Origin: Bdellovibrionales bacterium | GTDB lineage: Bacteria > Bdellovibrionota > Bdellovibrionia > Bdellovibrionales > JAGQZY01 | Direction: 5' to 3' | Assembly (NCBI GenBank): GCA_041736775.1 | Contig: JBGSSY010000232.1 | Coordinates: 1-37,027, forward strand | DNA: 37,027 nt | Shown: in pieces, positions 1-37,027 of the stretch | How positions within the stretch are numbered: position 1 is the stretch's first letter | How the letters are laid out: every line of letters begins with the position of its first letter | Made by a program: the position numbers and the translations under genes | The notes under the pieces: generated by a model | Told to the model about the DNA's origin: nothing | The model's database searches: none | The model's input: the letters and a program-made list of their open reading frames with translations, nothing else

Positions 1-189
1 TTTGTAAAGCTCCTCGATAGCTGGTCTGCCAAGATGGCTATACTTAAGGCTGGTATCCTCGTGGCTCAAATTTAAATCAATATCCGTTTTTTCGGCACCC
101 AACTCACTAAAAAGATCTTGTCGAAATCGCCTGATTTGAGCATTCATTTTATCGGGTATGCTCATAAAATCTAATTCAGGTTGAATCAT
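1..189 (-). CDS. hypothetical protein, N-terminal 63 codons only (continues past the left edge)
   Basis: Not in the ORF track. ATG at 189-187 is preceded by AAGGTGA. The frame is open to position 1 (MIQPELDFMSIPDKMNAQIRRFRQDLFSELGAEK...). No motif recognised. Confidence 0.4.
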   Translation of the reverse strand, partial: MIQPELDFMSIPDKMNAQIRRFRQDLFSELGAEKTDIDLNLSHEDTSLKYSHLGRPAIEELYK

Positions 190-235
190 CTTTCACCTTT
201 TTGAAATTCGATGGCTTATGGTAAACTAGCATCCT

Positions 236-1018
236 ATGAATTTCACTCACCACCAAAACATATGTTTTACACCTTTTGATCTCCCCCGGATAGAGCTTCC
301 TCCTGGTGCAACCATAGAATTTTTAAAACGTTATGGTTTTTCTTCGCAAGTGATGGAAAACCACAAGCTACACCAATACGAAGAGGAGGCGGGTACTGTT
401 GGGCAATGGAAAATGCAATTTTCAATGCGCAGGGTCTCAACCCCTGATTATTATAACCGTGAGAGAAATCCCAATGCCTTCGTCAAAGATAGTTTAGACA
501 CCTTCAAGGATGCGCTTAATCCTCATTTGCCTTGGGAGTGGCGACCGGAGGCTCGACAATTTTTTCCAGAGGTTATCGCTTATGTGGAGGAGTTCCTTCC
601 CTTTCGGAAAATTACCGATGTTGCCCTGGTGAGAAGCGACAACAATTTATTCCCCCATAAGGATCAGTACTATCCATCTATTGCCGAAGAAACCCGCAAA
701 GAATGGGAGTCCGAACATCAAAATGGGGAACCCGCTCATTATAGAATTATTTTCGACGGCAAAATTGACGGTAGCACTTTTGTCACAAAGCGCTTTAGTC
801 AAAGCAGTCCGAAGATTTTCTGTAAAATGCCTGAGGAGACAAATTCTTTTGGTCTTGGTGCTACGAACTGTTTCCACGGATCAACCCTTGGGGATCAGAA
901 AACTTTACTCTGTGTTTTCGGTTTTTTGGATCTCAAAAAGCAGGCCGAGTTGGTCGAACGAAGTATAAATCGCTTCAAGAGCTATGTTATACGAACAGAA
1001 GATCTCCGTGAGCTCTAA
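236..1018 (+). CDS. hypothetical protein (possible HxD...H metal-binding oxygenase-like protein, speculative)
   Basis: 260-aa ORF with protein-like composition. PHKD and a later CFHGS could form an HxD...H triad, but this is weak. Confidence 0.5.
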   Translation: MNFTHHQNICFTPFDLPRIELPPGATIEFLKRYGFSSQVMENHKLHQYEEEAGTVGQWKMQFSMRRVSTPDYYNRERNPNAFVKDSLDTFKDALNPHLPWEWRPEARQFFPEVIAYVEEFLPFRKITDVALVRSDNNLFPHKDQYYPSIAEETRKEWESEHQNGEPAHYRIIFDGKIDGSTFVTKRFSQSSPKIFCKMPEETNSFGLGATNCFHGSTLGDQKTLLCVFGFLDLKKQAELVERSINRFKSYVIRTEDLREL

Positions 1019-1025
1019 TTTTCAA

Positions 1026-2090
1026 ATGAGGGACATGCTCTGCAAAATGAGTCTGGTCGCGGTTATTGCACTTGTCTCAAGTCCCAGTTTTTCTAAAAGT
1101 CAAAATGATTTGTTCCGAAAAAATATTTCTTCGCTTTATTTGTCGGACAAAAGAGAAATGGCTTATGATATTCTGACAAAAAGAATACTTATTGAAAATG
1201 TTAAAACCGTATCCAATTGCCAATACAAAGGAGAGCTGCTTAAGCTTGCTGTCAGCTGGTCCTATAACCTTCAAAAGTCAGAGTCTGACCTCAGTCAACT
1301 TCTCGTTAAGGTCCCCCATCCCCAATGCCAGAAAGCCAGTTCGACTCGAGAGTTAAATAGTAATTTGGATTTGAGTATTACTCTCTCTGACCTTGGCTAT
1401 CACAGACTGGCGTCAAAGGTTCTTAACTCGGCTGAAGCCCTTCTCGCTGAACGAGGACAGAATCAGGATACTTTAGTTGTTGATTTTTTACACACAAAGG
1501 CTCGAGTTGAAAGAAACCGATTTGATTTTAAGGCCGCATTAAGCACCCTTGGTAAGATTGAGCAACAGGGTAACCTCAGTCGCGCTCAATCCCTTGCACT
1601 TTTGATTGAGCAAGCTCAAAATTATGCCTTTCTTAGAGACCAAGACAACTATAAAGCCGTATCCAACAAGTTAGTCAGCGAGAAAAATATTAACGGAATG
1701 CTTTCGGAATTTGTACTTGTCAATAGACTGACTGCAGACCGTCTTGGCCTGAGTGCAGGTTCCTTATCAGATCCTTCAGTGGATTTACTCCAATCCTATG
1801 AAAAGAAATCAAGTTTGGAATTTTTGCATCACTTTATTCTTTCTGAGCTCTGTTTGTTTTTTAAACGCAATTCGATGGACGATCGATTAATAAGCTGTGT
1901 GAAGCAATTCGATAAGATAAAAGAGACTGATGGATTGACTGAAGGAGATTACTTGAAAATTAGGAATTACTTTAAAAGCCTATCGATCAACCCCTCAGCT
2001 CAACTCCCTGACCCTGGCCCATTGGAGTTCCTAACCTTTCTTTTGCGCTCAATACAACCGACTGCCAAAAAGGCTCCCTCTAAAAATTAA
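1026..2090 (+). CDS. hypothetical secreted protein, probably helical-repeat
   Basis: The ORF track gives 984-2090. ATG at 1026 (MRDMLCKMSLVAVIALVSSPSFSKS) gives a signal-peptide-like N-terminus and avoids overlap with the upstream gene. Confidence 0.5.
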   Translation: MRDMLCKMSLVAVIALVSSPSFSKSQNDLFRKNISSLYLSDKREMAYDILTKRILIENVKTVSNCQYKGELLKLAVSWSYNLQKSESDLSQLLVKVPHPQCQKASSTRELNSNLDLSITLSDLGYHRLASKVLNSAEALLAERGQNQDTLVVDFLHTKARVERNRFDFKAALSTLGKIEQQGNLSRAQSLALLIEQAQNYAFLRDQDNYKAVSNKLVSEKNINGMLSEFVLVNRLTADRLGLSAGSLSDPSVDLLQSYEKKSSLEFLHHFILSELCLFFKRNSMDDRLISCVKQFDKIKETDGLTEGDYLKIRNYFKSLSINPSAQLPDPGPLEFLTFLLRSIQPTAKKAPSKN

Positions 2091-2173
2091 TCGGCTGGAA
2101 GTGCTCAGTGAACATTTTTTTTGGGAGAGGGGCTACTCCTGTCAGCGAGTGACTTCAATGAACTCAATCTATT

Positions 2174-2908
2174 TTAATGACGATTCTTTTTTAGAAAGGC
2201 GTCAATAGCCAAAGCCGTTAAATCAAATTTGCTAAAGCGATAGTCGCCAGGGGAATCATGGTGGTAGCCATGCCATCCTTCTCCGAAGGTTAAGGCTTCT
2301 GTGATCCAACTATTTTTAGCCTCGCCGCTGAGGTGAGGGAGAATCGCAATGATATAGCCCGAAAAAAGGCACATGAGATTGGGCAAAGCGTAGATGAAAA
2401 CGAGAGCCCAAGGGCTAACCAGAGCCAGCGTCACAAAGAGTAAAAAATGATACTTAAAATAGTTTTTATGCCACCCAATCAAGGCAGGATCTTTGAGAAG
2501 ATCGCTAATCATTCTGCGCGGAATCGAGACATCCCAAACGCCAAAGAGAATGTGTCCTATTCCGTTTTTTGTCGGCGAATGTAAGTCGTTAGCAGTATCA
2601 GAGTACTGATGGTGCCAACGGTGATGACCGGCCCACCCAAGCACACTACCGACGCCGATGTGATGAGCTAACCACGTGAGCACAATCTTTTTTTTCGAGC
2701 CCATTTCAAATGCTCTATGGCCGTAATAACGATGAAGGGTGGCATTTCCCACAAAAATCTCAAGAAAGACGTAGATACCAAGACTGATGAGGATCGAACT
2801 CATTCCATACCAAGTGATGCCCACAAGTGATGTGAGCAAAAAAAGTCCCTGCAATATCCGAATTCTATATTTGTTCATTTTTCCGCCCCAATACTTGTGC
2901 CACCCCAT
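2174..2908 (-). CDS. membrane fatty-acid (acyl-CoA/acyl-lipid delta-9-type) desaturase
   Basis: Three histidine boxes in the canonical order: HRYYGH, HHRWHH followed by SD, and GEGWHGYHH. Several hydrophobic segments. The internal ATG at 2878 (MNKYRI, preceded by GGCGGA) may be the true start. Confidence 0.75.
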   Translation of the reverse strand: MGWHKYWGGKMNKYRIRILQGLFLLTSLVGITWYGMSSILISLGIYVFLEIFVGNATLHRYYGHRAFEMGSKKKIVLTWLAHHIGVGSVLGWAGHHRWHHQYSDTANDLHSPTKNGIGHILFGVWDVSIPRRMISDLLKDPALIGWHKNYFKYHFLLFVTLALVSPWALVFIYALPNLMCLFSGYIIAILPHLSGEAKNSWITEALTFGEGWHGYHHDSPGDYRFSKFDLTALAIDAFLKKNRH

Positions 2909-3099
2909 TTGTAGCCTGGCAAGCTTGGGATTTTTCTGCTGAGTTTAGACTCTTCTAACGTTTAATGTTGGCGAGACTTTACAAAGAGTTGAAGCTCAGT
3001 GGGATTTTCTTGAGATTTTTAGGGGTGGTGGGGGATTTTATTTGAAATTAGAAAATGGTTGATAGTGGAAGATGGAAAATGGAGGATTTTTTGCTTTGC

Positions 3100-3114
3100 A
3101 AAAAATTGGTCGGG
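3100..3114. repeat. distal att direct repeat (copy of the tRNA-Pro 3' end plus downstream A/T run)
   Basis: Exact 15-nt match to 34027-34041. It lies 96 bp from the end of the integrase gene. Confidence 0.55.
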
Positions 3115-3158
3115 TGTTCCAACCAGATGAAAAACCCAAATATTACCAATACTTTAAA

Positions 3159-3196
3159 ATGTAGCAGAAGCAATTTGCAGCTTCAACTACATTTTT
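3159..3196 (-). terminator. hairpin downstream of the integrase gene (possible bidirectional terminator)
   Basis: ATGTAGCAGAAGC (3159-3171) pairs with GCTTCAACTACAT (3180-3192): a 13-bp stem with a 2-nt internal mismatch and an 8-nt loop. T/A runs flank both sides. Confidence 0.4.
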
Positions 3197-3209
3197 AGTG
3201 GTTTGGTGT

Positions 3210-4310
3210 CTAACCTTTGATTTTTAAAGGGATAACTTGTCCTGAAATGTCCTGTGGGACACCATAGCCTAACTTGTCTGTAGCCCCTTGAACATCAATC
3301 CCAGCTTTTCTGAGGTATACATTCGTGGTTTTAATCTGGCTGTGGCCAACTATAGACATCACTCGGGCTAGCGTTTCGCCCCGGGTCAGTAAGTTTGTGA
3401 TAAATGTAGCCCTCAAATCGTGGAATTTAATCGACGTGATTTGGATAGCCTCACAAAACTCTCTGGTGACTTCGGCTTGAGCCCCTTGGGTCCATTCAGG
3501 TAATTGCGGAAGCACAAATTCACTTCCGTCATTTTTAAGTTTCAGTTCCTTTAAAAACTTAGACAAATCCTCTGCAATAGGAACAACCCTACTGCGTTGG
3601 GTTTTAGTAGGTCCAAAACCATTCTTACTCGTCCACTGTCTTTTTACAGTAATGATCCCAACGTCAAGATCTACGTCAGACCATTTGAGCGCATACATTT
3701 CGCCCGATCTCATTCCAGTTAAAAGGGCCATAACCCATATTGGATAAAATCGGTGATTGTAGGCTTTGGCTTCTTTTAGGAAAATTTCAACTTCACTGTT
3801 CGTTAAAACTTTTTGATCAGTTTCAGGAACTGTGACTTTGACTCCTATCGAAGGATTTCTTGCAAGAATTCCTTCTTCGACAGCCATCTGTAAAATTCTT
3901 TTTATGAACTTTAGAATTGTTTTCTTAGACCACGGGGAAAGTTCAGGATTTAAAGATTCATAAACTAGCGCGTAAACATCAGCTTTTGAAATATCTGTTA
4001 AATCTTTATCTTTCCACGATGGTGTGACCCACTTACCTAGTGTCCTTGAGTAGTTTTCAACCGTAGACGGTCTGTGTACAAGCTTCATCCGTTCTAGACA
4101 GACAGGAAGCCATTCACCCCATCGAGGTGGTATGGCTGTGTCTTTGATCATTCTAAGTTCGCGTTTTAGTTCGAACTCAAACTTCTCAGCCGCTCGACGA
4201 GTTTCAAAACCCCTTCGTCGTCTTTGCAGACGATTTCCTAGCGCATCTGTTCCGCTGACTTGTACTTCCCATAGTCGTTTTTCGTTTAGTGTATAAGGTC
4301 TGATTGCCAT
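3210..4310 (-). CDS. tyrosine site-specific recombinase (phage-type integrase)
   Basis: C-terminal catalytic signature: LLTGMRSGE (Arg I), HDLRATF (HxxR), GHSQIKTTNVYLR (His...Tyr). GGAG RBS. The stop of the upstream xis-like gene lies 1 nt before the start. Confidence 0.9.
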   Translation of the reverse strand: MAIRPYTLNEKRLWEVQVSGTDALGNRLQRRRRGFETRRAAEKFEFELKRELRMIKDTAIPPRWGEWLPVCLERMKLVHRPSTVENYSRTLGKWVTPSWKDKDLTDISKADVYALVYESLNPELSPWSKKTILKFIKRILQMAVEEGILARNPSIGVKVTVPETDQKVLTNSEVEIFLKEAKAYNHRFYPIWVMALLTGMRSGEMYALKWSDVDLDVGIITVKRQWTSKNGFGPTKTQRSRVVPIAEDLSKFLKELKLKNDGSEFVLPQLPEWTQGAQAEVTREFCEAIQITSIKFHDLRATFITNLLTRGETLARVMSIVGHSQIKTTNVYLRKAGIDVQGATDKLGYGVPQDISGQVIPLKIKG

Positions 4311-4311
4311 T

Positions 4312-4539
4312 TTAAGCTCCTTTTTTTATGAAGAGAGCTTTGCAGTCATGCATTCTAAATCTTAGACGTCTACCAAACTTATAGGCTTTGATTTGTTCTC
4401 GATAAACCATAATCCTAAGTGCATTAGTAGAGATCGACAAAAAACGAGCTGCTTCCTCTGTGGAAAGCCACTCATGCTCCGATATTCTTTTGTCAAAGAG
4501 CCATAATTCTTCCGATTCCGGAAGCTTATAAGTACTCAT
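4312..4539 (-). CDS. excisionase-family helix-turn-helix DNA-binding protein
   Basis: 75 aa, LSTEEAARFLSISTNALRIMVYREQIKAYKFGRRLRF resembles the excisionase/MerR-type HTH. AGGAG RBS. Positioned directly upstream of the integrase gene. Confidence 0.75.
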   Translation of the reverse strand: MSTYKLPESEELWLFDKRISEHEWLSTEEAARFLSISTNALRIMVYREQIKAYKFGRRLRFRMHDCKALFIKKGA

Positions 4540-4634
4540 GTTATACTCCTAGTGAAGGCCCCATTCAAGGGCAAGATTGATCTTTAGAGGTGCCTAAGGT
4601 TCTAAAATCATTAGGCTTCATATCTAAAATTTAG

Positions 4635-5006
4635 TTAGCTTGCCTTTTTCGATCTTCTACTCATTTTTAGATGTGATTTTAAAGCCAACGCGATTTCCTG
4701 GGGTAGATCCTGAACGCCGTTTTTATGATTTTTTAAAAGGTTGTTTAGTGCCTTCGTTTCATCAAAATTAGAATCAAGAATTTCATTTGCTTCAGAAGTT
4801 GAAATCTTCTTTTCTATGCGTTCAAGTAGCCAATTTGCTACGTCCGATTTTGTGATGTTAGAAAACGAGACCTCATCGCTTATCTTGTTTGTAAACGCCT
4901 CTAATGCCGTATTTGCACTTTTTTTTAAGATCACTCGATATTGTTCTTCTCGTTTTCTTTTGTTATTTTGTATTTCTTTTTTTTGTTCTACTTCTTTATT
5001 TTCCAT
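4635..5006 (-). CDS. hypothetical charged protein (possible relaxosome or DNA-binding accessory, speculative)
   Basis: 123-aa K/E-rich ORF with an ATG start. Located next to the candidate oriT palindrome. Confidence 0.4.
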   Translation of the reverse strand: MENKEVEQKKEIQNNKRKREEQYRVILKKSANTALEAFTNKISDEVSFSNITKSDVANWLLERIEKKISTSEANEILDSNFDETKALNNLLKNHKNGVQDLPQEIALALKSHLKMSRRSKKAS

Positions 5007-5031
5007 TTTATTTCCTTTAATAATTTTATTA

Positions 5032-5143
5032 CCCCCGCCGCCGATTTTTGTATTCTTTCAGGTTGGAGACCACTTTCCCGTAACATCGTGGAGGGGGAGT
5101 GGTCTCCAACCGATCAGAAAGGATTCAAAAGAGGCGGCGCGGG
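5032..5143. repeat. long imperfect palindrome with a 13-bp perfect core; candidate oriT or structured RNA
   Basis: GGTTGGAGACCAC (5061-5073) pairs with GTGGTCTCCAACC (5099-5111) around a 25-nt loop. Outer imperfect pairing includes TTCTTTC/GAAAGGA and the GC-rich ends CCCCCGCCGCCG (5032-5043) and GGCGGCGCGGG (5133-5143). Confidence 0.5.
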
Positions 5144-5234
5144 TAAGGTGTTGATTAGATTATTTAATTCCACTTGTTTTTTAGAATTAATAATTTTAGT
5201 TATCCGAACCTATGTTCGGTTTTCGTTCGGATAA

Positions 5235-5882
5235 CTAGCTTGCTTCAATCATTGTAAATCGGAGGGGTCTAAGCTTCGAGGGATACTGAATCTGTCGAGC
5301 TGTTTTCATAATCTGGTTTTTAATGTTCAGCGTATTAGTCAGGTAGTAAACCTCATCAATCAATGCCATCGAAGCATAGGACTCAAGAGCTTGACGGTAT
5401 CGTTTGGGGTTCTTCTTACTCAATTCAAGTTCTATGGCATATTTAAAAGATTCGTTTCTAACAATTGCATCTGGCATTTTATCGGTATGCTTTAAACCAA
5501 AAGAGTCTGGGTTTCTTTTTAGTTCGGGTTCAAAAAAGTAACTTGTTATCTTCTTATCTCGGTAAAGCCTCAGAACGAAATCAACAACCATTTCGTCATG
5601 ATTCAGTTGGTACGCATAGGGTGGGGGAGTGAAGTCAAACCCTACAAGCTTTTGGACTAAATCAGATTTACGATTTAAGACAACAATAGAGCCGTCTTTA
5701 TGTTTGCCGTATGGTTTAAAAATTCCACGATTTAAATACCCAAGCCATGTTTCATAAGCCCAACTCCTACACTTATTGTTAAAGTATTTGTGCCAAATAC
5801 TTTTTGTTAGAAATCCGCATTTTGCTGCGAGCATGATTTCCTGAGTGGGAATTAGAAATGGCCTCATCAATCCACATCCCAT
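5235..5882 (-). CDS. replication-relaxation (Replic_Relax)-like protein; possible non-canonical relaxase or partner
   Basis: LNHDEMVVDFVLRL ... MPDAIVRNESFKYAIELELSKKNPKRYRQALESYA fits my recollection of the Replic_Relax pattern (H...PDa...E.E...Y). ATG at 5867 forms an ATGA overlap with the stop of the upstream lipoprotein gene and is the likelier start. Confidence 0.45.
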   Translation of the reverse strand: MGCGLMRPFLIPTQEIMLAAKCGFLTKSIWHKYFNNKCRSWAYETWLGYLNRGIFKPYGKHKDGSIVVLNRKSDLVQKLVGFDFTPPPYAYQLNHDEMVVDFVLRLYRDKKITSYFFEPELKRNPDSFGLKHTDKMPDAIVRNESFKYAIELELSKKNPKRYRQALESYASMALIDEVYYLTNTLNIKNQIMKTARQIQYPSKLRPLRFTMIEAS

Positions 5883-6313
5883 CTCGTCGGCTCCGCGATG
5901 ATGTATTCAAAATGTCCCTCAACATATTTATTACCTACGGCTCGGCCTTCAATCCAACGCGTTTCGACTCTTGGGTCACTTAGGTTTGGAGGGAGTCCTT
6001 GAGACAAGTTCGACTTTAAACTTTTCCCAGCAAGAAATCCCTTTTTTCTTTCTTCCTCTTTCATCCCGTGGATAGTAGACCCGAGTGCCATACCCGTAAG
6101 GCCACCAAGGGTTGCGCCAATGACGACATTCCGAGTTCTATATTTTCCTCCAGCACCCGTGTCAGCAATCCCTCCAAGGACTGCCCCAGTGCCTGCGCCA
6201 ATTCCGCCACCTAAGCCAATAGACTTACCAAGGCTTGAGCAGCCAGAAGTTATTAAGCAAAGTGGTAGTGCTATTGAGATCAGATAATTTCTTAAGTAAG
6301 TTTTTAGATACAT
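5867..6313 (-). CDS. glycine-zipper outer-membrane lipoprotein (T4SS-associated)
   Basis: Lipobox LITSGC followed by a Gly-zipper stretch GLGGGIGAGTGAVLGGIADTGAGG. Overlaps both neighbouring genes. Confidence 0.6.
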   Translation of the reverse strand: MYLKTYLRNYLISIALPLCLITSGCSSLGKSIGLGGGIGAGTGAVLGGIADTGAGGKYRTRNVVIGATLGGLTGMALGSTIHGMKEEERKKGFLAGKSLKSNLSQGLPPNLSDPRVETRWIEGRAVGNKYVEGHFEYIIAEPTRWDVD

Positions 6314-7923
6314 AGTTGCTCCATATTTTCTAATAATGGTTTTACGTTTGTTTTCTTTTCCTCGGTTGGGATATTTCGAATTTCAGATGGGTAGGATTTG
6401 TGTCCCACAATAACCTTTTTAGTCGTGATGTCGGGAAACATTTCAAATTTTATATCAACAGCCTTCGCGCCTGTACTTAATGGGATAATCATAATAGCTT
6501 CTCCTGTGCCGAGCTCGTTTTTGAATTTGTTCGGATGAATAATAAACTCATCGACTTCTCGGGCTGATTTTTCTCCAGTGTTTTTGTCCTGAAAAAATGC
6601 TTGAGTTCTCCTTTCGGTTAACTTAGTTGTTTTTCTAGTACCTATGACTCTCGAAAAATATTCAGCGGATTCAGGGTCGTTGCCCCTCATAAATATTTTT
6701 AAGTTAGAGTTTGTTAAAATAGAATTAGCAATGGAGTCTCCAATGGCTTTGATGTCACCTAACGCTTGGTGAGCGAAAACAATCCCTACGTTTGCACTTC
6801 TTGATTTATTCAAAATAGAAACAAATCCAGGGTAAAGATATTCGGTGAAATCATCTAAAAAGATAGAAAAGAACTTTGGCTTTCTATCCATTCCCCTATG
6901 ACGATTTGCCACAGCGTTTTGAATATTCTGAAGAATCATTTTTCCTGTGGCTGTTCCTAGGAATGGGCTAAGTAGGACGGGCAGCTGAAAATAAATAATT
7001 TTATTTTCTTTCAACGCTCGATCAATATCAATTGATGGATTGGTTGAATTAAACAGTGCTGCTGTATTCCCATTTGAGAAATGACTGATTGAGGCTTTAA
7101 GGCCGCTGATTCTTTGCTCTCGATCTGAGGGCGTCAAAGAGAGAAATTCCAGAGACCATTGGTTAAGCTCTGTGCTTTCAATCTTTTGACTTAATGATCT
7201 TAAATAGTTTTTGTCGGTCAGTGCTAGATGCAGTCGTTTAAATGTAAGACCCTCTTTGGCTTCAAAAAATAGTCTTATTAAATTAGAGAACACTTCAAAC
7301 TGAATATTCTTATAGTAGCTATTATCAAATTCAAACGCACTAAAGACTCTTTCAATGACTTCCTCGGCAGTGTTACCAATAAGTGGGTTATATTGCGACG
7401 ACTCTTCAAGATTACCTAATGAGAATAAATTGAAGTCTTTTTCTCGACCATACTTACAAGTGTAGCTCCATAATTTATTTAGAAGTCCTCGATCCGATTT
7501 CCCATCAATAATAATAAGCCCGTTACCTTTTTGAATATCCTGAATTGCCCAAGGCAAAATGACTGACTCAGTTTTTCCCGCATTGGTGGTACCTAGAACT
7601 TGTGTGTGCATAGTTCTTTGAGCCTCGGTCACATAAACAGGTTTTCTAGTTTCTTTTTCAAAGCCACAAAAAGATGAGTTGGGCTTTTTCTCATACACTT
7701 GGCCTTCAAGATTTAAGCGATCTCTTCGTCTATCTATCCACCTAAAAAAATAAATGCTGCTGAGGTAGATTATTGAAAAGACGAGAATGGCGATTAAAGC
7801 TTGTGTCTCTTTTTTGTTTAAGAACTCAATTAAAAATTCTGACTTGTTATGAAGCCATATCAGTCCAAAGCCAAAAACGGTCATAAAAAGCATACTAAGT
7901 GTATTGTCGTGATCATTGCCCAT
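6304..7923 (-). CDS. type IV secretion coupling protein (VirD4/TraD/TraG family ATPase)
   Basis: N-terminal TM segments, Walker A GTTNAGKTES, Walker B-like FFSIFLDDF. AGGAG RBS. Sits at the end of the T4SS operon. Confidence 0.8.
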   Translation of the reverse strand: MGNDHDNTLSMLFMTVFGFGLIWLHNKSEFLIEFLNKKETQALIAILVFSIIYLSSIYFFRWIDRRRDRLNLEGQVYEKKPNSSFCGFEKETRKPVYVTEAQRTMHTQVLGTTNAGKTESVILPWAIQDIQKGNGLIIIDGKSDRGLLNKLWSYTCKYGREKDFNLFSLGNLEESSQYNPLIGNTAEEVIERVFSAFEFDNSYYKNIQFEVFSNLIRLFFEAKEGLTFKRLHLALTDKNYLRSLSQKIESTELNQWSLEFLSLTPSDREQRISGLKASISHFSNGNTAALFNSTNPSIDIDRALKENKIIYFQLPVLLSPFLGTATGKMILQNIQNAVANRHRGMDRKPKFFSIFLDDFTEYLYPGFVSILNKSRSANVGIVFAHQALGDIKAIGDSIANSILTNSNLKIFMRGNDPESAEYFSRVIGTRKTTKLTERRTQAFFQDKNTGEKSAREVDEFIIHPNKFKNELGTGEAIMIIPLSTGAKAVDIKFEMFPDITTKKVIVGHKSYPSEIRNIPTEEKKTNVKPLLENMEQLCI

Positions 7924-8848
7924 AGCTTGCTCCTGGGTCTCGGAAGATGAAGGGTTGAGTAATGAGAGCGTTAAGAGCTGTGCCTTCCCTTATTGTGACC
8001 CACCTTACTTGCTCTTGAAGTTGACGAGCCCAATCTTCGCTCCGATCCCTTGCGGTTTCTGCTGCGGCATTTCTAAGACCATTCTCGTGGCCTCCTCGAT
8101 TTGCACCAAACGGACCTGTCTCTTGAGATCCAGCGGCATAGGCCCCGATAAGCTTAGTTAGGCCAAGTCCCAATGTATTTACACCGCTATTGCCGTTAAG
8201 TTCTCCTGCAACACCAATGCGTCCATCGGTCCCCATTGATGTTGCTTGAATCTTTTTTTCACTGCCGTCTTCGAATTGAACTTGTATCCACTCAATGCTG
8301 ACTCTGTTTCCGTTAGATGTACTCGCGTGACCAAAAAGAGATGAGCCTTTTGGAATTGCTAGATTTTCTTTGTAGTAAACGTCATTAGTAACCAATGCCA
8401 TAACTGGTATCTGCTGACCTTCTACCTTTATCGCAGCAGGGATTATGAGGGGAATGGTTGAACTCATCGGAAGAGTGTTCCCTGATTGCAGATCATTACG
8501 AGCAATAATCATCGAGCCCGTATTTTTTTCTTGGCTATTGGAGGATGAAGAAGCGTAAAGGTGATTTAAATTACTGGGTGCTTTCCTGTATTTTGAACCT
8601 CCAGAAAGTACATCAAGCGTTTCATTATTTATTTTTTCAACCTCATTTTCTTTTTCGACATAAGTTTGATGTCTTTCTTCTGCAAAGGATGCGCTGCTTT
8701 CGTCAGGAGTTGGCATTATTAGAAGAACAACGACTAAGCTCAATAGGCTTGCTACCGTTGCCCTTTTTATGACCTGCCAATTCAGATCTCTTTTATTTGT
8801 AAAAGGCAGAGGATCTTTTAAAAATATTTTTTTAATTCTATCTACCAT
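7913..8848 (-). CDS. VirB10/TrbI-like T4SS protein
   Basis: N-terminal TM segment, low-complexity linker, and a C-terminal beta-rich domain (IPVMALVTNDVYY...IPKGSSLFG...). Follows the VirB9-like gene as in trb operons. Confidence 0.6.
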   Translation of the reverse strand: MVDRIKKIFLKDPLPFTNKRDLNWQVIKRATVASLLSLVVVLLIMPTPDESSASFAEERHQTYVEKENEVEKINNETLDVLSGGSKYRKAPSNLNHLYASSSSNSQEKNTGSMIIARNDLQSGNTLPMSSTIPLIIPAAIKVEGQQIPVMALVTNDVYYKENLAIPKGSSLFGHASTSNGNRVSIEWIQVQFEDGSEKKIQATSMGTDGRIGVAGELNGNSGVNTLGLGLTKLIGAYAAGSQETGPFGANRGGHENGLRNAAAETARDRSEDWARQLQEQVRWVTIREGTALNALITQPFIFRDPGASYGQ

Positions 8849-9552
8849 CGTCTTGGCTCCATGATTGTGAGGTATGAAGTTTTGTCTCTTCGAATTTCAA
8901 ATCGTATAGGTGAGTTCGTGGATAGATCCTCTTTTTTTGTGATGATCAGTCCAGAAAGTTTTTTGTCAGGTTTCAATTTAAGTTCATTAAGTGCAAGTTT
9001 ATGAATCGGTATTGTTCTTCCATTTTGGGTTATCCAAATCCATTCAGGTTTGAAGGTTTCTTTTTTTAATGACTGAACATCAAACTCAATCAGATAAAGT
9101 CCATGTTTGGTTGATCCGAGTTTTAAAACATCAACACGCATTTCATTACTTTTTAAGTGATTGCGAAAATCCCTCCACTTAATGCTAAAAGATTCTTGCT
9201 TAATGGTTTTGGGTTGAAGATAAACAACAAAGTCTGCTTGGTTTTTATCTGTAGGAACGAGTTTAATGTTGTACCTTTGCCAATCTGTATAAATATAAAG
9301 ATTAGTTCTAGCGTTTTGCACTAACGGCTTGATGGTGATGGCTCGGTCTAGGTATTCGACTTTAAAAGCGGATTGGTCGCCGATCACGACGCTTGTGGGC
9401 CTATCCGGTACTTGTATGATGGTTGCAATCCCTATGGCTGTTTTAACGGCTATGATTTGATCTTTTTTAGCTTCTACATGGCGCACGTCTGCCTTTGCCG
9501 TGGCAAATGCCAAGACAATAAAGCAGAGCGCACCTATTTTAAATAGGGGCAT
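8842..9552 (-). CDS. VirB9/TrbG-like T4SS outer-membrane protein
   Basis: Signal peptide (FIVLAFATAKA). KTAIGIATIIQVPDRPTSVVIGDQSAFKVEYLDRAITIKP resembles the VirB9/CagX N-domain. AAGGAG RBS. Confidence 0.6.
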   Translation of the reverse strand: MPLFKIGALCFIVLAFATAKADVRHVEAKKDQIIAVKTAIGIATIIQVPDRPTSVVIGDQSAFKVEYLDRAITIKPLVQNARTNLYIYTDWQRYNIKLVPTDKNQADFVVYLQPKTIKQESFSIKWRDFRNHLKSNEMRVDVLKLGSTKHGLYLIEFDVQSLKKETFKPEWIWITQNGRTIPIHKLALNELKLKPDKKLSGLIITKKEDLSTNSPIRFEIRRDKTSYLTIMEPRRW

Positions 9553-9636
9553 CTGAACTCCTTTGTTTTATGGTTAATTTTGAGTGAACATTTGATTTTA
9601 TTTACATAGCTATTCTTTTGCGGAATAATCATTGGG

Positions 9637-10149
9637 ATGAATCAAATTACTATTTTATTATTATCACTGATGGTCTTATCTGGTTGTTCAAGTTTGCAAA
9701 ACTCTAGTGAATCTTTAAAGGCAGTTGAAACCACGTCATCCCATCAGAATCAAAAACAAAGTTCCGAATGTAAAAATACAGAAACTTCTTTTAACTGTGT
9801 TTCAGTTGTTGAAGTTTATGATGGTGATAGCATTTTTATAGACTTACCTGACCAACATCCTCTGTTCGGAAAAAGAATGGGTGTTAGAATTTCGGGTATT
9901 GATACTCCAGAATTAAAGACCAAAGACGCTTGTGAGAAAAAGAGGGGTCAAGAGGCAAGAGTAATTCTTCAAGCTATGATATCTAAAGGTAACCGGATTG
10001 ATATAGTAAGTGTTGAAAAAGATAAATTTTTTAGAATTCTTGGCACAGTGTTAGTCGATGGTCGTTCAGTTTCAGATGAGTTAATCAAGCGTAAGGTCGC
10101 ATATCCGTATGGTGGTGAGAAGAAAATTAAAAGAAACTGGTGCTTTTAA
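9637..10149 (+). CDS. thermonuclease (staphylococcal-nuclease-like) lipoprotein
   Basis: Lipobox LSGCSS. SNase-type motif VYDGDSIFIDL ... GVRISGIDTPELK. It is the only plus-strand gene inside the T4SS block. Confidence 0.75.
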   Translation: MNQITILLLSLMVLSGCSSLQNSSESLKAVETTSSHQNQKQSSECKNTETSFNCVSVVEVYDGDSIFIDLPDQHPLFGKRMGVRISGIDTPELKTKDACEKKRGQEARVILQAMISKGNRIDIVSVEKDKFFRILGTVLVDGRSVSDELIKRKVAYPYGGEKKIKRNWCF

Positions 10150-10162
10150 CTTCTAATATTTA

Positions 10163-11047
10163 TTATCCTAAGTAAGTATTTAATTTTGTGATCATCGACT
10201 TTGAATTTAGTGTCAAAGATAACTCTTCAAATGAGCTTTCGAGAAGAAAGTTTGTCATATCTTTTTTGGCTAATTCCCAATCTAACTTTTCAAGCTTTGT
10301 AGTTAAGACACCATTAAGCCATTTTTGGTCAATATTCAAATTTTGATCTTTGAATGGACCAGCTTTAAATAGCGCATTTTTTAGTAACTCATAGTTGGGT
10401 TGAATCTTTTTACTGAGGTACCAATCTAGGTCAAAATAATCTCTTCCTTTGATATATGATTCTGATCCATGGAAAAAGTCTCTGCATAAAACAGCGTGTA
10501 GTTTGCCAGCAAAGGAAGAGCTATGATCCTGTATCTGCAACTTAAATTTTTCAGGAAAATCTAGTTCTACATCTACAAAAGTTGATCCAATGGGTGCATC
10601 TGTGTCGATTTCAATTTTTATTTGAGATTTAGCATTTTGAAATGCATATTTTGGATTCTTATCTAAGAACTGCTTGGCGAGTGTTCCTTCTTTAATCCAA
10701 ATTTTTTGAATGTTGTTGTTAATCGGACTATGTGTAATCTCCAAAATAAGTCCCGTTTGAGATAAAATATCTTTTGCTTGGTTAAGCATGTCGGCAATAT
10801 CTGCATTGGTTTTTTGCTTATTTACTAATACGAAATCTAGGTCCTCAGAAAAACGATCAATTTTGTCTACAATTCTTAAGCATGTGCCACCATGAAATGC
10901 GATGTGATCAAAGAAATCAATTTGGCTGAGAGCAAACAAATAGCTGTGCTGAAGAAGCTCTTTGTAAAGATTTTCCATAAAAAGTTGATCTTCGGATTTG
11001 GCGTTGGTTTTTTTATTTAAAATTTCTTTGATTAAATTATTGCTCAT
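10163..11047 (-). CDS. AbiEii/AbiGii-family nucleotidyltransferase toxin (type IV TA)
   Basis: HGGTCLRIV ... DRFSEDLDFVL motif. ATG at 11047 (MSNNLIK) overlaps the AbiEi stop by 11 nt. The ORF track's longer start at 11107 is unlikely. Confidence 0.75.
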   Translation of the reverse strand: MSNNLIKEILNKKTNAKSEDQLFMENLYKELLQHSYLFALSQIDFFDHIAFHGGTCLRIVDKIDRFSEDLDFVLVNKQKTNADIADMLNQAKDILSQTGLILEITHSPINNNIQKIWIKEGTLAKQFLDKNPKYAFQNAKSQIKIEIDTDAPIGSTFVDVELDFPEKFKLQIQDHSSSFAGKLHAVLCRDFFHGSESYIKGRDYFDLDWYLSKKIQPNYELLKNALFKAGPFKDQNLNIDQKWLNGVLTTKLEKLDWELAKKDMTNFLLESSFEELSLTLNSKSMITKLNTYLG

Positions 11048-11687
11048 ATAGATTCTCGCAAACCTTATCCATAAAAGGTTCATTGTAGTGCAGTTTATAA
11101 TTCTCAAGATCCTGCCAGTTTACAATTTCAAGTGCGTCTTCATTCAGTCTAAGGTCATGAATAAGATGCGCTCTGTTAGTCCAAGTTTTTTTGGTGATAT
11201 AGGCATGATCGAGAATAGCTTTGAGCGGAGTTGCGATTCGGTATTCGATTCCTTGAGGTAGGCTAACTGTATCCACACCAAATGTAATAAAGTGTCTTGG
11301 AACTTTCATAAAGTTAAATGTTCCAATTTCAGTTTTAAAAGGTTTTTGGTGTTGAATTAATTTATCTGTAAATGCAGAAATAATTCCTACCGCTTCTGGA
11401 ATTAGTCCAAGATAGTTAAGCGCTGTCATATCTGTTACATAACAAAATGGATCAATCTTTCCTAAAAATTCAAAGGGAGAAATAATGCGACTACGATGCT
11501 TTTCAGGTAAGCAATAGACTCCACTTCTTAGACGAATTAAATCCTTTCGTTCCACGGCTCTCTTTAGTAAGTTGGCTACTGAGGCTTTCGTAGCTCGTGA
11601 ACGTCTTAAGGAAAGCTCTAGTTCACTTTTAGTGAACAAGGGTTGACTAGCTCTTTTTTGGATAATCTGTTGAAATTGCATTCTCAT
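11037..11687 (-). CDS. AbiEi-family antitoxin / transcriptional regulator
   Basis: N-terminal wHTH-like FTKSELELSL...VANLLKRAVERKDLIRLRSGVYCL. Immediately upstream of and overlapping the AbiEii gene. AAGGAG RBS; the second ATG at 11681 is better spaced from it. Confidence 0.7.
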   Translation of the reverse strand: MRMQFQQIIQKRASQPLFTKSELELSLRRSRATKASVANLLKRAVERKDLIRLRSGVYCLPEKHRSRIISPFEFLGKIDPFCYVTDMTALNYLGLIPEAVGIISAFTDKLIQHQKPFKTEIGTFNFMKVPRHFITFGVDTVSLPQGIEYRIATPLKAILDHAYITKKTWTNRAHLIHDLRLNEDALEIVNWQDLENYKLHYNEPFMDKVCENLYEQ

Positions 11688-11832
11688 TACTCCTTATCGA
11701 CACTTTTAATATAACACTTAAGTTATTAAAATAAAAGGGTAATACTAATTAAACGATAATTCTATAAATGAGACAAATCATACCTTAAGTATTTCAATGA
11801 GTTATCGCTTTTCCATCAGAAAAGCAGGCAAT

Positions 11833-12420
11833 TTAAAGTAGCTCCACTTCCTTAGAAATATACACGCCCCAAGGATTAGACTTGGTATGAGGTCCAGTGG
11901 TGAAGTGAAGTTCTACCTTCAATTCACCAGCGGCTCGAATTCCCATAATCGAAGTTACGCGTTCACCAATCACCTTGGCTGTCTGATTTTTTAGATCAAT
12001 TTGGATATCAGTGGGAAAAGCTCTTTGAATCACTTTTTTGTCGTGACTAAAATCAGCTACTTTTCTTGTCGCTTGGGTGAATGCAGATTCATGACTTCCA
12101 TTAATAAAGCTTCGAGCCTTATCTAATTTTTGATTCACATTATTAGGTGTCCAGTCGTAACGATTTTTGATGTATTCGACGATAGCTTTTTCAATCAGCA
12201 TTTTTACATCAGGTAGCTTTTGAGCCTCAAGAGTATTAGCCGTCATATCAAAAGCGATAACGGCTGGTGCGCGAGTCGCCATTAAGATGATGGTCGCAAA
12301 GGCAAGTATCAAAACAGCAAAACTGATTAGGCTAAACAATTTTAAAAACTGATTTGAGTGAATGAGTTCTGCCATTTTCTGAGGAAGTTGATTCGCTGAG
12401 AGTTTAATTTTTTGTACCAT
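11833..12420 (-). CDS. VirB8/TrbF-like T4SS protein
   Basis: 195 aa with a single N-terminal TM (FLKLFSLISFAVLILAFATIILMA) and a periplasmic domain. It occupies the trbF position after the TrbL-like gene. AAGGAG RBS. Confidence 0.5.
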   Translation of the reverse strand: MVQKIKLSANQLPQKMAELIHSNQFLKLFSLISFAVLILAFATIILMATRAPAVIAFDMTANTLEAQKLPDVKMLIEKAIVEYIKNRYDWTPNNVNQKLDKARSFINGSHESAFTQATRKVADFSHDKKVIQRAFPTDIQIDLKNQTAKVIGERVTSIMGIRAAGELKVELHFTTGPHTKSNPWGVYISKEVELL

Positions 12421-12431
12421 AAGTACTCCTT

Positions 12432-13298
12432 TTAAGTTGAACTGCGTTTTGGTTGAAAAGATTTTTTCTTAATAAACTGTTGAGTCGATTGAATTGTGTT
12501 CCGACTGGTTGAAGCTACAGCAGCAGCTTTTCCAGGTAACCCTGCCATTACTCCGACTGCCATTGAACCTAGAGAGTTAGAGGCTGCCTGTGCTCCTTGT
12601 CCTACTAAAGATTTAACAAGCATTGGAGTGAGTAGCATTGCAATGGCGATGACAAAGTTCATCACAATTAGAGTGATATAGTTACCTTCGACTTTGTAAA
12701 CGTCACCAAATGATAGTGCCGAAAGCATAGCTCCAAGTATCGCCCAAACAACCTTCCAGCTTGCGACCTCAATCATTCCCTTAAATAAGTTTGCAGTGAT
12801 CTGACTTGTTGATGCAAAAAGATTAAAGAGTAAAAGCAATGGCGCTGATACCATAAAAAATATCCAATAGAAGTGATACATCGCTATCGTTAAGTATCGA
12901 CATACATAAAGAAGTAAATAGCTTAAGAATGAAAGTATCGCGATCAACAAGGTATTAAACTGAAGTAGAATACTTGTTGGTGATATCGAATACTCTTGGG
13001 ATTTTTCTTGAGCCATTCTAACAATATTGTCGAGCGAGTTAACACTATCAATTTTTGCCGTAATTCCATCGGCAATAAATAAGATAGCATTGCTAATGTC
13101 GGGTAGGGCCACGAGCAGTAATGTTGAAATCACCGCTCGTTTTAAAATATCCAAAAACTCAACATATCCACGCCCTGACTTGAACCATTGCAAAGTGACG
13201 GCAAGTGCGAAGCACACGGGTAAGAGCAAATAGTACATTCGTACAAACTCTTGATGAAGTTCTTTCATCAGCGAGCCTAAAATTTCAAATTGTGGCAT
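12432..13298 (-). CDS. VirB6/TrbL-like polytopic membrane T4SS protein
   Basis: 288 aa with multiple hydrophobic segments. Positioned between the TrbJ-like and VirB8-like genes. Confidence 0.55.
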   Translation of the reverse strand: MPQFEILGSLMKELHQEFVRMYYLLLPVCFALAVTLQWFKSGRGYVEFLDILKRAVISTLLLVALPDISNAILFIADGITAKIDSVNSLDNIVRMAQEKSQEYSISPTSILLQFNTLLIAILSFLSYLLLYVCRYLTIAMYHFYWIFFMVSAPLLLLFNLFASTSQITANLFKGMIEVASWKVVWAILGAMLSALSFGDVYKVEGNYITLIVMNFVIAIAMLLTPMLVKSLVGQGAQAASNSLGSMAVGVMAGLPGKAAAVASTSRNTIQSTQQFIKKKSFQPKRSST

Positions 13299-13301
13299 CT
13301 T

Positions 13302-14006
13302 TTATTTTCCTACTAAGGGTTGAAGTTTAGGCTCCTGAGGAAGACCACCAAAGGCTGTGGATAGACTTTCATACTGAGTCTTAAACTGAGCAGACTCTAG
13401 TTTCCCTTGCCTATTCTTCATGGCAATATCTTCGCCGAGCATTTTTAGCATCATCGAATTAGTTCTCAAAACTTGGGTGCTGACACTTATCAAAACTGCA
13501 ACAGACTGTGCAGTCAGTTTGGCAGCCCCATTCTGGTTGACCACTTGCGAGTGGGCCATAATCCTTCGACTTTCTTCATCGGCTTGATCTGCAAAATTAA
13601 ATAAGGCTCCATTCATGGAAATACTTTCCGCTACAGACTGATCGTGCGCTTGCTGAAGCCTTGCCTCAGCTGTTTCTGGAACAACCCCATACAAATCTTC
13701 GATCACAGCGAGCACCTGATCTGCATCCGCTAGGCTTCCATAGATTCCCGGATTAAATTTAGGGTTAATCATATGAATGATTGAAAGCCCATGTTTAATC
13801 CCAGCATTGATATCCTTTAGAATCCCCAGGGTGTCGCTGCTAGTAGATAGAATCTGTTTGAGCTGAATTAATTGCTGGATTGCATTTGCTAAAATTTTGA
13901 CCAGTACCACTACGTCTCCACCAAAGAGATCTGCTTTTGCTGGCTTAGGAGTACCAATCGCCACCACTAGAACGCTTATAATTAAAAAATGTTTTAATCG
14001 CTTCAA
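13302..14006 (-). CDS. TrbJ/VirB5-like secreted T4SS protein
   Basis: TTG at 14006 is preceded by GGGAGG and lies 1 nt after the virB4 stop. It gives LKRLKHFLIISVLVVAIGTPKPAKA (signal peptide) and then a helical protein. The track's GTG start at 14087 would overlap virB4 by 80 nt. Confidence 0.45.
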   Translation of the reverse strand: MKRLKHFLIISVLVVAIGTPKPAKADLFGGDVVVLVKILANAIQQLIQLKQILSTSSDTLGILKDINAGIKHGLSIIHMINPKFNPGIYGSLADADQVLAVIEDLYGVVPETAEARLQQAHDQSVAESISMNGALFNFADQADEESRRIMAHSQVVNQNGAAKLTAQSVAVLISVSTQVLRTNSMMLKMLGEDIAMKNRQGKLESAQFKTQYESLSTAFGGLPQEPKLQPLVGK

Positions 14007-14007
14007 A

Positions 14008-16515
14008 CTAGCCTCCCTTGGGTTGCGAAATACCCTGAGGGTAAGTCTTGGATGCTTCGAGGATGGCGTCCTTAAGGCACAAACCACCCGTTGTAAGACT
14101 ATTTAGGTAGTTGTTGTCAGAGGCATCACTGGTAGCCAGCCAATACTCCATAGGGGAGGGATGAATCTGTATGACTTGGCTTTCTAAGGCTTCAATCAAA
14201 AACCCCTCAGAATAGAACCCTTTCTTTTGTTTCAGGGATTGAATCAGCTCAAGCTCTTGGTCATTGATCTTCAAAGACTTTTTCAGAATTTCAATGTCGC
14301 CCCTTTGTAACATAAGAATTTTTGTCGAAGTGTTGTTCAAGATGGCTGATCCAATAGGGGAGTTCGCAATCTCTTCAACACCTTGGGTGATAAAGGTAAT
14401 TCCAGAACCAGTCTTTCTTAAAGTTCGCGCTGCGTATTCCATAAAGCTTGCTGCCGCTTGAGATTTTAAAAGTTCCCATGCTTCATCCAGAATGATTCGC
14501 TTTTTGACTGAACGATCTCCTTCCACTTGAGATAAAATAAAATCAGTAAGGGTTAGAATCATCACACTTTGTAAATCTGGATATTGAGACAAGCCTTTTA
14601 AATCAAAAGAGCAAATATCAGCATTGGTTCTTAAAGCTCCGTATCCATCAAGAAGTTTTCCGTAAGGGCGATCTCCTGTCCAAATGTAGAGCATCTTTGC
14701 AAGCCTCTTAAGATTGTCGTCTTTTGAAAGCGACAATCTTTTTTCGAGGTCACTTAAGATTGGAACTTCATTCTTCTTCTTTTTATCTTCATAAAGATCA
14801 ATGATTTCTTTTTCGAGTTGAACTTTAGAAAGCTTATCTAGTTTATCAAGTCCTTCTTCTGTAACCATGCACTCAACCATCGAGATCAAAGATTTAATCT
14901 TTTGATTGCTTGGGCCCTGTTCTATTTCTTGAATATGAAAAGGATTAATTTTGTATTTCTCAGATAAATCCATTTCAATGTACTGACCATCTAAGGCTTC
15001 AGTCAGTTTTTTATAAGACCCACCAATATCAATGACAAATACCTTAAGGCCTCGCGCCATCTCTTGAAGTAAAATACAGTTATTTAAAAAACTCTTTCCT
15101 GATCCAGAAGATCCAGTCACAAGACAGTTGTAGTTATTAAGTTTCGAATCAAAAGGATCAAAGCTTACAAGACCATTTAATCTATTTCTAAAAAGCACTA
15201 CGGGATTTGGATCACCTTTTCTTGGGCCATAGATCGGAAGAAAGTCAGCCAAGTTGTTAGTTTTCATTTTTTTTGCACGTTCAAGCTTTACAGGAGCCAT
15301 TGGGAAATTGCCCTTGATGACCTTCCAAGATCCTACAGTCTCTTCTAAGGCTTCCGCCCCTTGGAGGGATCGAAATCGTGATAAAACTTCACGCACTTGT
15401 TTGTTAAGAAGTTTTTCACCTTCTGCTGAAGCCTCTTCTTTTAAGATTAAATTCATCTGAACTGAATAAATTCTTTGACCTGTATTTAATAACTCACGGA
15501 TTAACTCTTCAGTGGCTGACAGTTTTGATTCGTTCTCTAAGTCAGTAGCTTTACCACCACTTGTTGCGGCAAGGGAGTGAGCCATTTTTCTCTTTTGCTG
15601 GAGCTTTTCCATTTCCGAAGCTTGGAAGGGAACATAGATCGAAAGTAGTAAAGAATAATGAAATGGCATTCTTAAAAAACTACTGAGTTGTCCTGCGAAG
15701 GTGTTCTCGGGCAGAGTTTTAAGACTTATGATTCGATGGTAGTGTTGATCTAAGGTGAACTGCTTAAGACTCAAAACCAAATCCCCAAAAACCAATTGCT
15801 CTCTGGGTGAGCTGTTCGACAGCCACTTTTCTTCTAGTTTAATTGAAGCTTCGACTTCTTTTTCAGTCGTGGTAATTAGTCTTGGTGCCGGAAGTTCTTC
15901 ACTTCGTTTTGGATTAAAGAACTTATAAAGATCGGTGATGAAGTCAGTCTTTGTTAAGTCAATCGTTTCTAGGCCAAGACTGTTGAATGATGACTTAAGA
16001 GATTCCATATCCTGAGAAATAGAATCCATAAGGTCCGAATACAAATCTAAACCTATTTTTTCAAACTCTTCTTGTTTCTTAAAAATGGACATAGTGCTTT
16101 TGCTCTCAACCTCTCGTCTTAAGAAAACCTTAAGCTTAGGTTTAAATAGTGCCCTTGATGCGATATCATTTATTAGAACCGAATCTCTTGAGTTCGCAAT
16201 TTCTTGAATAAGCGGGTGAAGAATTTTTGATCTTAAGTCTATGTGCTTTTTCGTAAGCTCGTGATAGTCTGAATCAACATCCAGAAAAAATTGTATGTGT
16301 GTCCCTTCAGAAACTGAGTTTAAGCAATTGCGTAAAGAGACAGTTAGGTTGTTTACTTCGTTGTCATCAAGGCATTCAATATCAATCACTTCTGTTTGAA
16401 AGCCCGTGACGATAGATGAGTCATTTAAAACAATATGTGAAATTGGGTGAGAGAAGAAGTCCCAGAAGGGGAGTTCTTCGCAGAGTGAGGATTCTTTTTC
16501 TTTAAATGCTCCCAT
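14008..16515 (-). CDS. VirB4/TrbE T4SS ATPase
   Basis: 835 aa, Walker A TGSSGSGKSF, Walker B RIILDEAWELL. AGGAGA RBS. Overlaps the VirB3-like gene. Confidence 0.9.
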   Translation of the reverse strand: MGAFKEKESSLCEELPFWDFFSHPISHIVLNDSSIVTGFQTEVIDIECLDDNEVNNLTVSLRNCLNSVSEGTHIQFFLDVDSDYHELTKKHIDLRSKILHPLIQEIANSRDSVLINDIASRALFKPKLKVFLRREVESKSTMSIFKKQEEFEKIGLDLYSDLMDSISQDMESLKSSFNSLGLETIDLTKTDFITDLYKFFNPKRSEELPAPRLITTTEKEVEASIKLEEKWLSNSSPREQLVFGDLVLSLKQFTLDQHYHRIISLKTLPENTFAGQLSSFLRMPFHYSLLLSIYVPFQASEMEKLQQKRKMAHSLAATSGGKATDLENESKLSATEELIRELLNTGQRIYSVQMNLILKEEASAEGEKLLNKQVREVLSRFRSLQGAEALEETVGSWKVIKGNFPMAPVKLERAKKMKTNNLADFLPIYGPRKGDPNPVVLFRNRLNGLVSFDPFDSKLNNYNCLVTGSSGSGKSFLNNCILLQEMARGLKVFVIDIGGSYKKLTEALDGQYIEMDLSEKYKINPFHIQEIEQGPSNQKIKSLISMVECMVTEEGLDKLDKLSKVQLEKEIIDLYEDKKKKNEVPILSDLEKRLSLSKDDNLKRLAKMLYIWTGDRPYGKLLDGYGALRTNADICSFDLKGLSQYPDLQSVMILTLTDFILSQVEGDRSVKKRIILDEAWELLKSQAAASFMEYAARTLRKTGSGITFITQGVEEIANSPIGSAILNNTSTKILMLQRGDIEILKKSLKINDQELELIQSLKQKKGFYSEGFLIEALESQVIQIHPSPMEYWLATSDASDNNYLNSLTTGGLCLKDAILEASKTYPQGISQPKGG

Positions 16516-16834
16516 TTGTATCTCCTATAGAAAATGGTTTGTGTTTTAAGTCTGCTTTTCCTGCTAGCTTCACAGAGCTTTGAGCGATATACTCACCAAG
16601 ATGCTGAATGTAGTTGTCAGGCTTTCCCTTTTTTAAAAAATAAATGGCTAAAGCAATAATGATCGTAGATCCCCAGACCAGAGGGTATCTGAATCTAGAG
16701 GACCCAAAGATCAAATTGGTCAGGGCCAAGTTCATAAAAATAAAAAGTAAGTCTGGAATCTCAAATCCAAAAAGCTTGTTCTTAGTGTCTAAGCTTCTTG
16801 GTACTGATGATGTGAGTAGTCCTTGATCGCTCAT
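16502..16834 (-). CDS. VirB3/TrbD-like small membrane protein
   Basis: 110 aa with two hydrophobic segments. Its end overlaps the virB4 start, as is typical. AAGGGGA RBS. Confidence 0.5.
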   Translation of the reverse strand: MSDQGLLTSSVPRSLDTKNKLFGFEIPDLLFIFMNLALTNLIFGSSRFRYPLVWGSTIIIALAIYFLKKGKPDNYIQHLGEYIAQSSVKLAGKADLKHKPFSIGDTNGSI

Positions 16835-16846
16835 TTTTAAATCCCC

Positions 16847-17134
16847 TTAGTGAACTGTCTGTGCAATGAAATCAACGATGGCTTGGCTACCAAAACCAAA
16901 GATGCATCCCATAACGGCGTATGCGATGTGTTGTTTGGCGTTTGGGTTTCCAGTGAAGAATGAGATTGCACCGATTGCAATACCAATGACGGACAGCACG
17001 GGTAGGATAACTCCAGTAAGCTTGCTCTTAAGCCCGATCAAGCTTGATTCAAGACCTGCAAAAGCTAGTTCCGGTAAAAGCGCAAATGTGACTGCGATGG
17101 CAATAGTAAAGTAAATTTTGTTTTTGTTGTTCAT
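16847..17134 (-). CDS. VirB2/TrbC-like pilin precursor
   Basis: ATG at 17134 with an AGGAG RBS (the track's 17155 start is TTG). Signal-like N-terminus ending LAFAG, followed by two hydrophobic helices. First structural gene of the operon. Confidence 0.5.
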   Translation of the reverse strand: MNNKNKIYFTIAIAVTFALLPELAFAGLESSLIGLKSKLTGVILPVLSVIGIAIGAISFFTGNPNAKQHIAYAVMGCIFGFGSQAIVDFIAQTVH

Positions 17135-17147
17135 AGAGTTCTCCTGT

Positions 17148-17540
17148 TTAAGCAACTTGTAAATTGTTTGAATTTGGTTTGTCTGGATAAATGCTCATAA
17201 AGATCGAAAGCGGTAGTAAATCAAAATCAAGAAAGGCAACGCCCTTTTGACTGATGACGGTTCCATTGCCAACAATGCTCCAGTTGTATTTTCGATTATT
17301 TTGCGAAGGCGCTTTTTTTTCTTCTCTAGTCATAATTAAAATTTTTGTTGGATCATCTTTCGTGGGAATCAAATAATACTTTTCTTGTGGAAAGGTCCAA
17401 AGCTTAACGCTATACATATCTTGCCCTTCTTTTAAGGTGGCAAACCCAACAGATTTTTCTTTTTTGACGGCTCCATTATCGTCGAGTGTTCCCGTGTAGA
17501 CTTGAAATCTGTAAAAGGTGGCTTGTTCTTTTTGTTCCAT
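17148..17540 (-). CDS. hypothetical protein
   Basis: ATG at 17540 with a GGGAGA RBS (the track's 17564 start is TTG). No motif recognised. Confidence 0.4.
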   Translation of the reverse strand: MEQKEQATFYRFQVYTGTLDDNGAVKKEKSVGFATLKEGQDMYSVKLWTFPQEKYYLIPTKDDPTKILIMTREEKKAPSQNNRKYNWSIVGNGTVISQKGVAFLDFDLLPLSIFMSIYPDKPNSNNLQVA

Positions 17541-17553
17541 TTTAATTCTCCCG

Positions 17554-17796
17554 TTACGCTGCAATTTTAAATTCTAGTTCTTCGTTTAATTTTGTTTTTA
17601 AAAAAGTAAGTGCATTTTCAATTAAGTTATTTGCACTATCCCAACTTGTATTTAAAAAGTCTGACACTTCAAAAATGCTATAGTTCTCCCAAAACCGAAG
17701 ATAGATTGCTAAACGTTGATCTTCGGTAAGAAGTGGAAGTACATATTTTAATTCATGAAGCTTTGACGATTTGTGGTTTAAAAAATTTTGATTCAT
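17554..17796 (-). CDS. sigma-70 region-4-like HTH protein (80 aa)
   Basis: LTEDQRLAIYLRFWENYSIFEVSDFLNTSWDSANNLIENALTFLKTKL matches the region 4.2 pattern. GAGGGGGA RBS. Confidence 0.5.
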   Translation of the reverse strand: MNQNFLNHKSSKLHELKYVLPLLTEDQRLAIYLRFWENYSIFEVSDFLNTSWDSANNLIENALTFLKTKLNEELEFKIAA

Positions 17797-18268
17797 GGTT
17801 TCCCCCTCGTTTCAAGAAAGGTGAAGACATGTCACCCTCTATAATACGTAGGGTGTTAACCCCCTCGATGTTTTTCTTAAGGGAAATAAGCGCGCGGTCC
17901 TTAATTTTTTGAACTGCGGCTGAAGAAATACTGAGTTTAAAACCAATATCTCTGGTAGTGAGTCCATCCCAGAAAATAAATTCAAGAATCTCTCTTTGCT
18001 TTTCTGTAAGATTTATCAAGGCCAAAGATAATTCGCTTTGGAGGTCACGGTCCTCTTCTTGCTCAATAGTGTATTTGAGTTTCTCGGCAAGGCCAGTGTA
18101 GTGTTCTTCTTCAAGGATAGACTCGGTTCGTGGCGTCTCGATAAAATCGAGATAGTCCTCCCATGTCTTTTGATTCCAGAATTTGGAAATAGATTTTAAT
18201 TCGTCGTCTGTGAAGAGATAGCCTCTGCTGTTAAGCCAAGGTTTATTTAATTTTAATTGATTGCCCAT
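17753..18268 (-). CDS. sigma-70 region-4 / LuxR-type HTH protein (171 aa)
   Basis: LTEKQREILEFIFWDGLTTRDIGFKLSISSAAVQKIKDRALISLKK. No region 2 recognisable. Confidence 0.55.
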   Translation of the reverse strand: MGNQLKLNKPWLNSRGYLFTDDELKSISKFWNQKTWEDYLDFIETPRTESILEEEHYTGLAEKLKYTIEQEEDRDLQSELSLALINLTEKQREILEFIFWDGLTTRDIGFKLSISSAAVQKIKDRALISLKKNIEGVNTLRIIEGDMSSPFLKRGGNHESKFFKPQIVKAS

Positions 18269-18387
18269 AGCAAATTCCTTTAAAAGACCAGTGATTTACT
18301 GGTTTTACGATTAAGGAGTCCATTGCAGTGGTTGCCCTTAAATCTGATTAAAGAACCGCCCAGGGCTTTCCGGGTAGGTGTTTTATA

Positions 18388-18606
18388 TTAAATGTCTGTC
18401 AGTACTTTGTTTTGAATTTCGACCCGTTCTCCAGGTCTTCCGTTGTGAACGAATATTTTAAAGCTTCCGTTCTTAATTTTTAGTTCTTCCACTAAGACCA
18501 TAATTGCGTCTTTTAATCGGCTTTCTATTGTCTTCGGATATTTAGTGTTATTGTCCGGATCTCGAATATTTTTATTCGCTAAATTAGCTAATTTAATTTC
18601 ATTCAT
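18388..18606 (-). CDS. small protein, possibly YezD/DUF2292-like
   Basis: 72 aa with a strong RBS (AAGGGGGA). The C-terminal GSFKIFVHNGRPGERVEIQNKV resembles the DUF2292 core as I remember it. Confidence 0.35.
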   Translation of the reverse strand: MNEIKLANLANKNIRDPDNNTKYPKTIESRLKDAIMVLVEELKIKNGSFKIFVHNGRPGERVEIQNKVLTDI

Positions 18607-18724
18607 TTATTCCCCCTTATAAATCTCTGTATCCCCATACAGATAAGCGTTTTAAAGAACATATGATTATTTAGTCAACACTTTTTACTTGCTTTTAATT
18701 CGCTGATTTGGTTTAAAGTGATTC

Positions 18725-19171
18725 ATGAAGAAGAAACAGCATGATTTAGCAGATAAAATAAAGTCATTAAGAAAGGCTAAAGAGATTACTCAAGCCGAAC
18801 TTGATGAGATGGCACAGTTGCCGAAGTCTTCCGTCTCAAAAATAGAGAATGGTAAGAGAGAAGCAACGGCTAATGAGCTGGTTCGAATCGCTCATTGTTT
18901 AGGTGTTAATTTAAATGTTTTTTCTTCAAGTGATGATGCTTTTGTTTACGCCGAAGAAATTAAAGTGATCGAAGCTTTACGCGAGATTCCTTTTGATGAC
19001 TACCAGCGTTTAATAAAAACATTAGAAGCTCAAGTTTATTTTACATCGAAAGATGTGGGGAAAGAAAAAAAAGAATATTTGCAAGAACTCGTAGCCGTCC
19101 TCTCAAGACAGTCATCATCAGATCAAAGGCCGCGAAGCAATCATGCAGATAGGGTGAGGATAAGAAAGTAA
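18725..19171 (+). CDS. XRE-family HTH transcriptional regulator
   Basis: LRKAKEITQAELDEMAQLPKSSVSKIENGKREATANELVRIAHCLGV is a classic Cro/C1-type HTH. Divergent from the transfer-gene strand. Confidence 0.8.
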   Translation: MKKKQHDLADKIKSLRKAKEITQAELDEMAQLPKSSVSKIENGKREATANELVRIAHCLGVNLNVFSSSDDAFVYAEEIKVIEALREIPFDDYQRLIKTLEAQVYFTSKDVGKEKKEYLQELVAVLSRQSSSDQRPRSNHADRVRIRK

Positions 19172-19196
19172 ACCAATAATTTCACGGGGGGATAAA

Positions 19197-20327
19197 GTGG
19201 AAGTGGAAAAAGAAAATTGGGTGCCGAAGGAGCAGCCAAGCAGTCAAAAAAGTAGTGGGGAAGTGCAAGATACAACTTTAAAGGATTTGCCAAACATCAG
19301 GCTTCAGCCGGAGCAGATTGAAGAAATTCATGCAGATGAATATTCGCTAAAGCTATTCTATGCGACAAGAGTTCAGGCTCTTTCACTTGGGGAAGTGAAA
19401 AGAAGATTTCCTGAGCCTTCACCTAAAAAAGCATTATCAGTTTTAACTAGATATGTAGATTGCGGTCTTGTGCATATCACAAGTGAAGGAAAGTATTATT
19501 CAAACTTTCCAGAAAACTACATCAACTATTCAGATTATAAATATGACTCTGATCTTGAAGCCAAAAAAGACGCTAAGGTCTTTGAGATTATGAAAGAAAA
19601 TACTGGAAAGCCAGAATACTGGAAAACCAGAGCGTACTATTCAATTGATTCATTCTTTACACCAGAACAAACATTGGAGTTAAAAGCTATGTTCCAAGCC
19701 ATTAAATTTAAATCAAAACAATTTGCTCATGATAACGCTAAAAAAGGAAAAATAGATGGTCTAAATTTTAGAAGACTTAAATTTTACGACATGATTTTAA
19801 GTCTTTTGTTTGTCTTTTCTTTTGTTGCACAAACAAATTTTGCTCATGCTGGTAATGACCCCGGAGTAATTCAGCAATGGGCGCAGATGGATACAAATAT
19901 TTATCCACTAGCTGTCGATGTTCTGATCCAAAGAATGTATGAGTATCAGCCGTATGTTGCTGCGGGTGGGGGAAATGATCCGGGCCGTGCTTTGGTGCCA
20001 AATGGTATTAGAGCATTACCTTATAATCCTATGGGTGTGGTTAGATTCAATATGGATTCTTTTGTCGTGCAAGATTCAATTAACTTTAAAAGTGCATTGT
20101 CAGCAGGTGGTTATGATCCGGATTCTTCTATTTCTGCAGAAGAAATTGAAAGTTGTGAACAGGAGCTTATGGTATTTGATGGAGATCTGGGAAATGTTCA
20201 GGTTGATTGTCTCTATAATATAGAGAGAGTTTCAGTTGAAGAATGTTTCGGGGGCAATGAAGATCTGTGTAATCTCGTTCCAAAAATAAATTATATATAC
20301 AATTCTATTGGGACTTTCAATCAGTGA
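19197..20327 (+). CDS. hypothetical single-pass membrane protein
   Basis: GTG start after GGGGGGA. TM segment FYDMILSLLFVFSFVAQTNFAHA at mid-protein. The C-terminal half carries repeated GNDPG / GGGNDPG / GGYDPD motifs and paired cysteines. Confidence 0.5.
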   Translation: MEVEKENWVPKEQPSSQKSSGEVQDTTLKDLPNIRLQPEQIEEIHADEYSLKLFYATRVQALSLGEVKRRFPEPSPKKALSVLTRYVDCGLVHITSEGKYYSNFPENYINYSDYKYDSDLEAKKDAKVFEIMKENTGKPEYWKTRAYYSIDSFFTPEQTLELKAMFQAIKFKSKQFAHDNAKKGKIDGLNFRRLKFYDMILSLLFVFSFVAQTNFAHAGNDPGVIQQWAQMDTNIYPLAVDVLIQRMYEYQPYVAAGGGNDPGRALVPNGIRALPYNPMGVVRFNMDSFVVQDSINFKSALSAGGYDPDSSISAEEIESCEQELMVFDGDLGNVQVDCLYNIERVSVEECFGGNEDLCNLVPKINYIYNSIGTFNQ

Positions 20328-20338
20328 TATGTAGATAT

Positions 20339-20361
20339 AAACTGGGGCACTGCCCCAGTTT
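20339..20361. terminator. bidirectional rho-independent terminator between convergent genes
   Basis: AAACTGGGGC-act-GCCCCAGTTT: a 10-bp perfect stem with a 3-nt loop and A/T runs on both sides. Confidence 0.7.
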
Positions 20362-20381
20362 ATATTATATAAAATCATAAA

Positions 20382-20615
20382 TTACATATTTTGTGATGGT
20401 AGCTTAATTACCTCGGTAACTCTTGAAAGATCGACATCAACAAATGAATATCCATTTAGGTGGCAGTATTTCAATAGATAAGAATAAAAGTTTGTAGCGG
20501 CATACTCATTATTTTTTTTCTTTAGATTCTGAAACTTTTTATACGCTGTTTTAATTTCTGAATCTATTAGAATTTTATCATTCTTGTTTTTTAAGCGTTT
20601 CGTTTTTTTTCTCAA
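20382..20615 (-). CDS. hypothetical small basic protein downstream of the methyltransferase
   Basis: 77-aa ORF with only a TTG start available. Same strand as the MTase and 36 nt downstream of it. Lys-rich N-terminus. Confidence 0.3.
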   Translation of the reverse strand: MRKKTKRLKNKNDKILIDSEIKTAYKKFQNLKKKNNEYAATNFYSYLLKYCHLNGYSFVDVDLSRVTEVIKLPSQNM

Positions 20616-20651
20616 GTCTAGAGTTAAATCAGTTGTTGCAACATTATCTTT

Positions 20652-22187
20652 TTAGTTTCTCGATTTATATCCCTTAAATGACAGCTGAACTTTATCTAAA
20701 AGTGAGGCATTTGTTAGCTCGAATCCAGCTGTTGAGAGGCTATCCATCAAAGCTTGCCATACAGCACCACTTGAGCTGTTAAAAACTAAACTCATACATC
20801 CATTTCTTTTAAGTACACGATTCATTTCCTCAAAAGATTTTGTCATAAGATTTGAGTAATTATCTAAATCTTTGCCGCCTTTGCACGATTTGAGCGATTT
20901 ATTTACAACAGCTTCGTCCACAATTGATGTTGGATTACCAAGCCAAGCTTCTGCTATAAAATTGCAGTCTGCATAAAAAATATTCGCGCCGAAAGGTGGA
21001 TCTGTATAAATATAATCGATACTTGATTCATTTATTGTTTTCAAACTTGTGGCTGAGTTTCGATTTAACTTTACAAGTGAATTTGTTGAGTACTGGTTAA
21101 GAGAAGAGAAGTATTTGTACAGTGTATCGATCTTATTTGCAAAAATCTGATAGACGTTTCCTTCGCTGTAAAGCTGAGGGAAGTATAAAGTGCCAGTGAG
21201 TGGTCTATGGCCTCCTTTAGAATTGTATCTTCGCATCTTTGTCCCGTGCCAAGCTGTGTTTGTAAACGCAAGCATTAAAGCAGCTTGGATTCTCTGGTCT
21301 GCGATCTGAGTTATTTCTTGGTAAAGCGAAGTTAGTGCGAGCCAATTGGTGTCTGAGTAAAAATCTCTTAGTTTGGTTACATTTTGCAAATGTAATGCGG
21401 ACCTAATATGCATTTCACGATTAGCGTCAAATGGTGTATTCGCAATTTGATTAAATGAATTACAGCTACTAATTTTGGTTCTTGTCCTTTCAATAGGATT
21501 TTCTATTTCTTTGAGTTCAAGTCTACTAGACGTTTTTATTACTCCTGCTAGGGAGGCCCTTTTTTCAACAGCTTTTAGATTAGACTTACGATTTGATCTG
21601 TTGCAATTTGGACATTTTATAATCGATGGGACTTTGTAGTTTGGTGATTGTTTAGCTACTTCCCATGCGGAAATTTGTTTAGAGCAAAACTCACAAGAGA
21701 ATATGTCTGCAAAAACTAAGTAGCTAATTTCGCGTTCCGTACCATCAATTTTAGCAAAATAGGGTGATTTGTGTTTAAGTTTTTCAATTATAATATCAGA
21801 GATATGTTTTAATTTTACATGATCGCAGAATGCAACATGGTTGGCAGATAGATGAATTGCCAATGAGCCAATATCAGAAAGATATGCATTTCTTCCAGTT
21901 AATTTTGCAGCTAACCCCGTCATCCCGCTCCCACAAAATGGGTCTAAAATATTCTGGTTTTGCTTTGTGTTCGATAGGATTCTTTTTACAATATTATCTA
22001 CCGGTACTTTCGTTGGGTAAGAGTGTGTATTGTAGAAAATGCTTCCCTTACTACTGCCTAAGCCGAGTTTAAGGTCATATTTCATCTGGGTGTTGAAGAC
22101 TGTTTGATAAGACTCTAGATAACTATTCTGTGTATATATTTTATCAAAAAAAGTTATAGTCTTTTGGTTTAATTTTTGTTTCTTCAA
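20652..22187 (-). CDS. DNA (probably N6-adenine or N4-cytosine) methyltransferase with a zinc-ribbon insert
   Basis: HSYPTKVP...ILDPFCGSGMTG (AdoMet motif, aa 55-91). CEFC (165-168) and CPNC (192-195). IDYIYTDPPFG (catalytic motif IV, D396 = nt 21002-21000). TTG start with AGGAG 6 nt upstream. Confidence 0.85.
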   Translation of the reverse strand: MKKQKLNQKTITFFDKIYTQNSYLESYQTVFNTQMKYDLKLGLGSSKGSIFYNTHSYPTKVPVDNIVKRILSNTKQNQNILDPFCGSGMTGLAAKLTGRNAYLSDIGSLAIHLSANHVAFCDHVKLKHISDIIIEKLKHKSPYFAKIDGTEREISYLVFADIFSCEFCSKQISAWEVAKQSPNYKVPSIIKCPNCNRSNRKSNLKAVEKRASLAGVIKTSSRLELKEIENPIERTRTKISSCNSFNQIANTPFDANREMHIRSALHLQNVTKLRDFYSDTNWLALTSLYQEITQIADQRIQAALMLAFTNTAWHGTKMRRYNSKGGHRPLTGTLYFPQLYSEGNVYQIFANKIDTLYKYFSSLNQYSTNSLVKLNRNSATSLKTINESSIDYIYTDPPFGANIFYADCNFIAEAWLGNPTSIVDEAVVNKSLKSCKGGKDLDNYSNLMTKSFEEMNRVLKRNGCMSLVFNSSSGAVWQALMDSLSTAGFELTNASLLDKVQLSFKGYKSRN

Positions 22188-22351
22188 AATATTCTCCTGT
22201 TGAGTAAGGTTAACAGGGTTGAATAATTGAGTATTTTTTAAAATATATTTAACTGAACTTAAGTCTCATAAAACCAGCTCTTTGGCGAGTTGTTGCTTTT
22301 ACTGATCTTCTAGCTTTTGAGTACGGTTGTTTTTCAATTTACACTCATAAT

Positions 22352-22876
22352 ATGTTAAAACTACTAAGTGTGAAGCAGCTTCACGCTAATTTCATAGCTG
22401 ATCTAGAAAATCGAGTTGTTTCAACATCATCAATTACACAAAAACCACTTGATGTAATAGCTAGTCCACCAATGCGCAGCCTAAGAGTTTATTTGTATAA
22501 TTTAACTAAACCTCCTGGCGGAAGATCAGAGGATGAATACAAGATACAAATTATAATTCCAGGACAAGTGCGTGGCGAGAAAGGGAATTTTGACTTTTCC
22601 AAAGAAGATCATGTCGTGCTTTTGATAGGATATGAGCAAAATTTTGGAGTTTGGGCTCTCTGGGATGCTTATCTATATAAAGATATTTCCTATTCAAGAA
22701 ATGTACAAATTAAATCACATGCATTAATAAAAGCGGCTTCTTCTGGATTTGGCGAACAACAAAGAGAAACCAAAAATGGTTTAGAAACAGTTTTAACTTG
22801 TTCAAGAAAAAATCTAGCTGAAGCCGTTCAGAAAAGAATATCAATGTGGGTCAATGATCTTGTGAGCAAAATATGA
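22352..22876 (+). CDS. hypothetical protein, first gene of the nuclease-helicase operon
   Basis: 174 aa. Its stop overlaps the next start (ATGA). No catalytic motif recognised. Possibly a DNA or modification reader, which is speculation. Confidence 0.5.
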   Translation: MLKLLSVKQLHANFIADLENRVVSTSSITQKPLDVIASPPMRSLRVYLYNLTKPPGGRSEDEYKIQIIIPGQVRGEKGNFDFSKEDHVVLLIGYEQNFGVWALWDAYLYKDISYSRNVQIKSHALIKAASSGFGEQQRETKNGLETVLTCSRKNLAEAVQKRISMWVNDLVSKI

Positions 22877-25020
22877 CCCTTCAAGATCTTAAACTTCTCT
22901 TTTGTTATGACTCTGGTCCAAATGATCTGGCGGAGGAATTTTATATTCCATGTATGAAAAACTCACAAAGATATGATAGAGCTGTTGGTTTTTTTTCTAG
23001 CTCAATTTTTCAGATGAATTGGCGAGGTCTTCGTTATTTCTTAAAAAACAATGGACTTATTAGAATCGTATGCTCTCAACACATGCAACTAAAAGATGTT
23101 AAAATTATGACATCGACCAAAATTAATGCACAGAATGATATTCACGATGGTTTAATTAAAGAAATTGATAAACTTATGGAGAATGAATCTGGTCGAGCGG
23201 CTTTAGTAGTTTTTTCTTATCTCATCTCAACTGAAAGACTGAAGCTGAAGATTGCGGTTCCCGAGTCTTCATTAAACTCTAGTTCATTGTCTATCTTTCA
23301 TTCAAAAGTAGGTATTTTTACTGATGAAGTGGGTAGTAAGGTAGTTTTTAAGGGATCATCAAACGAATCGAATGGAGCTTTTTCTAAGGATGGAAACGCC
23401 GAGACTGTAGATGTTTATTGTTCTTGGATTAACCCTAACGAAAGTAAAAGAGTAGAAAAAGAATGCCAAAACTTTGAAAACTTATGGAAAAATGAATTTA
23501 CAGGATTAAGGGTGTTTGAATTTCCTGAGGCGATTAAGCAAAAAATATTAAAAATTTCTGACGGGAAAAATATAAATGATTTCCTGAAAATTCTTGAGAA
23601 TTTACCCAATGAAGACGATTTTGAAAAGATAAATATAGATGATTTATGCCTTTCTGTTAATAAAAAATTTTCGATGAGCTTACCCCTAAGGGAGCATCAG
23701 ATCAAATCTTTAAAAGAGTGGAATCAAGCAGGTTTTAAAGGATTAATGGAGCATGCAACGGGTTCAGGTAAAACTGTTACGGGAATATCGGCGGCAATCA
23801 CTGCATTGAACAATGGTTTATCTGTGATTATTCTAGTACCTAGTGCATTACTACTTGCCCAGTGGAAACTTGAAATTCAGAAACTGATTGAGCCAACTCC
23901 GCCAGTTCTACTTTGTGGGGACGGGAATAGAACATGGAAAAATTTTGGTTTAAAAAATTGGGTATCCGAAGCGGAGAATCCAAGGATTGTAATCTCAACA
24001 ATTTCTACTGCATGTTCTGATGAGTTTATAGAACAATTGGACCAAAGTAGTGGTTGGACACTAATTGTGGACGAAGTTCATAGAATTGGAAGTATAGGCT
24101 GTGAAAAGTTTTTAAGATTAAATCCCGAATATAGATTGGGTTTGAGTGCTACACCTACGCGTGCAGGTGATCCTCTGGGAACTAAAAGAATTGTAGATTT
24201 TTTTCAGACAGTACTACCGACAAAATTTGGTTTGTCTGATGCAATTCGTTTAGGTGTATTAACGCCGTATCATTACTCAATTCGAACAGTCGAGCTTACT
24301 CAAGAGGAAATGGAGAAGTGGATATCAATTTCCAGAAAGCTTGCAGTTCTGAGCTCAGGGCAAGAATCAGGTGATTCTAATTGTATTGCTCAAATTGAAA
24401 GACTTTTGATTGAGAGATTTCGTATCGTAAAGGGTGCTGAAAATAAAATTGAAAAGGCAGTGAATTTGATAGCTGATAGATATAGTCAGGGCGACAGATG
24501 GATCGTCTATTGCGATTCAGTTTCCCAGCTTGAGAGTCTATTTGTAGGATTATCCCGAACTTCGATTACAGTTTCAAAGTATTACGCAGGTATGGCTGGT
24601 GATCAAAAGCAAACTTTAAGATTTTTTGAGCGGGTTGGAGGCGTGGTTCTATCAATTCGTTGCCTTGATGAGGGGATTGATATCCCCGCAGCTAGTCATG
24701 CGCTTATTATTGCAAGCTCTCAAAATCCGAGAGAATTTATTCAGAGGAGAGGGCGTGTCCTTAGAAAATCTCCTAACAAGTCTATTTCATATATTACTGA
24801 TCTAATCACGTTGCCGTCTCTAGATTATTTGGATGAAGAAGCAAAATCTTGCGGAAGGTTTATAACAGCTGAACTTGCAAGAGCATCTCTTTTTGCAAAA
24901 GACGCAATAAATCCAAATGTTACATTTGATATAGAAAGAATTGCTGAACGTTTTGCAATAAATATTAAAGAAAATTCTGAAGATGGAATTGAGAATGATT
25001 TGGAGGAAAATAATGAGTGA
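22873..25020 (+). CDS. HKD (phospholipase-D-family) nuclease fused to an SF2 (ResIII/DEAH-type) helicase
   Basis: N-terminal YDRAVGFFSSS and a single HKD motif HSKVGIFTD...GSSNES (H143 = nt 23299). Helicase motifs: ATGSGKT (I), LIVDEVH (II), SAT (III), QRRGRVLR (VI). Confidence 0.85.
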   Translation: MTLQDLKLLFCYDSGPNDLAEEFYIPCMKNSQRYDRAVGFFSSSIFQMNWRGLRYFLKNNGLIRIVCSQHMQLKDVKIMTSTKINAQNDIHDGLIKEIDKLMENESGRAALVVFSYLISTERLKLKIAVPESSLNSSSLSIFHSKVGIFTDEVGSKVVFKGSSNESNGAFSKDGNAETVDVYCSWINPNESKRVEKECQNFENLWKNEFTGLRVFEFPEAIKQKILKISDGKNINDFLKILENLPNEDDFEKINIDDLCLSVNKKFSMSLPLREHQIKSLKEWNQAGFKGLMEHATGSGKTVTGISAAITALNNGLSVIILVPSALLLAQWKLEIQKLIEPTPPVLLCGDGNRTWKNFGLKNWVSEAENPRIVISTISTACSDEFIEQLDQSSGWTLIVDEVHRIGSIGCEKFLRLNPEYRLGLSATPTRAGDPLGTKRIVDFFQTVLPTKFGLSDAIRLGVLTPYHYSIRTVELTQEEMEKWISISRKLAVLSSGQESGDSNCIAQIERLLIERFRIVKGAENKIEKAVNLIADRYSQGDRWIVYCDSVSQLESLFVGLSRTSITVSKYYAGMAGDQKQTLRFFERVGGVVLSIRCLDEGIDIPAASHALIIASSQNPREFIQRRGRVLRKSPNKSISYITDLITLPSLDYLDEEAKSCGRFITAELARASLFAKDAINPNVTFDIERIAERFAINIKENSEDGIENDLEENNE

Positions 25021-25204
25021 ACTTAAAGAGTTGGCATCGGTCTTAAAGCGAATATGGGATGATATGGAAGAAGATCAAAAAATTGATTTTGAGTTAGCGG
25101 AAAAGATTTTAATAGCTGAATCAGAGAATTTAGAAGATCCGCAAAGAGCCAAACAAGCTATTACTATGTTAGTTGAAGAGTATCTTGAAAATAAAGTGAG
25201 GTAA
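25013..25204 (+). CDS. small acidic protein (63 aa)
   Basis: ATG at 25013 after GGAGG, overlapping the helicase stop by 8 nt. 17 D/E versus 9 K/R by my count. The track's longer start at 24983 lacks an RBS. Confidence 0.5.
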   Translation: MSELKELASVLKRIWDDMEEDQKIDFELAEKILIAESENLEDPQRAKQAITMLVEEYLENKVR

Positions 25205-25205
25205 T

Positions 25206-27137
25206 ATGTTTAGGGTAAAAAAATTGATACTAAACGAGTTTGGACCATATAAAGGCAGGCAAGAGATTGTTTTCCCTGAAACAGATGGAGTGGTTGTTTT
25301 TTTTGGTGAGAACGGTCGTGGTAAAACCTCACTACTCAATGCTATTCGGTTCGTACTATTTGATCGGATTCTTGGTCGTGGATCTAGAACTGTTGATTAC
25401 AAAAATATTCTAAACTGGGAATCCGCAGCAGAAGGAAAAAAGGAGTTTTCAGTCGAATTGGAGTTCTCTTTCAATGATGAGGATTTTCATCTTATAAGAG
25501 TTTGTTTGCCATTTTCGGGTCCGTCTCAAAAAACAGAGACCTTTCTTAGGCGAAAAGGTGTGAGCCTTGCTCCTGATTTAGCTCAAAAAACAATATCCAA
25601 AATTATGCCAGAACAGGTTTCAAGATTCTTTCTGTTTGATGGTGAACTTCTTCAAGAATATGAAGATCTGCTTTTGGAAACAAATCAAAGTGTAGGCATT
25701 AAGGATGCTATCGAGAGAATACTAGGGGTACCAATTTTAACCAATGCGATTTCGCATTTACAAGACTCTTTAAGAGAAGCGAAGAGAACTGAAGCAAGGT
25801 CGCTAGAAAGTGTTAGTAAAACAAAACATATTGGTGAGGCGTTAAAGCAACTTCAAGAAATTGAATCATCGCTTGAAATTGACAAGAAACAGGTTGAGCG
25901 TGATTTAGCTCAAGCTAGGATTGAAAAACTCGCTTGTGAGTCGGTTATGCGAGAAAACGAAAAAGCTGGTGAAGTGATAGGAAGAAAAAGTGTCCTCGTA
26001 AGCGAAGTTAGAGACATGAAGGGCGACTTGGGACAGCTTGAAGCTGATCTTAGTCAGCAATCTAAGTTTATGTGGCTTATGCCGTTGAAGCAAAAAATTC
26101 AGGAGCACCTCAAACAATTACTTCTTGATCAAGACAAGATTATACAGGGTTTTGGAAATCAAGTGAAAGCTACGTTGGCAAAAAGAAGCGCACAGGAGGG
26201 GCACTGTGCTCTCTGTAGCACATCACTGATCGAAGGAATAAGAAAAGATTTAGATTTATTCGCGGATGGTATTCTTCAAGAAAATAATACTTCCATAAGT
26301 GGTATCCAAGTGAACGGAGGAAGGATACAAAAGCTACAAGATATTATTAGCAAGTCCGATACAAATTTTGTTCAACATTTAATCGAACAAATAAGGTTAA
26401 AGAAAAACAGAATCCATGAAAAAGAAATTGAAATTATTGACTTAGAAAAACAACTTATTGGTATAGATGAAAAAGAAATTTCATCTAGTAAGATAAGATT
26501 TGAGCGAGTAATAAAAGAGATATCTAATCTCGAATTGCAACTTAGCAAGATTCAAACAGATCTCGCAACCAAGCGAGTTGAAATTCAGGAATATCAAAAG
26601 AGTCTTGGTAAAGTTAGTGAAAAAAGTAGTTCAAAGGACACTTTGAGAAGATCTTTTTACGATCAACTTTTACAAGTTTTTGGTTCTGGATTAGATATGT
26701 ATAGAGATCGACTGCGACATCATGTAGAAAAAGAATCTACAGCATTATTTCGCGGATTTTCCAGTGATAAGGACTATGAAAAACTAAAGATTAATCAGAA
26801 CTACGGATTAACGATTGTACACCATGATGGAACGGAGATTCCGGTTAGATCCGCTGGATTTGAACATATTGTTGCGCTTTCTTTAATGGGGTCTCTTCAA
26901 AAAAATGCCCCGCTGAGGGGTCCAATTTTTATGGATAGTCCGATGGGTAGATTGGATAGAGCTCATAAAGTTAATGTCACCAAAGGATTACCACTTATGT
27001 CTACTCAGGTTGCTTTGCTGGTATATGAAGACGAGATAAGTCAAGACGATGTTGTTGAGATATTGGGATCAAAATTATTGAAAAGATATCATTTGAAAAG
27101 AATTTCTGCGCGGCACACCATCATAGAGGAGAAATGA
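25206..27137 (+). CDS. DndD-type SMC/Rad50-like ABC ATPase
   Basis: N-terminus LNEFGPYKGRQEIVF...FFGENGRGKTSLLNAIRFVLF (Walker A). FFLFDGELL (Q-loop region). Long heptad-like middle with CALC at aa 334-337. C-terminus IFMDSPMGRLD...QVALLVYEDEI matches the DndD family D-loop/Walker B region as I remember it. Confidence 0.75.
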   Translation: MFRVKKLILNEFGPYKGRQEIVFPETDGVVVFFGENGRGKTSLLNAIRFVLFDRILGRGSRTVDYKNILNWESAAEGKKEFSVELEFSFNDEDFHLIRVCLPFSGPSQKTETFLRRKGVSLAPDLAQKTISKIMPEQVSRFFLFDGELLQEYEDLLLETNQSVGIKDAIERILGVPILTNAISHLQDSLREAKRTEARSLESVSKTKHIGEALKQLQEIESSLEIDKKQVERDLAQARIEKLACESVMRENEKAGEVIGRKSVLVSEVRDMKGDLGQLEADLSQQSKFMWLMPLKQKIQEHLKQLLLDQDKIIQGFGNQVKATLAKRSAQEGHCALCSTSLIEGIRKDLDLFADGILQENNTSISGIQVNGGRIQKLQDIISKSDTNFVQHLIEQIRLKKNRIHEKEIEIIDLEKQLIGIDEKEISSSKIRFERVIKEISNLELQLSKIQTDLATKRVEIQEYQKSLGKVSEKSSSKDTLRRSFYDQLLQVFGSGLDMYRDRLRHHVEKESTALFRGFSSDKDYEKLKINQNYGLTIVHHDGTEIPVRSAGFEHIVALSLMGSLQKNAPLRGPIFMDSPMGRLDRAHKVNVTKGLPLMSTQVALLVYEDEISQDDVVEILGSKLLKRYHLKRISARHTIIEEK

Positions 27138-27138
27138 T

Positions 27139-27492
27139 ATGTCAAATAAAGACAAGGTAACGATTGGGCTTACTCAAGGTGGTAAGGCATGTTTAGACCG
27201 AATTTTAAAATTAGGGTGGTTTAACCATGATATGGATTTAGCAAAATTCGCTATGGCTTTTGCTATAGCAAGAAAAGTTATTCCGGGTGAAGCGAAAGGT
27301 GCGGCCACTGTTTGGAATGTTGGTTCACTTGACTCCGATGGTTCTGTATCTACAATTATCCAAGAGCTTTGTGGCGAACGAGAATCTCCGTACAAATTAG
27401 CCGAACATCTAATAGATGAGGGCTTGAAATTAATTGTTGAGCAAATTAATGCTAGACCTGAAATTAGCTTAGAAGAATTATTAGCTACATAG
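27139..27492 (+). CDS. small protein in the DndE position (DndE-like?, unverified)
   Basis: 117 aa with a GAGGAG RBS; the start is 1 nt after the ATPase stop. Its size and its position directly after a DndD-type gene mirror dndD-dndE. Sequence similarity to DndE could not be verified by eye. Confidence 0.4.
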   Translation: MSNKDKVTIGLTQGGKACLDRILKLGWFNHDMDLAKFAMAFAIARKVIPGEAKGAATVWNVGSLDSDGSVSTIIQELCGERESPYKLAEHLIDEGLKLIVEQINARPEISLEELLAT

Positions 27493-27504
27493 TTATTATT
27501 AAAA

Positions 27505-27541
27505 ATCTCCTTTTTTAAATAGGAGATAATTTTTTGTTTTT
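27505..27541 (+). terminator. rho-independent terminator of the five-gene operon
   Basis: ATCTCCT (27505-27511), 9-nt loop, AGGAGAT (27521-27527), followed by AATTTTTTGTTTTT. Confidence 0.65.
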
Positions 27542-27770
27542 GATTGGCACTCAAAAATTAAATGCATTGTAAAAATAGTTTCCCCAGCAGTAAAGTTTAA
27601 AAAAGTAGACACGAATTTATTTTTTTGATGGAGTTTTCAGGAGTAATCACGCCACTCGATTTTAGTTTATTTAAAAATGATCGCTATTAAATTTTAGTAT
27701 ATTATAAAAATATATACCAATTCAAATTTACTAAAGTACTGAATTCATTCGACATTAGTAAATACATTAA

Positions 27771-27832
27771 TTTGGCTGTCCAGTTATTTTAGGCTATACA
27801 TTTTTATAGCCTAAAATAACTGGACAGCCAAA
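27771..27832. repeat. perfect 28-bp inverted repeat with a 6-nt loop (62 nt)
   Basis: TTTGGCTGTCCAGTTATTTTAGGCTATA (27771-27798), catttt, TATAGCCTAAAATAACTGGACAGCCAAA (27805-27832). Ends 23 nt before the ATG at 27856. Confidence 0.9.
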
Positions 27833-27855
27833 CTTTCTATGTATATATGATTTGA

Positions 27856-28257
27856 ATGACAGAACTTGAGTACCAAACAAACTTGACTAGCTACCTGAAT
27901 AAACGGCTTGCACGTGTCAGAGCTTGGCCTGTGAAGGGACGTAAAACAACCTTCCTCGGCCGTAGTCTTTATCCTGATCTTGAATTTGAGTCAGATATAG
28001 CGGGAAGGTTAGATGTTATTGCTATTGTTGAACTTAAAGTTAGAGGAAGATTAAATCTTTATCAACCTATGTTATATGCAATTTTAAAAAATGCTCCAGC
28101 CTACTGTATAGTCGATGGGAAAAGAAGAACTTCGATTAGATGGTTCATCAATCCTCTTTCTTCAAAAAAAAATTTAATAAATCAAAAAAAGTTTAGCAAG
28201 GTACTTTATGAAATAAAAATAGCAATAGAGGACTTTAATTATAATAATTTTATTTAG
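27856..28257 (+). CDS. small PD-(D/E)xK-fold nuclease-like protein
   Basis: 133 aa. YPDLEFES ... LDVIAIVELKV gives a PD...D...ExK arrangement. No obvious SD sequence. Confidence 0.45.
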   Translation: MTELEYQTNLTSYLNKRLARVRAWPVKGRKTTFLGRSLYPDLEFESDIAGRLDVIAIVELKVRGRLNLYQPMLYAILKNAPAYCIVDGKRRTSIRWFINPLSSKKNLINQKKFSKVLYEIKIAIEDFNYNNFI

Positions 28258-28265
28258 GAGAGAAT

Positions 28266-29549
28266 ATGAAAAAAAATGGGTTTGATAAACAGAAAAGACT
28301 TTTTGAATTAATTGATCAGCTTATAGGAGATCTTCCAAAGCTAGTAAGGAAAGGGAACGGTGCTCCAAAAGCCGCAGAGGCTAAAACTCGTCACGATTTC
28401 GAAGATGTAAGGACCGGTGCTAAAATTACTCATGTGCATTTAGAGCTAAGAGATTTTATTAAAGTATCATCACTGAATGATAATTTTTTTCAACGAAAAC
28501 TACAAAACCATTTAACTGATAAGATTTATAAGAACTTAATAATATCTATTTTACAAGGTCACCTCATTCCAGAGCTTAGAGTTGCGGTTCTTATGCACAA
28601 ATCTAAAGTAACGGCCTTTGATAAAAATGAATTTTTAGCCGCAACTTATAAGGTGTCAATAATTGATGGTCTTCAGCGATATGGATGCTTTTTGATTGCA
28701 ATGTTTCTTGCTGCAAGAGGACAGGATTTGGTTACTGAAAATATAATTAGTCCAGCTGTATATAAAGAGTTTGAGCAATACCTCGGGGTTGACTCTTTAG
28801 AAAAAGTTCTCGCTTCAAAAATTAGATTAGAGGTTTATTACAATCTAGAAATTAAAGACTTACTGAAATATATGATTATATTTAACACAGCTCAAAGAAG
28901 AATGTCTTTGAACCATCAGCTTGAAATCATGGAAGGTACTATACTTCAAAACTTAAAAGAAAATCATAAAGCAAATTTTATTCGAGATACTGATGCTGGC
29001 TCTAAGAAAAACCAATTCACAGGTGCAGACTTAGTATTGGCAATACAAGCTTACCTTCAGCAAGACCATACAATATCTAAAAATGCGACCACTGATGATC
29101 TATTTCATAGCATGAAAAGTGACGATAAGATTGTTGATGATAAAATTGATGAAATTTGCAAAGGCATCTCTTTAATAACAAATAAATTACATCCTGTGGT
29201 TAAAGAGTTTTACGAAGAAACAGAGGAAAGTAAATACATGAACATTCTGCCGGGTAGCACGAGCCAATTTATGGTTCCTATGATGGCTAGTCTCGGTACT
29301 TATACCGAGCGAGAGGGGAATGATCAAAAGTTGATAGTTAGATCAATAAATCGCATTTTGAATTTATATAAAGAGGGGAATGATGTTTTTGAGCTTGAGG
29401 AGTACTATAAGATCACTGACGAAATTAAAAGTAGTCGAGGTGCTACTATAAAAAATATGGCAGAGAGGGCGTTTAGAGATTTTTGGTTCGATAAAACAGC
29501 TACCTCACTAAACTGGCAATATGCTTATAAGACTATTCGCAATAACTAG
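28266..29549 (+). CDS. ParB/sulfiredoxin-fold protein of the DndB / DUF262 (DGQHR/DGQQR) type
   Basis: VSIIDGLQRYGCF (DGxQR motif) and downstream IIFNTAQRRMSLNHQ (FxxxN...L motif). AGGAGAG RBS, 8 nt after the previous gene. Confidence 0.55.
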   Translation: MKKNGFDKQKRLFELIDQLIGDLPKLVRKGNGAPKAAEAKTRHDFEDVRTGAKITHVHLELRDFIKVSSLNDNFFQRKLQNHLTDKIYKNLIISILQGHLIPELRVAVLMHKSKVTAFDKNEFLAATYKVSIIDGLQRYGCFLIAMFLAARGQDLVTENIISPAVYKEFEQYLGVDSLEKVLASKIRLEVYYNLEIKDLLKYMIIFNTAQRRMSLNHQLEIMEGTILQNLKENHKANFIRDTDAGSKKNQFTGADLVLAIQAYLQQDHTISKNATTDDLFHSMKSDDKIVDDKIDEICKGISLITNKLHPVVKEFYEETEESKYMNILPGSTSQFMVPMMASLGTYTEREGNDQKLIVRSINRILNLYKEGNDVFELEEYYKITDEIKSSRGATIKNMAERAFRDFWFDKTATSLNWQYAYKTIRNN

Positions 29550-29590
29550 ATGTGCTAAATTGTATTCAAATATTTAAGGATTAATATCTA

Positions 29591-32500
29591 ATGCAAAAGA
29601 AAAAAAATGAAAAATTAGTTTTTTCGCCAACTGATTTGAGTCGATACTTCGAGAGTAAGTTTTCATCTTGGATGGATCATTATGAGAAGTTGTTTGAAAA
29701 CAGTGGACCATTAGGTAAGATTCATAGAAATCCACCCGATGATTTATTGTCACTTTTAAAACAGCAGGGTTTGGAGCACGAATCTAGGGTAATTGATCGG
29801 GAAAAAATAAAAAATAAGTTCATAAAAATTGATGGTGAATCCACTGAGGAGAAAATAAAAAATACAATCTCGGCTATGGGGGCAGGTTTTGATTTAATAT
29901 ATCAAGGAGCATTAAGTTCTGAAACATTTTTTGGCTATGCAGACATTCTTCAGAAGAAGAAGGGTACTTCGTCTTTGGGAGAACATTACTACGTTCCTTA
30001 TGATGTAAAATTATCATCTGTTGCTAAACCAACTGCAATAATTCAGCTTCTTACCTATTGTGATTTACTAAAGTCTATCCAAAATAAAATTCCAGATGAG
30101 ATTGGTGTAATTACCAAAGATGAATCGTTGCATTTGTTCAGTGTATCTAGTTTTTATCATTTTTTCTGTTTTTTCAGAGATGATTTTCTTAATTTTCATA
30201 GATATTTTGACCCTTCGAGACAACCTTTGCCTGAAAAGACAAAAGATCATCGTGACTGGTCAATCTATGCAAAAAAAATACTTCATGAAAAAGATGATGT
30301 GGCATTAACAGCTAAGCTTAGAGCTACTCATTTAGAAATTCTTAAACAAGAGGGCATATTCACTTTAACTAAACTTTCGGAGTTCGAGGGGGTTAAGTTG
30401 AAAGGAATTCCCGATGAGACGCTTACCACTTTAAAAAAGCAGGCTAAGCTACAAGTCGCATCAAAGGGGAAGAGACCCCCGCTTTACGAAGTATTGCCTC
30501 ATAGTGGTAGAATGGGTCTGTCGATGTTACCGGAGCAAACGGATGACGATATTTTTTTTGATATGGAAGGATATCCTCTAATAGGAAAATCAGGTTTAGA
30601 ATATTTGTATGGCTTTGCAAATAGAAGTCGTAAGTATGAAACTATATGGGCGTATTCTACCTCAGATGAAGCAGTTTCGTTCAAAAAATTTGTAGAGCTT
30701 ATTCATGTTAAATGGATGTCAAACAGATCAATTAAAATTTATCATTATGGTCATTATGAACCGTCAACTTTAAAGAGATTAATGGGTCAATATGGTTTAT
30801 GCGAAAGAATGATAGATGATTTACTTCGGTCAGAAGTGTTTGTAGATCTTTATCAAATTTTGAAACAGTCCTTACTTATTGGGACATATTCATATAGTCT
30901 TAAGTCAATAGAATCCCTCTATTATCCTGAAAGAGAAACTATTGTTTCTAGCGGTGCGGACTCAGCTGTTGAGTTTTCTAAGTGGCTTATTGAAGGTGGT
31001 GATCCAAGAAAGTCTAAATTTTTGAGTCGGATCGAAGATTATAATCGAGATGATTGTTTTTCTACTCTTGATCTTGAGCGTTTTTTAAGAAAGATAAAGA
31101 AAGAGATGGGAATAAATTATATTCCAATTAATTCAGATGAGAAATTAAAAAGAGAAGAAGATCCTGACGCCTTAAAGACAATTTGTTCGTCTCAAGCAAA
31201 AAGAATGCTTGAGTCCATTGATAAAAAGTTTTTAGGATTAAGTTTTGAAAATGCCGATATACCATCGTACGTCTGTGAACAGATAGCACATTGCTTGGAT
31301 TTTGTAAGAAGAGAGGAAAATCCTGAATGGTGGGATTTTTTTTCATTACATGATATTTCACAAGAAGATTTGCGTGAATCCCCAGACGCCCTTATTAACG
31401 TTAGAATTAAAAGTATTTCAGGCAAAGAGTATATTTGTGTTTTTGATTTAGCTCAAGATTCTAAATTTCACAAAAGCTCAAGCGTAAGAGTTCTGGAAAA
31501 CCAATCTCCAAATGAAAAATTAAATGTTGAAAATATTGATTATTCTCGTGGAGAGATTGTCTTGTCTGGAAAATTTTCATCTTTGCCTAATGATTATTTT
31601 ACTCTTGCTCCAGGTAAAGTTTTTTTTAATAAAGACATGATTTTGAAAGCATTGCTAAAGATTGCATTGAGCTTTGATAAAACAAAAAAATATTTTGGTT
31701 TGAAAAAATGTGTTCACGATATTCTGATCAAGTCGAGTCCAGATATTAAAGGTCGGAAATCAGATGAACCTCTAATTAGTGGTCAAAATGCAATTCCAGA
31801 ATTAACAGACCTTGTCTTGAAGATGAATAATACTATTTTGTGCATTCAGGGGCCTCCTGGAACGGGAAAGACTTACACGGGTTCACGGATTATTAGTGAA
31901 TTGTTTAAGAGAAATAAGGTGGTAGCTATTTCAAGCAATTCTCACAAGGCAATGAATCACTTAGCTCTCAAAGTATCTGAGATGAATCCTAGGTCTAGAA
32001 TAATTAAGCTATCATCTGGTGATAAACTTAAAGAGGATAAAATACAGTTTGAAGGAACTAATATTGAAGTTAAAACAACAAGTGTAAAACAAAGTGAACT
32101 TGGCTCCTACGATTTAATAGTTGGTACTGTTTACTATCTCTCAAAACTTGAAAATGCTGTAGATTACTTGTTTATTGACGAGGCTACACAAGTTGCTCTG
32201 CCTAATCTCTTGGCTATGGCGAACTGTACAAGTAATATTTTACTATTAGGTGATCAGATGCAGCTTGAGCAACCTATCAAAGGGGCCCATCCAGGGGAAA
32301 GCGGTAACTCTGCGCTTGTCCACTTAACAAACGGCAGAAAAACTGTAGAACGGAGTTTTGGAATTTTTTTAGAAACTACTTATAGAATGCATCCAGAAAT
32401 TTGTTCATTTATTAGTGAGGAGTTTTACGATTCACGATTGTTTTCACATCCTGATACAGTGAAACAAAAAATTCTTTGGAATTTACATAAACAAGCGGGT

Positions 32501-32995
32501 CTTTTATATATGCCTATTGAGCATATTGGAAACACTCATGCTTCGCTTGAAGAAGTTAAATGTATTAAAGATTTATTTAGTGAAGCACTTAAATCTGAAT
32601 GGATTAACGAGAAAGGTGAGTCTAAGCTCGTGACCTATGAAGACATACTTATAGTTGCACCTTACAATCACCAAGTAGCACTTTTAAAGGAAGCTTTGCC
32701 AGATAAAGCTAGGGTTGGAACTGTTGATTTATTTCAAGGGCAGGAGGCAGCTATCGTTATTACTTCAATGTGTTCGTCTACATTAGAGGATGCGCCAAGA
32801 GGGCCTAATTTTTTACTTAATAGCAATAGAATAAACGTTGCGATTTCTCGGGCTAAAGCATTGTCTATTGTCGTCGGATCTCCAAGTCTAGCCAGTGGAC
32901 AGAGTTCATCTATTGCATCTATGAAATTGATTTCTACTTATTGCCATTTAGTTATGGTGTATTTTGATAAATTAAAAATTAAGAACAAAGGTTAA
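29591..32995 (+). CDS. RecB-like (TM0106-family) PD-(D/E)xK nuclease + RNaseH-like domain + SF1B (Upf1/DNA2-like) helicase
   Basis: N-terminus FSPTDLSRYFESKF, GLEHES, GYADIL...YVPYDVKLS. Middle DIFFDMEGYP, IYHYGHYEPSTLKRL, YNRDDCFST. C-terminus GPPGTGKT (I), FIDEATQ (II), GDQMQL (III), TYRMHPEI, VDLFQGQEA (V), RINVAISRAK (VI). Confidence 0.8.
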   Translation: MQKKKNEKLVFSPTDLSRYFESKFSSWMDHYEKLFENSGPLGKIHRNPPDDLLSLLKQQGLEHESRVIDREKIKNKFIKIDGESTEEKIKNTISAMGAGFDLIYQGALSSETFFGYADILQKKKGTSSLGEHYYVPYDVKLSSVAKPTAIIQLLTYCDLLKSIQNKIPDEIGVITKDESLHLFSVSSFYHFFCFFRDDFLNFHRYFDPSRQPLPEKTKDHRDWSIYAKKILHEKDDVALTAKLRATHLEILKQEGIFTLTKLSEFEGVKLKGIPDETLTTLKKQAKLQVASKGKRPPLYEVLPHSGRMGLSMLPEQTDDDIFFDMEGYPLIGKSGLEYLYGFANRSRKYETIWAYSTSDEAVSFKKFVELIHVKWMSNRSIKIYHYGHYEPSTLKRLMGQYGLCERMIDDLLRSEVFVDLYQILKQSLLIGTYSYSLKSIESLYYPERETIVSSGADSAVEFSKWLIEGGDPRKSKFLSRIEDYNRDDCFSTLDLERFLRKIKKEMGINYIPINSDEKLKREEDPDALKTICSSQAKRMLESIDKKFLGLSFENADIPSYVCEQIAHCLDFVRREENPEWWDFFSLHDISQEDLRESPDALINVRIKSISGKEYICVFDLAQDSKFHKSSSVRVLENQSPNEKLNVENIDYSRGEIVLSGKFSSLPNDYFTLAPGKVFFNKDMILKALLKIALSFDKTKKYFGLKKCVHDILIKSSPDIKGRKSDEPLISGQNAIPELTDLVLKMNNTILCIQGPPGTGKTYTGSRIISELFKRNKVVAISSNSHKAMNHLALKVSEMNPRSRIIKLSSGDKLKEDKIQFEGTNIEVKTTSVKQSELGSYDLIVGTVYYLSKLENAVDYLFIDEATQVALPNLLAMANCTSNILLLGDQMQLEQPIKGAHPGESGNSALVHLTNGRKTVERSFGIFLETTYRMHPEICSFISEEFYDSRLFSHPDTVKQKILWNLHKQAGLLYMPIEHIGNTHASLEEVKCIKDLFSEALKSEWINEKGESKLVTYEDILIVAPYNHQVALLKEALPDKARVGTVDLFQGQEAAIVITSMCSSTLEDAPRGPNFLLNSNRINVAISRAKALSIVVGSPSLASGQSSSIASMKLISTYCHLVMVYFDKLKIKNKG

Positions 32996-33126
32996 GAAAA
33001 TAAATCTTTATCAAAGATGCTTATTTAAAGCTTAGAAGACTTAGGTGAAGATGCCGTCGAGCGAATTATCTAAAGATTAAAACAAATTTACTGTTTCAAT
33101 CTTTCTTGCATTTTTCATTAATTTAT

Positions 33127-33603
33127 CTAAATAAATATTAAACCATCATTATCTTCGGTCGTTCTTTTAATAATGATTTTCCCTGCATAAAAACCGATGA
33201 CAAGTATACCTACGGCAGTTCCTATCATTATGCCATTCTCCGGACTACCAAAGTAATTTCCAACTGCTGATCCAGTCGCTCCTGCAGTTGTAACCAGCAG
33301 AAAAGCTTGAAAGTGAAGGTAGTTAGTTTTTTCGAGCACTCTTCTTTTTCTATTTTTGAACTTAGTAAAATCAGGTTTAGAATCAGAATTGTGTGCGTGA
33401 ATGAGAGCGATTAACTCATCCAAATCTTGCTCGTATAGATCGCTATTAAAATAGTCTTTAATTTTTTTGCTACCTTTGGACATTTGGTTAATACTATTGT
33501 TAGTAACATTGGAAATGTAATTTAAAGAATCCTGAGATCGCTTGGTAATGATTTTAGAAGCTTTCAAACCAGTTCTACGAATCCTATTATACGTCTTTTT
33601 CAT
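33127..33603 (-). CDS. hypothetical membrane protein
   Basis: 158 aa with C-terminal hydrophobic segments (LLVTTAGATGSAVGNYF, IMIGTAVGILVIGFYAG). Confidence 0.4.
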   Translation of the reverse strand: MKKTYNRIRRTGLKASKIITKRSQDSLNYISNVTNNSINQMSKGSKKIKDYFNSDLYEQDLDELIALIHAHNSDSKPDFTKFKNRKRRVLEKTNYLHFQAFLLVTTAGATGSAVGNYFGSPENGIMIGTAVGILVIGFYAGKIIIKRTTEDNDGLIFI

Positions 33604-33870
33604 ATAAATTTTCCGCCTTTCGATTCTTATTCAGAATGCAAGCCATGTGCTAGACGCAATTGAGTTATTAGCTTTAGGGGTCTGATTTTTTGCTTAAATG
33701 CCAAAAATTGTTATTTGAAGCGCTTCATAAATGCTTCCTGTAAGGGCTGCAAAGCCAGCAATAGACCTTAAGTCCCCAGGTTCTAGCTCCCGCTCTCTTC
33801 GTATACTAGCGTGATTAGAGCTAATATAGGCAAGCCACGGCCTTTTCCCTCTGAAAAGGGGTCATTTTAG

Positions 33871-33911
33871 GTGAAGCATTCGTGAAGCTTCCGTGAAGCA
33901 AACTCGTGAAA
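33871..33911 (+). repeat. four phased direct repeats GTGAAGC/GTGAAAC (candidate arm-type recombinase or iteron sites)
   Basis: GTGAAGC at 33871, 33882 and 33893, and GTGAAAC at 33905. Spacing is 11, 11 and 12 nt. Located in the non-coding arm ~120 bp inside the tRNA-proximal repeat. Confidence 0.5.
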
Positions 33912-34026
33912 CGTCATGATATTTCATTAAAAAATAGGCATAACAGCAAAACCCCCTCTGTGGGATTTCAATTACTTACAATTATTAGGGATTTTTTGTG
34001 CTGTTTTTTTGGGATTTTAGGTCAAA

Positions 34027-34110
<84 letters not shown>

Positions 34111-34339
34111 AAGGATATGAAATTGTAAAGAGCTATCAGTTATGAAGAAGGCGGGGCTTAATGTCAATCAAAGTCCCGCGCGGGGAGTGGGATTTGCTGA
34201 TGGTATGATCTGTTTTGCCCTGTAAAAGACCCAAAACTTTTAAATCCTTGGGGCATTGCGACTTTAGTCCTTTGAACTTTAGAGGGGGCTTTTAAGAGAA
34301 TTGGTTTATTTGCTTCTCCTAAGACCCTATAATAAAGGG

Positions 34340-35740
34340 ATGTTACGACACCCTTGTTTCCTCGCCCTAGTTTTGTTTTTTTCATTTTTTTTCGCATCAG
34401 CAGAAGAGAAAAAACCGGCCTACTTACTTCTTCCAAAAGACATTTACTTTCAGCCCGCCGGTGGTCTTCGTGTTCGCTACGATAAACTCAATGACGGAAC
34501 GGGAAAGGCCTTCACCAGCGAAGAAGACGATTCACGGGTGCAACAAAGAGCACAATTTGATGTGAAACTTCTTAAGGGTGAGTACTTTGAAACTTTCTTT
34601 CGTTTTATCCACTTTAGTGAGTGGGGCGAATCGGTTGGTAATACCATTAGTCCCCAAAAAGATGCCTTTAATCGAGGCAATGGACTTCTTGTCAACCAAG
34701 CTTGGGCCCTTTGGAAGGTGGATGACTCTTTAGGGATTCAGCTTGGCCGAGCTCCACTTAATTTTGGTCTGGGTTTTGTCTATGGTTATAATGACTGGTT
34801 CAATGTTCCTTACACTTTTGATTATTTTGATTTTGCTTGGGATTGGGAGTCTCTGAATCTTTCTCTGATTTACGCTAAAATCGAAGAGCTCGAAAGAGTT
34901 TCAGGGCAAACATTAAGTCCTGATCCTGAAGAGAACCACATTATTATCAACATTGATGTTAAAAATTTATCTGACGCTTTAGAAACATTTAACTTTAATA
35001 TCGTGCAAGTCAACCGTGACTTAGGTTCAAATGATGGTGGCGCCAGTGTTCTTAATGGTCTCAATATGCAAAAGTTCTCTCTAGAAACCGCGCTCAATTT
35101 TAGAAATTTCTTTTCTACTCTTTTTATCTCCTATGGGACGGGCGACGAAAAAGTCGCACCCGTTAATCAAGTCGGTGGTATCGAAAATGTGAGAATATCA
35201 CACACCGCTCTTGATTTTAAATTAGGGTATCGCTCTCAAGAGCTGGGGGGCTTAAGAATCTGGGGAGGAATTCATTCTGACTCCGGTGATAAAACGCCTG
35301 GTGATAACGAATCTCAAACTTTTAATCCGCTTTATTACAATGTTTATGGTCAATCAGGTCTGATGGATCTTTTGCGTTGGGGTAATCTCAGTTTTTATCG
35401 CATTGGTCTTGATATCGATATATTTACCGGCCTTAAACTGGGATCAGAATGGCTGTCCTTTTCTCGAACCGAAGTGGCCGATGGTATAAACTTCGGAGAC
35501 TCAGGACGCTTTTTGGATAGTCGAATTGCTTCAGGAGATATCATTCTTGGTCCTGGTAAAGAGCTTGGCAGTGAGCTTGATCTGTGGGCCGACTGGAACT
35601 TTCAGAGTGGGGTGAACGTACGAGCCACAGTTTCTTCATTCTTTCCTAATGGTGCGTTTAAAGAAGCCACCAGTGTATCTGGCTCCAGCCCCTCCAGTGC
35701 CATCACCCAGTTCTTGGCGCAAGTGGGTTACTTTTTTTAA
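34340..35740 (+). CDS. outer-membrane beta-barrel protein (alginate-export/porin-like)
   Basis: ATG at 34340 after AAAGGG gives the signal peptide MLRHPCFLALVLFFSFFFASA. Alternating beta-strand-like composition and a C-terminal ...VGYFF aromatic terminus typical of OMPs. Confidence 0.6.
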   Translation: MLRHPCFLALVLFFSFFFASAEEKKPAYLLLPKDIYFQPAGGLRVRYDKLNDGTGKAFTSEEDDSRVQQRAQFDVKLLKGEYFETFFRFIHFSEWGESVGNTISPQKDAFNRGNGLLVNQAWALWKVDDSLGIQLGRAPLNFGLGFVYGYNDWFNVPYTFDYFDFAWDWESLNLSLIYAKIEELERVSGQTLSPDPEENHIIINIDVKNLSDALETFNFNIVQVNRDLGSNDGGASVLNGLNMQKFSLETALNFRNFFSTLFISYGTGDEKVAPVNQVGGIENVRISHTALDFKLGYRSQELGGLRIWGGIHSDSGDKTPGDNESQTFNPLYYNVYGQSGLMDLLRWGNLSFYRIGLDIDIFTGLKLGSEWLSFSRTEVADGINFGDSGRFLDSRIASGDIILGPGKELGSELDLWADWNFQSGVNVRATVSSFFPNGAFKEATSVSGSSPSSAITQFLAQVGYFF

Positions 35741-36355
35741 ATGATCAATCAACTGATTCTCAAATTTCAAAGACTTCCCAAACTTTTTGTCGGCTTTATG
35801 GCTCTGCTCATAGCTCTTGTTGGTCTCTCTATTTATGATCCCCCTAAAACCATCTGTGATGTGCAAATGGATGAAGTGAACTCTCGATTGGTCAAAGGTT
35901 TTTACCAAGATAATTCTGAAGGTTTGTATGGTCAGTCCATCAAAGACGCGTTTGATTTTTGTATCAGCACGAACTCACCCGGTGGTTGTTTTGATATGTT
36001 CACTCGTCTCACATTTTTTGAAAAACAAATTAAAACCATTCCCGAAAATTGTGGCTCTCATACAAAAATTGAACCGATCAAACGCGCCCTGGACCGCGCC
36101 CTCAAACTTTTTGTGGAGCTCGCTTGGGGAGATGAACCCCCCAATAACAAATACAATAAAACCTCTTGGCTTGATCAAAGAGACATCGGACTTTTTTGTC
36201 GTCTCAAAAACGAATACATCCGTCTTTTTGGCCCTGACACCTGGAAAGCCCACATGGGCGCCATTGCCCCCGGCCTCCCCGGCGTTGAATCCCTCCAGAA
36301 AAAAGACATCTGGGAGAAATCCCTCTTCTCCTACCCCTGTAAAGGCCTCTACTAA
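35741..36355 (+). CDS. hypothetical membrane-anchored protein
   Basis: The start abuts the previous stop (TAAATG). N-terminal TM LFVGFMALLIALVGLSIY. Six cysteines in the soluble part. Confidence 0.5.
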   Translation: MINQLILKFQRLPKLFVGFMALLIALVGLSIYDPPKTICDVQMDEVNSRLVKGFYQDNSEGLYGQSIKDAFDFCISTNSPGGCFDMFTRLTFFEKQIKTIPENCGSHTKIEPIKRALDRALKLFVELAWGDEPPNNKYNKTSWLDQRDIGLFCRLKNEYIRLFGPDTWKAHMGAIAPGLPGVESLQKKDIWEKSLFSYPCKGLY

Positions 36356-36474
36356 TAACTGATGAGCGGTTCTCGAAAACGCATCAAATCCATTTGTTTA
36401 GAAAAATTAAATAAACTTATTAATAAAAATAAAAATGTTAAAAGGCTCTTAAGCTACTTTAAGACCAGAGCTTT

Positions 36475-37027
36475 TTAAGTCATTAGTTCTGTAACCGGTT
36501 GATAAAAACGGTTTCGGCGTGGATAACCTGAGCTAAATGCGCCGTAATATCCAATACCCTGACCATCCGGAGTTGCGAAGGCGTATTCACTGGGTGTGAC
36601 GCCCATTAACTGTAACAGTGTGATCAGAAAACAATTGTACGGAGTGTTACCTCCTGCGTACGGTCGGTCACCAGTTTGAGATCGTGGAACTGTCATATAG
36701 CGACCGGCACGAATTCTTCCACCCATTGAACCAATAAGTATTTGTTGTGAATCAAGACCGTTATGTCCACCGTCGCCGCCAGGATTAGCAAAACCTCCAG
36801 AACAAATCATTCCGGTGATCATATTATCAATGTAACTTCTTCCAGTATTCCCCTCTTCTTGTTCAAGGTGGACAAGAAAACGATTTGATACGAGGTTTGA
36901 AAAGTAGCGCCACCAATTGATTTTAGCATTTCTTTGTAGATCAGCTCCACCGGCTCCGTGCATAACATCATGAAAGCCTTGTCCATTGGTTCCAAGCGAA
37001 GGAATCCACTGTGGGTTATGACCTTCA
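36475..37027 (-). CDS. hypothetical protein, C-terminal part (possibly DUF1552-like); continues past the right edge
   Basis: The frame stays open upstream of the track's Met (…EGHNPQWIPSLGTNGQGFHDVMHGAGG…), so the gene is truncated by the window. The family guess comes from general resemblance only. Confidence 0.45.
   Translation of the reverse strand, partial: EGHNPQWIPSLGTNGQGFHDVMHGAGGADLQRNAKINWWRYFSNLVSNRFLVHLEQEEGNTGRSYIDNMITGMICSGGFANPGGDGGHNGLDSQQILIGSMGGRIRAGRYMTVPRSQTGDRPYAGGNTPYNCFLITLLQLMGVTPSEYAFATPDGQGIGYYGAFSSGYPRRNRFYQPVTELMT

Follow-up and report, generated by a model that had tools for sequence, protein, structure and literature searches.

The 12.3-kb stretch at 20652-32995 of the window (the whole 37,027-nt stretch of DNA analysed) is probably a defence island, carried as cargo by an ICE at tRNA-Pro and composed of three independent modules that travel separately in other genomes. 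Module A belongs to the methylase-linked "Pbe / CxC-ATPase-DndE" restriction-like systems, which are already in the literature; module B, with its two genes, is a small relative of Dazbog/GmrSD; and module C is a common stand-alone nuclease-helicase whose family is widespread and uncharacterised. A single new Dnd-derived system is not what the stretch encodes. Nine ORFs are counted (1+5+3), not ten as in the original prediction; every ORF named there lies where it had been placed, and each motif it quoted was recovered in the translated ORFs (Table 1). The family matches of the ORFs in PADLOC, Pfam and NCBIfam are far above chance. Module A spans 20652-27492, module B 27856-29549 and module C 29591-32995.

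Table 1. Coordinates of the island genes, of sites between them and of the carrier element
Feature	Coordinates	Strand	Basis
Integrase	3210-4310		
DNA amino-methyltransferase (MTase), 511 aa	20652..22187	-	PADLOC MTase_II 3.2e-113, PglXI 1.5e-78
MTaX1 (methylase-associated X1), 174 aa, first operon gene	22352..22876	+	Pfam PF20296, 4.6e-20
PbeA, HKD (PLD-type) nuclease + SF2 helicase/translocase, 715 aa	22873..25020	+	PADLOC PbeA 5.6e-194
PbeB-position small acidic protein, 73 aa	24983..25204	+	Position, size, composition only
PbeC, ABC ATPase, CxC clade (sister to DndD), coiled coil, 643 aa	25206..27137	+	PADLOC PbeC 8e-164
PbeD-position DndE-like small protein, 117 aa	27139..27492	+	Homology to post-PbeC gene in related loci
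Terminator-like hairpin (ATCTCCT, 9-nt loop, AGGAGAT), then T-run	27505..27535	+	Direct sequence reading
28-nt perfect inverted repeat, candidate operator	27771..27832	.	24 bp upstream of module B start codon
p133, 133 aa, predicted mini restriction-fold nuclease	27856..28257	+	Conserved PD...ExK motif
DzbA-like protein, 427 aa, DUF262/DndB-type ParB/Srx-like domain	28266..29549	+	PADLOC DzbA 2.8e-28
TM0106-family protein, 1134 aa	29591..32995	+	TIGR03491 194 bits, above 97 cut-off
Candidate attR, 15-bp direct repeat AAAAAATTGGTCGGG	34027..34041	.	Overlaps tRNA-Pro 3' end
tRNA-Pro (TGG), integration target	34034..34110	-	ARAGORN

The carrier element

The ICE is about 31 kb long and integrated at tRNA-Pro. 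The 15-bp repeat occurs a second time immediately outside the integrase gene, at 3100-3114, and is the only exact match of at least 14 bp between 1-5300 and 33001-34400, against a naive expectation of about 0.007. The conjugation genes in the window encode a T4CP and VirB10-, VirB9-, VirB8- and VirB4-like proteins. With integrase, T4CP, VirB-like genes, tRNA-Pro and direct repeat all found, the earlier description of the locus as ICE cargo stands.

Module A is a methylase-linked Pbe system

The MTase gene is divergent from the five-gene operon, and its product is circularly permuted: motif I (DPFCGSG, residues 82-88) comes before motif IV (TDPPF, residues 395-399). Pfam N6_N4_Mtase is matched in two stretches, with the C-terminal part of the profile on the protein N-terminus, and the halves of both the Pfam and the PADLOC profiles match in swapped order. 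A CxxC...CxxC insert is located at residues 165-195. In sequence identity the MTase reaches 40% with plasmid MTases of Arthrobacter and 28% with the MTase domain of a BREX-3 protein; its target base may be N4-C or N6-A. BREX type 3, in which a PglXI methylase is accompanied by PglZ, BrxC, BrxHI and further genes, was rejected, as the MTase alone resembles PglXI and the window contains neither PglZ nor BrxC.

The operon genes overlap or abut, with a 4-bp overlap between MTaX1 and the start of PbeA followed by 1-bp gaps, one of them between PbeC and the gene of the 117-aa protein. MTaX1 scores 72.7 bits against a Pfam cut-off of 25, and in loci L063-L065 a homologue immediately precedes PbeA (E = 1e-24 to 4e-29; the L063 contig stops within or just after PbeA). 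In L064 the MTaX1 and MTase matches fall in one ORF, which looks like an MTase-MTaX1 fusion. PbeA carries HSKVGIFTD (143-151, HKD), GSSN (161-164), TGSGKT (296-301), DEVH (400-403) and QRRGR (624-628), with helicase motifs I, II, III and VI present. It matches Pfam ResIII, Helicase_C and, weakly, PLDc_2, reaches 302 bits with TIGR04095 dnd_restrict_1 (under the 600 cut-off), and is 36-38% identical to PbeA in related Pbe loci.

The 73-aa ORF has no family match in PADLOC, Pfam or NCBIfam and is a putative PbeB by position, size and composition (18 D/E versus 12 K/R). Its true start is possibly further in, because the first 38 bp of the ORF still lie within PbeA. A small ORF also sits between PbeA and PbeC in L053 ('DNA modification system-associated small protein') and L064 (63 aa), and PbeB is described as small, disordered and rapidly evolving (PMC10853773).

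In PbeC, the motifs GENGRGKTS (34-42), FFLFDGE (141-147), DSPMGRLD (577-584) and LLVYEDE (604-610) are found. The ORF matches PADLOC PbeC at 8e-164 versus 1.2e-49 for DndD, and reaches 144 bits with TIGR03185 DndD, under the 246 cut-off. A CxxC zinc hook at C334 and C337 (CALC, 334-337) aligns with CPTC/CPVC in L053, L064 and L065, and was not found in the three canonical DndD proteins aligned with PbeC. The CxC systems encode a cognate DndE with two RHH repeats right behind the ATPase, and the 117-aa protein fits this in position and size. It has homologues in L053 (E = 4e-9), L064 and L065, encoded in each case by the gene after the PbeC homologue. Its family (238 representatives, about 115-125 aa) gives a weak but co-linear hhalign profile match to seven canonical DndE over 100 columns (P = 0.0017, probability 15%), and one member matches RHH_8. 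The operon probably ends at the hairpin behind this gene, which the pattern scan for terminators left uncalled because its 9-nt loop exceeds the 8-nt loop limit. The order PbeA, small ORF, PbeC, DndE-position gene recurs beside a methylase in L053, L064 and L065.

A six-frame reading of the whole window shows neither SGGxDS PP-loop nor SSGSAC-type desulfurase signatures, and none of the nine ORFs matches a DndA, DndC or Ssp model in PADLOC, Pfam or NCBIfam, as had been predicted. Dnd (DndABCDE) was accordingly rejected, with no DndC PP-loop or DndA/IscS in the window and the TIGR03185 score below cut-off. Hma was rejected as well: HmaA is absent from the complete match list of the 715-aa protein, and HmaB is an m5C (C5) MTase, whereas the methylase here belongs to the N6_N4 type. 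HmaB and HmaC are absent among the best 25 of 53 matches for the MTase and the best 25 of 68 for the ATPase.

The same gene set (HKD-SF2, small protein, CxC ABC ATPase, DndE cognate, permuted methylase and MTaX1) has been described by the Aravind lab (PMC10853773, Fig. 4A iv), and this CxC ABC-ATPase-DndE class with methylase and MTaX1 is equivalent to the methylase-paired solitary PbeABCD of PMC6459918, where an MTase is found in the vicinity of 155 among 320 solitary PbeAC. Methylase, MTaX1, PbeA, a small protein in the PbeB position, PbeC and a protein in the DndE (PbeD) position occur in module A in the same set and order, without phosphorothioate (PT) genes, and its methylase is circularly permuted as in the methylase-linked CxC systems. 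It differs in its divergent MTase of the PglXI-related N6_N4 family, whose target may be cytosine-N4, as in the described systems, or adenine-N6, and in having an ICE as carrier. The DndCDEA-PbeABCD system of Haloterrigena jeotgali (PMC6459918) has homologous PbeA and PbeC and the same four-gene pbe order, but its mark is phosphorothioation by DndCDEA; module A has a methylase and MTaX1, and no DndA, DndC or DndD. The original prediction, which held that the gene set fits none of Dnd, Ssp, Dpd, BREX, DISARM, MADS and Lamassu, overlooked Pbe (PADLOC PbeA and PbeC, of the order of 1e-194 and 1e-164). Its methylation-marked defence system built from Dnd-type parts is retained as regards the MTase with its five-gene operon, the DndD-related ATPase, the DndE-position protein and the lack of PT enzymes, and is lost as regards novelty.

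Module A appears to be a methylation-coupled CxC-ABC-ATPase/DndE (PbeABCD) member with a predicted role in defence. In a mechanism proposed on the basis of PMC10853773 and PMC6459918, the permuted amino-methyltransferase would mark host DNA. A PbeC dimer joined via the zinc hook would scan DNA together with the DndE-like PbeD, and MTaX1 may aid in reading the mark. Unmarked DNA would then license PbeA (HKD nuclease/SF2 translocase) for blocking or cutting, with the small acidic PbeB as a possible regulator. In the tested Pbe system, cleavage of viral DNA was not seen (PMC6459918).

Module B pairs a predicted mini nuclease with a DzbA-like protein

Residues P40, D41, E43, E45, E59, L60, K61 and Q70 of p133 are invariant in seven homologues, and a PD-(D/E)xK fold is suggested by this motif only: p133 has no match in Pfam, PADLOC or PDB, and its AF2 single-sequence model has a pLDDT of 40. 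The DzbA-like protein covers positions 7-381 of 393 in the DzbA model, which is matched by 26 of 26 family members tested, and contains an invariant DGLQR at residues 134-138. Weak Pfam matches appear in the family to GmrSD_N (3/26) and DndB (2/26); Pfam DUF262 is undetected in the 427-aa protein itself, and DndB identity was rejected for it, with TIGR03233 and PF14072 unmatched above noise. Its AF2 model (pLDDT 81) finds BrxU (7p9k, E = 0.09) and SspE (6jiv, E = 0.22) as best PDB matches in Foldseek, both weak.

The p133 gene is immediately upstream of the DzbA-like gene in all seven close loci (57-76% identity). These contain no TM0106 or Pbe gene, and their neighbours vary (AbiEii, dCTP deaminase, RT, Mrr, McrBC with C5-MTase); no neighbour is conserved across the 45 distant DzbA-like loci. 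In L001, the p133 homologue is preceded by a 12-nt inverted repeat that shares the core TTTTAGGCTAT with the candidate operator.

The module resembles Dazbog (DzbA + DzbB; Millman 2022) in the DzbA match, the two-gene layout in defence islands and the DUF262-type domain, but the partner here is the upstream 133-aa PD...ExK protein and there is no DzbB. Canonical Dazbog was rejected on this ground, DzbB being absent here and in homologous loci: PADLOC gives no DzbB match for p133, its six homologues or the downstream ORFs in L001, L020, L023, L047-L049 and L051. With GmrSD, BrxU and SspE the module shares the combination of a nuclease with a ParB/Srx-like NTPase domain of the DGQ(Q/H)R type, and like BrxU in BREX it adjoins a modification-based system. 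The nuclease, however, is a separate small PD-(D/E)xK protein in place of a fused DUF1524 HNH, and the similarity is weak; membership of these families was rejected given the absence of DUF1524, the weak DUF262 signal in 3/26 relatives and the E values of the BrxU and SspE matches. By analogy with GmrSD, BrxU, SspE and Dazbog, the DUF262-type NTPase sensor and the mini nuclease would most likely sense modified foreign DNA. Once triggered, they could act through DNA nicking or abortive infection, complementing module A.

Module C is a TM0106-family nuclease-helicase

In the 1134-aa protein, a RecB-like PD-(D/E)xK nuclease is joined to an Upf1-like SF1 helicase and to an RNase-H-like domain predicted to be an exonuclease. 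The TIGR03491 match covers residues 45-499, Pfam matches are RNase_H_2, AAA_11 and AAA_12, and PDB sequence matches are Upf1/NAM7, DNA2 and Sen1. Motifs are found at GYADI 115, YDVK 137, QLLTY 152, FFDME 322, GPPGTGKT 754, IDEATQ 862, FQGQE 1048 and SRAK 1086. The protein is thereby a full-length member of the TM0106 family (TIGR03491; related to DNA2/Upf1-like SF1B helicase-nucleases) with nuclease and helicase motifs intact, and this full-length architecture is widespread. Mokosh, which pairs the MkoA helicase with a MkoB PLD nuclease in type I and has the MkoC fusion in type II, was rejected: only the C-terminal helicase half (residues 858-1103) matches MkoA or MkoC, and module C has no PLD partner. 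With Nhi, only a P-loop match is shared. Module B genes are absent around the homologues L057-L059 (63-68% identity) and on plasmids (L054-L056). Module C would act as a stand-alone nuclease, exonuclease and 5'-3' helicase, with a conjectural role in defence.

Independence of the modules and alternative readings

Units 2 and 3 are separated by 363 bp that hold the hairpin with its T-run and the 28-nt palindrome, and modules B and C may be co-transcribed in this element, since just 41 bp lie between the DzbA-like and TM0106 genes. No two modules occur together among the related loci compared (52 DzbA-like, 6 TM0106 and 4 Pbe), a small sample with seven close homologue loci for module B, six for module C and four for module A. 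The 52 DzbA-like loci have no PbeC, TM0106 or full-length PbeA relative, the PbeA-related signal being limited to two weak partial helicase-domain matches; relatives of module A or B are missing from the six TM0106 loci, and those of module B or C from the four Pbe loci. A single composite, methylation-marked system of all nine genes, with the ParB-like protein and the two nuclease-helicases working together with a DndD/DndE-like core, is highly improbable. Tight clustering on one strand within one cargo region would agree with such a system, as would the DndB-type proteins that canonical Dnd has alongside its DndDE cores and the dependence of SspE (DUF262) on modification from its partner genes, but no related locus joins the modules, the gap contains a separate palindrome in addition to the terminator-like hairpin, and the DzbA-like protein has no DndB-model match above noise. 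The original assignment of the ParB-like and 1134-aa proteins to the same system is contradicted by these loci. Its other suggestion, two adjacent novel systems, comes closer, but there are three modules, of which one is known, one is Dazbog/GmrSD-like and one belongs to a widespread uncharacterised family. The neighbourhood conservation it had asked about extends to the core order of module A and to the p133 + DzbA-like pair, and not to combinations of modules.

With the three modules taken separately, each admits another reading. The sole tested Pbe system strictly required PT modification, giving about 10^4-fold anti-viral protection only with Dnd-made PT and with all four pbe genes (PMC6459918), and the absence of dnd/ssp genes is established for one 37-kb contig only. 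Module A could on that basis be a PT-dependent restriction module that uses dnd/ssp genes elsewhere in the host, beside an unrelated or orphan MTase; we consider this unlikely. Methylase-associated MTaX1 heads the operon and overlaps the PbeA start, the order MTase, MTaX1, PbeA is kept in distant loci with the apparent fusion in L064, a mobile carrier favours self-contained systems, and CxC systems are independent of DndD systems and methylase-coupled (PMC10853773). There is likewise little probability that module B is an SspE-like effector with host methylation, by the module A MTase or another, as its 'self' cue. SspE, a DUF262 protein, requires a host PT mark, a C5-methylase lies within a few kb in two of five independent close contexts (L048; L051/L052), and the pair adjoins a methylase system in this window. 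The nearby methylases are nevertheless of differing families, the pair has none nearby in L001, L047 and L049, and the trigger of Dazbog, the named system most closely related to the pair, is a phage methylase. Within the preferred reading of module B as a sensor of foreign modification, p133 and the DzbA-like protein might constitute an undescribed two-gene restriction/Abi system in which the mini nuclease replaces DzbB/DUF1524, and the TM0106 nuclease-helicase a widespread unrecognised single-gene defence family; we put this forward tentatively, with the balance somewhat against it. A sizeable minority of our confidence falls on module C being a DNA repair, recombination or element-maintenance enzyme in the cargo region and not a defence gene. 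Its domain set is like that of end-processing enzymes of the DNA2 and AddB type, PADLOC has no model that spans the full protein, the close homologue L059 is found among housekeeping-type genes (antiporter, epimerase, glycosyltransferases), and the family is present in 218 plasmid records, of which 62 concern conjugative plasmids. Other homologues, however, stand beside BREX/TrlF, a type III-like restriction enzyme or a Schlafen/AlbA_2 protein, and in this element module C adjoins two defence modules.

Organization of the defence island

The window, a complete NCBI contig of 37,027 bp, carries a defence island in the cargo of an integrative conjugative element (ICE). The island begins with a methyltransferase gene divergent from an operon of five overlapping or abutting genes, and after a gap of 363 bp three further genes follow on the operon's strand. 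Nine convincing ORFs were counted in 20.6-33.0 kb, rather than the ten of the original prediction, and each motif quoted there was located at defined residues. They fall into three modules: the methylase and the five-gene operon (module A); p133, a 133-aa protein, with a 427-aa DzbA-like protein (module B); and a 1134-aa nuclease-helicase (module C). The proposal that all of these constitute one composite system is not supported, because the three modules were not found together in the other loci examined, few of which are close.

The absence of a sulfur-insertion enzyme is upheld, with neither a PP-loop (SGGxDS) nor a cysteine-desulfurase signature in any of the window's six reading frames. 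No Ssp, Dpd, PglZ or DUF1998 model matches any of the nine proteins, and none of them is called by the Dnd models. Two ORFs flanking the island have no family match; the longer, between module C and the tRNA, has a hydrophobic C-terminal stretch. A promoter and terminator pattern scan of the window stayed at chance level.

Coordinates of the island, its carrier element and adjoining features
Feature	Position	Strand	Remark
Direct repeat, first copy	3100-3114		15 bp
Integrase	3210-4310
ORF, 170 aa	9637-10149	+	adjoins AbiE pair
AbiEi/AbiEii pair	10163-11687	-	complete
Flanking ORF, 77 aa	20382-20615	-	no family match
Module A	20652-27492
Methyltransferase	20652-22187	-	module A
Five-gene operon	22352-27492	+	module A
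Inverted repeat	27771-27832		28 nt, perfect
Three further genes	27856-32995	+	modules B and C
p133 and DzbA-like genes	27856-29549	+	module B
TM0106-family gene	29591-32995	+	module C
Flanking ORF, 158 aa	33127-33603	-	no family match
Direct repeat, second copy	34027-34041		15 bp
tRNA-Pro	34034-34110

The ICE setting was predicted correctly: integrase, conjugation genes, tRNA-Pro and direct repeat are all in place. The repeat, AAAAAATTGGTCGGG, brackets an element whose length, as implied by the repeat positions, is about 30.9 kb. Its second copy covers the last 8 nt (3' end) of tRNA-Pro, and the integrase sits at the element end distant from the tRNA. After the integrase come genes for a T4 coupling protein, for VirB10-, VirB9-, VirB8- and VirB4-like proteins, and then for HTH and sigma-like regulators. 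The G+C content drops to 0.32-0.38 within the cargo, whereas it is 0.42-0.44 past the tRNA.

A fourth defence module lies in the transfer operon, not in the cargo: a toxin-antitoxin (abortive infection) pair, AbiEi/AbiEii (PADLOC 3.5e-31 and 7.6e-62), flanked by the VirB9-like and VirB8-like genes. The adjoining 170-aa ORF, with a weak PADLOC match to 'SNc+LTD' (1.1e-5), may encode a small staphylococcal-nuclease-like protein.

Module A, a predicted methylase-coupled Pbe system

The methylase, an MTaX1 protein and the PbeABCD set fit within approximately 6.8 kb. The 715-aa protein is PbeA (PADLOC 5.6e-194), with its HKD and SF2 motifs intact. The 643-aa protein is PbeC, matched at 8e-164 compared with 1e-49 for DndD; against the curated DndD model it reaches 144 bits, under the 246 cut-off. 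Midway along its coiled coil lies a CxxC motif (C334, C337), which aligns to the CPTC/CPVC of three distant homologues and is not present in three canonical DndD proteins. The 174-aa protein belongs to Pfam MTaX1 (4.6e-20). The methylase is an N6_N4 enzyme, type II-like (3e-113), and because its motif I region (aa 54-100) comes ahead of its motif IV region (aa 367-470), it is a circular permutation of the beta-class arrangement.

The 117-aa protein in the DndE position is homologous to the gene after the PbeC homologue in other loci, and members of its family measure about 115-125 aa. Aligned with hhalign, this family gives a weak co-linear match to seven canonical DndE proteins (P = 0.0017, 100 columns) and nothing against two DndE sequences; its profile has no meaningful sequence match in the PDB. 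No homologues were found for the acidic 73-aa ORF, whose position matches that of a gene on an Aurantiacibacter plasmid annotated as 'DNA modification system-associated small protein'.

Four unrelated loci were compared with module A: this Aurantiacibacter plasmid (L053) and three metagenome contigs (L063-L065). A methylase adjoins the Pbe genes in all four, with PbeA identities to the window of 36-38%. The order PbeA, small ORF, PbeC, DndE-like is kept in L053, L064 and L065, the L063 contig stopping at PbeA, and MTaX1 is directly upstream of PbeA in the three metagenome contigs. In L064 (6649-7992), and also in L065, one ORF carries both an MTaX1 and a methylase match and looks like a fusion; these two contigs have two methylase genes ahead of PbeA on the same strand, while the window has a single divergent one.

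The window methylase also shares 28% identity with the methylase domain in a PglXI-like protein of BREX type 3, and 40% with methylases of Arthrobacter-group plasmid clusters (two methylases and an AAA ATPase). From these likenesses, several ATP-dependent defence systems seem to draw on one methylase family.

The new Dnd-derived type free of sulfur chemistry that was originally predicted reduces to a system type which the literature and PADLOC models already cover, so the locus adds one member to it and no new concept. The 'CxC ABC-ATPase-DndE anchored system' (PMC10853773) consists of an HKD nuclease-SF2 helicase fusion, a fast-evolving small protein, a zinc-hook ABC ATPase and a DndE cognate, equated there with PbeA, PbeB, PbeC and PbeD; an MTaX1 gene is often part of it, and in many bacteria it is present without a DndD-centred phosphorothioate (PT) system. 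Among 553 PbeAC pairs, 320 had no nearby dndCD, and 155 of those 320 had a methylase within 10 kb, and methylation was put forward there as a possible partner of Pbe (PMC6459918). Predictions of such methylase-coupled systems date from 2019-2020, and no experimental test of a methylase-coupled PbeABCD was found in the literature searched. Judged by gene content, module A is an additional member of this described, computationally predicted subtype. Hma (PADLOC 2021) was rejected as a candidate for the methylase and five-gene operon: its methylase is of the m5C type, and none of the models dedicated to it was among the matches listed.

The one functional study of Pbe found (PMC6459918) reports that DndCDEA-PbeABCD cuts SNJ1 virus plaquing about 10^4-fold, each of the four pbe genes being required (pbeA only in part), that Pbe activity needs the PT mark, and that no degradation of viral DNA was observed. 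Module A might likewise rely on PT genes located outside the window, which is a single contig of the genome. This dependence is disfavoured by the presence of MTaX1 within the operon and by the conserved methylase linkage. Compact and self-contained on its ICE, module A would offer a convenient test of whether methylation can replace phosphorothioation as the mark.

Module C, a TM0106-family nuclease-helicase

The 1134-aa protein exceeds the curated TM0106 family threshold (194 vs 97 bits) and includes an RNase-H-like domain as well as an SF1 helicase of Upf1/DNA2-like type; its catalytic motifs are all intact. Its full-length architecture is widespread, in hundreds of database clusters and 218 plasmid records. 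The closest relatives (63-68% identity) and the plasmid copies have varied surroundings, none with module B genes, which argues that module C is an independent gene. Neighbours of the relatives include a type III-like restriction enzyme, a Schlafen/AlbA_2 protein, BrxL with TrlF, and housekeeping-type genes. Module C belongs to a common, uncharacterised family, frequent on plasmids and without a known role; a literature search for TM0106 returned no relevant work. A defence function is plausible.

Module B, a two-gene variation on Dazbog and GmrSD

The PADLOC DzbA model gives a near full-length match to the 427-aa protein (2.8e-28) and also matches 26 of 26 relatives tested; DGLQR is invariant across the family. 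Pfam DUF262 (GmrSD_N) and DndB match weakly in a few relatives. The family profile has no meaningful sequence match in the PDB; the AlphaFold model (pLDDT 81) has as its two best, weak, PDB matches BrxU and SspE (E = 0.09 and 0.22), both DUF262 proteins. For p133, Pfam, PADLOC and PDB profile searches returned nothing, a word-indexed database search returned the query alone, and the single-sequence AF2 model is unusable (pLDDT 40). Eight residues (P40, D41, E43, E45, E59, L60, K61 and Q70) are invariant in seven homologues, a pattern by which p133 is a predicted PD-(D/E)xK nuclease.

A p133 homologue lies immediately upstream of the DzbA-like gene in all seven loci where DzbA-like identity is 57-76%. 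Other neighbours vary among them (AbiEii; dCTP deaminase; reverse transcriptase; Mrr; McrBC with a C5-methylase), and several are on small integrase-bearing elements. The 45 distant DzbA-like relatives (about 30% identity, mostly from soil Acidobacteriota and Binatia) share no conserved neighbour.

Canonical Dazbog shares the DzbA match, but it is ruled out for module B by the lack of DzbB, found in none of the loci scanned; in module B the partner is p133 instead. Dazbog reportedly responds to a cytosine methylase of phage origin and works through abortive infection. The DUF262 proteins GmrSD, BrxU and SspE are sensors of modified DNA, and GmrSD-like genes often accompany modification-based systems. 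On these grounds module B would be a two-gene modification-sensing nuclease system complementing module A. It is a modest new variation on the Dazbog/GmrSD kind, and the pair, small and conserved, could show how DUF262-type sensors connect to different nucleases.

Among contigs with the pair, L047 and L048 each carry an integrase, accompanied in L047 by a VapE-like primase and a dCTP deaminase and in L048 by a C5-methylase, a reverse transcriptase and a resolvase; one relative is on an IMG/VR viral contig (L073). The perfect inverted repeat in the window lies 24 bp ahead of the start codon of p133. In L001, an unrelated 265-kb Logan contig with the pair, a 12-nt inverted repeat (9499-9546) with the same core, TTTTAGGCTAT, lies upstream of the p133 homologue, and the repeat may be a conserved operator of the two-gene module.

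Follow-up and report, generated by a model that had tools for sequence, protein, structure and literature searches.

A probable methylase-linked PbeABCD locus with a proposed restriction-like mechanism on an integrative conjugative element of a Bdellovibrionales bacterium

In a stretch of 37,027 nucleotides from a Bdellovibrionales bacterium (contig JBGSSY010000232.1; hereafter "the window"), five genes follow one another on the forward strand almost without gaps: MTaX1 (22352–22876, an ORF of 174 aa), PbeA (22873–25020, 715 aa), a PbeB-type gene (25013–25204, 63 aa), PbeC (25206–27137, 643 aa) and PbeD (27139–27492, 117 aa). Read off the sequence, the MTaX1 and PbeA genes join in an ATGA (22873–22876), the PbeA and PbeB genes share the eight nucleotides ATGAGTGA (25013–25020), and single bases separate PbeB from PbeC (25205) and PbeC from PbeD (27138). 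Good SD sites precede three of the four internal starts, namely GGAGG for the 63-aa gene, GTGAGG for the ATPase gene and GAGGAG for the 117-aa gene, while that of the PbeA gene is the weak one. On the opposite strand, a DNA methyltransferase gene (20652–22187, 511 aa) begins at a TTG with its own AGGAG site and is indeed divergent from the operon across 164 bp (22188–22351, measured from the TTG). This gap presumably holds the promoters of both units; a promoter scan gave hits on both of its strands, at a region-wide yield of 23 hits against 26 expected from shuffles. Downstream, a hairpin on the forward strand with a 7-bp stem (ATCTCCT/AGGAGAT, 27505–27527) and a 9-nt loop is followed by a T-run on to 27541 and closes the unit as a terminator-like element. 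It is modest by folding (−8.6 kcal/mol; z = −1.3 against shuffles), and a scan for consensus terminators did not report a hairpin at 27505–27541, probably because the loop exceeds the 8-nt limit of that scan.

The next forward-strand gene begins about 310 bp past the terminator, and the downstream genes (27856–32995) were rejected as members of the system, as they are co-conserved in only 0, 0 and 1 of 80 related loci. A preliminary description of this DNA had placed all five ORFs, the four junctions, three SD sites, the closing hairpin and the divergent gap exactly where they were found, and its reading of a single tight operon is upheld by the junctions and by recurrence: genes in this order, with junctions that overlap or nearly do so, recur in 80 loci from other genomes, so the layout is not due to chance. 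The locus as a whole is cargo on an integrative conjugative element inserted at a tRNA-Pro gene.

The 715-aa protein matches the PADLOC model of PbeA over its full length (E = 5.6e-194; residues 3–681 against positions 2–665 of the 672 in the profile), and Pfam detects ResIII, Helicase_C and, weakly, PLDc_2. Together with a lone HxK motif (H143/K145), GSGKT (297–301) and DEVH (400–403), these matches agree with the domain call made earlier and identify PbeA as a predicted N-terminal single-HKD nuclease of the PLD family fused to an SF2 helicase or translocase. H143, K145 and N164 are invariant in 79 of 79 relatives at 35–58% identity, and helicase motifs I, II, III and VI are conserved among them. 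In Nuc and BfiI, a single HKD motif implies dimerisation, and the invariance of the three residues makes this a reasonable reading for PbeA. The nearest solved structures of the helicase core are XPB/Rad25, while PDB 7clg, which we take to be SauUSI, aligns from the HKD through the helicase (1.2e-19); SauUSI dimerises via its PLD domain. Weaker PADLOC matches were obtained for phospholipD_antiphage (1.6e-25), PLD_Helicase (8.3e-18) and mREase_IV (2.9e-15). An exact-sequence lookup of PbeA in a contig index returned no match; among the matches listed, the nearest relative comes from a Bdellovibrionaceae genome (58% identity).

The 643-aa protein had been described as a coiled-coil ABC ATPase related to DndD. 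This is accurate, but its best match is PbeC (PADLOC, 8e-164, residues 3–611), with PADLOC DndD reaching only 1.2e-49 and a second DndD model 4e-42. The protein is therefore PbeC, a coiled-coil ABC ATPase that is sister to DndD. Its N-terminus is Rad50-like, Walker A lies at residues 34–41, and Walker A, the signature and the Walker B/D-loop are conserved in relatives; a CxxC zinc hook at mid-length (C334/C337) is invariant in 77 of 77 relatives, with the consensus CPTC. An assignment as DndD proper was rejected, since the TIGR03185 score (144.5 bits) is below the equivalog cutoff of 245.85, the hook is present, and the window holds no DndC or DndA. True SMC proteins are marked by an apex hinge domain and a coiled coil of about 800–1000 residues (PMC10853773); PbeC has 643 residues in all, a CxxC hook at 334 and no hinge, and was rejected as an SMC. 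Its Pfam SMC_N match (36.8 bits) is below the cutoff of 40.

The remaining three proteins of the operon are small, and two of them, left without assignment in the preliminary description, can now be placed. The 174-aa protein is MTaX1 (methylase-associated X1; Pfam PF20296, 4.6e-20). AlphaFold2, run on the single sequence, gave no usable model (pLDDT 35), no relative in the PDB was found with a profile built from 30 MTaX1 proteins, and the role of MTaX1 is a published conjecture. The 117-aa protein gave nothing significant in Pfam and PADLOC sequence searches or in a profile search against the PDB, and a homology search with it alone recovered two proteins only, so that an alignment derived from the related loci was needed to find more. 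However, its AlphaFold2 model (pLDDT 88.9) runs strand-helix-helix twice, and the best 14 Foldseek matches in the PDB are all DndE (4lrv, 5wtu, 7x4e; probability up to 0.99, TM 0.53–0.71, with weak E-values of 0.1–0.8), followed by chains of the F-plasmid relaxosome. Since two ribbon-helix-helix units with DndE as best structural match are predicted, the protein is assigned as PbeD, a DndE-like tandem ribbon-helix-helix protein, from position, size and modelled fold. The 63-aa protein between PbeA and PbeC is acidic, as had been noted (17 D/E, 9 K/R, net charge −8); as it has no profile match in PADLOC or Pfam, its designation as PbeB-type comes from position, size and charge. In 69 of 80 loci, an ORF of comparable length (median 69 aa) occupies this position; 64 of these 69 are net negative, and they overlap both neighbours with their ends and are alignable across the clade. 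A phmmer search with the PbeB of the window finds it in only one of the 80 loci: PbeB is fast-diverging, though its copies can still be aligned.

The methylase matches Pfam N6_N4_Mtase (9.5e-20) and PADLOC MTase_II (3.2e-113), and weakly DUF1156_MTase (about 1e-10 to 5.8e-10). Its motif order is circularly permuted, with motif I (DPFCGSG) at residue 84 and motif IV (DPPF) at 396, and a Cys4 zinc ribbon lies between the two. Homologues with the DPPF motif, most of them with the zinc ribbon, adjoin PbeA relatives in 13 loci.

The conservation of the gene set was assessed in the 80 loci whose PbeA is most closely related to that of the window; species-representative genomes had yielded at least 581 matching stretches, from which these loci were taken. 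The PLD-helicase and the DndD-like gene, whose co-occurrence the preliminary description had left to be checked, are found together almost throughout: a PbeC gene lies downstream of PbeA in 79 of the 80 loci. PbeD follows PbeC in at least 66, and the order A-B-C-D as a single operon holds for the window and 79 of 80 related loci. A homologue of MTaX1 directly precedes PbeA in 52 of 80, usually overlapping it, and in one locus (L079) MTaX1 is fused to an N6_N4 methylase, which links the methylase module physically to the operon. About 73 of the 80 loci have an adjacent DNA methylase, and six of the seven loci in which none was detected lie on truncated contigs. Three architectures or more are represented among these methylases (beta-class SPPY/F, permuted DPPF with zinc ribbon, as in the window, and D12 class). 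The 79 loci contain 80 PbeC/DndD-like ORFs, which means that no dndD paralogue is adjacent, except possibly in one locus. The genes are thus strongly co-conserved in other genomes, methylase included, and the methylase-linked branch of PbeABCD appears to be common.

That PbeABCD blocks a virus was demonstrated in 2019 with the dndCDEA-pbeABCD system of Haloterrigena jeotgali A29, where a protection of about 10^4-fold needs all four pbe genes and depends on modification of the host DNA (Xiong et al., 2019, PMC6459918). The window locus resembles this system in its four genes, which stand in the same order in one transcription unit, and in an HKD and SF2 PbeA, a coiled-coil ABC PbeC, a small DNA-binding PbeD and a PbeB of similar size (about 66 aa in A29, 63 aa in the window). 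It differs in its bacterial host, in a shorter PbeD (117 aa versus 152 aa) and, above all, in its partners: the A29 system is paired with phosphorothioate (PT) modification genes, whereas the window has a divergent methyltransferase and MTaX1 instead, and no Dnd or Ssp modification genes were found among its scanned ORFs. In the literature, the pairing with dnd genes characterises a subtype only: of 553 pbeAC pairs, 320 have no dndCD in their neighbourhood (PMC6459918). Pbe has since been re-annotated as a CxC-ABC ATPase/DndE-anchored system, for which comparative genomics revealed a variant with a methylase and MTaX1 (PMC10853773). As depicted there (Fig. 4A iv, citing Krishnan et al., 2020), these systems have the same gene content, including an MTaX1 gene and a DNA methylase, the circularly permuted type among them, and nothing essential separates the window locus from them. 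In detail, the hook is CxxC in 77 of 77 members of the window clade, despite the family name "CxC", and some related loci have D12-class adenine methylases, while PMC10853773 mentions only cytosine methylases.

The DndD-DndE pair of the PT modification machinery likewise combines a coiled-coil ABC ATPase and a tandem ribbon-helix-helix protein, but PbeC has a zinc hook that DndD lacks (PMC10853773), is not accompanied by DndA, DndB or DndC, and is coupled to a nuclease-helicase rather than to sulfur insertion. SauUSI-type Type IV enzymes and Type I/III Res subunits have an N-terminal single HKD followed by an SF2 motor, as does PbeA; however, they carry their own target-recognition domain and work alone or with Mod/HsdMS, whereas PbeA has no such domain and is accompanied by PbeB, PbeC and PbeD in related loci. 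On scores and gene content, a stand-alone SauUSI-type enzyme was therefore rejected. Hma/DUF499 (BREX-related) systems and DISARM also combine methylase, ATPase and helicase in multi-gene sets, but their scores are far below those of the Pbe models. The former, made up of the helicase HmaA, a methylase and a DUF499 ATPase, were rejected because their matches are weak and partial (PLD_Helicase, 8.3e-18; DUF1156_MTase, 5.8e-10) and the ATPase groups with PbeC and DndD, with no DUF499 ATPase among the PADLOC families listed. DISARM consists of the helicase DrmA, DrmB (DUF1998), DrmC (PLD) and a methylase; it was rejected, as no Drm family is among the 22 PADLOC families matched by PbeA or the best 25 for PbeC and the methylase, and Pfam detects no DUF1998.

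The six protein identities, the operon structure and the co-conservation are results of the present analysis, and the identity part of the best explanation is held with high confidence. Taken as a whole, the explanation that the locus is a methylase-linked PbeABCD system of the CxC-type ABC ATPase/DndE-anchored family, residing on an integrative conjugative element and acting in a restriction-like manner, is very likely correct; restriction of unmethylated DNA as the mechanism, which we infer, has roughly an even chance. The divergently transcribed methyltransferase would mark host DNA. PbeC, dimerised by its zinc hook, and the tandem ribbon-helix-helix PbeD would scan DNA and provide site recognition, as proposed for DndD-DndE, and MTaX1 may assist in reading the methylation state. 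An encounter with unmodified target DNA would license the PbeA translocase-nuclease, whose single HKD half-site would need that of a second copy to make up an active site, with the small acidic PbeB as a required regulatory or bridging subunit. As a result, unmethylated incoming DNA would be restricted or its replication arrested. The model suggested earlier for this locus, in which the ATPase would unite two nuclease subunits, is plausible and resembles proposals in the literature. A more specific and rather doubtful version is that the PbeC hook bridges two DNA-bound PbeA motors, whose HKD half-sites meet only when both motors come from unmethylated sites.

The strongest alternative, itself unlikely, is that the system does not cleave: as reported for the PT-linked type system, replication of unmodified DNA would be halted, here by translocation, looping or clamping, with PbeA serving as motor and roadblock, PbeC tethering in the manner of Rad50, and no nuclease action. 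The Rad50-like head and zinc hook of PbeC would suit tethering, and on Southern blots the DNA of virus SNJ1 remained intact up to 6 h after infection although its replication was blocked (PMC6459918). However, the invariance of H143, K145 and N164 points to selection on the catalytic site, and cleavage by PbeA has been argued from the conserved HKD on the same grounds (PMC10853773). Distinctly less probable is an abortive or suicidal response, put forward as an alternative in PMC10853773, in which a phage factor removes or modifies a restraining PbeB and PbeA then cuts host and phage DNA alike, so that cell death protects the population and methylation is secondary. A small, acidic PbeB that diverges fast yet remains alignable would fit such a restraint, but deletion of pbeB abolished protection and caused neither toxicity nor constitutive activity, and PT-modified virus escaped Pbe, which indicates that self and non-self are discriminated by modification (PMC6459918). 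The near-universal adjacent methylase likewise fits the marking of self DNA.

Very improbable is the reading that the methylase is an independent or orphan part of an R-M system beside a PT-dependent Pbe whose cognate dnd or ssp genes are located in another part of the genome. The type system does depend on dndCDEA (PMC6459918), and no dnd genes are visible in the 37 kb; but methylases from several unrelated families adjoin the great majority of loci, MTaX1 overlaps the start of PbeA in 52 of 80 loci and is in one case fused to a methylase, dndD paralogues are all but missing from the immediate neighbourhood, and a self-contained module is expected on a mobile element. Finally, the preliminary description proposed that a restriction-like PLD-helicase and a DndD-type ATPase in one operon make up a type of system not described before. 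The gene content is as it stated, but this proposal can be dismissed almost with certainty, as existing PbeA and PbeC models match at full length and the set with methylase and MTaX1 is published (PMC6459918; PMC10853773).

As the locus matches PbeABCD as described, in its methylase-linked form, it is a new example rather than a new kind of system, and it carries little weight as a discovery, the type being already represented in PADLOC and in two papers. Its value may lie elsewhere: an observation of non-cleavage (PMC6459918) stands against a prediction of cleavage (PMC10853773), no experimental test of the methylase-linked form was found in the literature, and a locus as compact and self-contained as this one, carried by a conjugative element, could reasonably be cloned to address this disagreement. 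If the bridging model were true, it would represent a restriction logic unlike that of classical Type I/III enzymes and unlike the non-cleaving, PT-linked Pbe, and this mobile bacterial locus of six genes, with a single methylase gene, would then be a convenient first model for Pbe outside PT modification.

The five-gene operon on the forward strand of the window is a further example of the known PbeABCD system, of its methylase-linked branch. Its two large proteins are identified by profile: PbeA (22873-25020, 715 aa) matches the PADLOC PbeA model almost end to end (E 5.6e-194), with additional matches to ResIII/Helicase_C and, weakly, PLDc_2, and PbeC (25206-27137, 643 aa) matches the PADLOC PbeC model with an E-value of 8e-164, but the DndD models far more weakly (1.2e-49; 144.5 bits, under the NCBIfam DndD cutoff of 245.85). 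The first gene (22352-22876) encodes a 174-aa MTaX1 protein (Pfam PF20296, 4.6e-20). No profile match was found for either of the two remaining products; the 63-aa protein (25013-25204) is assigned as PbeB-type from its position, size and charge, and the 117-aa protein (27139-27492) as PbeD from its predicted fold. PbeD homologues were gathered from related loci and their alignment was used as a protein-database query; sequence profiles gave no match in PDB or Pfam. The AlphaFold2 model of PbeD (pLDDT 88.9) consists of two consecutive strand-helix-helix repeats, i.e., two ribbon-helix-helix units, and a Foldseek search of the PDB with it ranks DndE structures (4lrv, 5wtu, 7x4e) in all of the first 14 places, with probabilities up to 0.99, TM scores of 0.53-0.71, and weak E-values (0.1-0.8), which are usual for a fold this small. 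Chains of the F-plasmid relaxosome rank after DndE; we take these to be TraY, another tandem ribbon-helix-helix protein.

The system itself has been described before. In the haloarchaeon for which Xiong et al. (2019; PMC6459918) defined pbeABCD, the four genes are transcribed together, and their products are a protein with PLD and helicase parts, a small protein of 66 aa, an ATPase of the AAA_23/SMC-like kind and a last protein of 152 aa. Protection against the virus SNJ1, about 10^4-fold, needs all four genes and relies on the host DNA carrying phosphorothioates; moreover, 320 of 553 pbeAC pairs have no dndCD nearby, and 155 of these lie near methyltransferases (PMC6459918). A re-annotation describes PbeA as an HKD nuclease joined to an SF2 helicase, PbeB as a fast-evolving small protein, PbeC as a “CxC”-type zinc-hook ABC ATPase that is sister to DndD, and PbeD as the DndE cognate; cytosine-5 methylases or N4 methylases of circularly permuted type occur in part of these systems, frequently together with an MTaX1 gene (PMC10853773). 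The methylase encoded in the window (20652-22187, reverse strand, 511 aa) is likewise of the permuted kind, with motif I at residue 84, DPPF at residue 396 and a Cys4 ribbon in between. The preliminary description had proposed that a PLD-helicase paired with a DndD-like ATPase constitutes an undescribed system type; since every component has a published counterpart (PMC6459918; PMC10853773), this claim fails.

The gene layout, on the other hand, had been read correctly. The ORF list of the window contains the five forward-strand genes and the divergent methylase, and direct reading of the sequence yields the same junctions: an ATGA at 22873-22876, an 8-nt overlap (ATGAGTGA, 25013-25020) that places the start of the 63-aa gene within the end of the helicase gene, and single bases between stop and start codons at 25205 and 27138. 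Good Shine-Dalgarno sequences precede three of the four internal starts, as had been noted (GGAGG for the third gene, GTGAGG for the fourth, GAGGAG for the fifth), and the one before the second gene is weak. The divergent gap measures 164 bp when TTG, which has its own AGGAG site, is taken as the methylase start. The proposed terminator is present as a hairpin at 27505-27527 (7-bp stem, 9-nt loop) followed by a T-run, but its fold is of modest strength (-8.6 kcal/mol, z = -1.3), making it plausible rather than strong. A consensus terminator scan of the window did not report this hairpin, probably because the loop limit of the scan is 8 nt.

Do these genes belong together in other genomes? A scan for PbeA relatives with one genome per species returned at least 581 stretches, the closest from a Bdellovibrionaceae genome (58% identity); the best 80 of these loci were taken with 10-kb flanks (numbered L001 onwards), and their six-frame ORFs were searched with the window proteins. 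PbeC lies directly downstream of PbeA in 79 of the 80 (the one other locus lies on a truncated contig), PbeD follows PbeC in at least 66, and MTaX1 stands directly upstream of PbeA, mostly overlapping it, in 52. A small ORF that overlaps both neighbours separates PbeA and PbeC in 69 loci (median 69 aa); it is alignable across the clade and negatively charged in 64 of the 69. PF01555 methylases are adjacent in 66 of 80 loci (53 beta-class with SPPY/F, 13 permuted with DPPF), and seven more loci have an adjacent D12-class or related methylase; no methylase was found in the remaining seven, six of which are truncated contigs. These counts show clearly that the genes are kept together in the best 80 loci and belong to one set; a lack of co-conservation would have spoken against the preliminary description. 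Across 79 loci, no more than 80 PbeC/DndD-like ORFs were counted, which leaves essentially no room for an adjacent dndD paralogue in this clade. The literature portrays PbeB as a mostly disordered protein that evolves rapidly; within the clade (69 loci and the window) it aligns over its full length with a recurring hydrophobic/acidic pattern, e.g., L..L..L..IR....P.IP..L...I, which suggests a small folded helical protein.

The catalytic motifs are conserved as well. PbeA contains exactly one HxK, in agreement with the single HKD motif noted earlier; H143, K145 and N164 are invariant in 79/79 relatives, D151 is kept in 77 and S162 in 78. Its helicase motifs I, II, III and VI (GSGKT at 297, DEVH at 400) are conserved among relatives, as are the Walker A (residue 34 in the window protein), signature and Walker B/D-loop motifs of PbeC, whose CxxC (CALC at 334-337; consensus CPTCxQ) is invariant in 77/77. 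There is no solved structure of either protein. For the PbeA helicase core, the nearest solved structures are XPB/Rad25, and PDB 7clg, which we take to be SauUSI, spans the HKD domain through the helicase; the PbeC head is Rad50-like.

The accessory modules vary among the relatives. The permuted DPPF methylases carry a zinc ribbon in most cases and mostly form a tandem gene pair (L010, L011, L016, L023, L032, L050, L077) or a fusion of ~1250-1350 aa with two DPPF motifs (L017, L021, L024, L030); a single copy is present in L001 (the closest relative of the window locus), in L012 and in the window itself, which may reflect a different site symmetry or marking of one strand. L079 encodes MTaX1 and an N6_N4 methylase as one fused protein (L079:8649-9992), and in some actinobacterial loci MTaX1 has a long N-terminal extension and is accompanied by a second MTaX1-containing gene downstream of PbeD (e.g., L010:8902-9990 and, on the reverse strand, L010:14664-15647). 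In some MTaX1-PbeABCD loci the gene directly upstream encodes a D12-class (Dam-like, adenine) methylase; the match reaches 2.6e-30 in L072 (L072:8264-9145), and in the cluster L029, L031, L035, L036, L044 and L070 the Pfam match is weak or absent in the two members scanned. Since only cytosine methylases are mentioned in the 2024 paper (PMC10853773), exchange of the methylase module appears freer than described there. In 23 loci without MTaX1, a ~860-920-aa protein with RNA polymerase alpha-CTD-like and sigma-70 region 4 domains is encoded directly downstream of PbeD (e.g., L056:14622-17198, L040:14639-17392); it is missing from all 52 MTaX1-containing loci and may therefore be an alternative accessory component.

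The Pbe locus looks like cargo of a ~31-kb integrative conjugative element, near other defence-like genes. This reading draws on a tyrosine integrase (3210-4310, reverse strand), type IV secretion genes (6304-16515; coupling protein, TrbI, CagX, VirB8, VirB4/TraC), a 15-nt direct repeat (AAAAAATTGGTCGGG) at 3100-3114, adjoining the integrase, and at 34027-34041, overlapping the 3' end of tRNA-Pro(tgg) (34034-34110, reverse strand), and a lower GC content between the two copies. Among the secretion genes lies an AbiEii nucleotidyltransferase toxin gene (10163-11107, reverse strand, 3.2e-30), and the overlapping upstream ORF (11037-11687, reverse strand), which has no Pfam match, could encode an AbiEi-type antitoxin. 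A 376-aa ORF with a GTG start (19197-20327, forward strand), flanked by an HTH_3 regulator gene (18725-19171) on one side and the methylase gene on the other, likewise has no Pfam match. Downstream of the operon lie three further defence-like genes (27856-32995, forward strand): a 133-aa ORF without matches, in which a D...ELK pattern resembling that of PD-(D/E)xK nucleases can be seen by eye, a 427-aa protein (PADLOC DzbA, 2.8e-28), and a 1134-aa protein combining a TM0106 RecB-like nuclease (3.8e-57) with an IGHMBP2/MkoA-like SF1 helicase. Found in 0, 0 and 1 of the 80 loci, these three genes show no co-conservation with Pbe and so probably represent separate systems within one island.

The gene identities, operon structure, co-conservation and catalytic-motif conservation are observed; a working model built on them is an inference that draws on the cited papers and on established knowledge. 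In it, the methylase would mark self DNA, a PbeC dimer together with PbeD would read DNA, and MTaX1 might help to discriminate modification; PbeA would translocate and would require a second HKD half-site for catalysis, as Nuc and BfiI do, with PbeB as a putative essential small subunit. The earlier proposal that the ATPase may unite two nuclease subunits is compatible with the zinc hook of PbeC. DNA cutting by PbeA is the main uncertainty: no viral DNA cleavage was detectable in the pbe host (PMC6459918), whereas the fully conserved HKD residues H143, K145 and N164 speak for catalysis being important. As a discovery the operon is of low value, but it may be of modest value as an experimental handle on the methylase-linked branch of PbeABCD.

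What the first reader, a model, noticed from the sequence alone, without database searches (positions are those of the whole stretch)
27856..32995. Three-gene operon: mini PD-(D/E)xK nuclease + ParB/DndB-like DGLQR protein + giant dual-nuclease SF1B helicase
Seen in the sequence: the gaps between genes are 8 nt and 41 nt, all three are on the same strand, and the operon follows a perfect palindrome.
- The 427-aa protein has the DGxQR and FxxxN motifs of the ParB/Srx fold found in DndB, DUF262, GmrSD, SspE and BrxU.
- It has no fused HNH/DUF1524 nuclease. A separate 133-aa PD...ExK protein precedes it instead.
- The 1134-aa protein combines a Cas4/RecB-like N-domain, a DnaQ/RNaseH-like domain (FFDMEG, YNRDDC) and a Upf1/DNA2-type helicase.

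Inference: this could be a split GmrSD/SspE-like sensor whose nuclease has been swapped, coupled to a processive nuclease-helicase effector comparable in logic to Nhi-type nuclease-helicases. I do not recognise this trio as a named system.
Basis: partly seen in the sequence, partly recalled or inferred. Interest (0 to 1): 0.8.

Follow-up and report, generated by a model that had tools for sequence, protein, structure and literature searches.

The report
Dazbog-like nuclease pair beside lone helicase
The supposed three-gene defence operon is a very rare two-gene unit, a tiny nuclease plus a sensor-like protein related to the Dazbog anti-phage system with its own conserved operator, lying next to an unrelated and widespread nuclease-helicase gene on a conjugative element.

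Summary
The sequence observation holds: three same-strand ORFs (133, 427 and 1134 aa), gaps of 8 and 41 nt, and a perfect 28-nt-arm palindrome upstream. The domain calls also hold.

- **133-aa protein:** an orphan PD-(D/E)xK-fold protein with invariant D41/E59/K61/Q70/Y74.
- **427-aa protein:** a divergent DzbA (Dazbog) with a ParB/DUF262 fold and an invariant DGLQR motif.
- **1134-aa protein:** a full-length TM0106 RecB-like nuclease, DnaQ-like exonuclease and Upf1/DNA2-type helicase fusion.

The trio is not a conserved unit. In seven independent loci the 133+427 pair is always together (gap 8-12 nt) and never with the helicase. In eleven helicase loci the pair is never present.

The palindrome carries a motif, TAGGCTAT-N8-ATAGCCTA, that recurs upstream of the pair in other loci. 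It is therefore most likely the pair's own operator.

Best reading: a rare Dazbog/GmrSD-like two-gene module in which a mini PD-(D/E)xK nuclease takes the place of DzbB or the HNH domain. It sits beside an independent single-gene nuclease-helicase, in the defence cargo of a ~31-kb ICE integrated at tRNA-Pro.

Verdict: a new variant of a known kind, of moderate interest.

The parts
27771..27832 (.). Perfect palindrome with 28-nt arms and a 6-nt loop. Its core is TAGGCTAT-N8-ATAGCCTA and its outer arms are GGCTGTCCAG/CTGGACAGCC. Proposed operator overlapping the promoter of the two-gene module.
   Evidence: z = -12.8. The 8-mer TAGGCTAT/ATAGCCTA occurs 9 times in the 150 nt upstream of the homologous small gene across 7 loci, against 1 time in the other 146 kb of those loci and 1 time in 246 kb of control loci. 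The first inverted pair always has a 16-nt start-to-start spacing (window, L001, L008). GACAGCC lies at -33 to -39 in 4 of 7 loci.
27856..28257 (+). 133-aa mini PD-(D/E)xK-fold protein of an orphan sequence family; predicted nuclease partner or effector of the module.
   Evidence: No hit in Pfam, PADLOC, NCBIfam or PDB sequences. Only 7 genuine clusters among 1.84 billion representative proteins. AF2 model pLDDT 89.7, pTM 0.85. Foldseek PDB hits: DUF820 nuclease 3ot2 (E 7e-4), REase-like 3ijm, Cas4 4r5q, the R2 RLE domain and RecU-like 1rzn. P40, D41, E43, E59, K61, Q70 and Y74 are invariant in both family alignments; E3 and E45 are invariant only among the seven full-length locus translations.
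28266..29549 (+). 427-aa DzbA-like protein: an N-terminal ParB/DUF262-type domain (about residues 44-210, DGLQR at 134-138) followed by an all-helical C-terminal half. Predicted NTP-dependent DNA sensor, and possibly the protein that binds the operator.
   Evidence: PADLOC DzbA, E 2.8e-28, residues 44-420 against profile positions 7-381 of 393. hhalign against a canonical DzbA (L018): 97.2% probability, E 2.9e-11. Family members weakly hit GmrSD_N (2.7e-4) and DndB. AF2 pLDDT 82.9. Foldseek BFVD: 8 hits at E <= 1e-3, seven of them named GmrSD N-/C-terminal-domain or DUF262 proteins (the top hit has no name). Foldseek PDB: the top two hits are BrxU and ParB-N, both weak.
29591..32995 (+). 1134-aa TM0106-family RecB/Cas4-like nuclease + DnaQ/RNase_H_2 exonuclease + Upf1/DNA2-type SF1B helicase. 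An adjacent but evolutionarily independent single-gene unit.
   Evidence: TIGR03491 at 194 bits (cut-off 97.45), residues 45-499; RNase_H_2 at 321-496; AAA_11/AAA_12 at 742-1103. Upf1, DNA2, Sen1 and IGHMBP2 are the closest solved helicases. Invariant catalytic residues: D118, K140, Q152, Y156, D324, E326, Y484, N485, D488, Walker A, and D863/E864. Full-length homologues occur in 59 plasmid records and in at least 290 protein clusters. The pair is never adjacent to it.

Best explanation
The region holds two separate units that lie side by side in the defence cargo of an integrative conjugative element.

**Unit 1 (27771-29549)** is an autonomous two-gene module with its own palindromic operator and promoter. 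It encodes a mini PD-(D/E)xK nuclease (133 aa), translationally coupled to a DzbA-like ParB/DUF262-type NTPase (427 aa).

*Shown:* the homology and fold of both proteins, retention of the catalytic and DGLQR residues, strict pairwise synteny, and conservation of the operator motif.

*Inferred by analogy* with GmrSD/BrxU/SspE and Dazbog, where the DUF262 domain senses modified DNA and uses NTP hydrolysis to switch on a nuclease, and where Dazbog is triggered by a phage cytosine methylase:
- The 427-aa protein binds DNA and senses a non-self feature, most likely a base or backbone modification.
- It then licenses the small nuclease to cut DNA. This would give either type IV-like restriction or Dazbog-like abortive infection.
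- One of the two proteins, probably the ParB-like one as DndB does, binds TAGGCTAT-N8-ATAGCCTA to keep the nuclease operon repressed.

**Unit 2 (29591-32995)** is a stand-alone, widespread TM0106 nuclease-exonuclease-helicase. It probably loads on DNA ends or ssDNA and degrades them processively. It may be co-transcribed here by read-through, but it is not a component of unit 1.
For: **Synteny**
- The 133-aa and 427-aa homologues co-occur, with gaps of 8-12 nt, in all 7 independent loci: L001, L002/L003/L019, L004/L005, L006, L007 and L008.
- Their identities to the window proteins fall together: 58/76, 51/74, 56/68, 48/67, 40/59 and 39/57 %.
- The gene downstream of the pair differs in every locus and the versions are unrelated: AbiEii, 108 aa, 110 aa, 80 aa followed by a dCTP deaminase, 61 aa followed by an RT (UG19), and 174 aa.
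- The helicase homologues stand alone among unrelated neighbours: 8 on plasmids and 3 metagenomic at 63-67% identity.

**Family and fold:**

**Operator:**. A terminator-like hairpin with a T-run after pbeD (27505-27527 and following) separates the upstream operon.

**Neighbourhoods** of the pair are defence islands or mobile elements: McrBC, Mrr, Dcm methylases, AbiE, DRT, dCTP deaminase, integrases.

**Literature:** Dazbog's DUF262 gene is required for defence, and the system is triggered by phage cytosine methylase activity (PMC10952713; bioRxiv 10.1101/2022.08.27.505566).
Against: - There is no experimental evidence for defence, nuclease activity or NTPase activity.
- No DzbB homologue is present, so the analogy with Dazbog rests on one protein only.
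- Pfam DUF262/GmrSD_N does not reach significance on the window protein itself.
- Foldseek matches to solved structures are weak (E 0.06-0.3).
- The small protein could be a DNA-binding or regulatory PD-(D/E)xK protein rather than an effector.
- The 41-nt gap without a terminator leaves local co-expression with the helicase open.
- The pair is so rare (about 9 clusters) that the synteny statistics rest on 7 loci.
Confidence: 0.6

Rival explanations
1. One reading: all three genes form one system. The ParB-like sensor and the mini nuclease would detect or nick invader DNA, and the TM0106-helicase would be the processive effector.
For: Same strand, gaps of 8 and 41 nt, and no detectable terminator or strong promoter between the 427-aa and helicase genes. 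Both units are nucleic-acid enzymes lying in a defence island.
Against: No locus combines them: 0 of 7 pair loci contain the helicase and 0 of 11 helicase loci contain the pair. The closest helicase homologues (63-67% identity) are preceded by intergenic gaps of about 290-510 nt and have unrelated neighbours. The helicase family is large and full-length on its own.
Confidence: 0.1
2. The pair is an addiction or toxin-antitoxin-like stabilisation module of mobile elements rather than a sensor-effector defence system. The small nuclease would be the toxin. The ParB-like protein would be its DNA-binding repressor or antagonist, in a DndB-like regulatory role acting through the conserved operator.
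For: A conserved palindromic operator lies directly upstream. The layout is small gene first with tight translational coupling. The pair is always found on mobile elements or islands. Some family members have weak DndB similarity. DndB is known as a regulator of its own operon (own knowledge).
Against: The DGLQR NTP-binding signature and the whole DzbA-like architecture are strictly conserved, which fits a sensor or switch better than a simple repressor. TA function and Abi defence are not mutually exclusive.
Confidence: 0.17
3. The pair serves the biology of the element itself (partition-like DNA handling, ICE maintenance or anti-restriction), and the nuclease fold is non-catalytic or site-specific for the element.
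For: ParB-fold proteins are classic partition and DNA-clamping factors. The module lies in an ICE.
Against: There is no ParA partner and no GERRxR CTP motif; the signature is DGLQR as in DzbA. Homologous pairs sit in varied, non-ICE contexts next to McrBC, Mrr, DRT and AbiE. The catalytic D/E/K residues are invariant.
Confidence: 0.06

Closest known systems
Dazbog (DzbA + DzbB; Millman et al. 2022, as cited in PMC10952713 and bioRxiv 10.1101/2022.08.27.505566)
   Same: The 427-aa protein matches the PADLOC DzbA profile end to end (E 2.8e-28). It shares the DGLQR and (L/F)NT(G/A)Q..MSL..Q.EI blocks with a canonical DzbA. Both are two-gene, defence-island modules built on a DUF262 protein with no DUF1524.
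   Different: There is no DzbB. A canonical DzbB (395 aa, L018) shows no similarity to the 133-aa protein (hhalign probability 0.1%). The partner here is a 133-aa PD-(D/E)xK protein encoded upstream, not downstream. Identity to canonical DzbA is only about 27% over the N-terminal half.
GmrSD / BrxU / SspE (DUF262-DUF1524 type IV restriction enzymes and the PT-sensing nickase)
   Same: ParB/DUF262-type N-terminal domain by fold (BFVD hits are mostly GmrSD_N proteins; BrxU is the top PDB hit). The logic of a sensor NTPase plus a nuclease is shared. Split GmrS/GmrD forms exist (own knowledge).
   Different: There is no DUF1524/HNH domain and the C-terminal half is all-helical. The nuclease is a separate PD-(D/E)xK protein. 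Pfam GmrSD_N is not significant on the window protein.
Menshen NsnA (ParB-DUF262 + ParBDB) and DndB
   Same: A ParB-like DGxxR domain followed by a helical, probably DNA-binding, domain (PMC12065111). DndB-like autoregulation is a plausible model for the operator.
   Different: No NsnB ATPase or NsnC effector is present, and there is no PADLOC Nsn hit. DndB similarity is marginal (best E 0.024 in 5 of 46 family members). No dnd genes are present.
TM0106-family RecB-like nuclease fused to a Upf1/DNA2-like SF1B helicase (NCBIfam TIGR03491), compared with Nhi, DNA2 and Mokosh MkoA
   Same: The 1134-aa protein is a bona fide full-length member (194 bits against a cut-off of 97; 31-38% identity over at least 94% of its length to plasmid homologues annotated as such). 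Like Nhi and DNA2 it joins a nuclease to an SF1B helicase.
   Different: It is not Nhi by profile (E 2.8e-4, P-loop region only). It is not Mokosh: only the C-terminal helicase part matches MkoA and there is no PLD partner. No function has been published for this fusion in the literature I could search.

Membership tests
Dazbog | DzbA homologue (DUF262-type protein) | tested here: met
   PADLOC PDLC03835 DzbA, E 2.8e-28, profile positions 7-381 of 393. hhalign against canonical DzbA: 97.2% probability.
Dazbog | DzbB homologue encoded next to DzbA | tested here: not met
   No DzbB hit for any neighbouring ORF in the window or in the 7 homologous loci. The canonical DzbB of L018 (E 3.2e-74) is unrelated to the 133-aa protein.
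Dazbog | Anti-phage activity triggered by DNA methylation | not testable with these tools
   Needs phage challenge and methylase co-expression.
GmrSD/BrxU/SspE | N-terminal DUF262 (ParB-like, DGQQR-type) domain | tested here: met
   Met at the fold and family level. BFVD Foldseek gives 8 hits at E <= 1e-3, seven of them named GmrSD-domain or DUF262 proteins. Family members hit PF03235 at 2.7e-4. DGLQR is invariant. Pfam is not significant on the window protein itself.
GmrSD/BrxU/SspE | C-terminal DUF1524 HNH nuclease domain | tested here: not met
   No Pfam hit. The C-terminal half of the model is all helices.
PD-(D/E)xK (restriction endonuclease-like) superfamily | alpha-beta-beta-beta-alpha-beta core with D...(D/E)xK on strands 2 and 3 | tested here: met
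   AF2 pLDDT 89.7 with H3-17, strands 23-60 and H69-78. D41 lies at the start of a strand and E59-x-K61 at the end of the next. All top Foldseek hits are PD-(D/E)xK proteins. The residues are invariant.
PD-(D/E)xK (restriction endonuclease-like) superfamily | Nuclease activity | not testable with these tools
   Needs biochemistry.
TM0106 family RecB-like nuclease (TIGR03491) with fused SF1B helicase | Score above the curated cut-off, conserved RecB motifs (D, D/ExK, QxxxY), an RNase_H_2 domain and helicase motifs | tested here: met
   194.3 bits against a cut-off of 97.45. PF13482 3.4e-19 and PF13087 1.9e-29. Invariant catalytic residues in 30 homologues.
   0 of 7 pair loci and 0 of 11 helicase loci combine them.
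Nhi / Mokosh | Full-length profile match (Nhi), or MkoA plus the MkoB PLD partner (Mokosh) | tested here: not met
   Nhi: E 2.8e-4 with no passing stretch. MkoA: only profile positions 793-1081 of 1112. No PLD partner downstream.

The most novel reading that the evidence does not exclude
The 133-aa + 427-aa pair is a previously undescribed DUF262-based immune system. A new orphan family of minimal PD-(D/E)xK nucleases would replace DzbB or the HNH domain as the effector of a DzbA-like modification sensor, and the module would repress itself through a conserved TAGGCTAT-N8-ATAGCCTA operator. This would show that the DzbA sensor is a portable cassette that can be wired to unrelated effectors.
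Probability: 0.45. Interest if true: 0.55.

Novelty: new variant of a known kind. Interest (0 to 1): 0.45.

Why it matters
DUF262/ParB-type sensors occur in GmrSD, BrxU, SspE, Menshen, PD-T4-2 and Dazbog. How Dazbog kills or restricts is unknown, because DzbB has no recognisable domain.

A natural variant in which a DzbA-like sensor is paired with an obvious, minimal nuclease gives a simpler system for asking how this sensor family activates an effector. The conserved operator adds a testable regulatory handle.

The result also corrects a tempting over-reading: adjacency in a defence island does not make a system. It flags the TM0106 nuclease-exonuclease-helicase fusion as a widespread, uncharacterised plasmid and ICE gene that deserves its own test.

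Tried and rejected
- **Sequence searches with the 133-aa protein:** Pfam, PADLOC, NCBIfam and PDB sequences found nothing, even at E <= 10. The word-indexed homologue search found only the protein itself. The exhaustive search found 6 genuine relatives plus two false positives, P0128 and P0129, which are repeat proteins scored over several stretches.
It worked with ids from the representative search.
- **Genome, metagenome and viral scans:**
  - The genome-contig scan with the helicase alone and with the DzbA-like alignment found no relatives.
  - The metagenome-contig scan also found none.
  - The viral scan found only L019, which is the same locus as L002.
- **A profile of the 427-aa family against PDB sequences** gave only a chance kinase hit.
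- **Similarity between DzbB and the 133-aa protein:** none.
- **A conserved third gene downstream of the pair:** none.
- **The palindrome as terminator of the upstream Pbe operon** was rejected. It has no T-run, it is conserved with the pair in loci that lack Pbe, and a separate hairpin with a T-run follows pbeD.
- **Literature searches** for TM0106, PF13482 and Nhi gave nothing useful on the helicase fusion.
- **The source organism of the window** could not be identified.
Full report
**1. Observation**

The three ORFs are exactly where stated: 27856-28257 (133 aa), 28266-29549 (427 aa) and 29591-32995 (1134 aa). All are on the + strand, with gaps of 8 and 41 nt. The TAG stop of the first gene is part of the Shine-Dalgarno sequence of the second (TAGGAGAGAATATG).

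The palindrome at 27771-27832 has 28-nt arms, is perfect and has a 6-nt loop. It folds at -45.9 kcal/mol, z = -12.8.

No terminator-like site lies between the three genes. A 7-bp hairpin followed by a T-run lies just after the upstream pbeD-like gene, at about 27505-27540.

**2. Setting**

The window is a ~31-kb integrative conjugative element.
- A 15-bp direct repeat, AAAAAATTGGTCGGG, lies at 3100-3114 and at 34027-34041. The second copy overlaps the 3' end of tRNA-Pro.
- The element carries a tyrosine integrase, a coupling protein, TrbI, CagX and VirB4/TraC-like genes, a staphylococcal-nuclease-like gene and an AbiEii/AbiEi pair.
- From about 20.6 to 33 kb the G+C content drops to 31-38%, against 42-44% in the right flank. 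This stretch is a defence cargo: a methyltransferase, an MTaX1 protein, a PbeA/B/C/D-like operon (PbeA E 5.6e-194, PbeC E 8e-164), and then the three genes of the finding.

**3. The 427-aa protein**

- Pfam and NCBIfam find nothing. The PADLOC DzbA profile of the Dazbog system matches it end to end: E 2.8e-28, residues 44-420 against profile positions 7-381 of 393.
- A canonical Dazbog locus was recovered on a Pseudomonas sp. DY-1 plasmid (L018). Its DzbA scores E 1.6e-150 and its DzbB E 3.2e-74.
- The profile of the 427-aa family aligns to that DzbA with 97.2% probability (E 2.9e-11). They share DGLQR and the (L/F)NT(G/A)Q..MSL..Q.EI block.
- DGLQR is invariant in 46 homologues.
- The AF2 model (pLDDT 82.9) finds eight hits at E <= 1e-3 among viral predicted structures: seven named GmrSD-domain or DUF262 proteins plus one unnamed, with DndB-like proteins just below that threshold. 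Among solved structures its top two hits are BrxU and a ParB N-domain, both weak.
- According to the literature, DzbA is the DUF262 gene of Dazbog, it is required for defence, and the system is triggered by a phage cytosine methylase.

The ParB/DUF262 assignment is therefore supported.

**4. The 133-aa protein**

- It has no hit in any profile library or in PDB sequences.
- An exhaustive HMMER search of 1.84 billion representatives gives only six genuine relatives. The two other hits are repeat proteins.
- The family alignment keeps P40, D41, E43, E59, K61, Q70 and Y74 invariant; E3 and E45 are invariant only among the full-length members. This is the D...ExK...QxxxY pattern of RecB/Cas4-type PD-(D/E)xK enzymes.
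- The AF2 model is confident (pLDDT 89.7, pTM 0.85).
- Every leading Foldseek hit is a PD-(D/E)xK protein: DUF820 nuclease 3ot2 (E 7e-4), 3ijm, Cas4 4r5q, the R2 RLE domain, 1rzn, influenza PA-N, DrdV and the SPARDA nuclease.
- It is unrelated to DzbB.

**5. The 1134-aa protein**

- It exceeds the curated cut-off of TIGR03491, the TM0106 family of RecB-like putative nucleases (194 against 97 bits, residues 45-499).
- It contains RNase_H_2 (residues 321-496) and AAA_11/AAA_12 helicase domains.
- Upf1, DNA2, Sen1 and IGHMBP2 are its closest solved relatives.
- In 30 homologues the RecB motifs (D118, K140, Q152, Y156), the DnaQ-like motifs (D324, E326, Y484, N485, D488) and the helicase motifs are invariant.
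- The full-length fusion is common: 59 plasmid records from many phyla, annotated 'TM0106 family RecB-like putative nuclease', and at least 290 protein clusters at E <= 1e-50.

**6. Synteny, the decisive test**

Contexts of the 427-aa homologues (57-76% identity) were fetched for seven independent loci.
- In every one a homologue of the 133-aa protein lies immediately upstream, with a gap of 8-12 nt. The identities of the two proteins to the window copies decline together.
- The gene downstream of the pair is different and unrelated in each locus.
- The helicase is never present within 8-10 kb.
- Conversely, eight plasmid loci and the three closest metagenomic homologues (63-67% identity) show the helicase as a solitary gene among unrelated neighbours. 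These include BREX/SMEK/TrlF, type I R-M plus McrBC, SIR2, WYL regulators, an SbcCD-like pair and a Schlafen-AlbA protein. None has a DzbA-like or 133-aa-like gene.

The conserved unit is the pair.

**7. The palindrome belongs to the pair**

- Its core 8-mer, TAGGCTAT/ATAGCCTA, occurs 9 times within 150 nt upstream of the small gene across the seven loci. It occurs once in the remaining 146 kb of those loci and once in 246 kb of control loci.
- In the window, L001 and L008 the first inverted pair has the same 16-nt start-to-start spacing, giving TAGGCTAT-N8-ATAGCCTA. L001 and L008 carry further direct copies.
- The outer-arm motif GACAGCC, which is -35-like as TTGACAGCC or TGGACAGCC, lies 33-39 nt before the start codon in four loci.

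This is the signature of a module-specific operator overlapping the promoter, not of a terminator for the Pbe operon.

**8. Mechanism**

*Shown:* a strictly coupled gene pair that encodes a catalytically intact-looking PD-(D/E)xK protein and a DzbA-like ParB/DUF262 protein, has a conserved operator, and always lies in mobile or defence contexts.

*Inferred:* by analogy with GmrSD/BrxU/SspE and Dazbog (PMC10952713; bioRxiv 10.1101/2022.08.27.505566), the ParB-like protein senses a DNA feature of invaders, probably a modification. Through NTP binding or hydrolysis it licenses the small nuclease. One of the proteins represses the operon at the palindrome.

The helicase is most simply an independent nuclease-helicase of the island.

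The rivals are a local three-gene cooperation, a toxin-antitoxin or addiction role, and an element-maintenance role. They are listed with their tests in the rival explanations.

**9. Novelty**

- The pair is not Dazbog, because there is no DzbB and the gene order is reversed. It is not GmrSD, because there is no DUF1524. It clearly belongs to the DUF262-sensor class, so it is a new variant of a known kind.
- It is very rare: about nine clusters of the 427-aa type at 43% identity or more among 5.8 billion proteins, none in 185,579 representative genomes with the patterns used.
- The helicase is a member of a known but uncharacterised family.

Noticed in passing
window 27771-27832; L001 9499-9546; L008 9450-9510; L006 1087-1130: The palindrome's core motif TAGGCTAT-N8-ATAGCCTA, with extra direct copies at about 18-nt spacing, is conserved upstream of the homologous gene pair in other loci and is almost absent elsewhere (about 800-fold enrichment). 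It is probably a cognate operator. Which protein binds it is unknown.
   Followed up: partly
window 3100-3114 and 34027-34041 (with tRNA-Pro 34034-34110, - strand; integrase 3210-4310, - strand): The 15-bp direct repeat AAAAAATTGGTCGGG marks the ends of a ~31-kb integrative conjugative element inserted at the 3' end of tRNA-Pro. T4SS genes (coupling protein, TrbI, CagX, VirB4/TraC-like) lie at 6.3-16.5 kb.
   Followed up: partly
window 20652-27492: A PbeA/PbeB/PbeC/PbeD-like restriction operon (PADLOC PbeA E 5.6e-194, PbeC E 8e-164) is preceded by an MTaX1 protein and a divergent N6/N4 DNA methyltransferase. No dnd or ssp sulfur-modification genes occur in the window. This may be a methylation-coupled rather than phosphorothioate-coupled Pbe-type system.
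   Followed up: partly
window 27505-27540: A hairpin (7-bp stem, 9-nt loop, -8.4 kcal/mol) followed by AATTTTTTGTTTTT lies right after the pbeD-like gene. It looks like the terminator that separates the Pbe operon from the pair. The consensus scan missed it because the loop exceeds 8 nt.
   Followed up: partly
window 9637-11687: A secreted staphylococcal-nuclease-like gene (9637-10149) and an AbiEii/AbiEi toxin-antitoxin pair (10163-11687, - strand) are embedded among the conjugation genes.
   Followed up: partly
L009-L013 (e.g. L009 8001-9419): A much larger family of ~470-aa DzbA-like proteins (about 30% identity; Binatia, Deltaproteobacteria MAGs) occurs as a solitary gene without the small nuclease. 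Its chromosomal neighbourhood is conserved: nitrile-hydratase-like alpha/beta genes, a Meth_synt_2-like gene and a HemN-like radical SAM gene. This suggests a non-defence or domesticated role for that branch.
   Followed up: partly
L018 4998-7372 (Pseudomonas sp. DY-1 plasmid p.1): A canonical Dazbog (DzbA + DzbB) sits on a small replicon that carries filamentous-phage genes (zonular occludens toxin, major capsid protein). Its DzbB ends in a long (PA)n repeat.
   Followed up: no
L001 (265-kb contig) and L019 (IMG/VR UViG, 80 kb): Two of the loci holding the pair may be viral. One is filed in IMG/VR. The other lies among many small unknown ORFs with thymidylate synthase, DnaJ and metallophosphatase genes. 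The pair may therefore also be carried by phages.
   Followed up: no
L021 11411-12514; L022 3892-4875; L024 14182-14427: WYL-domain regulator genes recur near TM0106-helicase genes. In L022 the WYL gene is divergently adjacent and an SbcCD-like exonuclease/ATPase pair lies directly downstream. This hints at regulated, possibly DNA-damage- or infection-responsive, expression of the helicase family.
   Followed up: no
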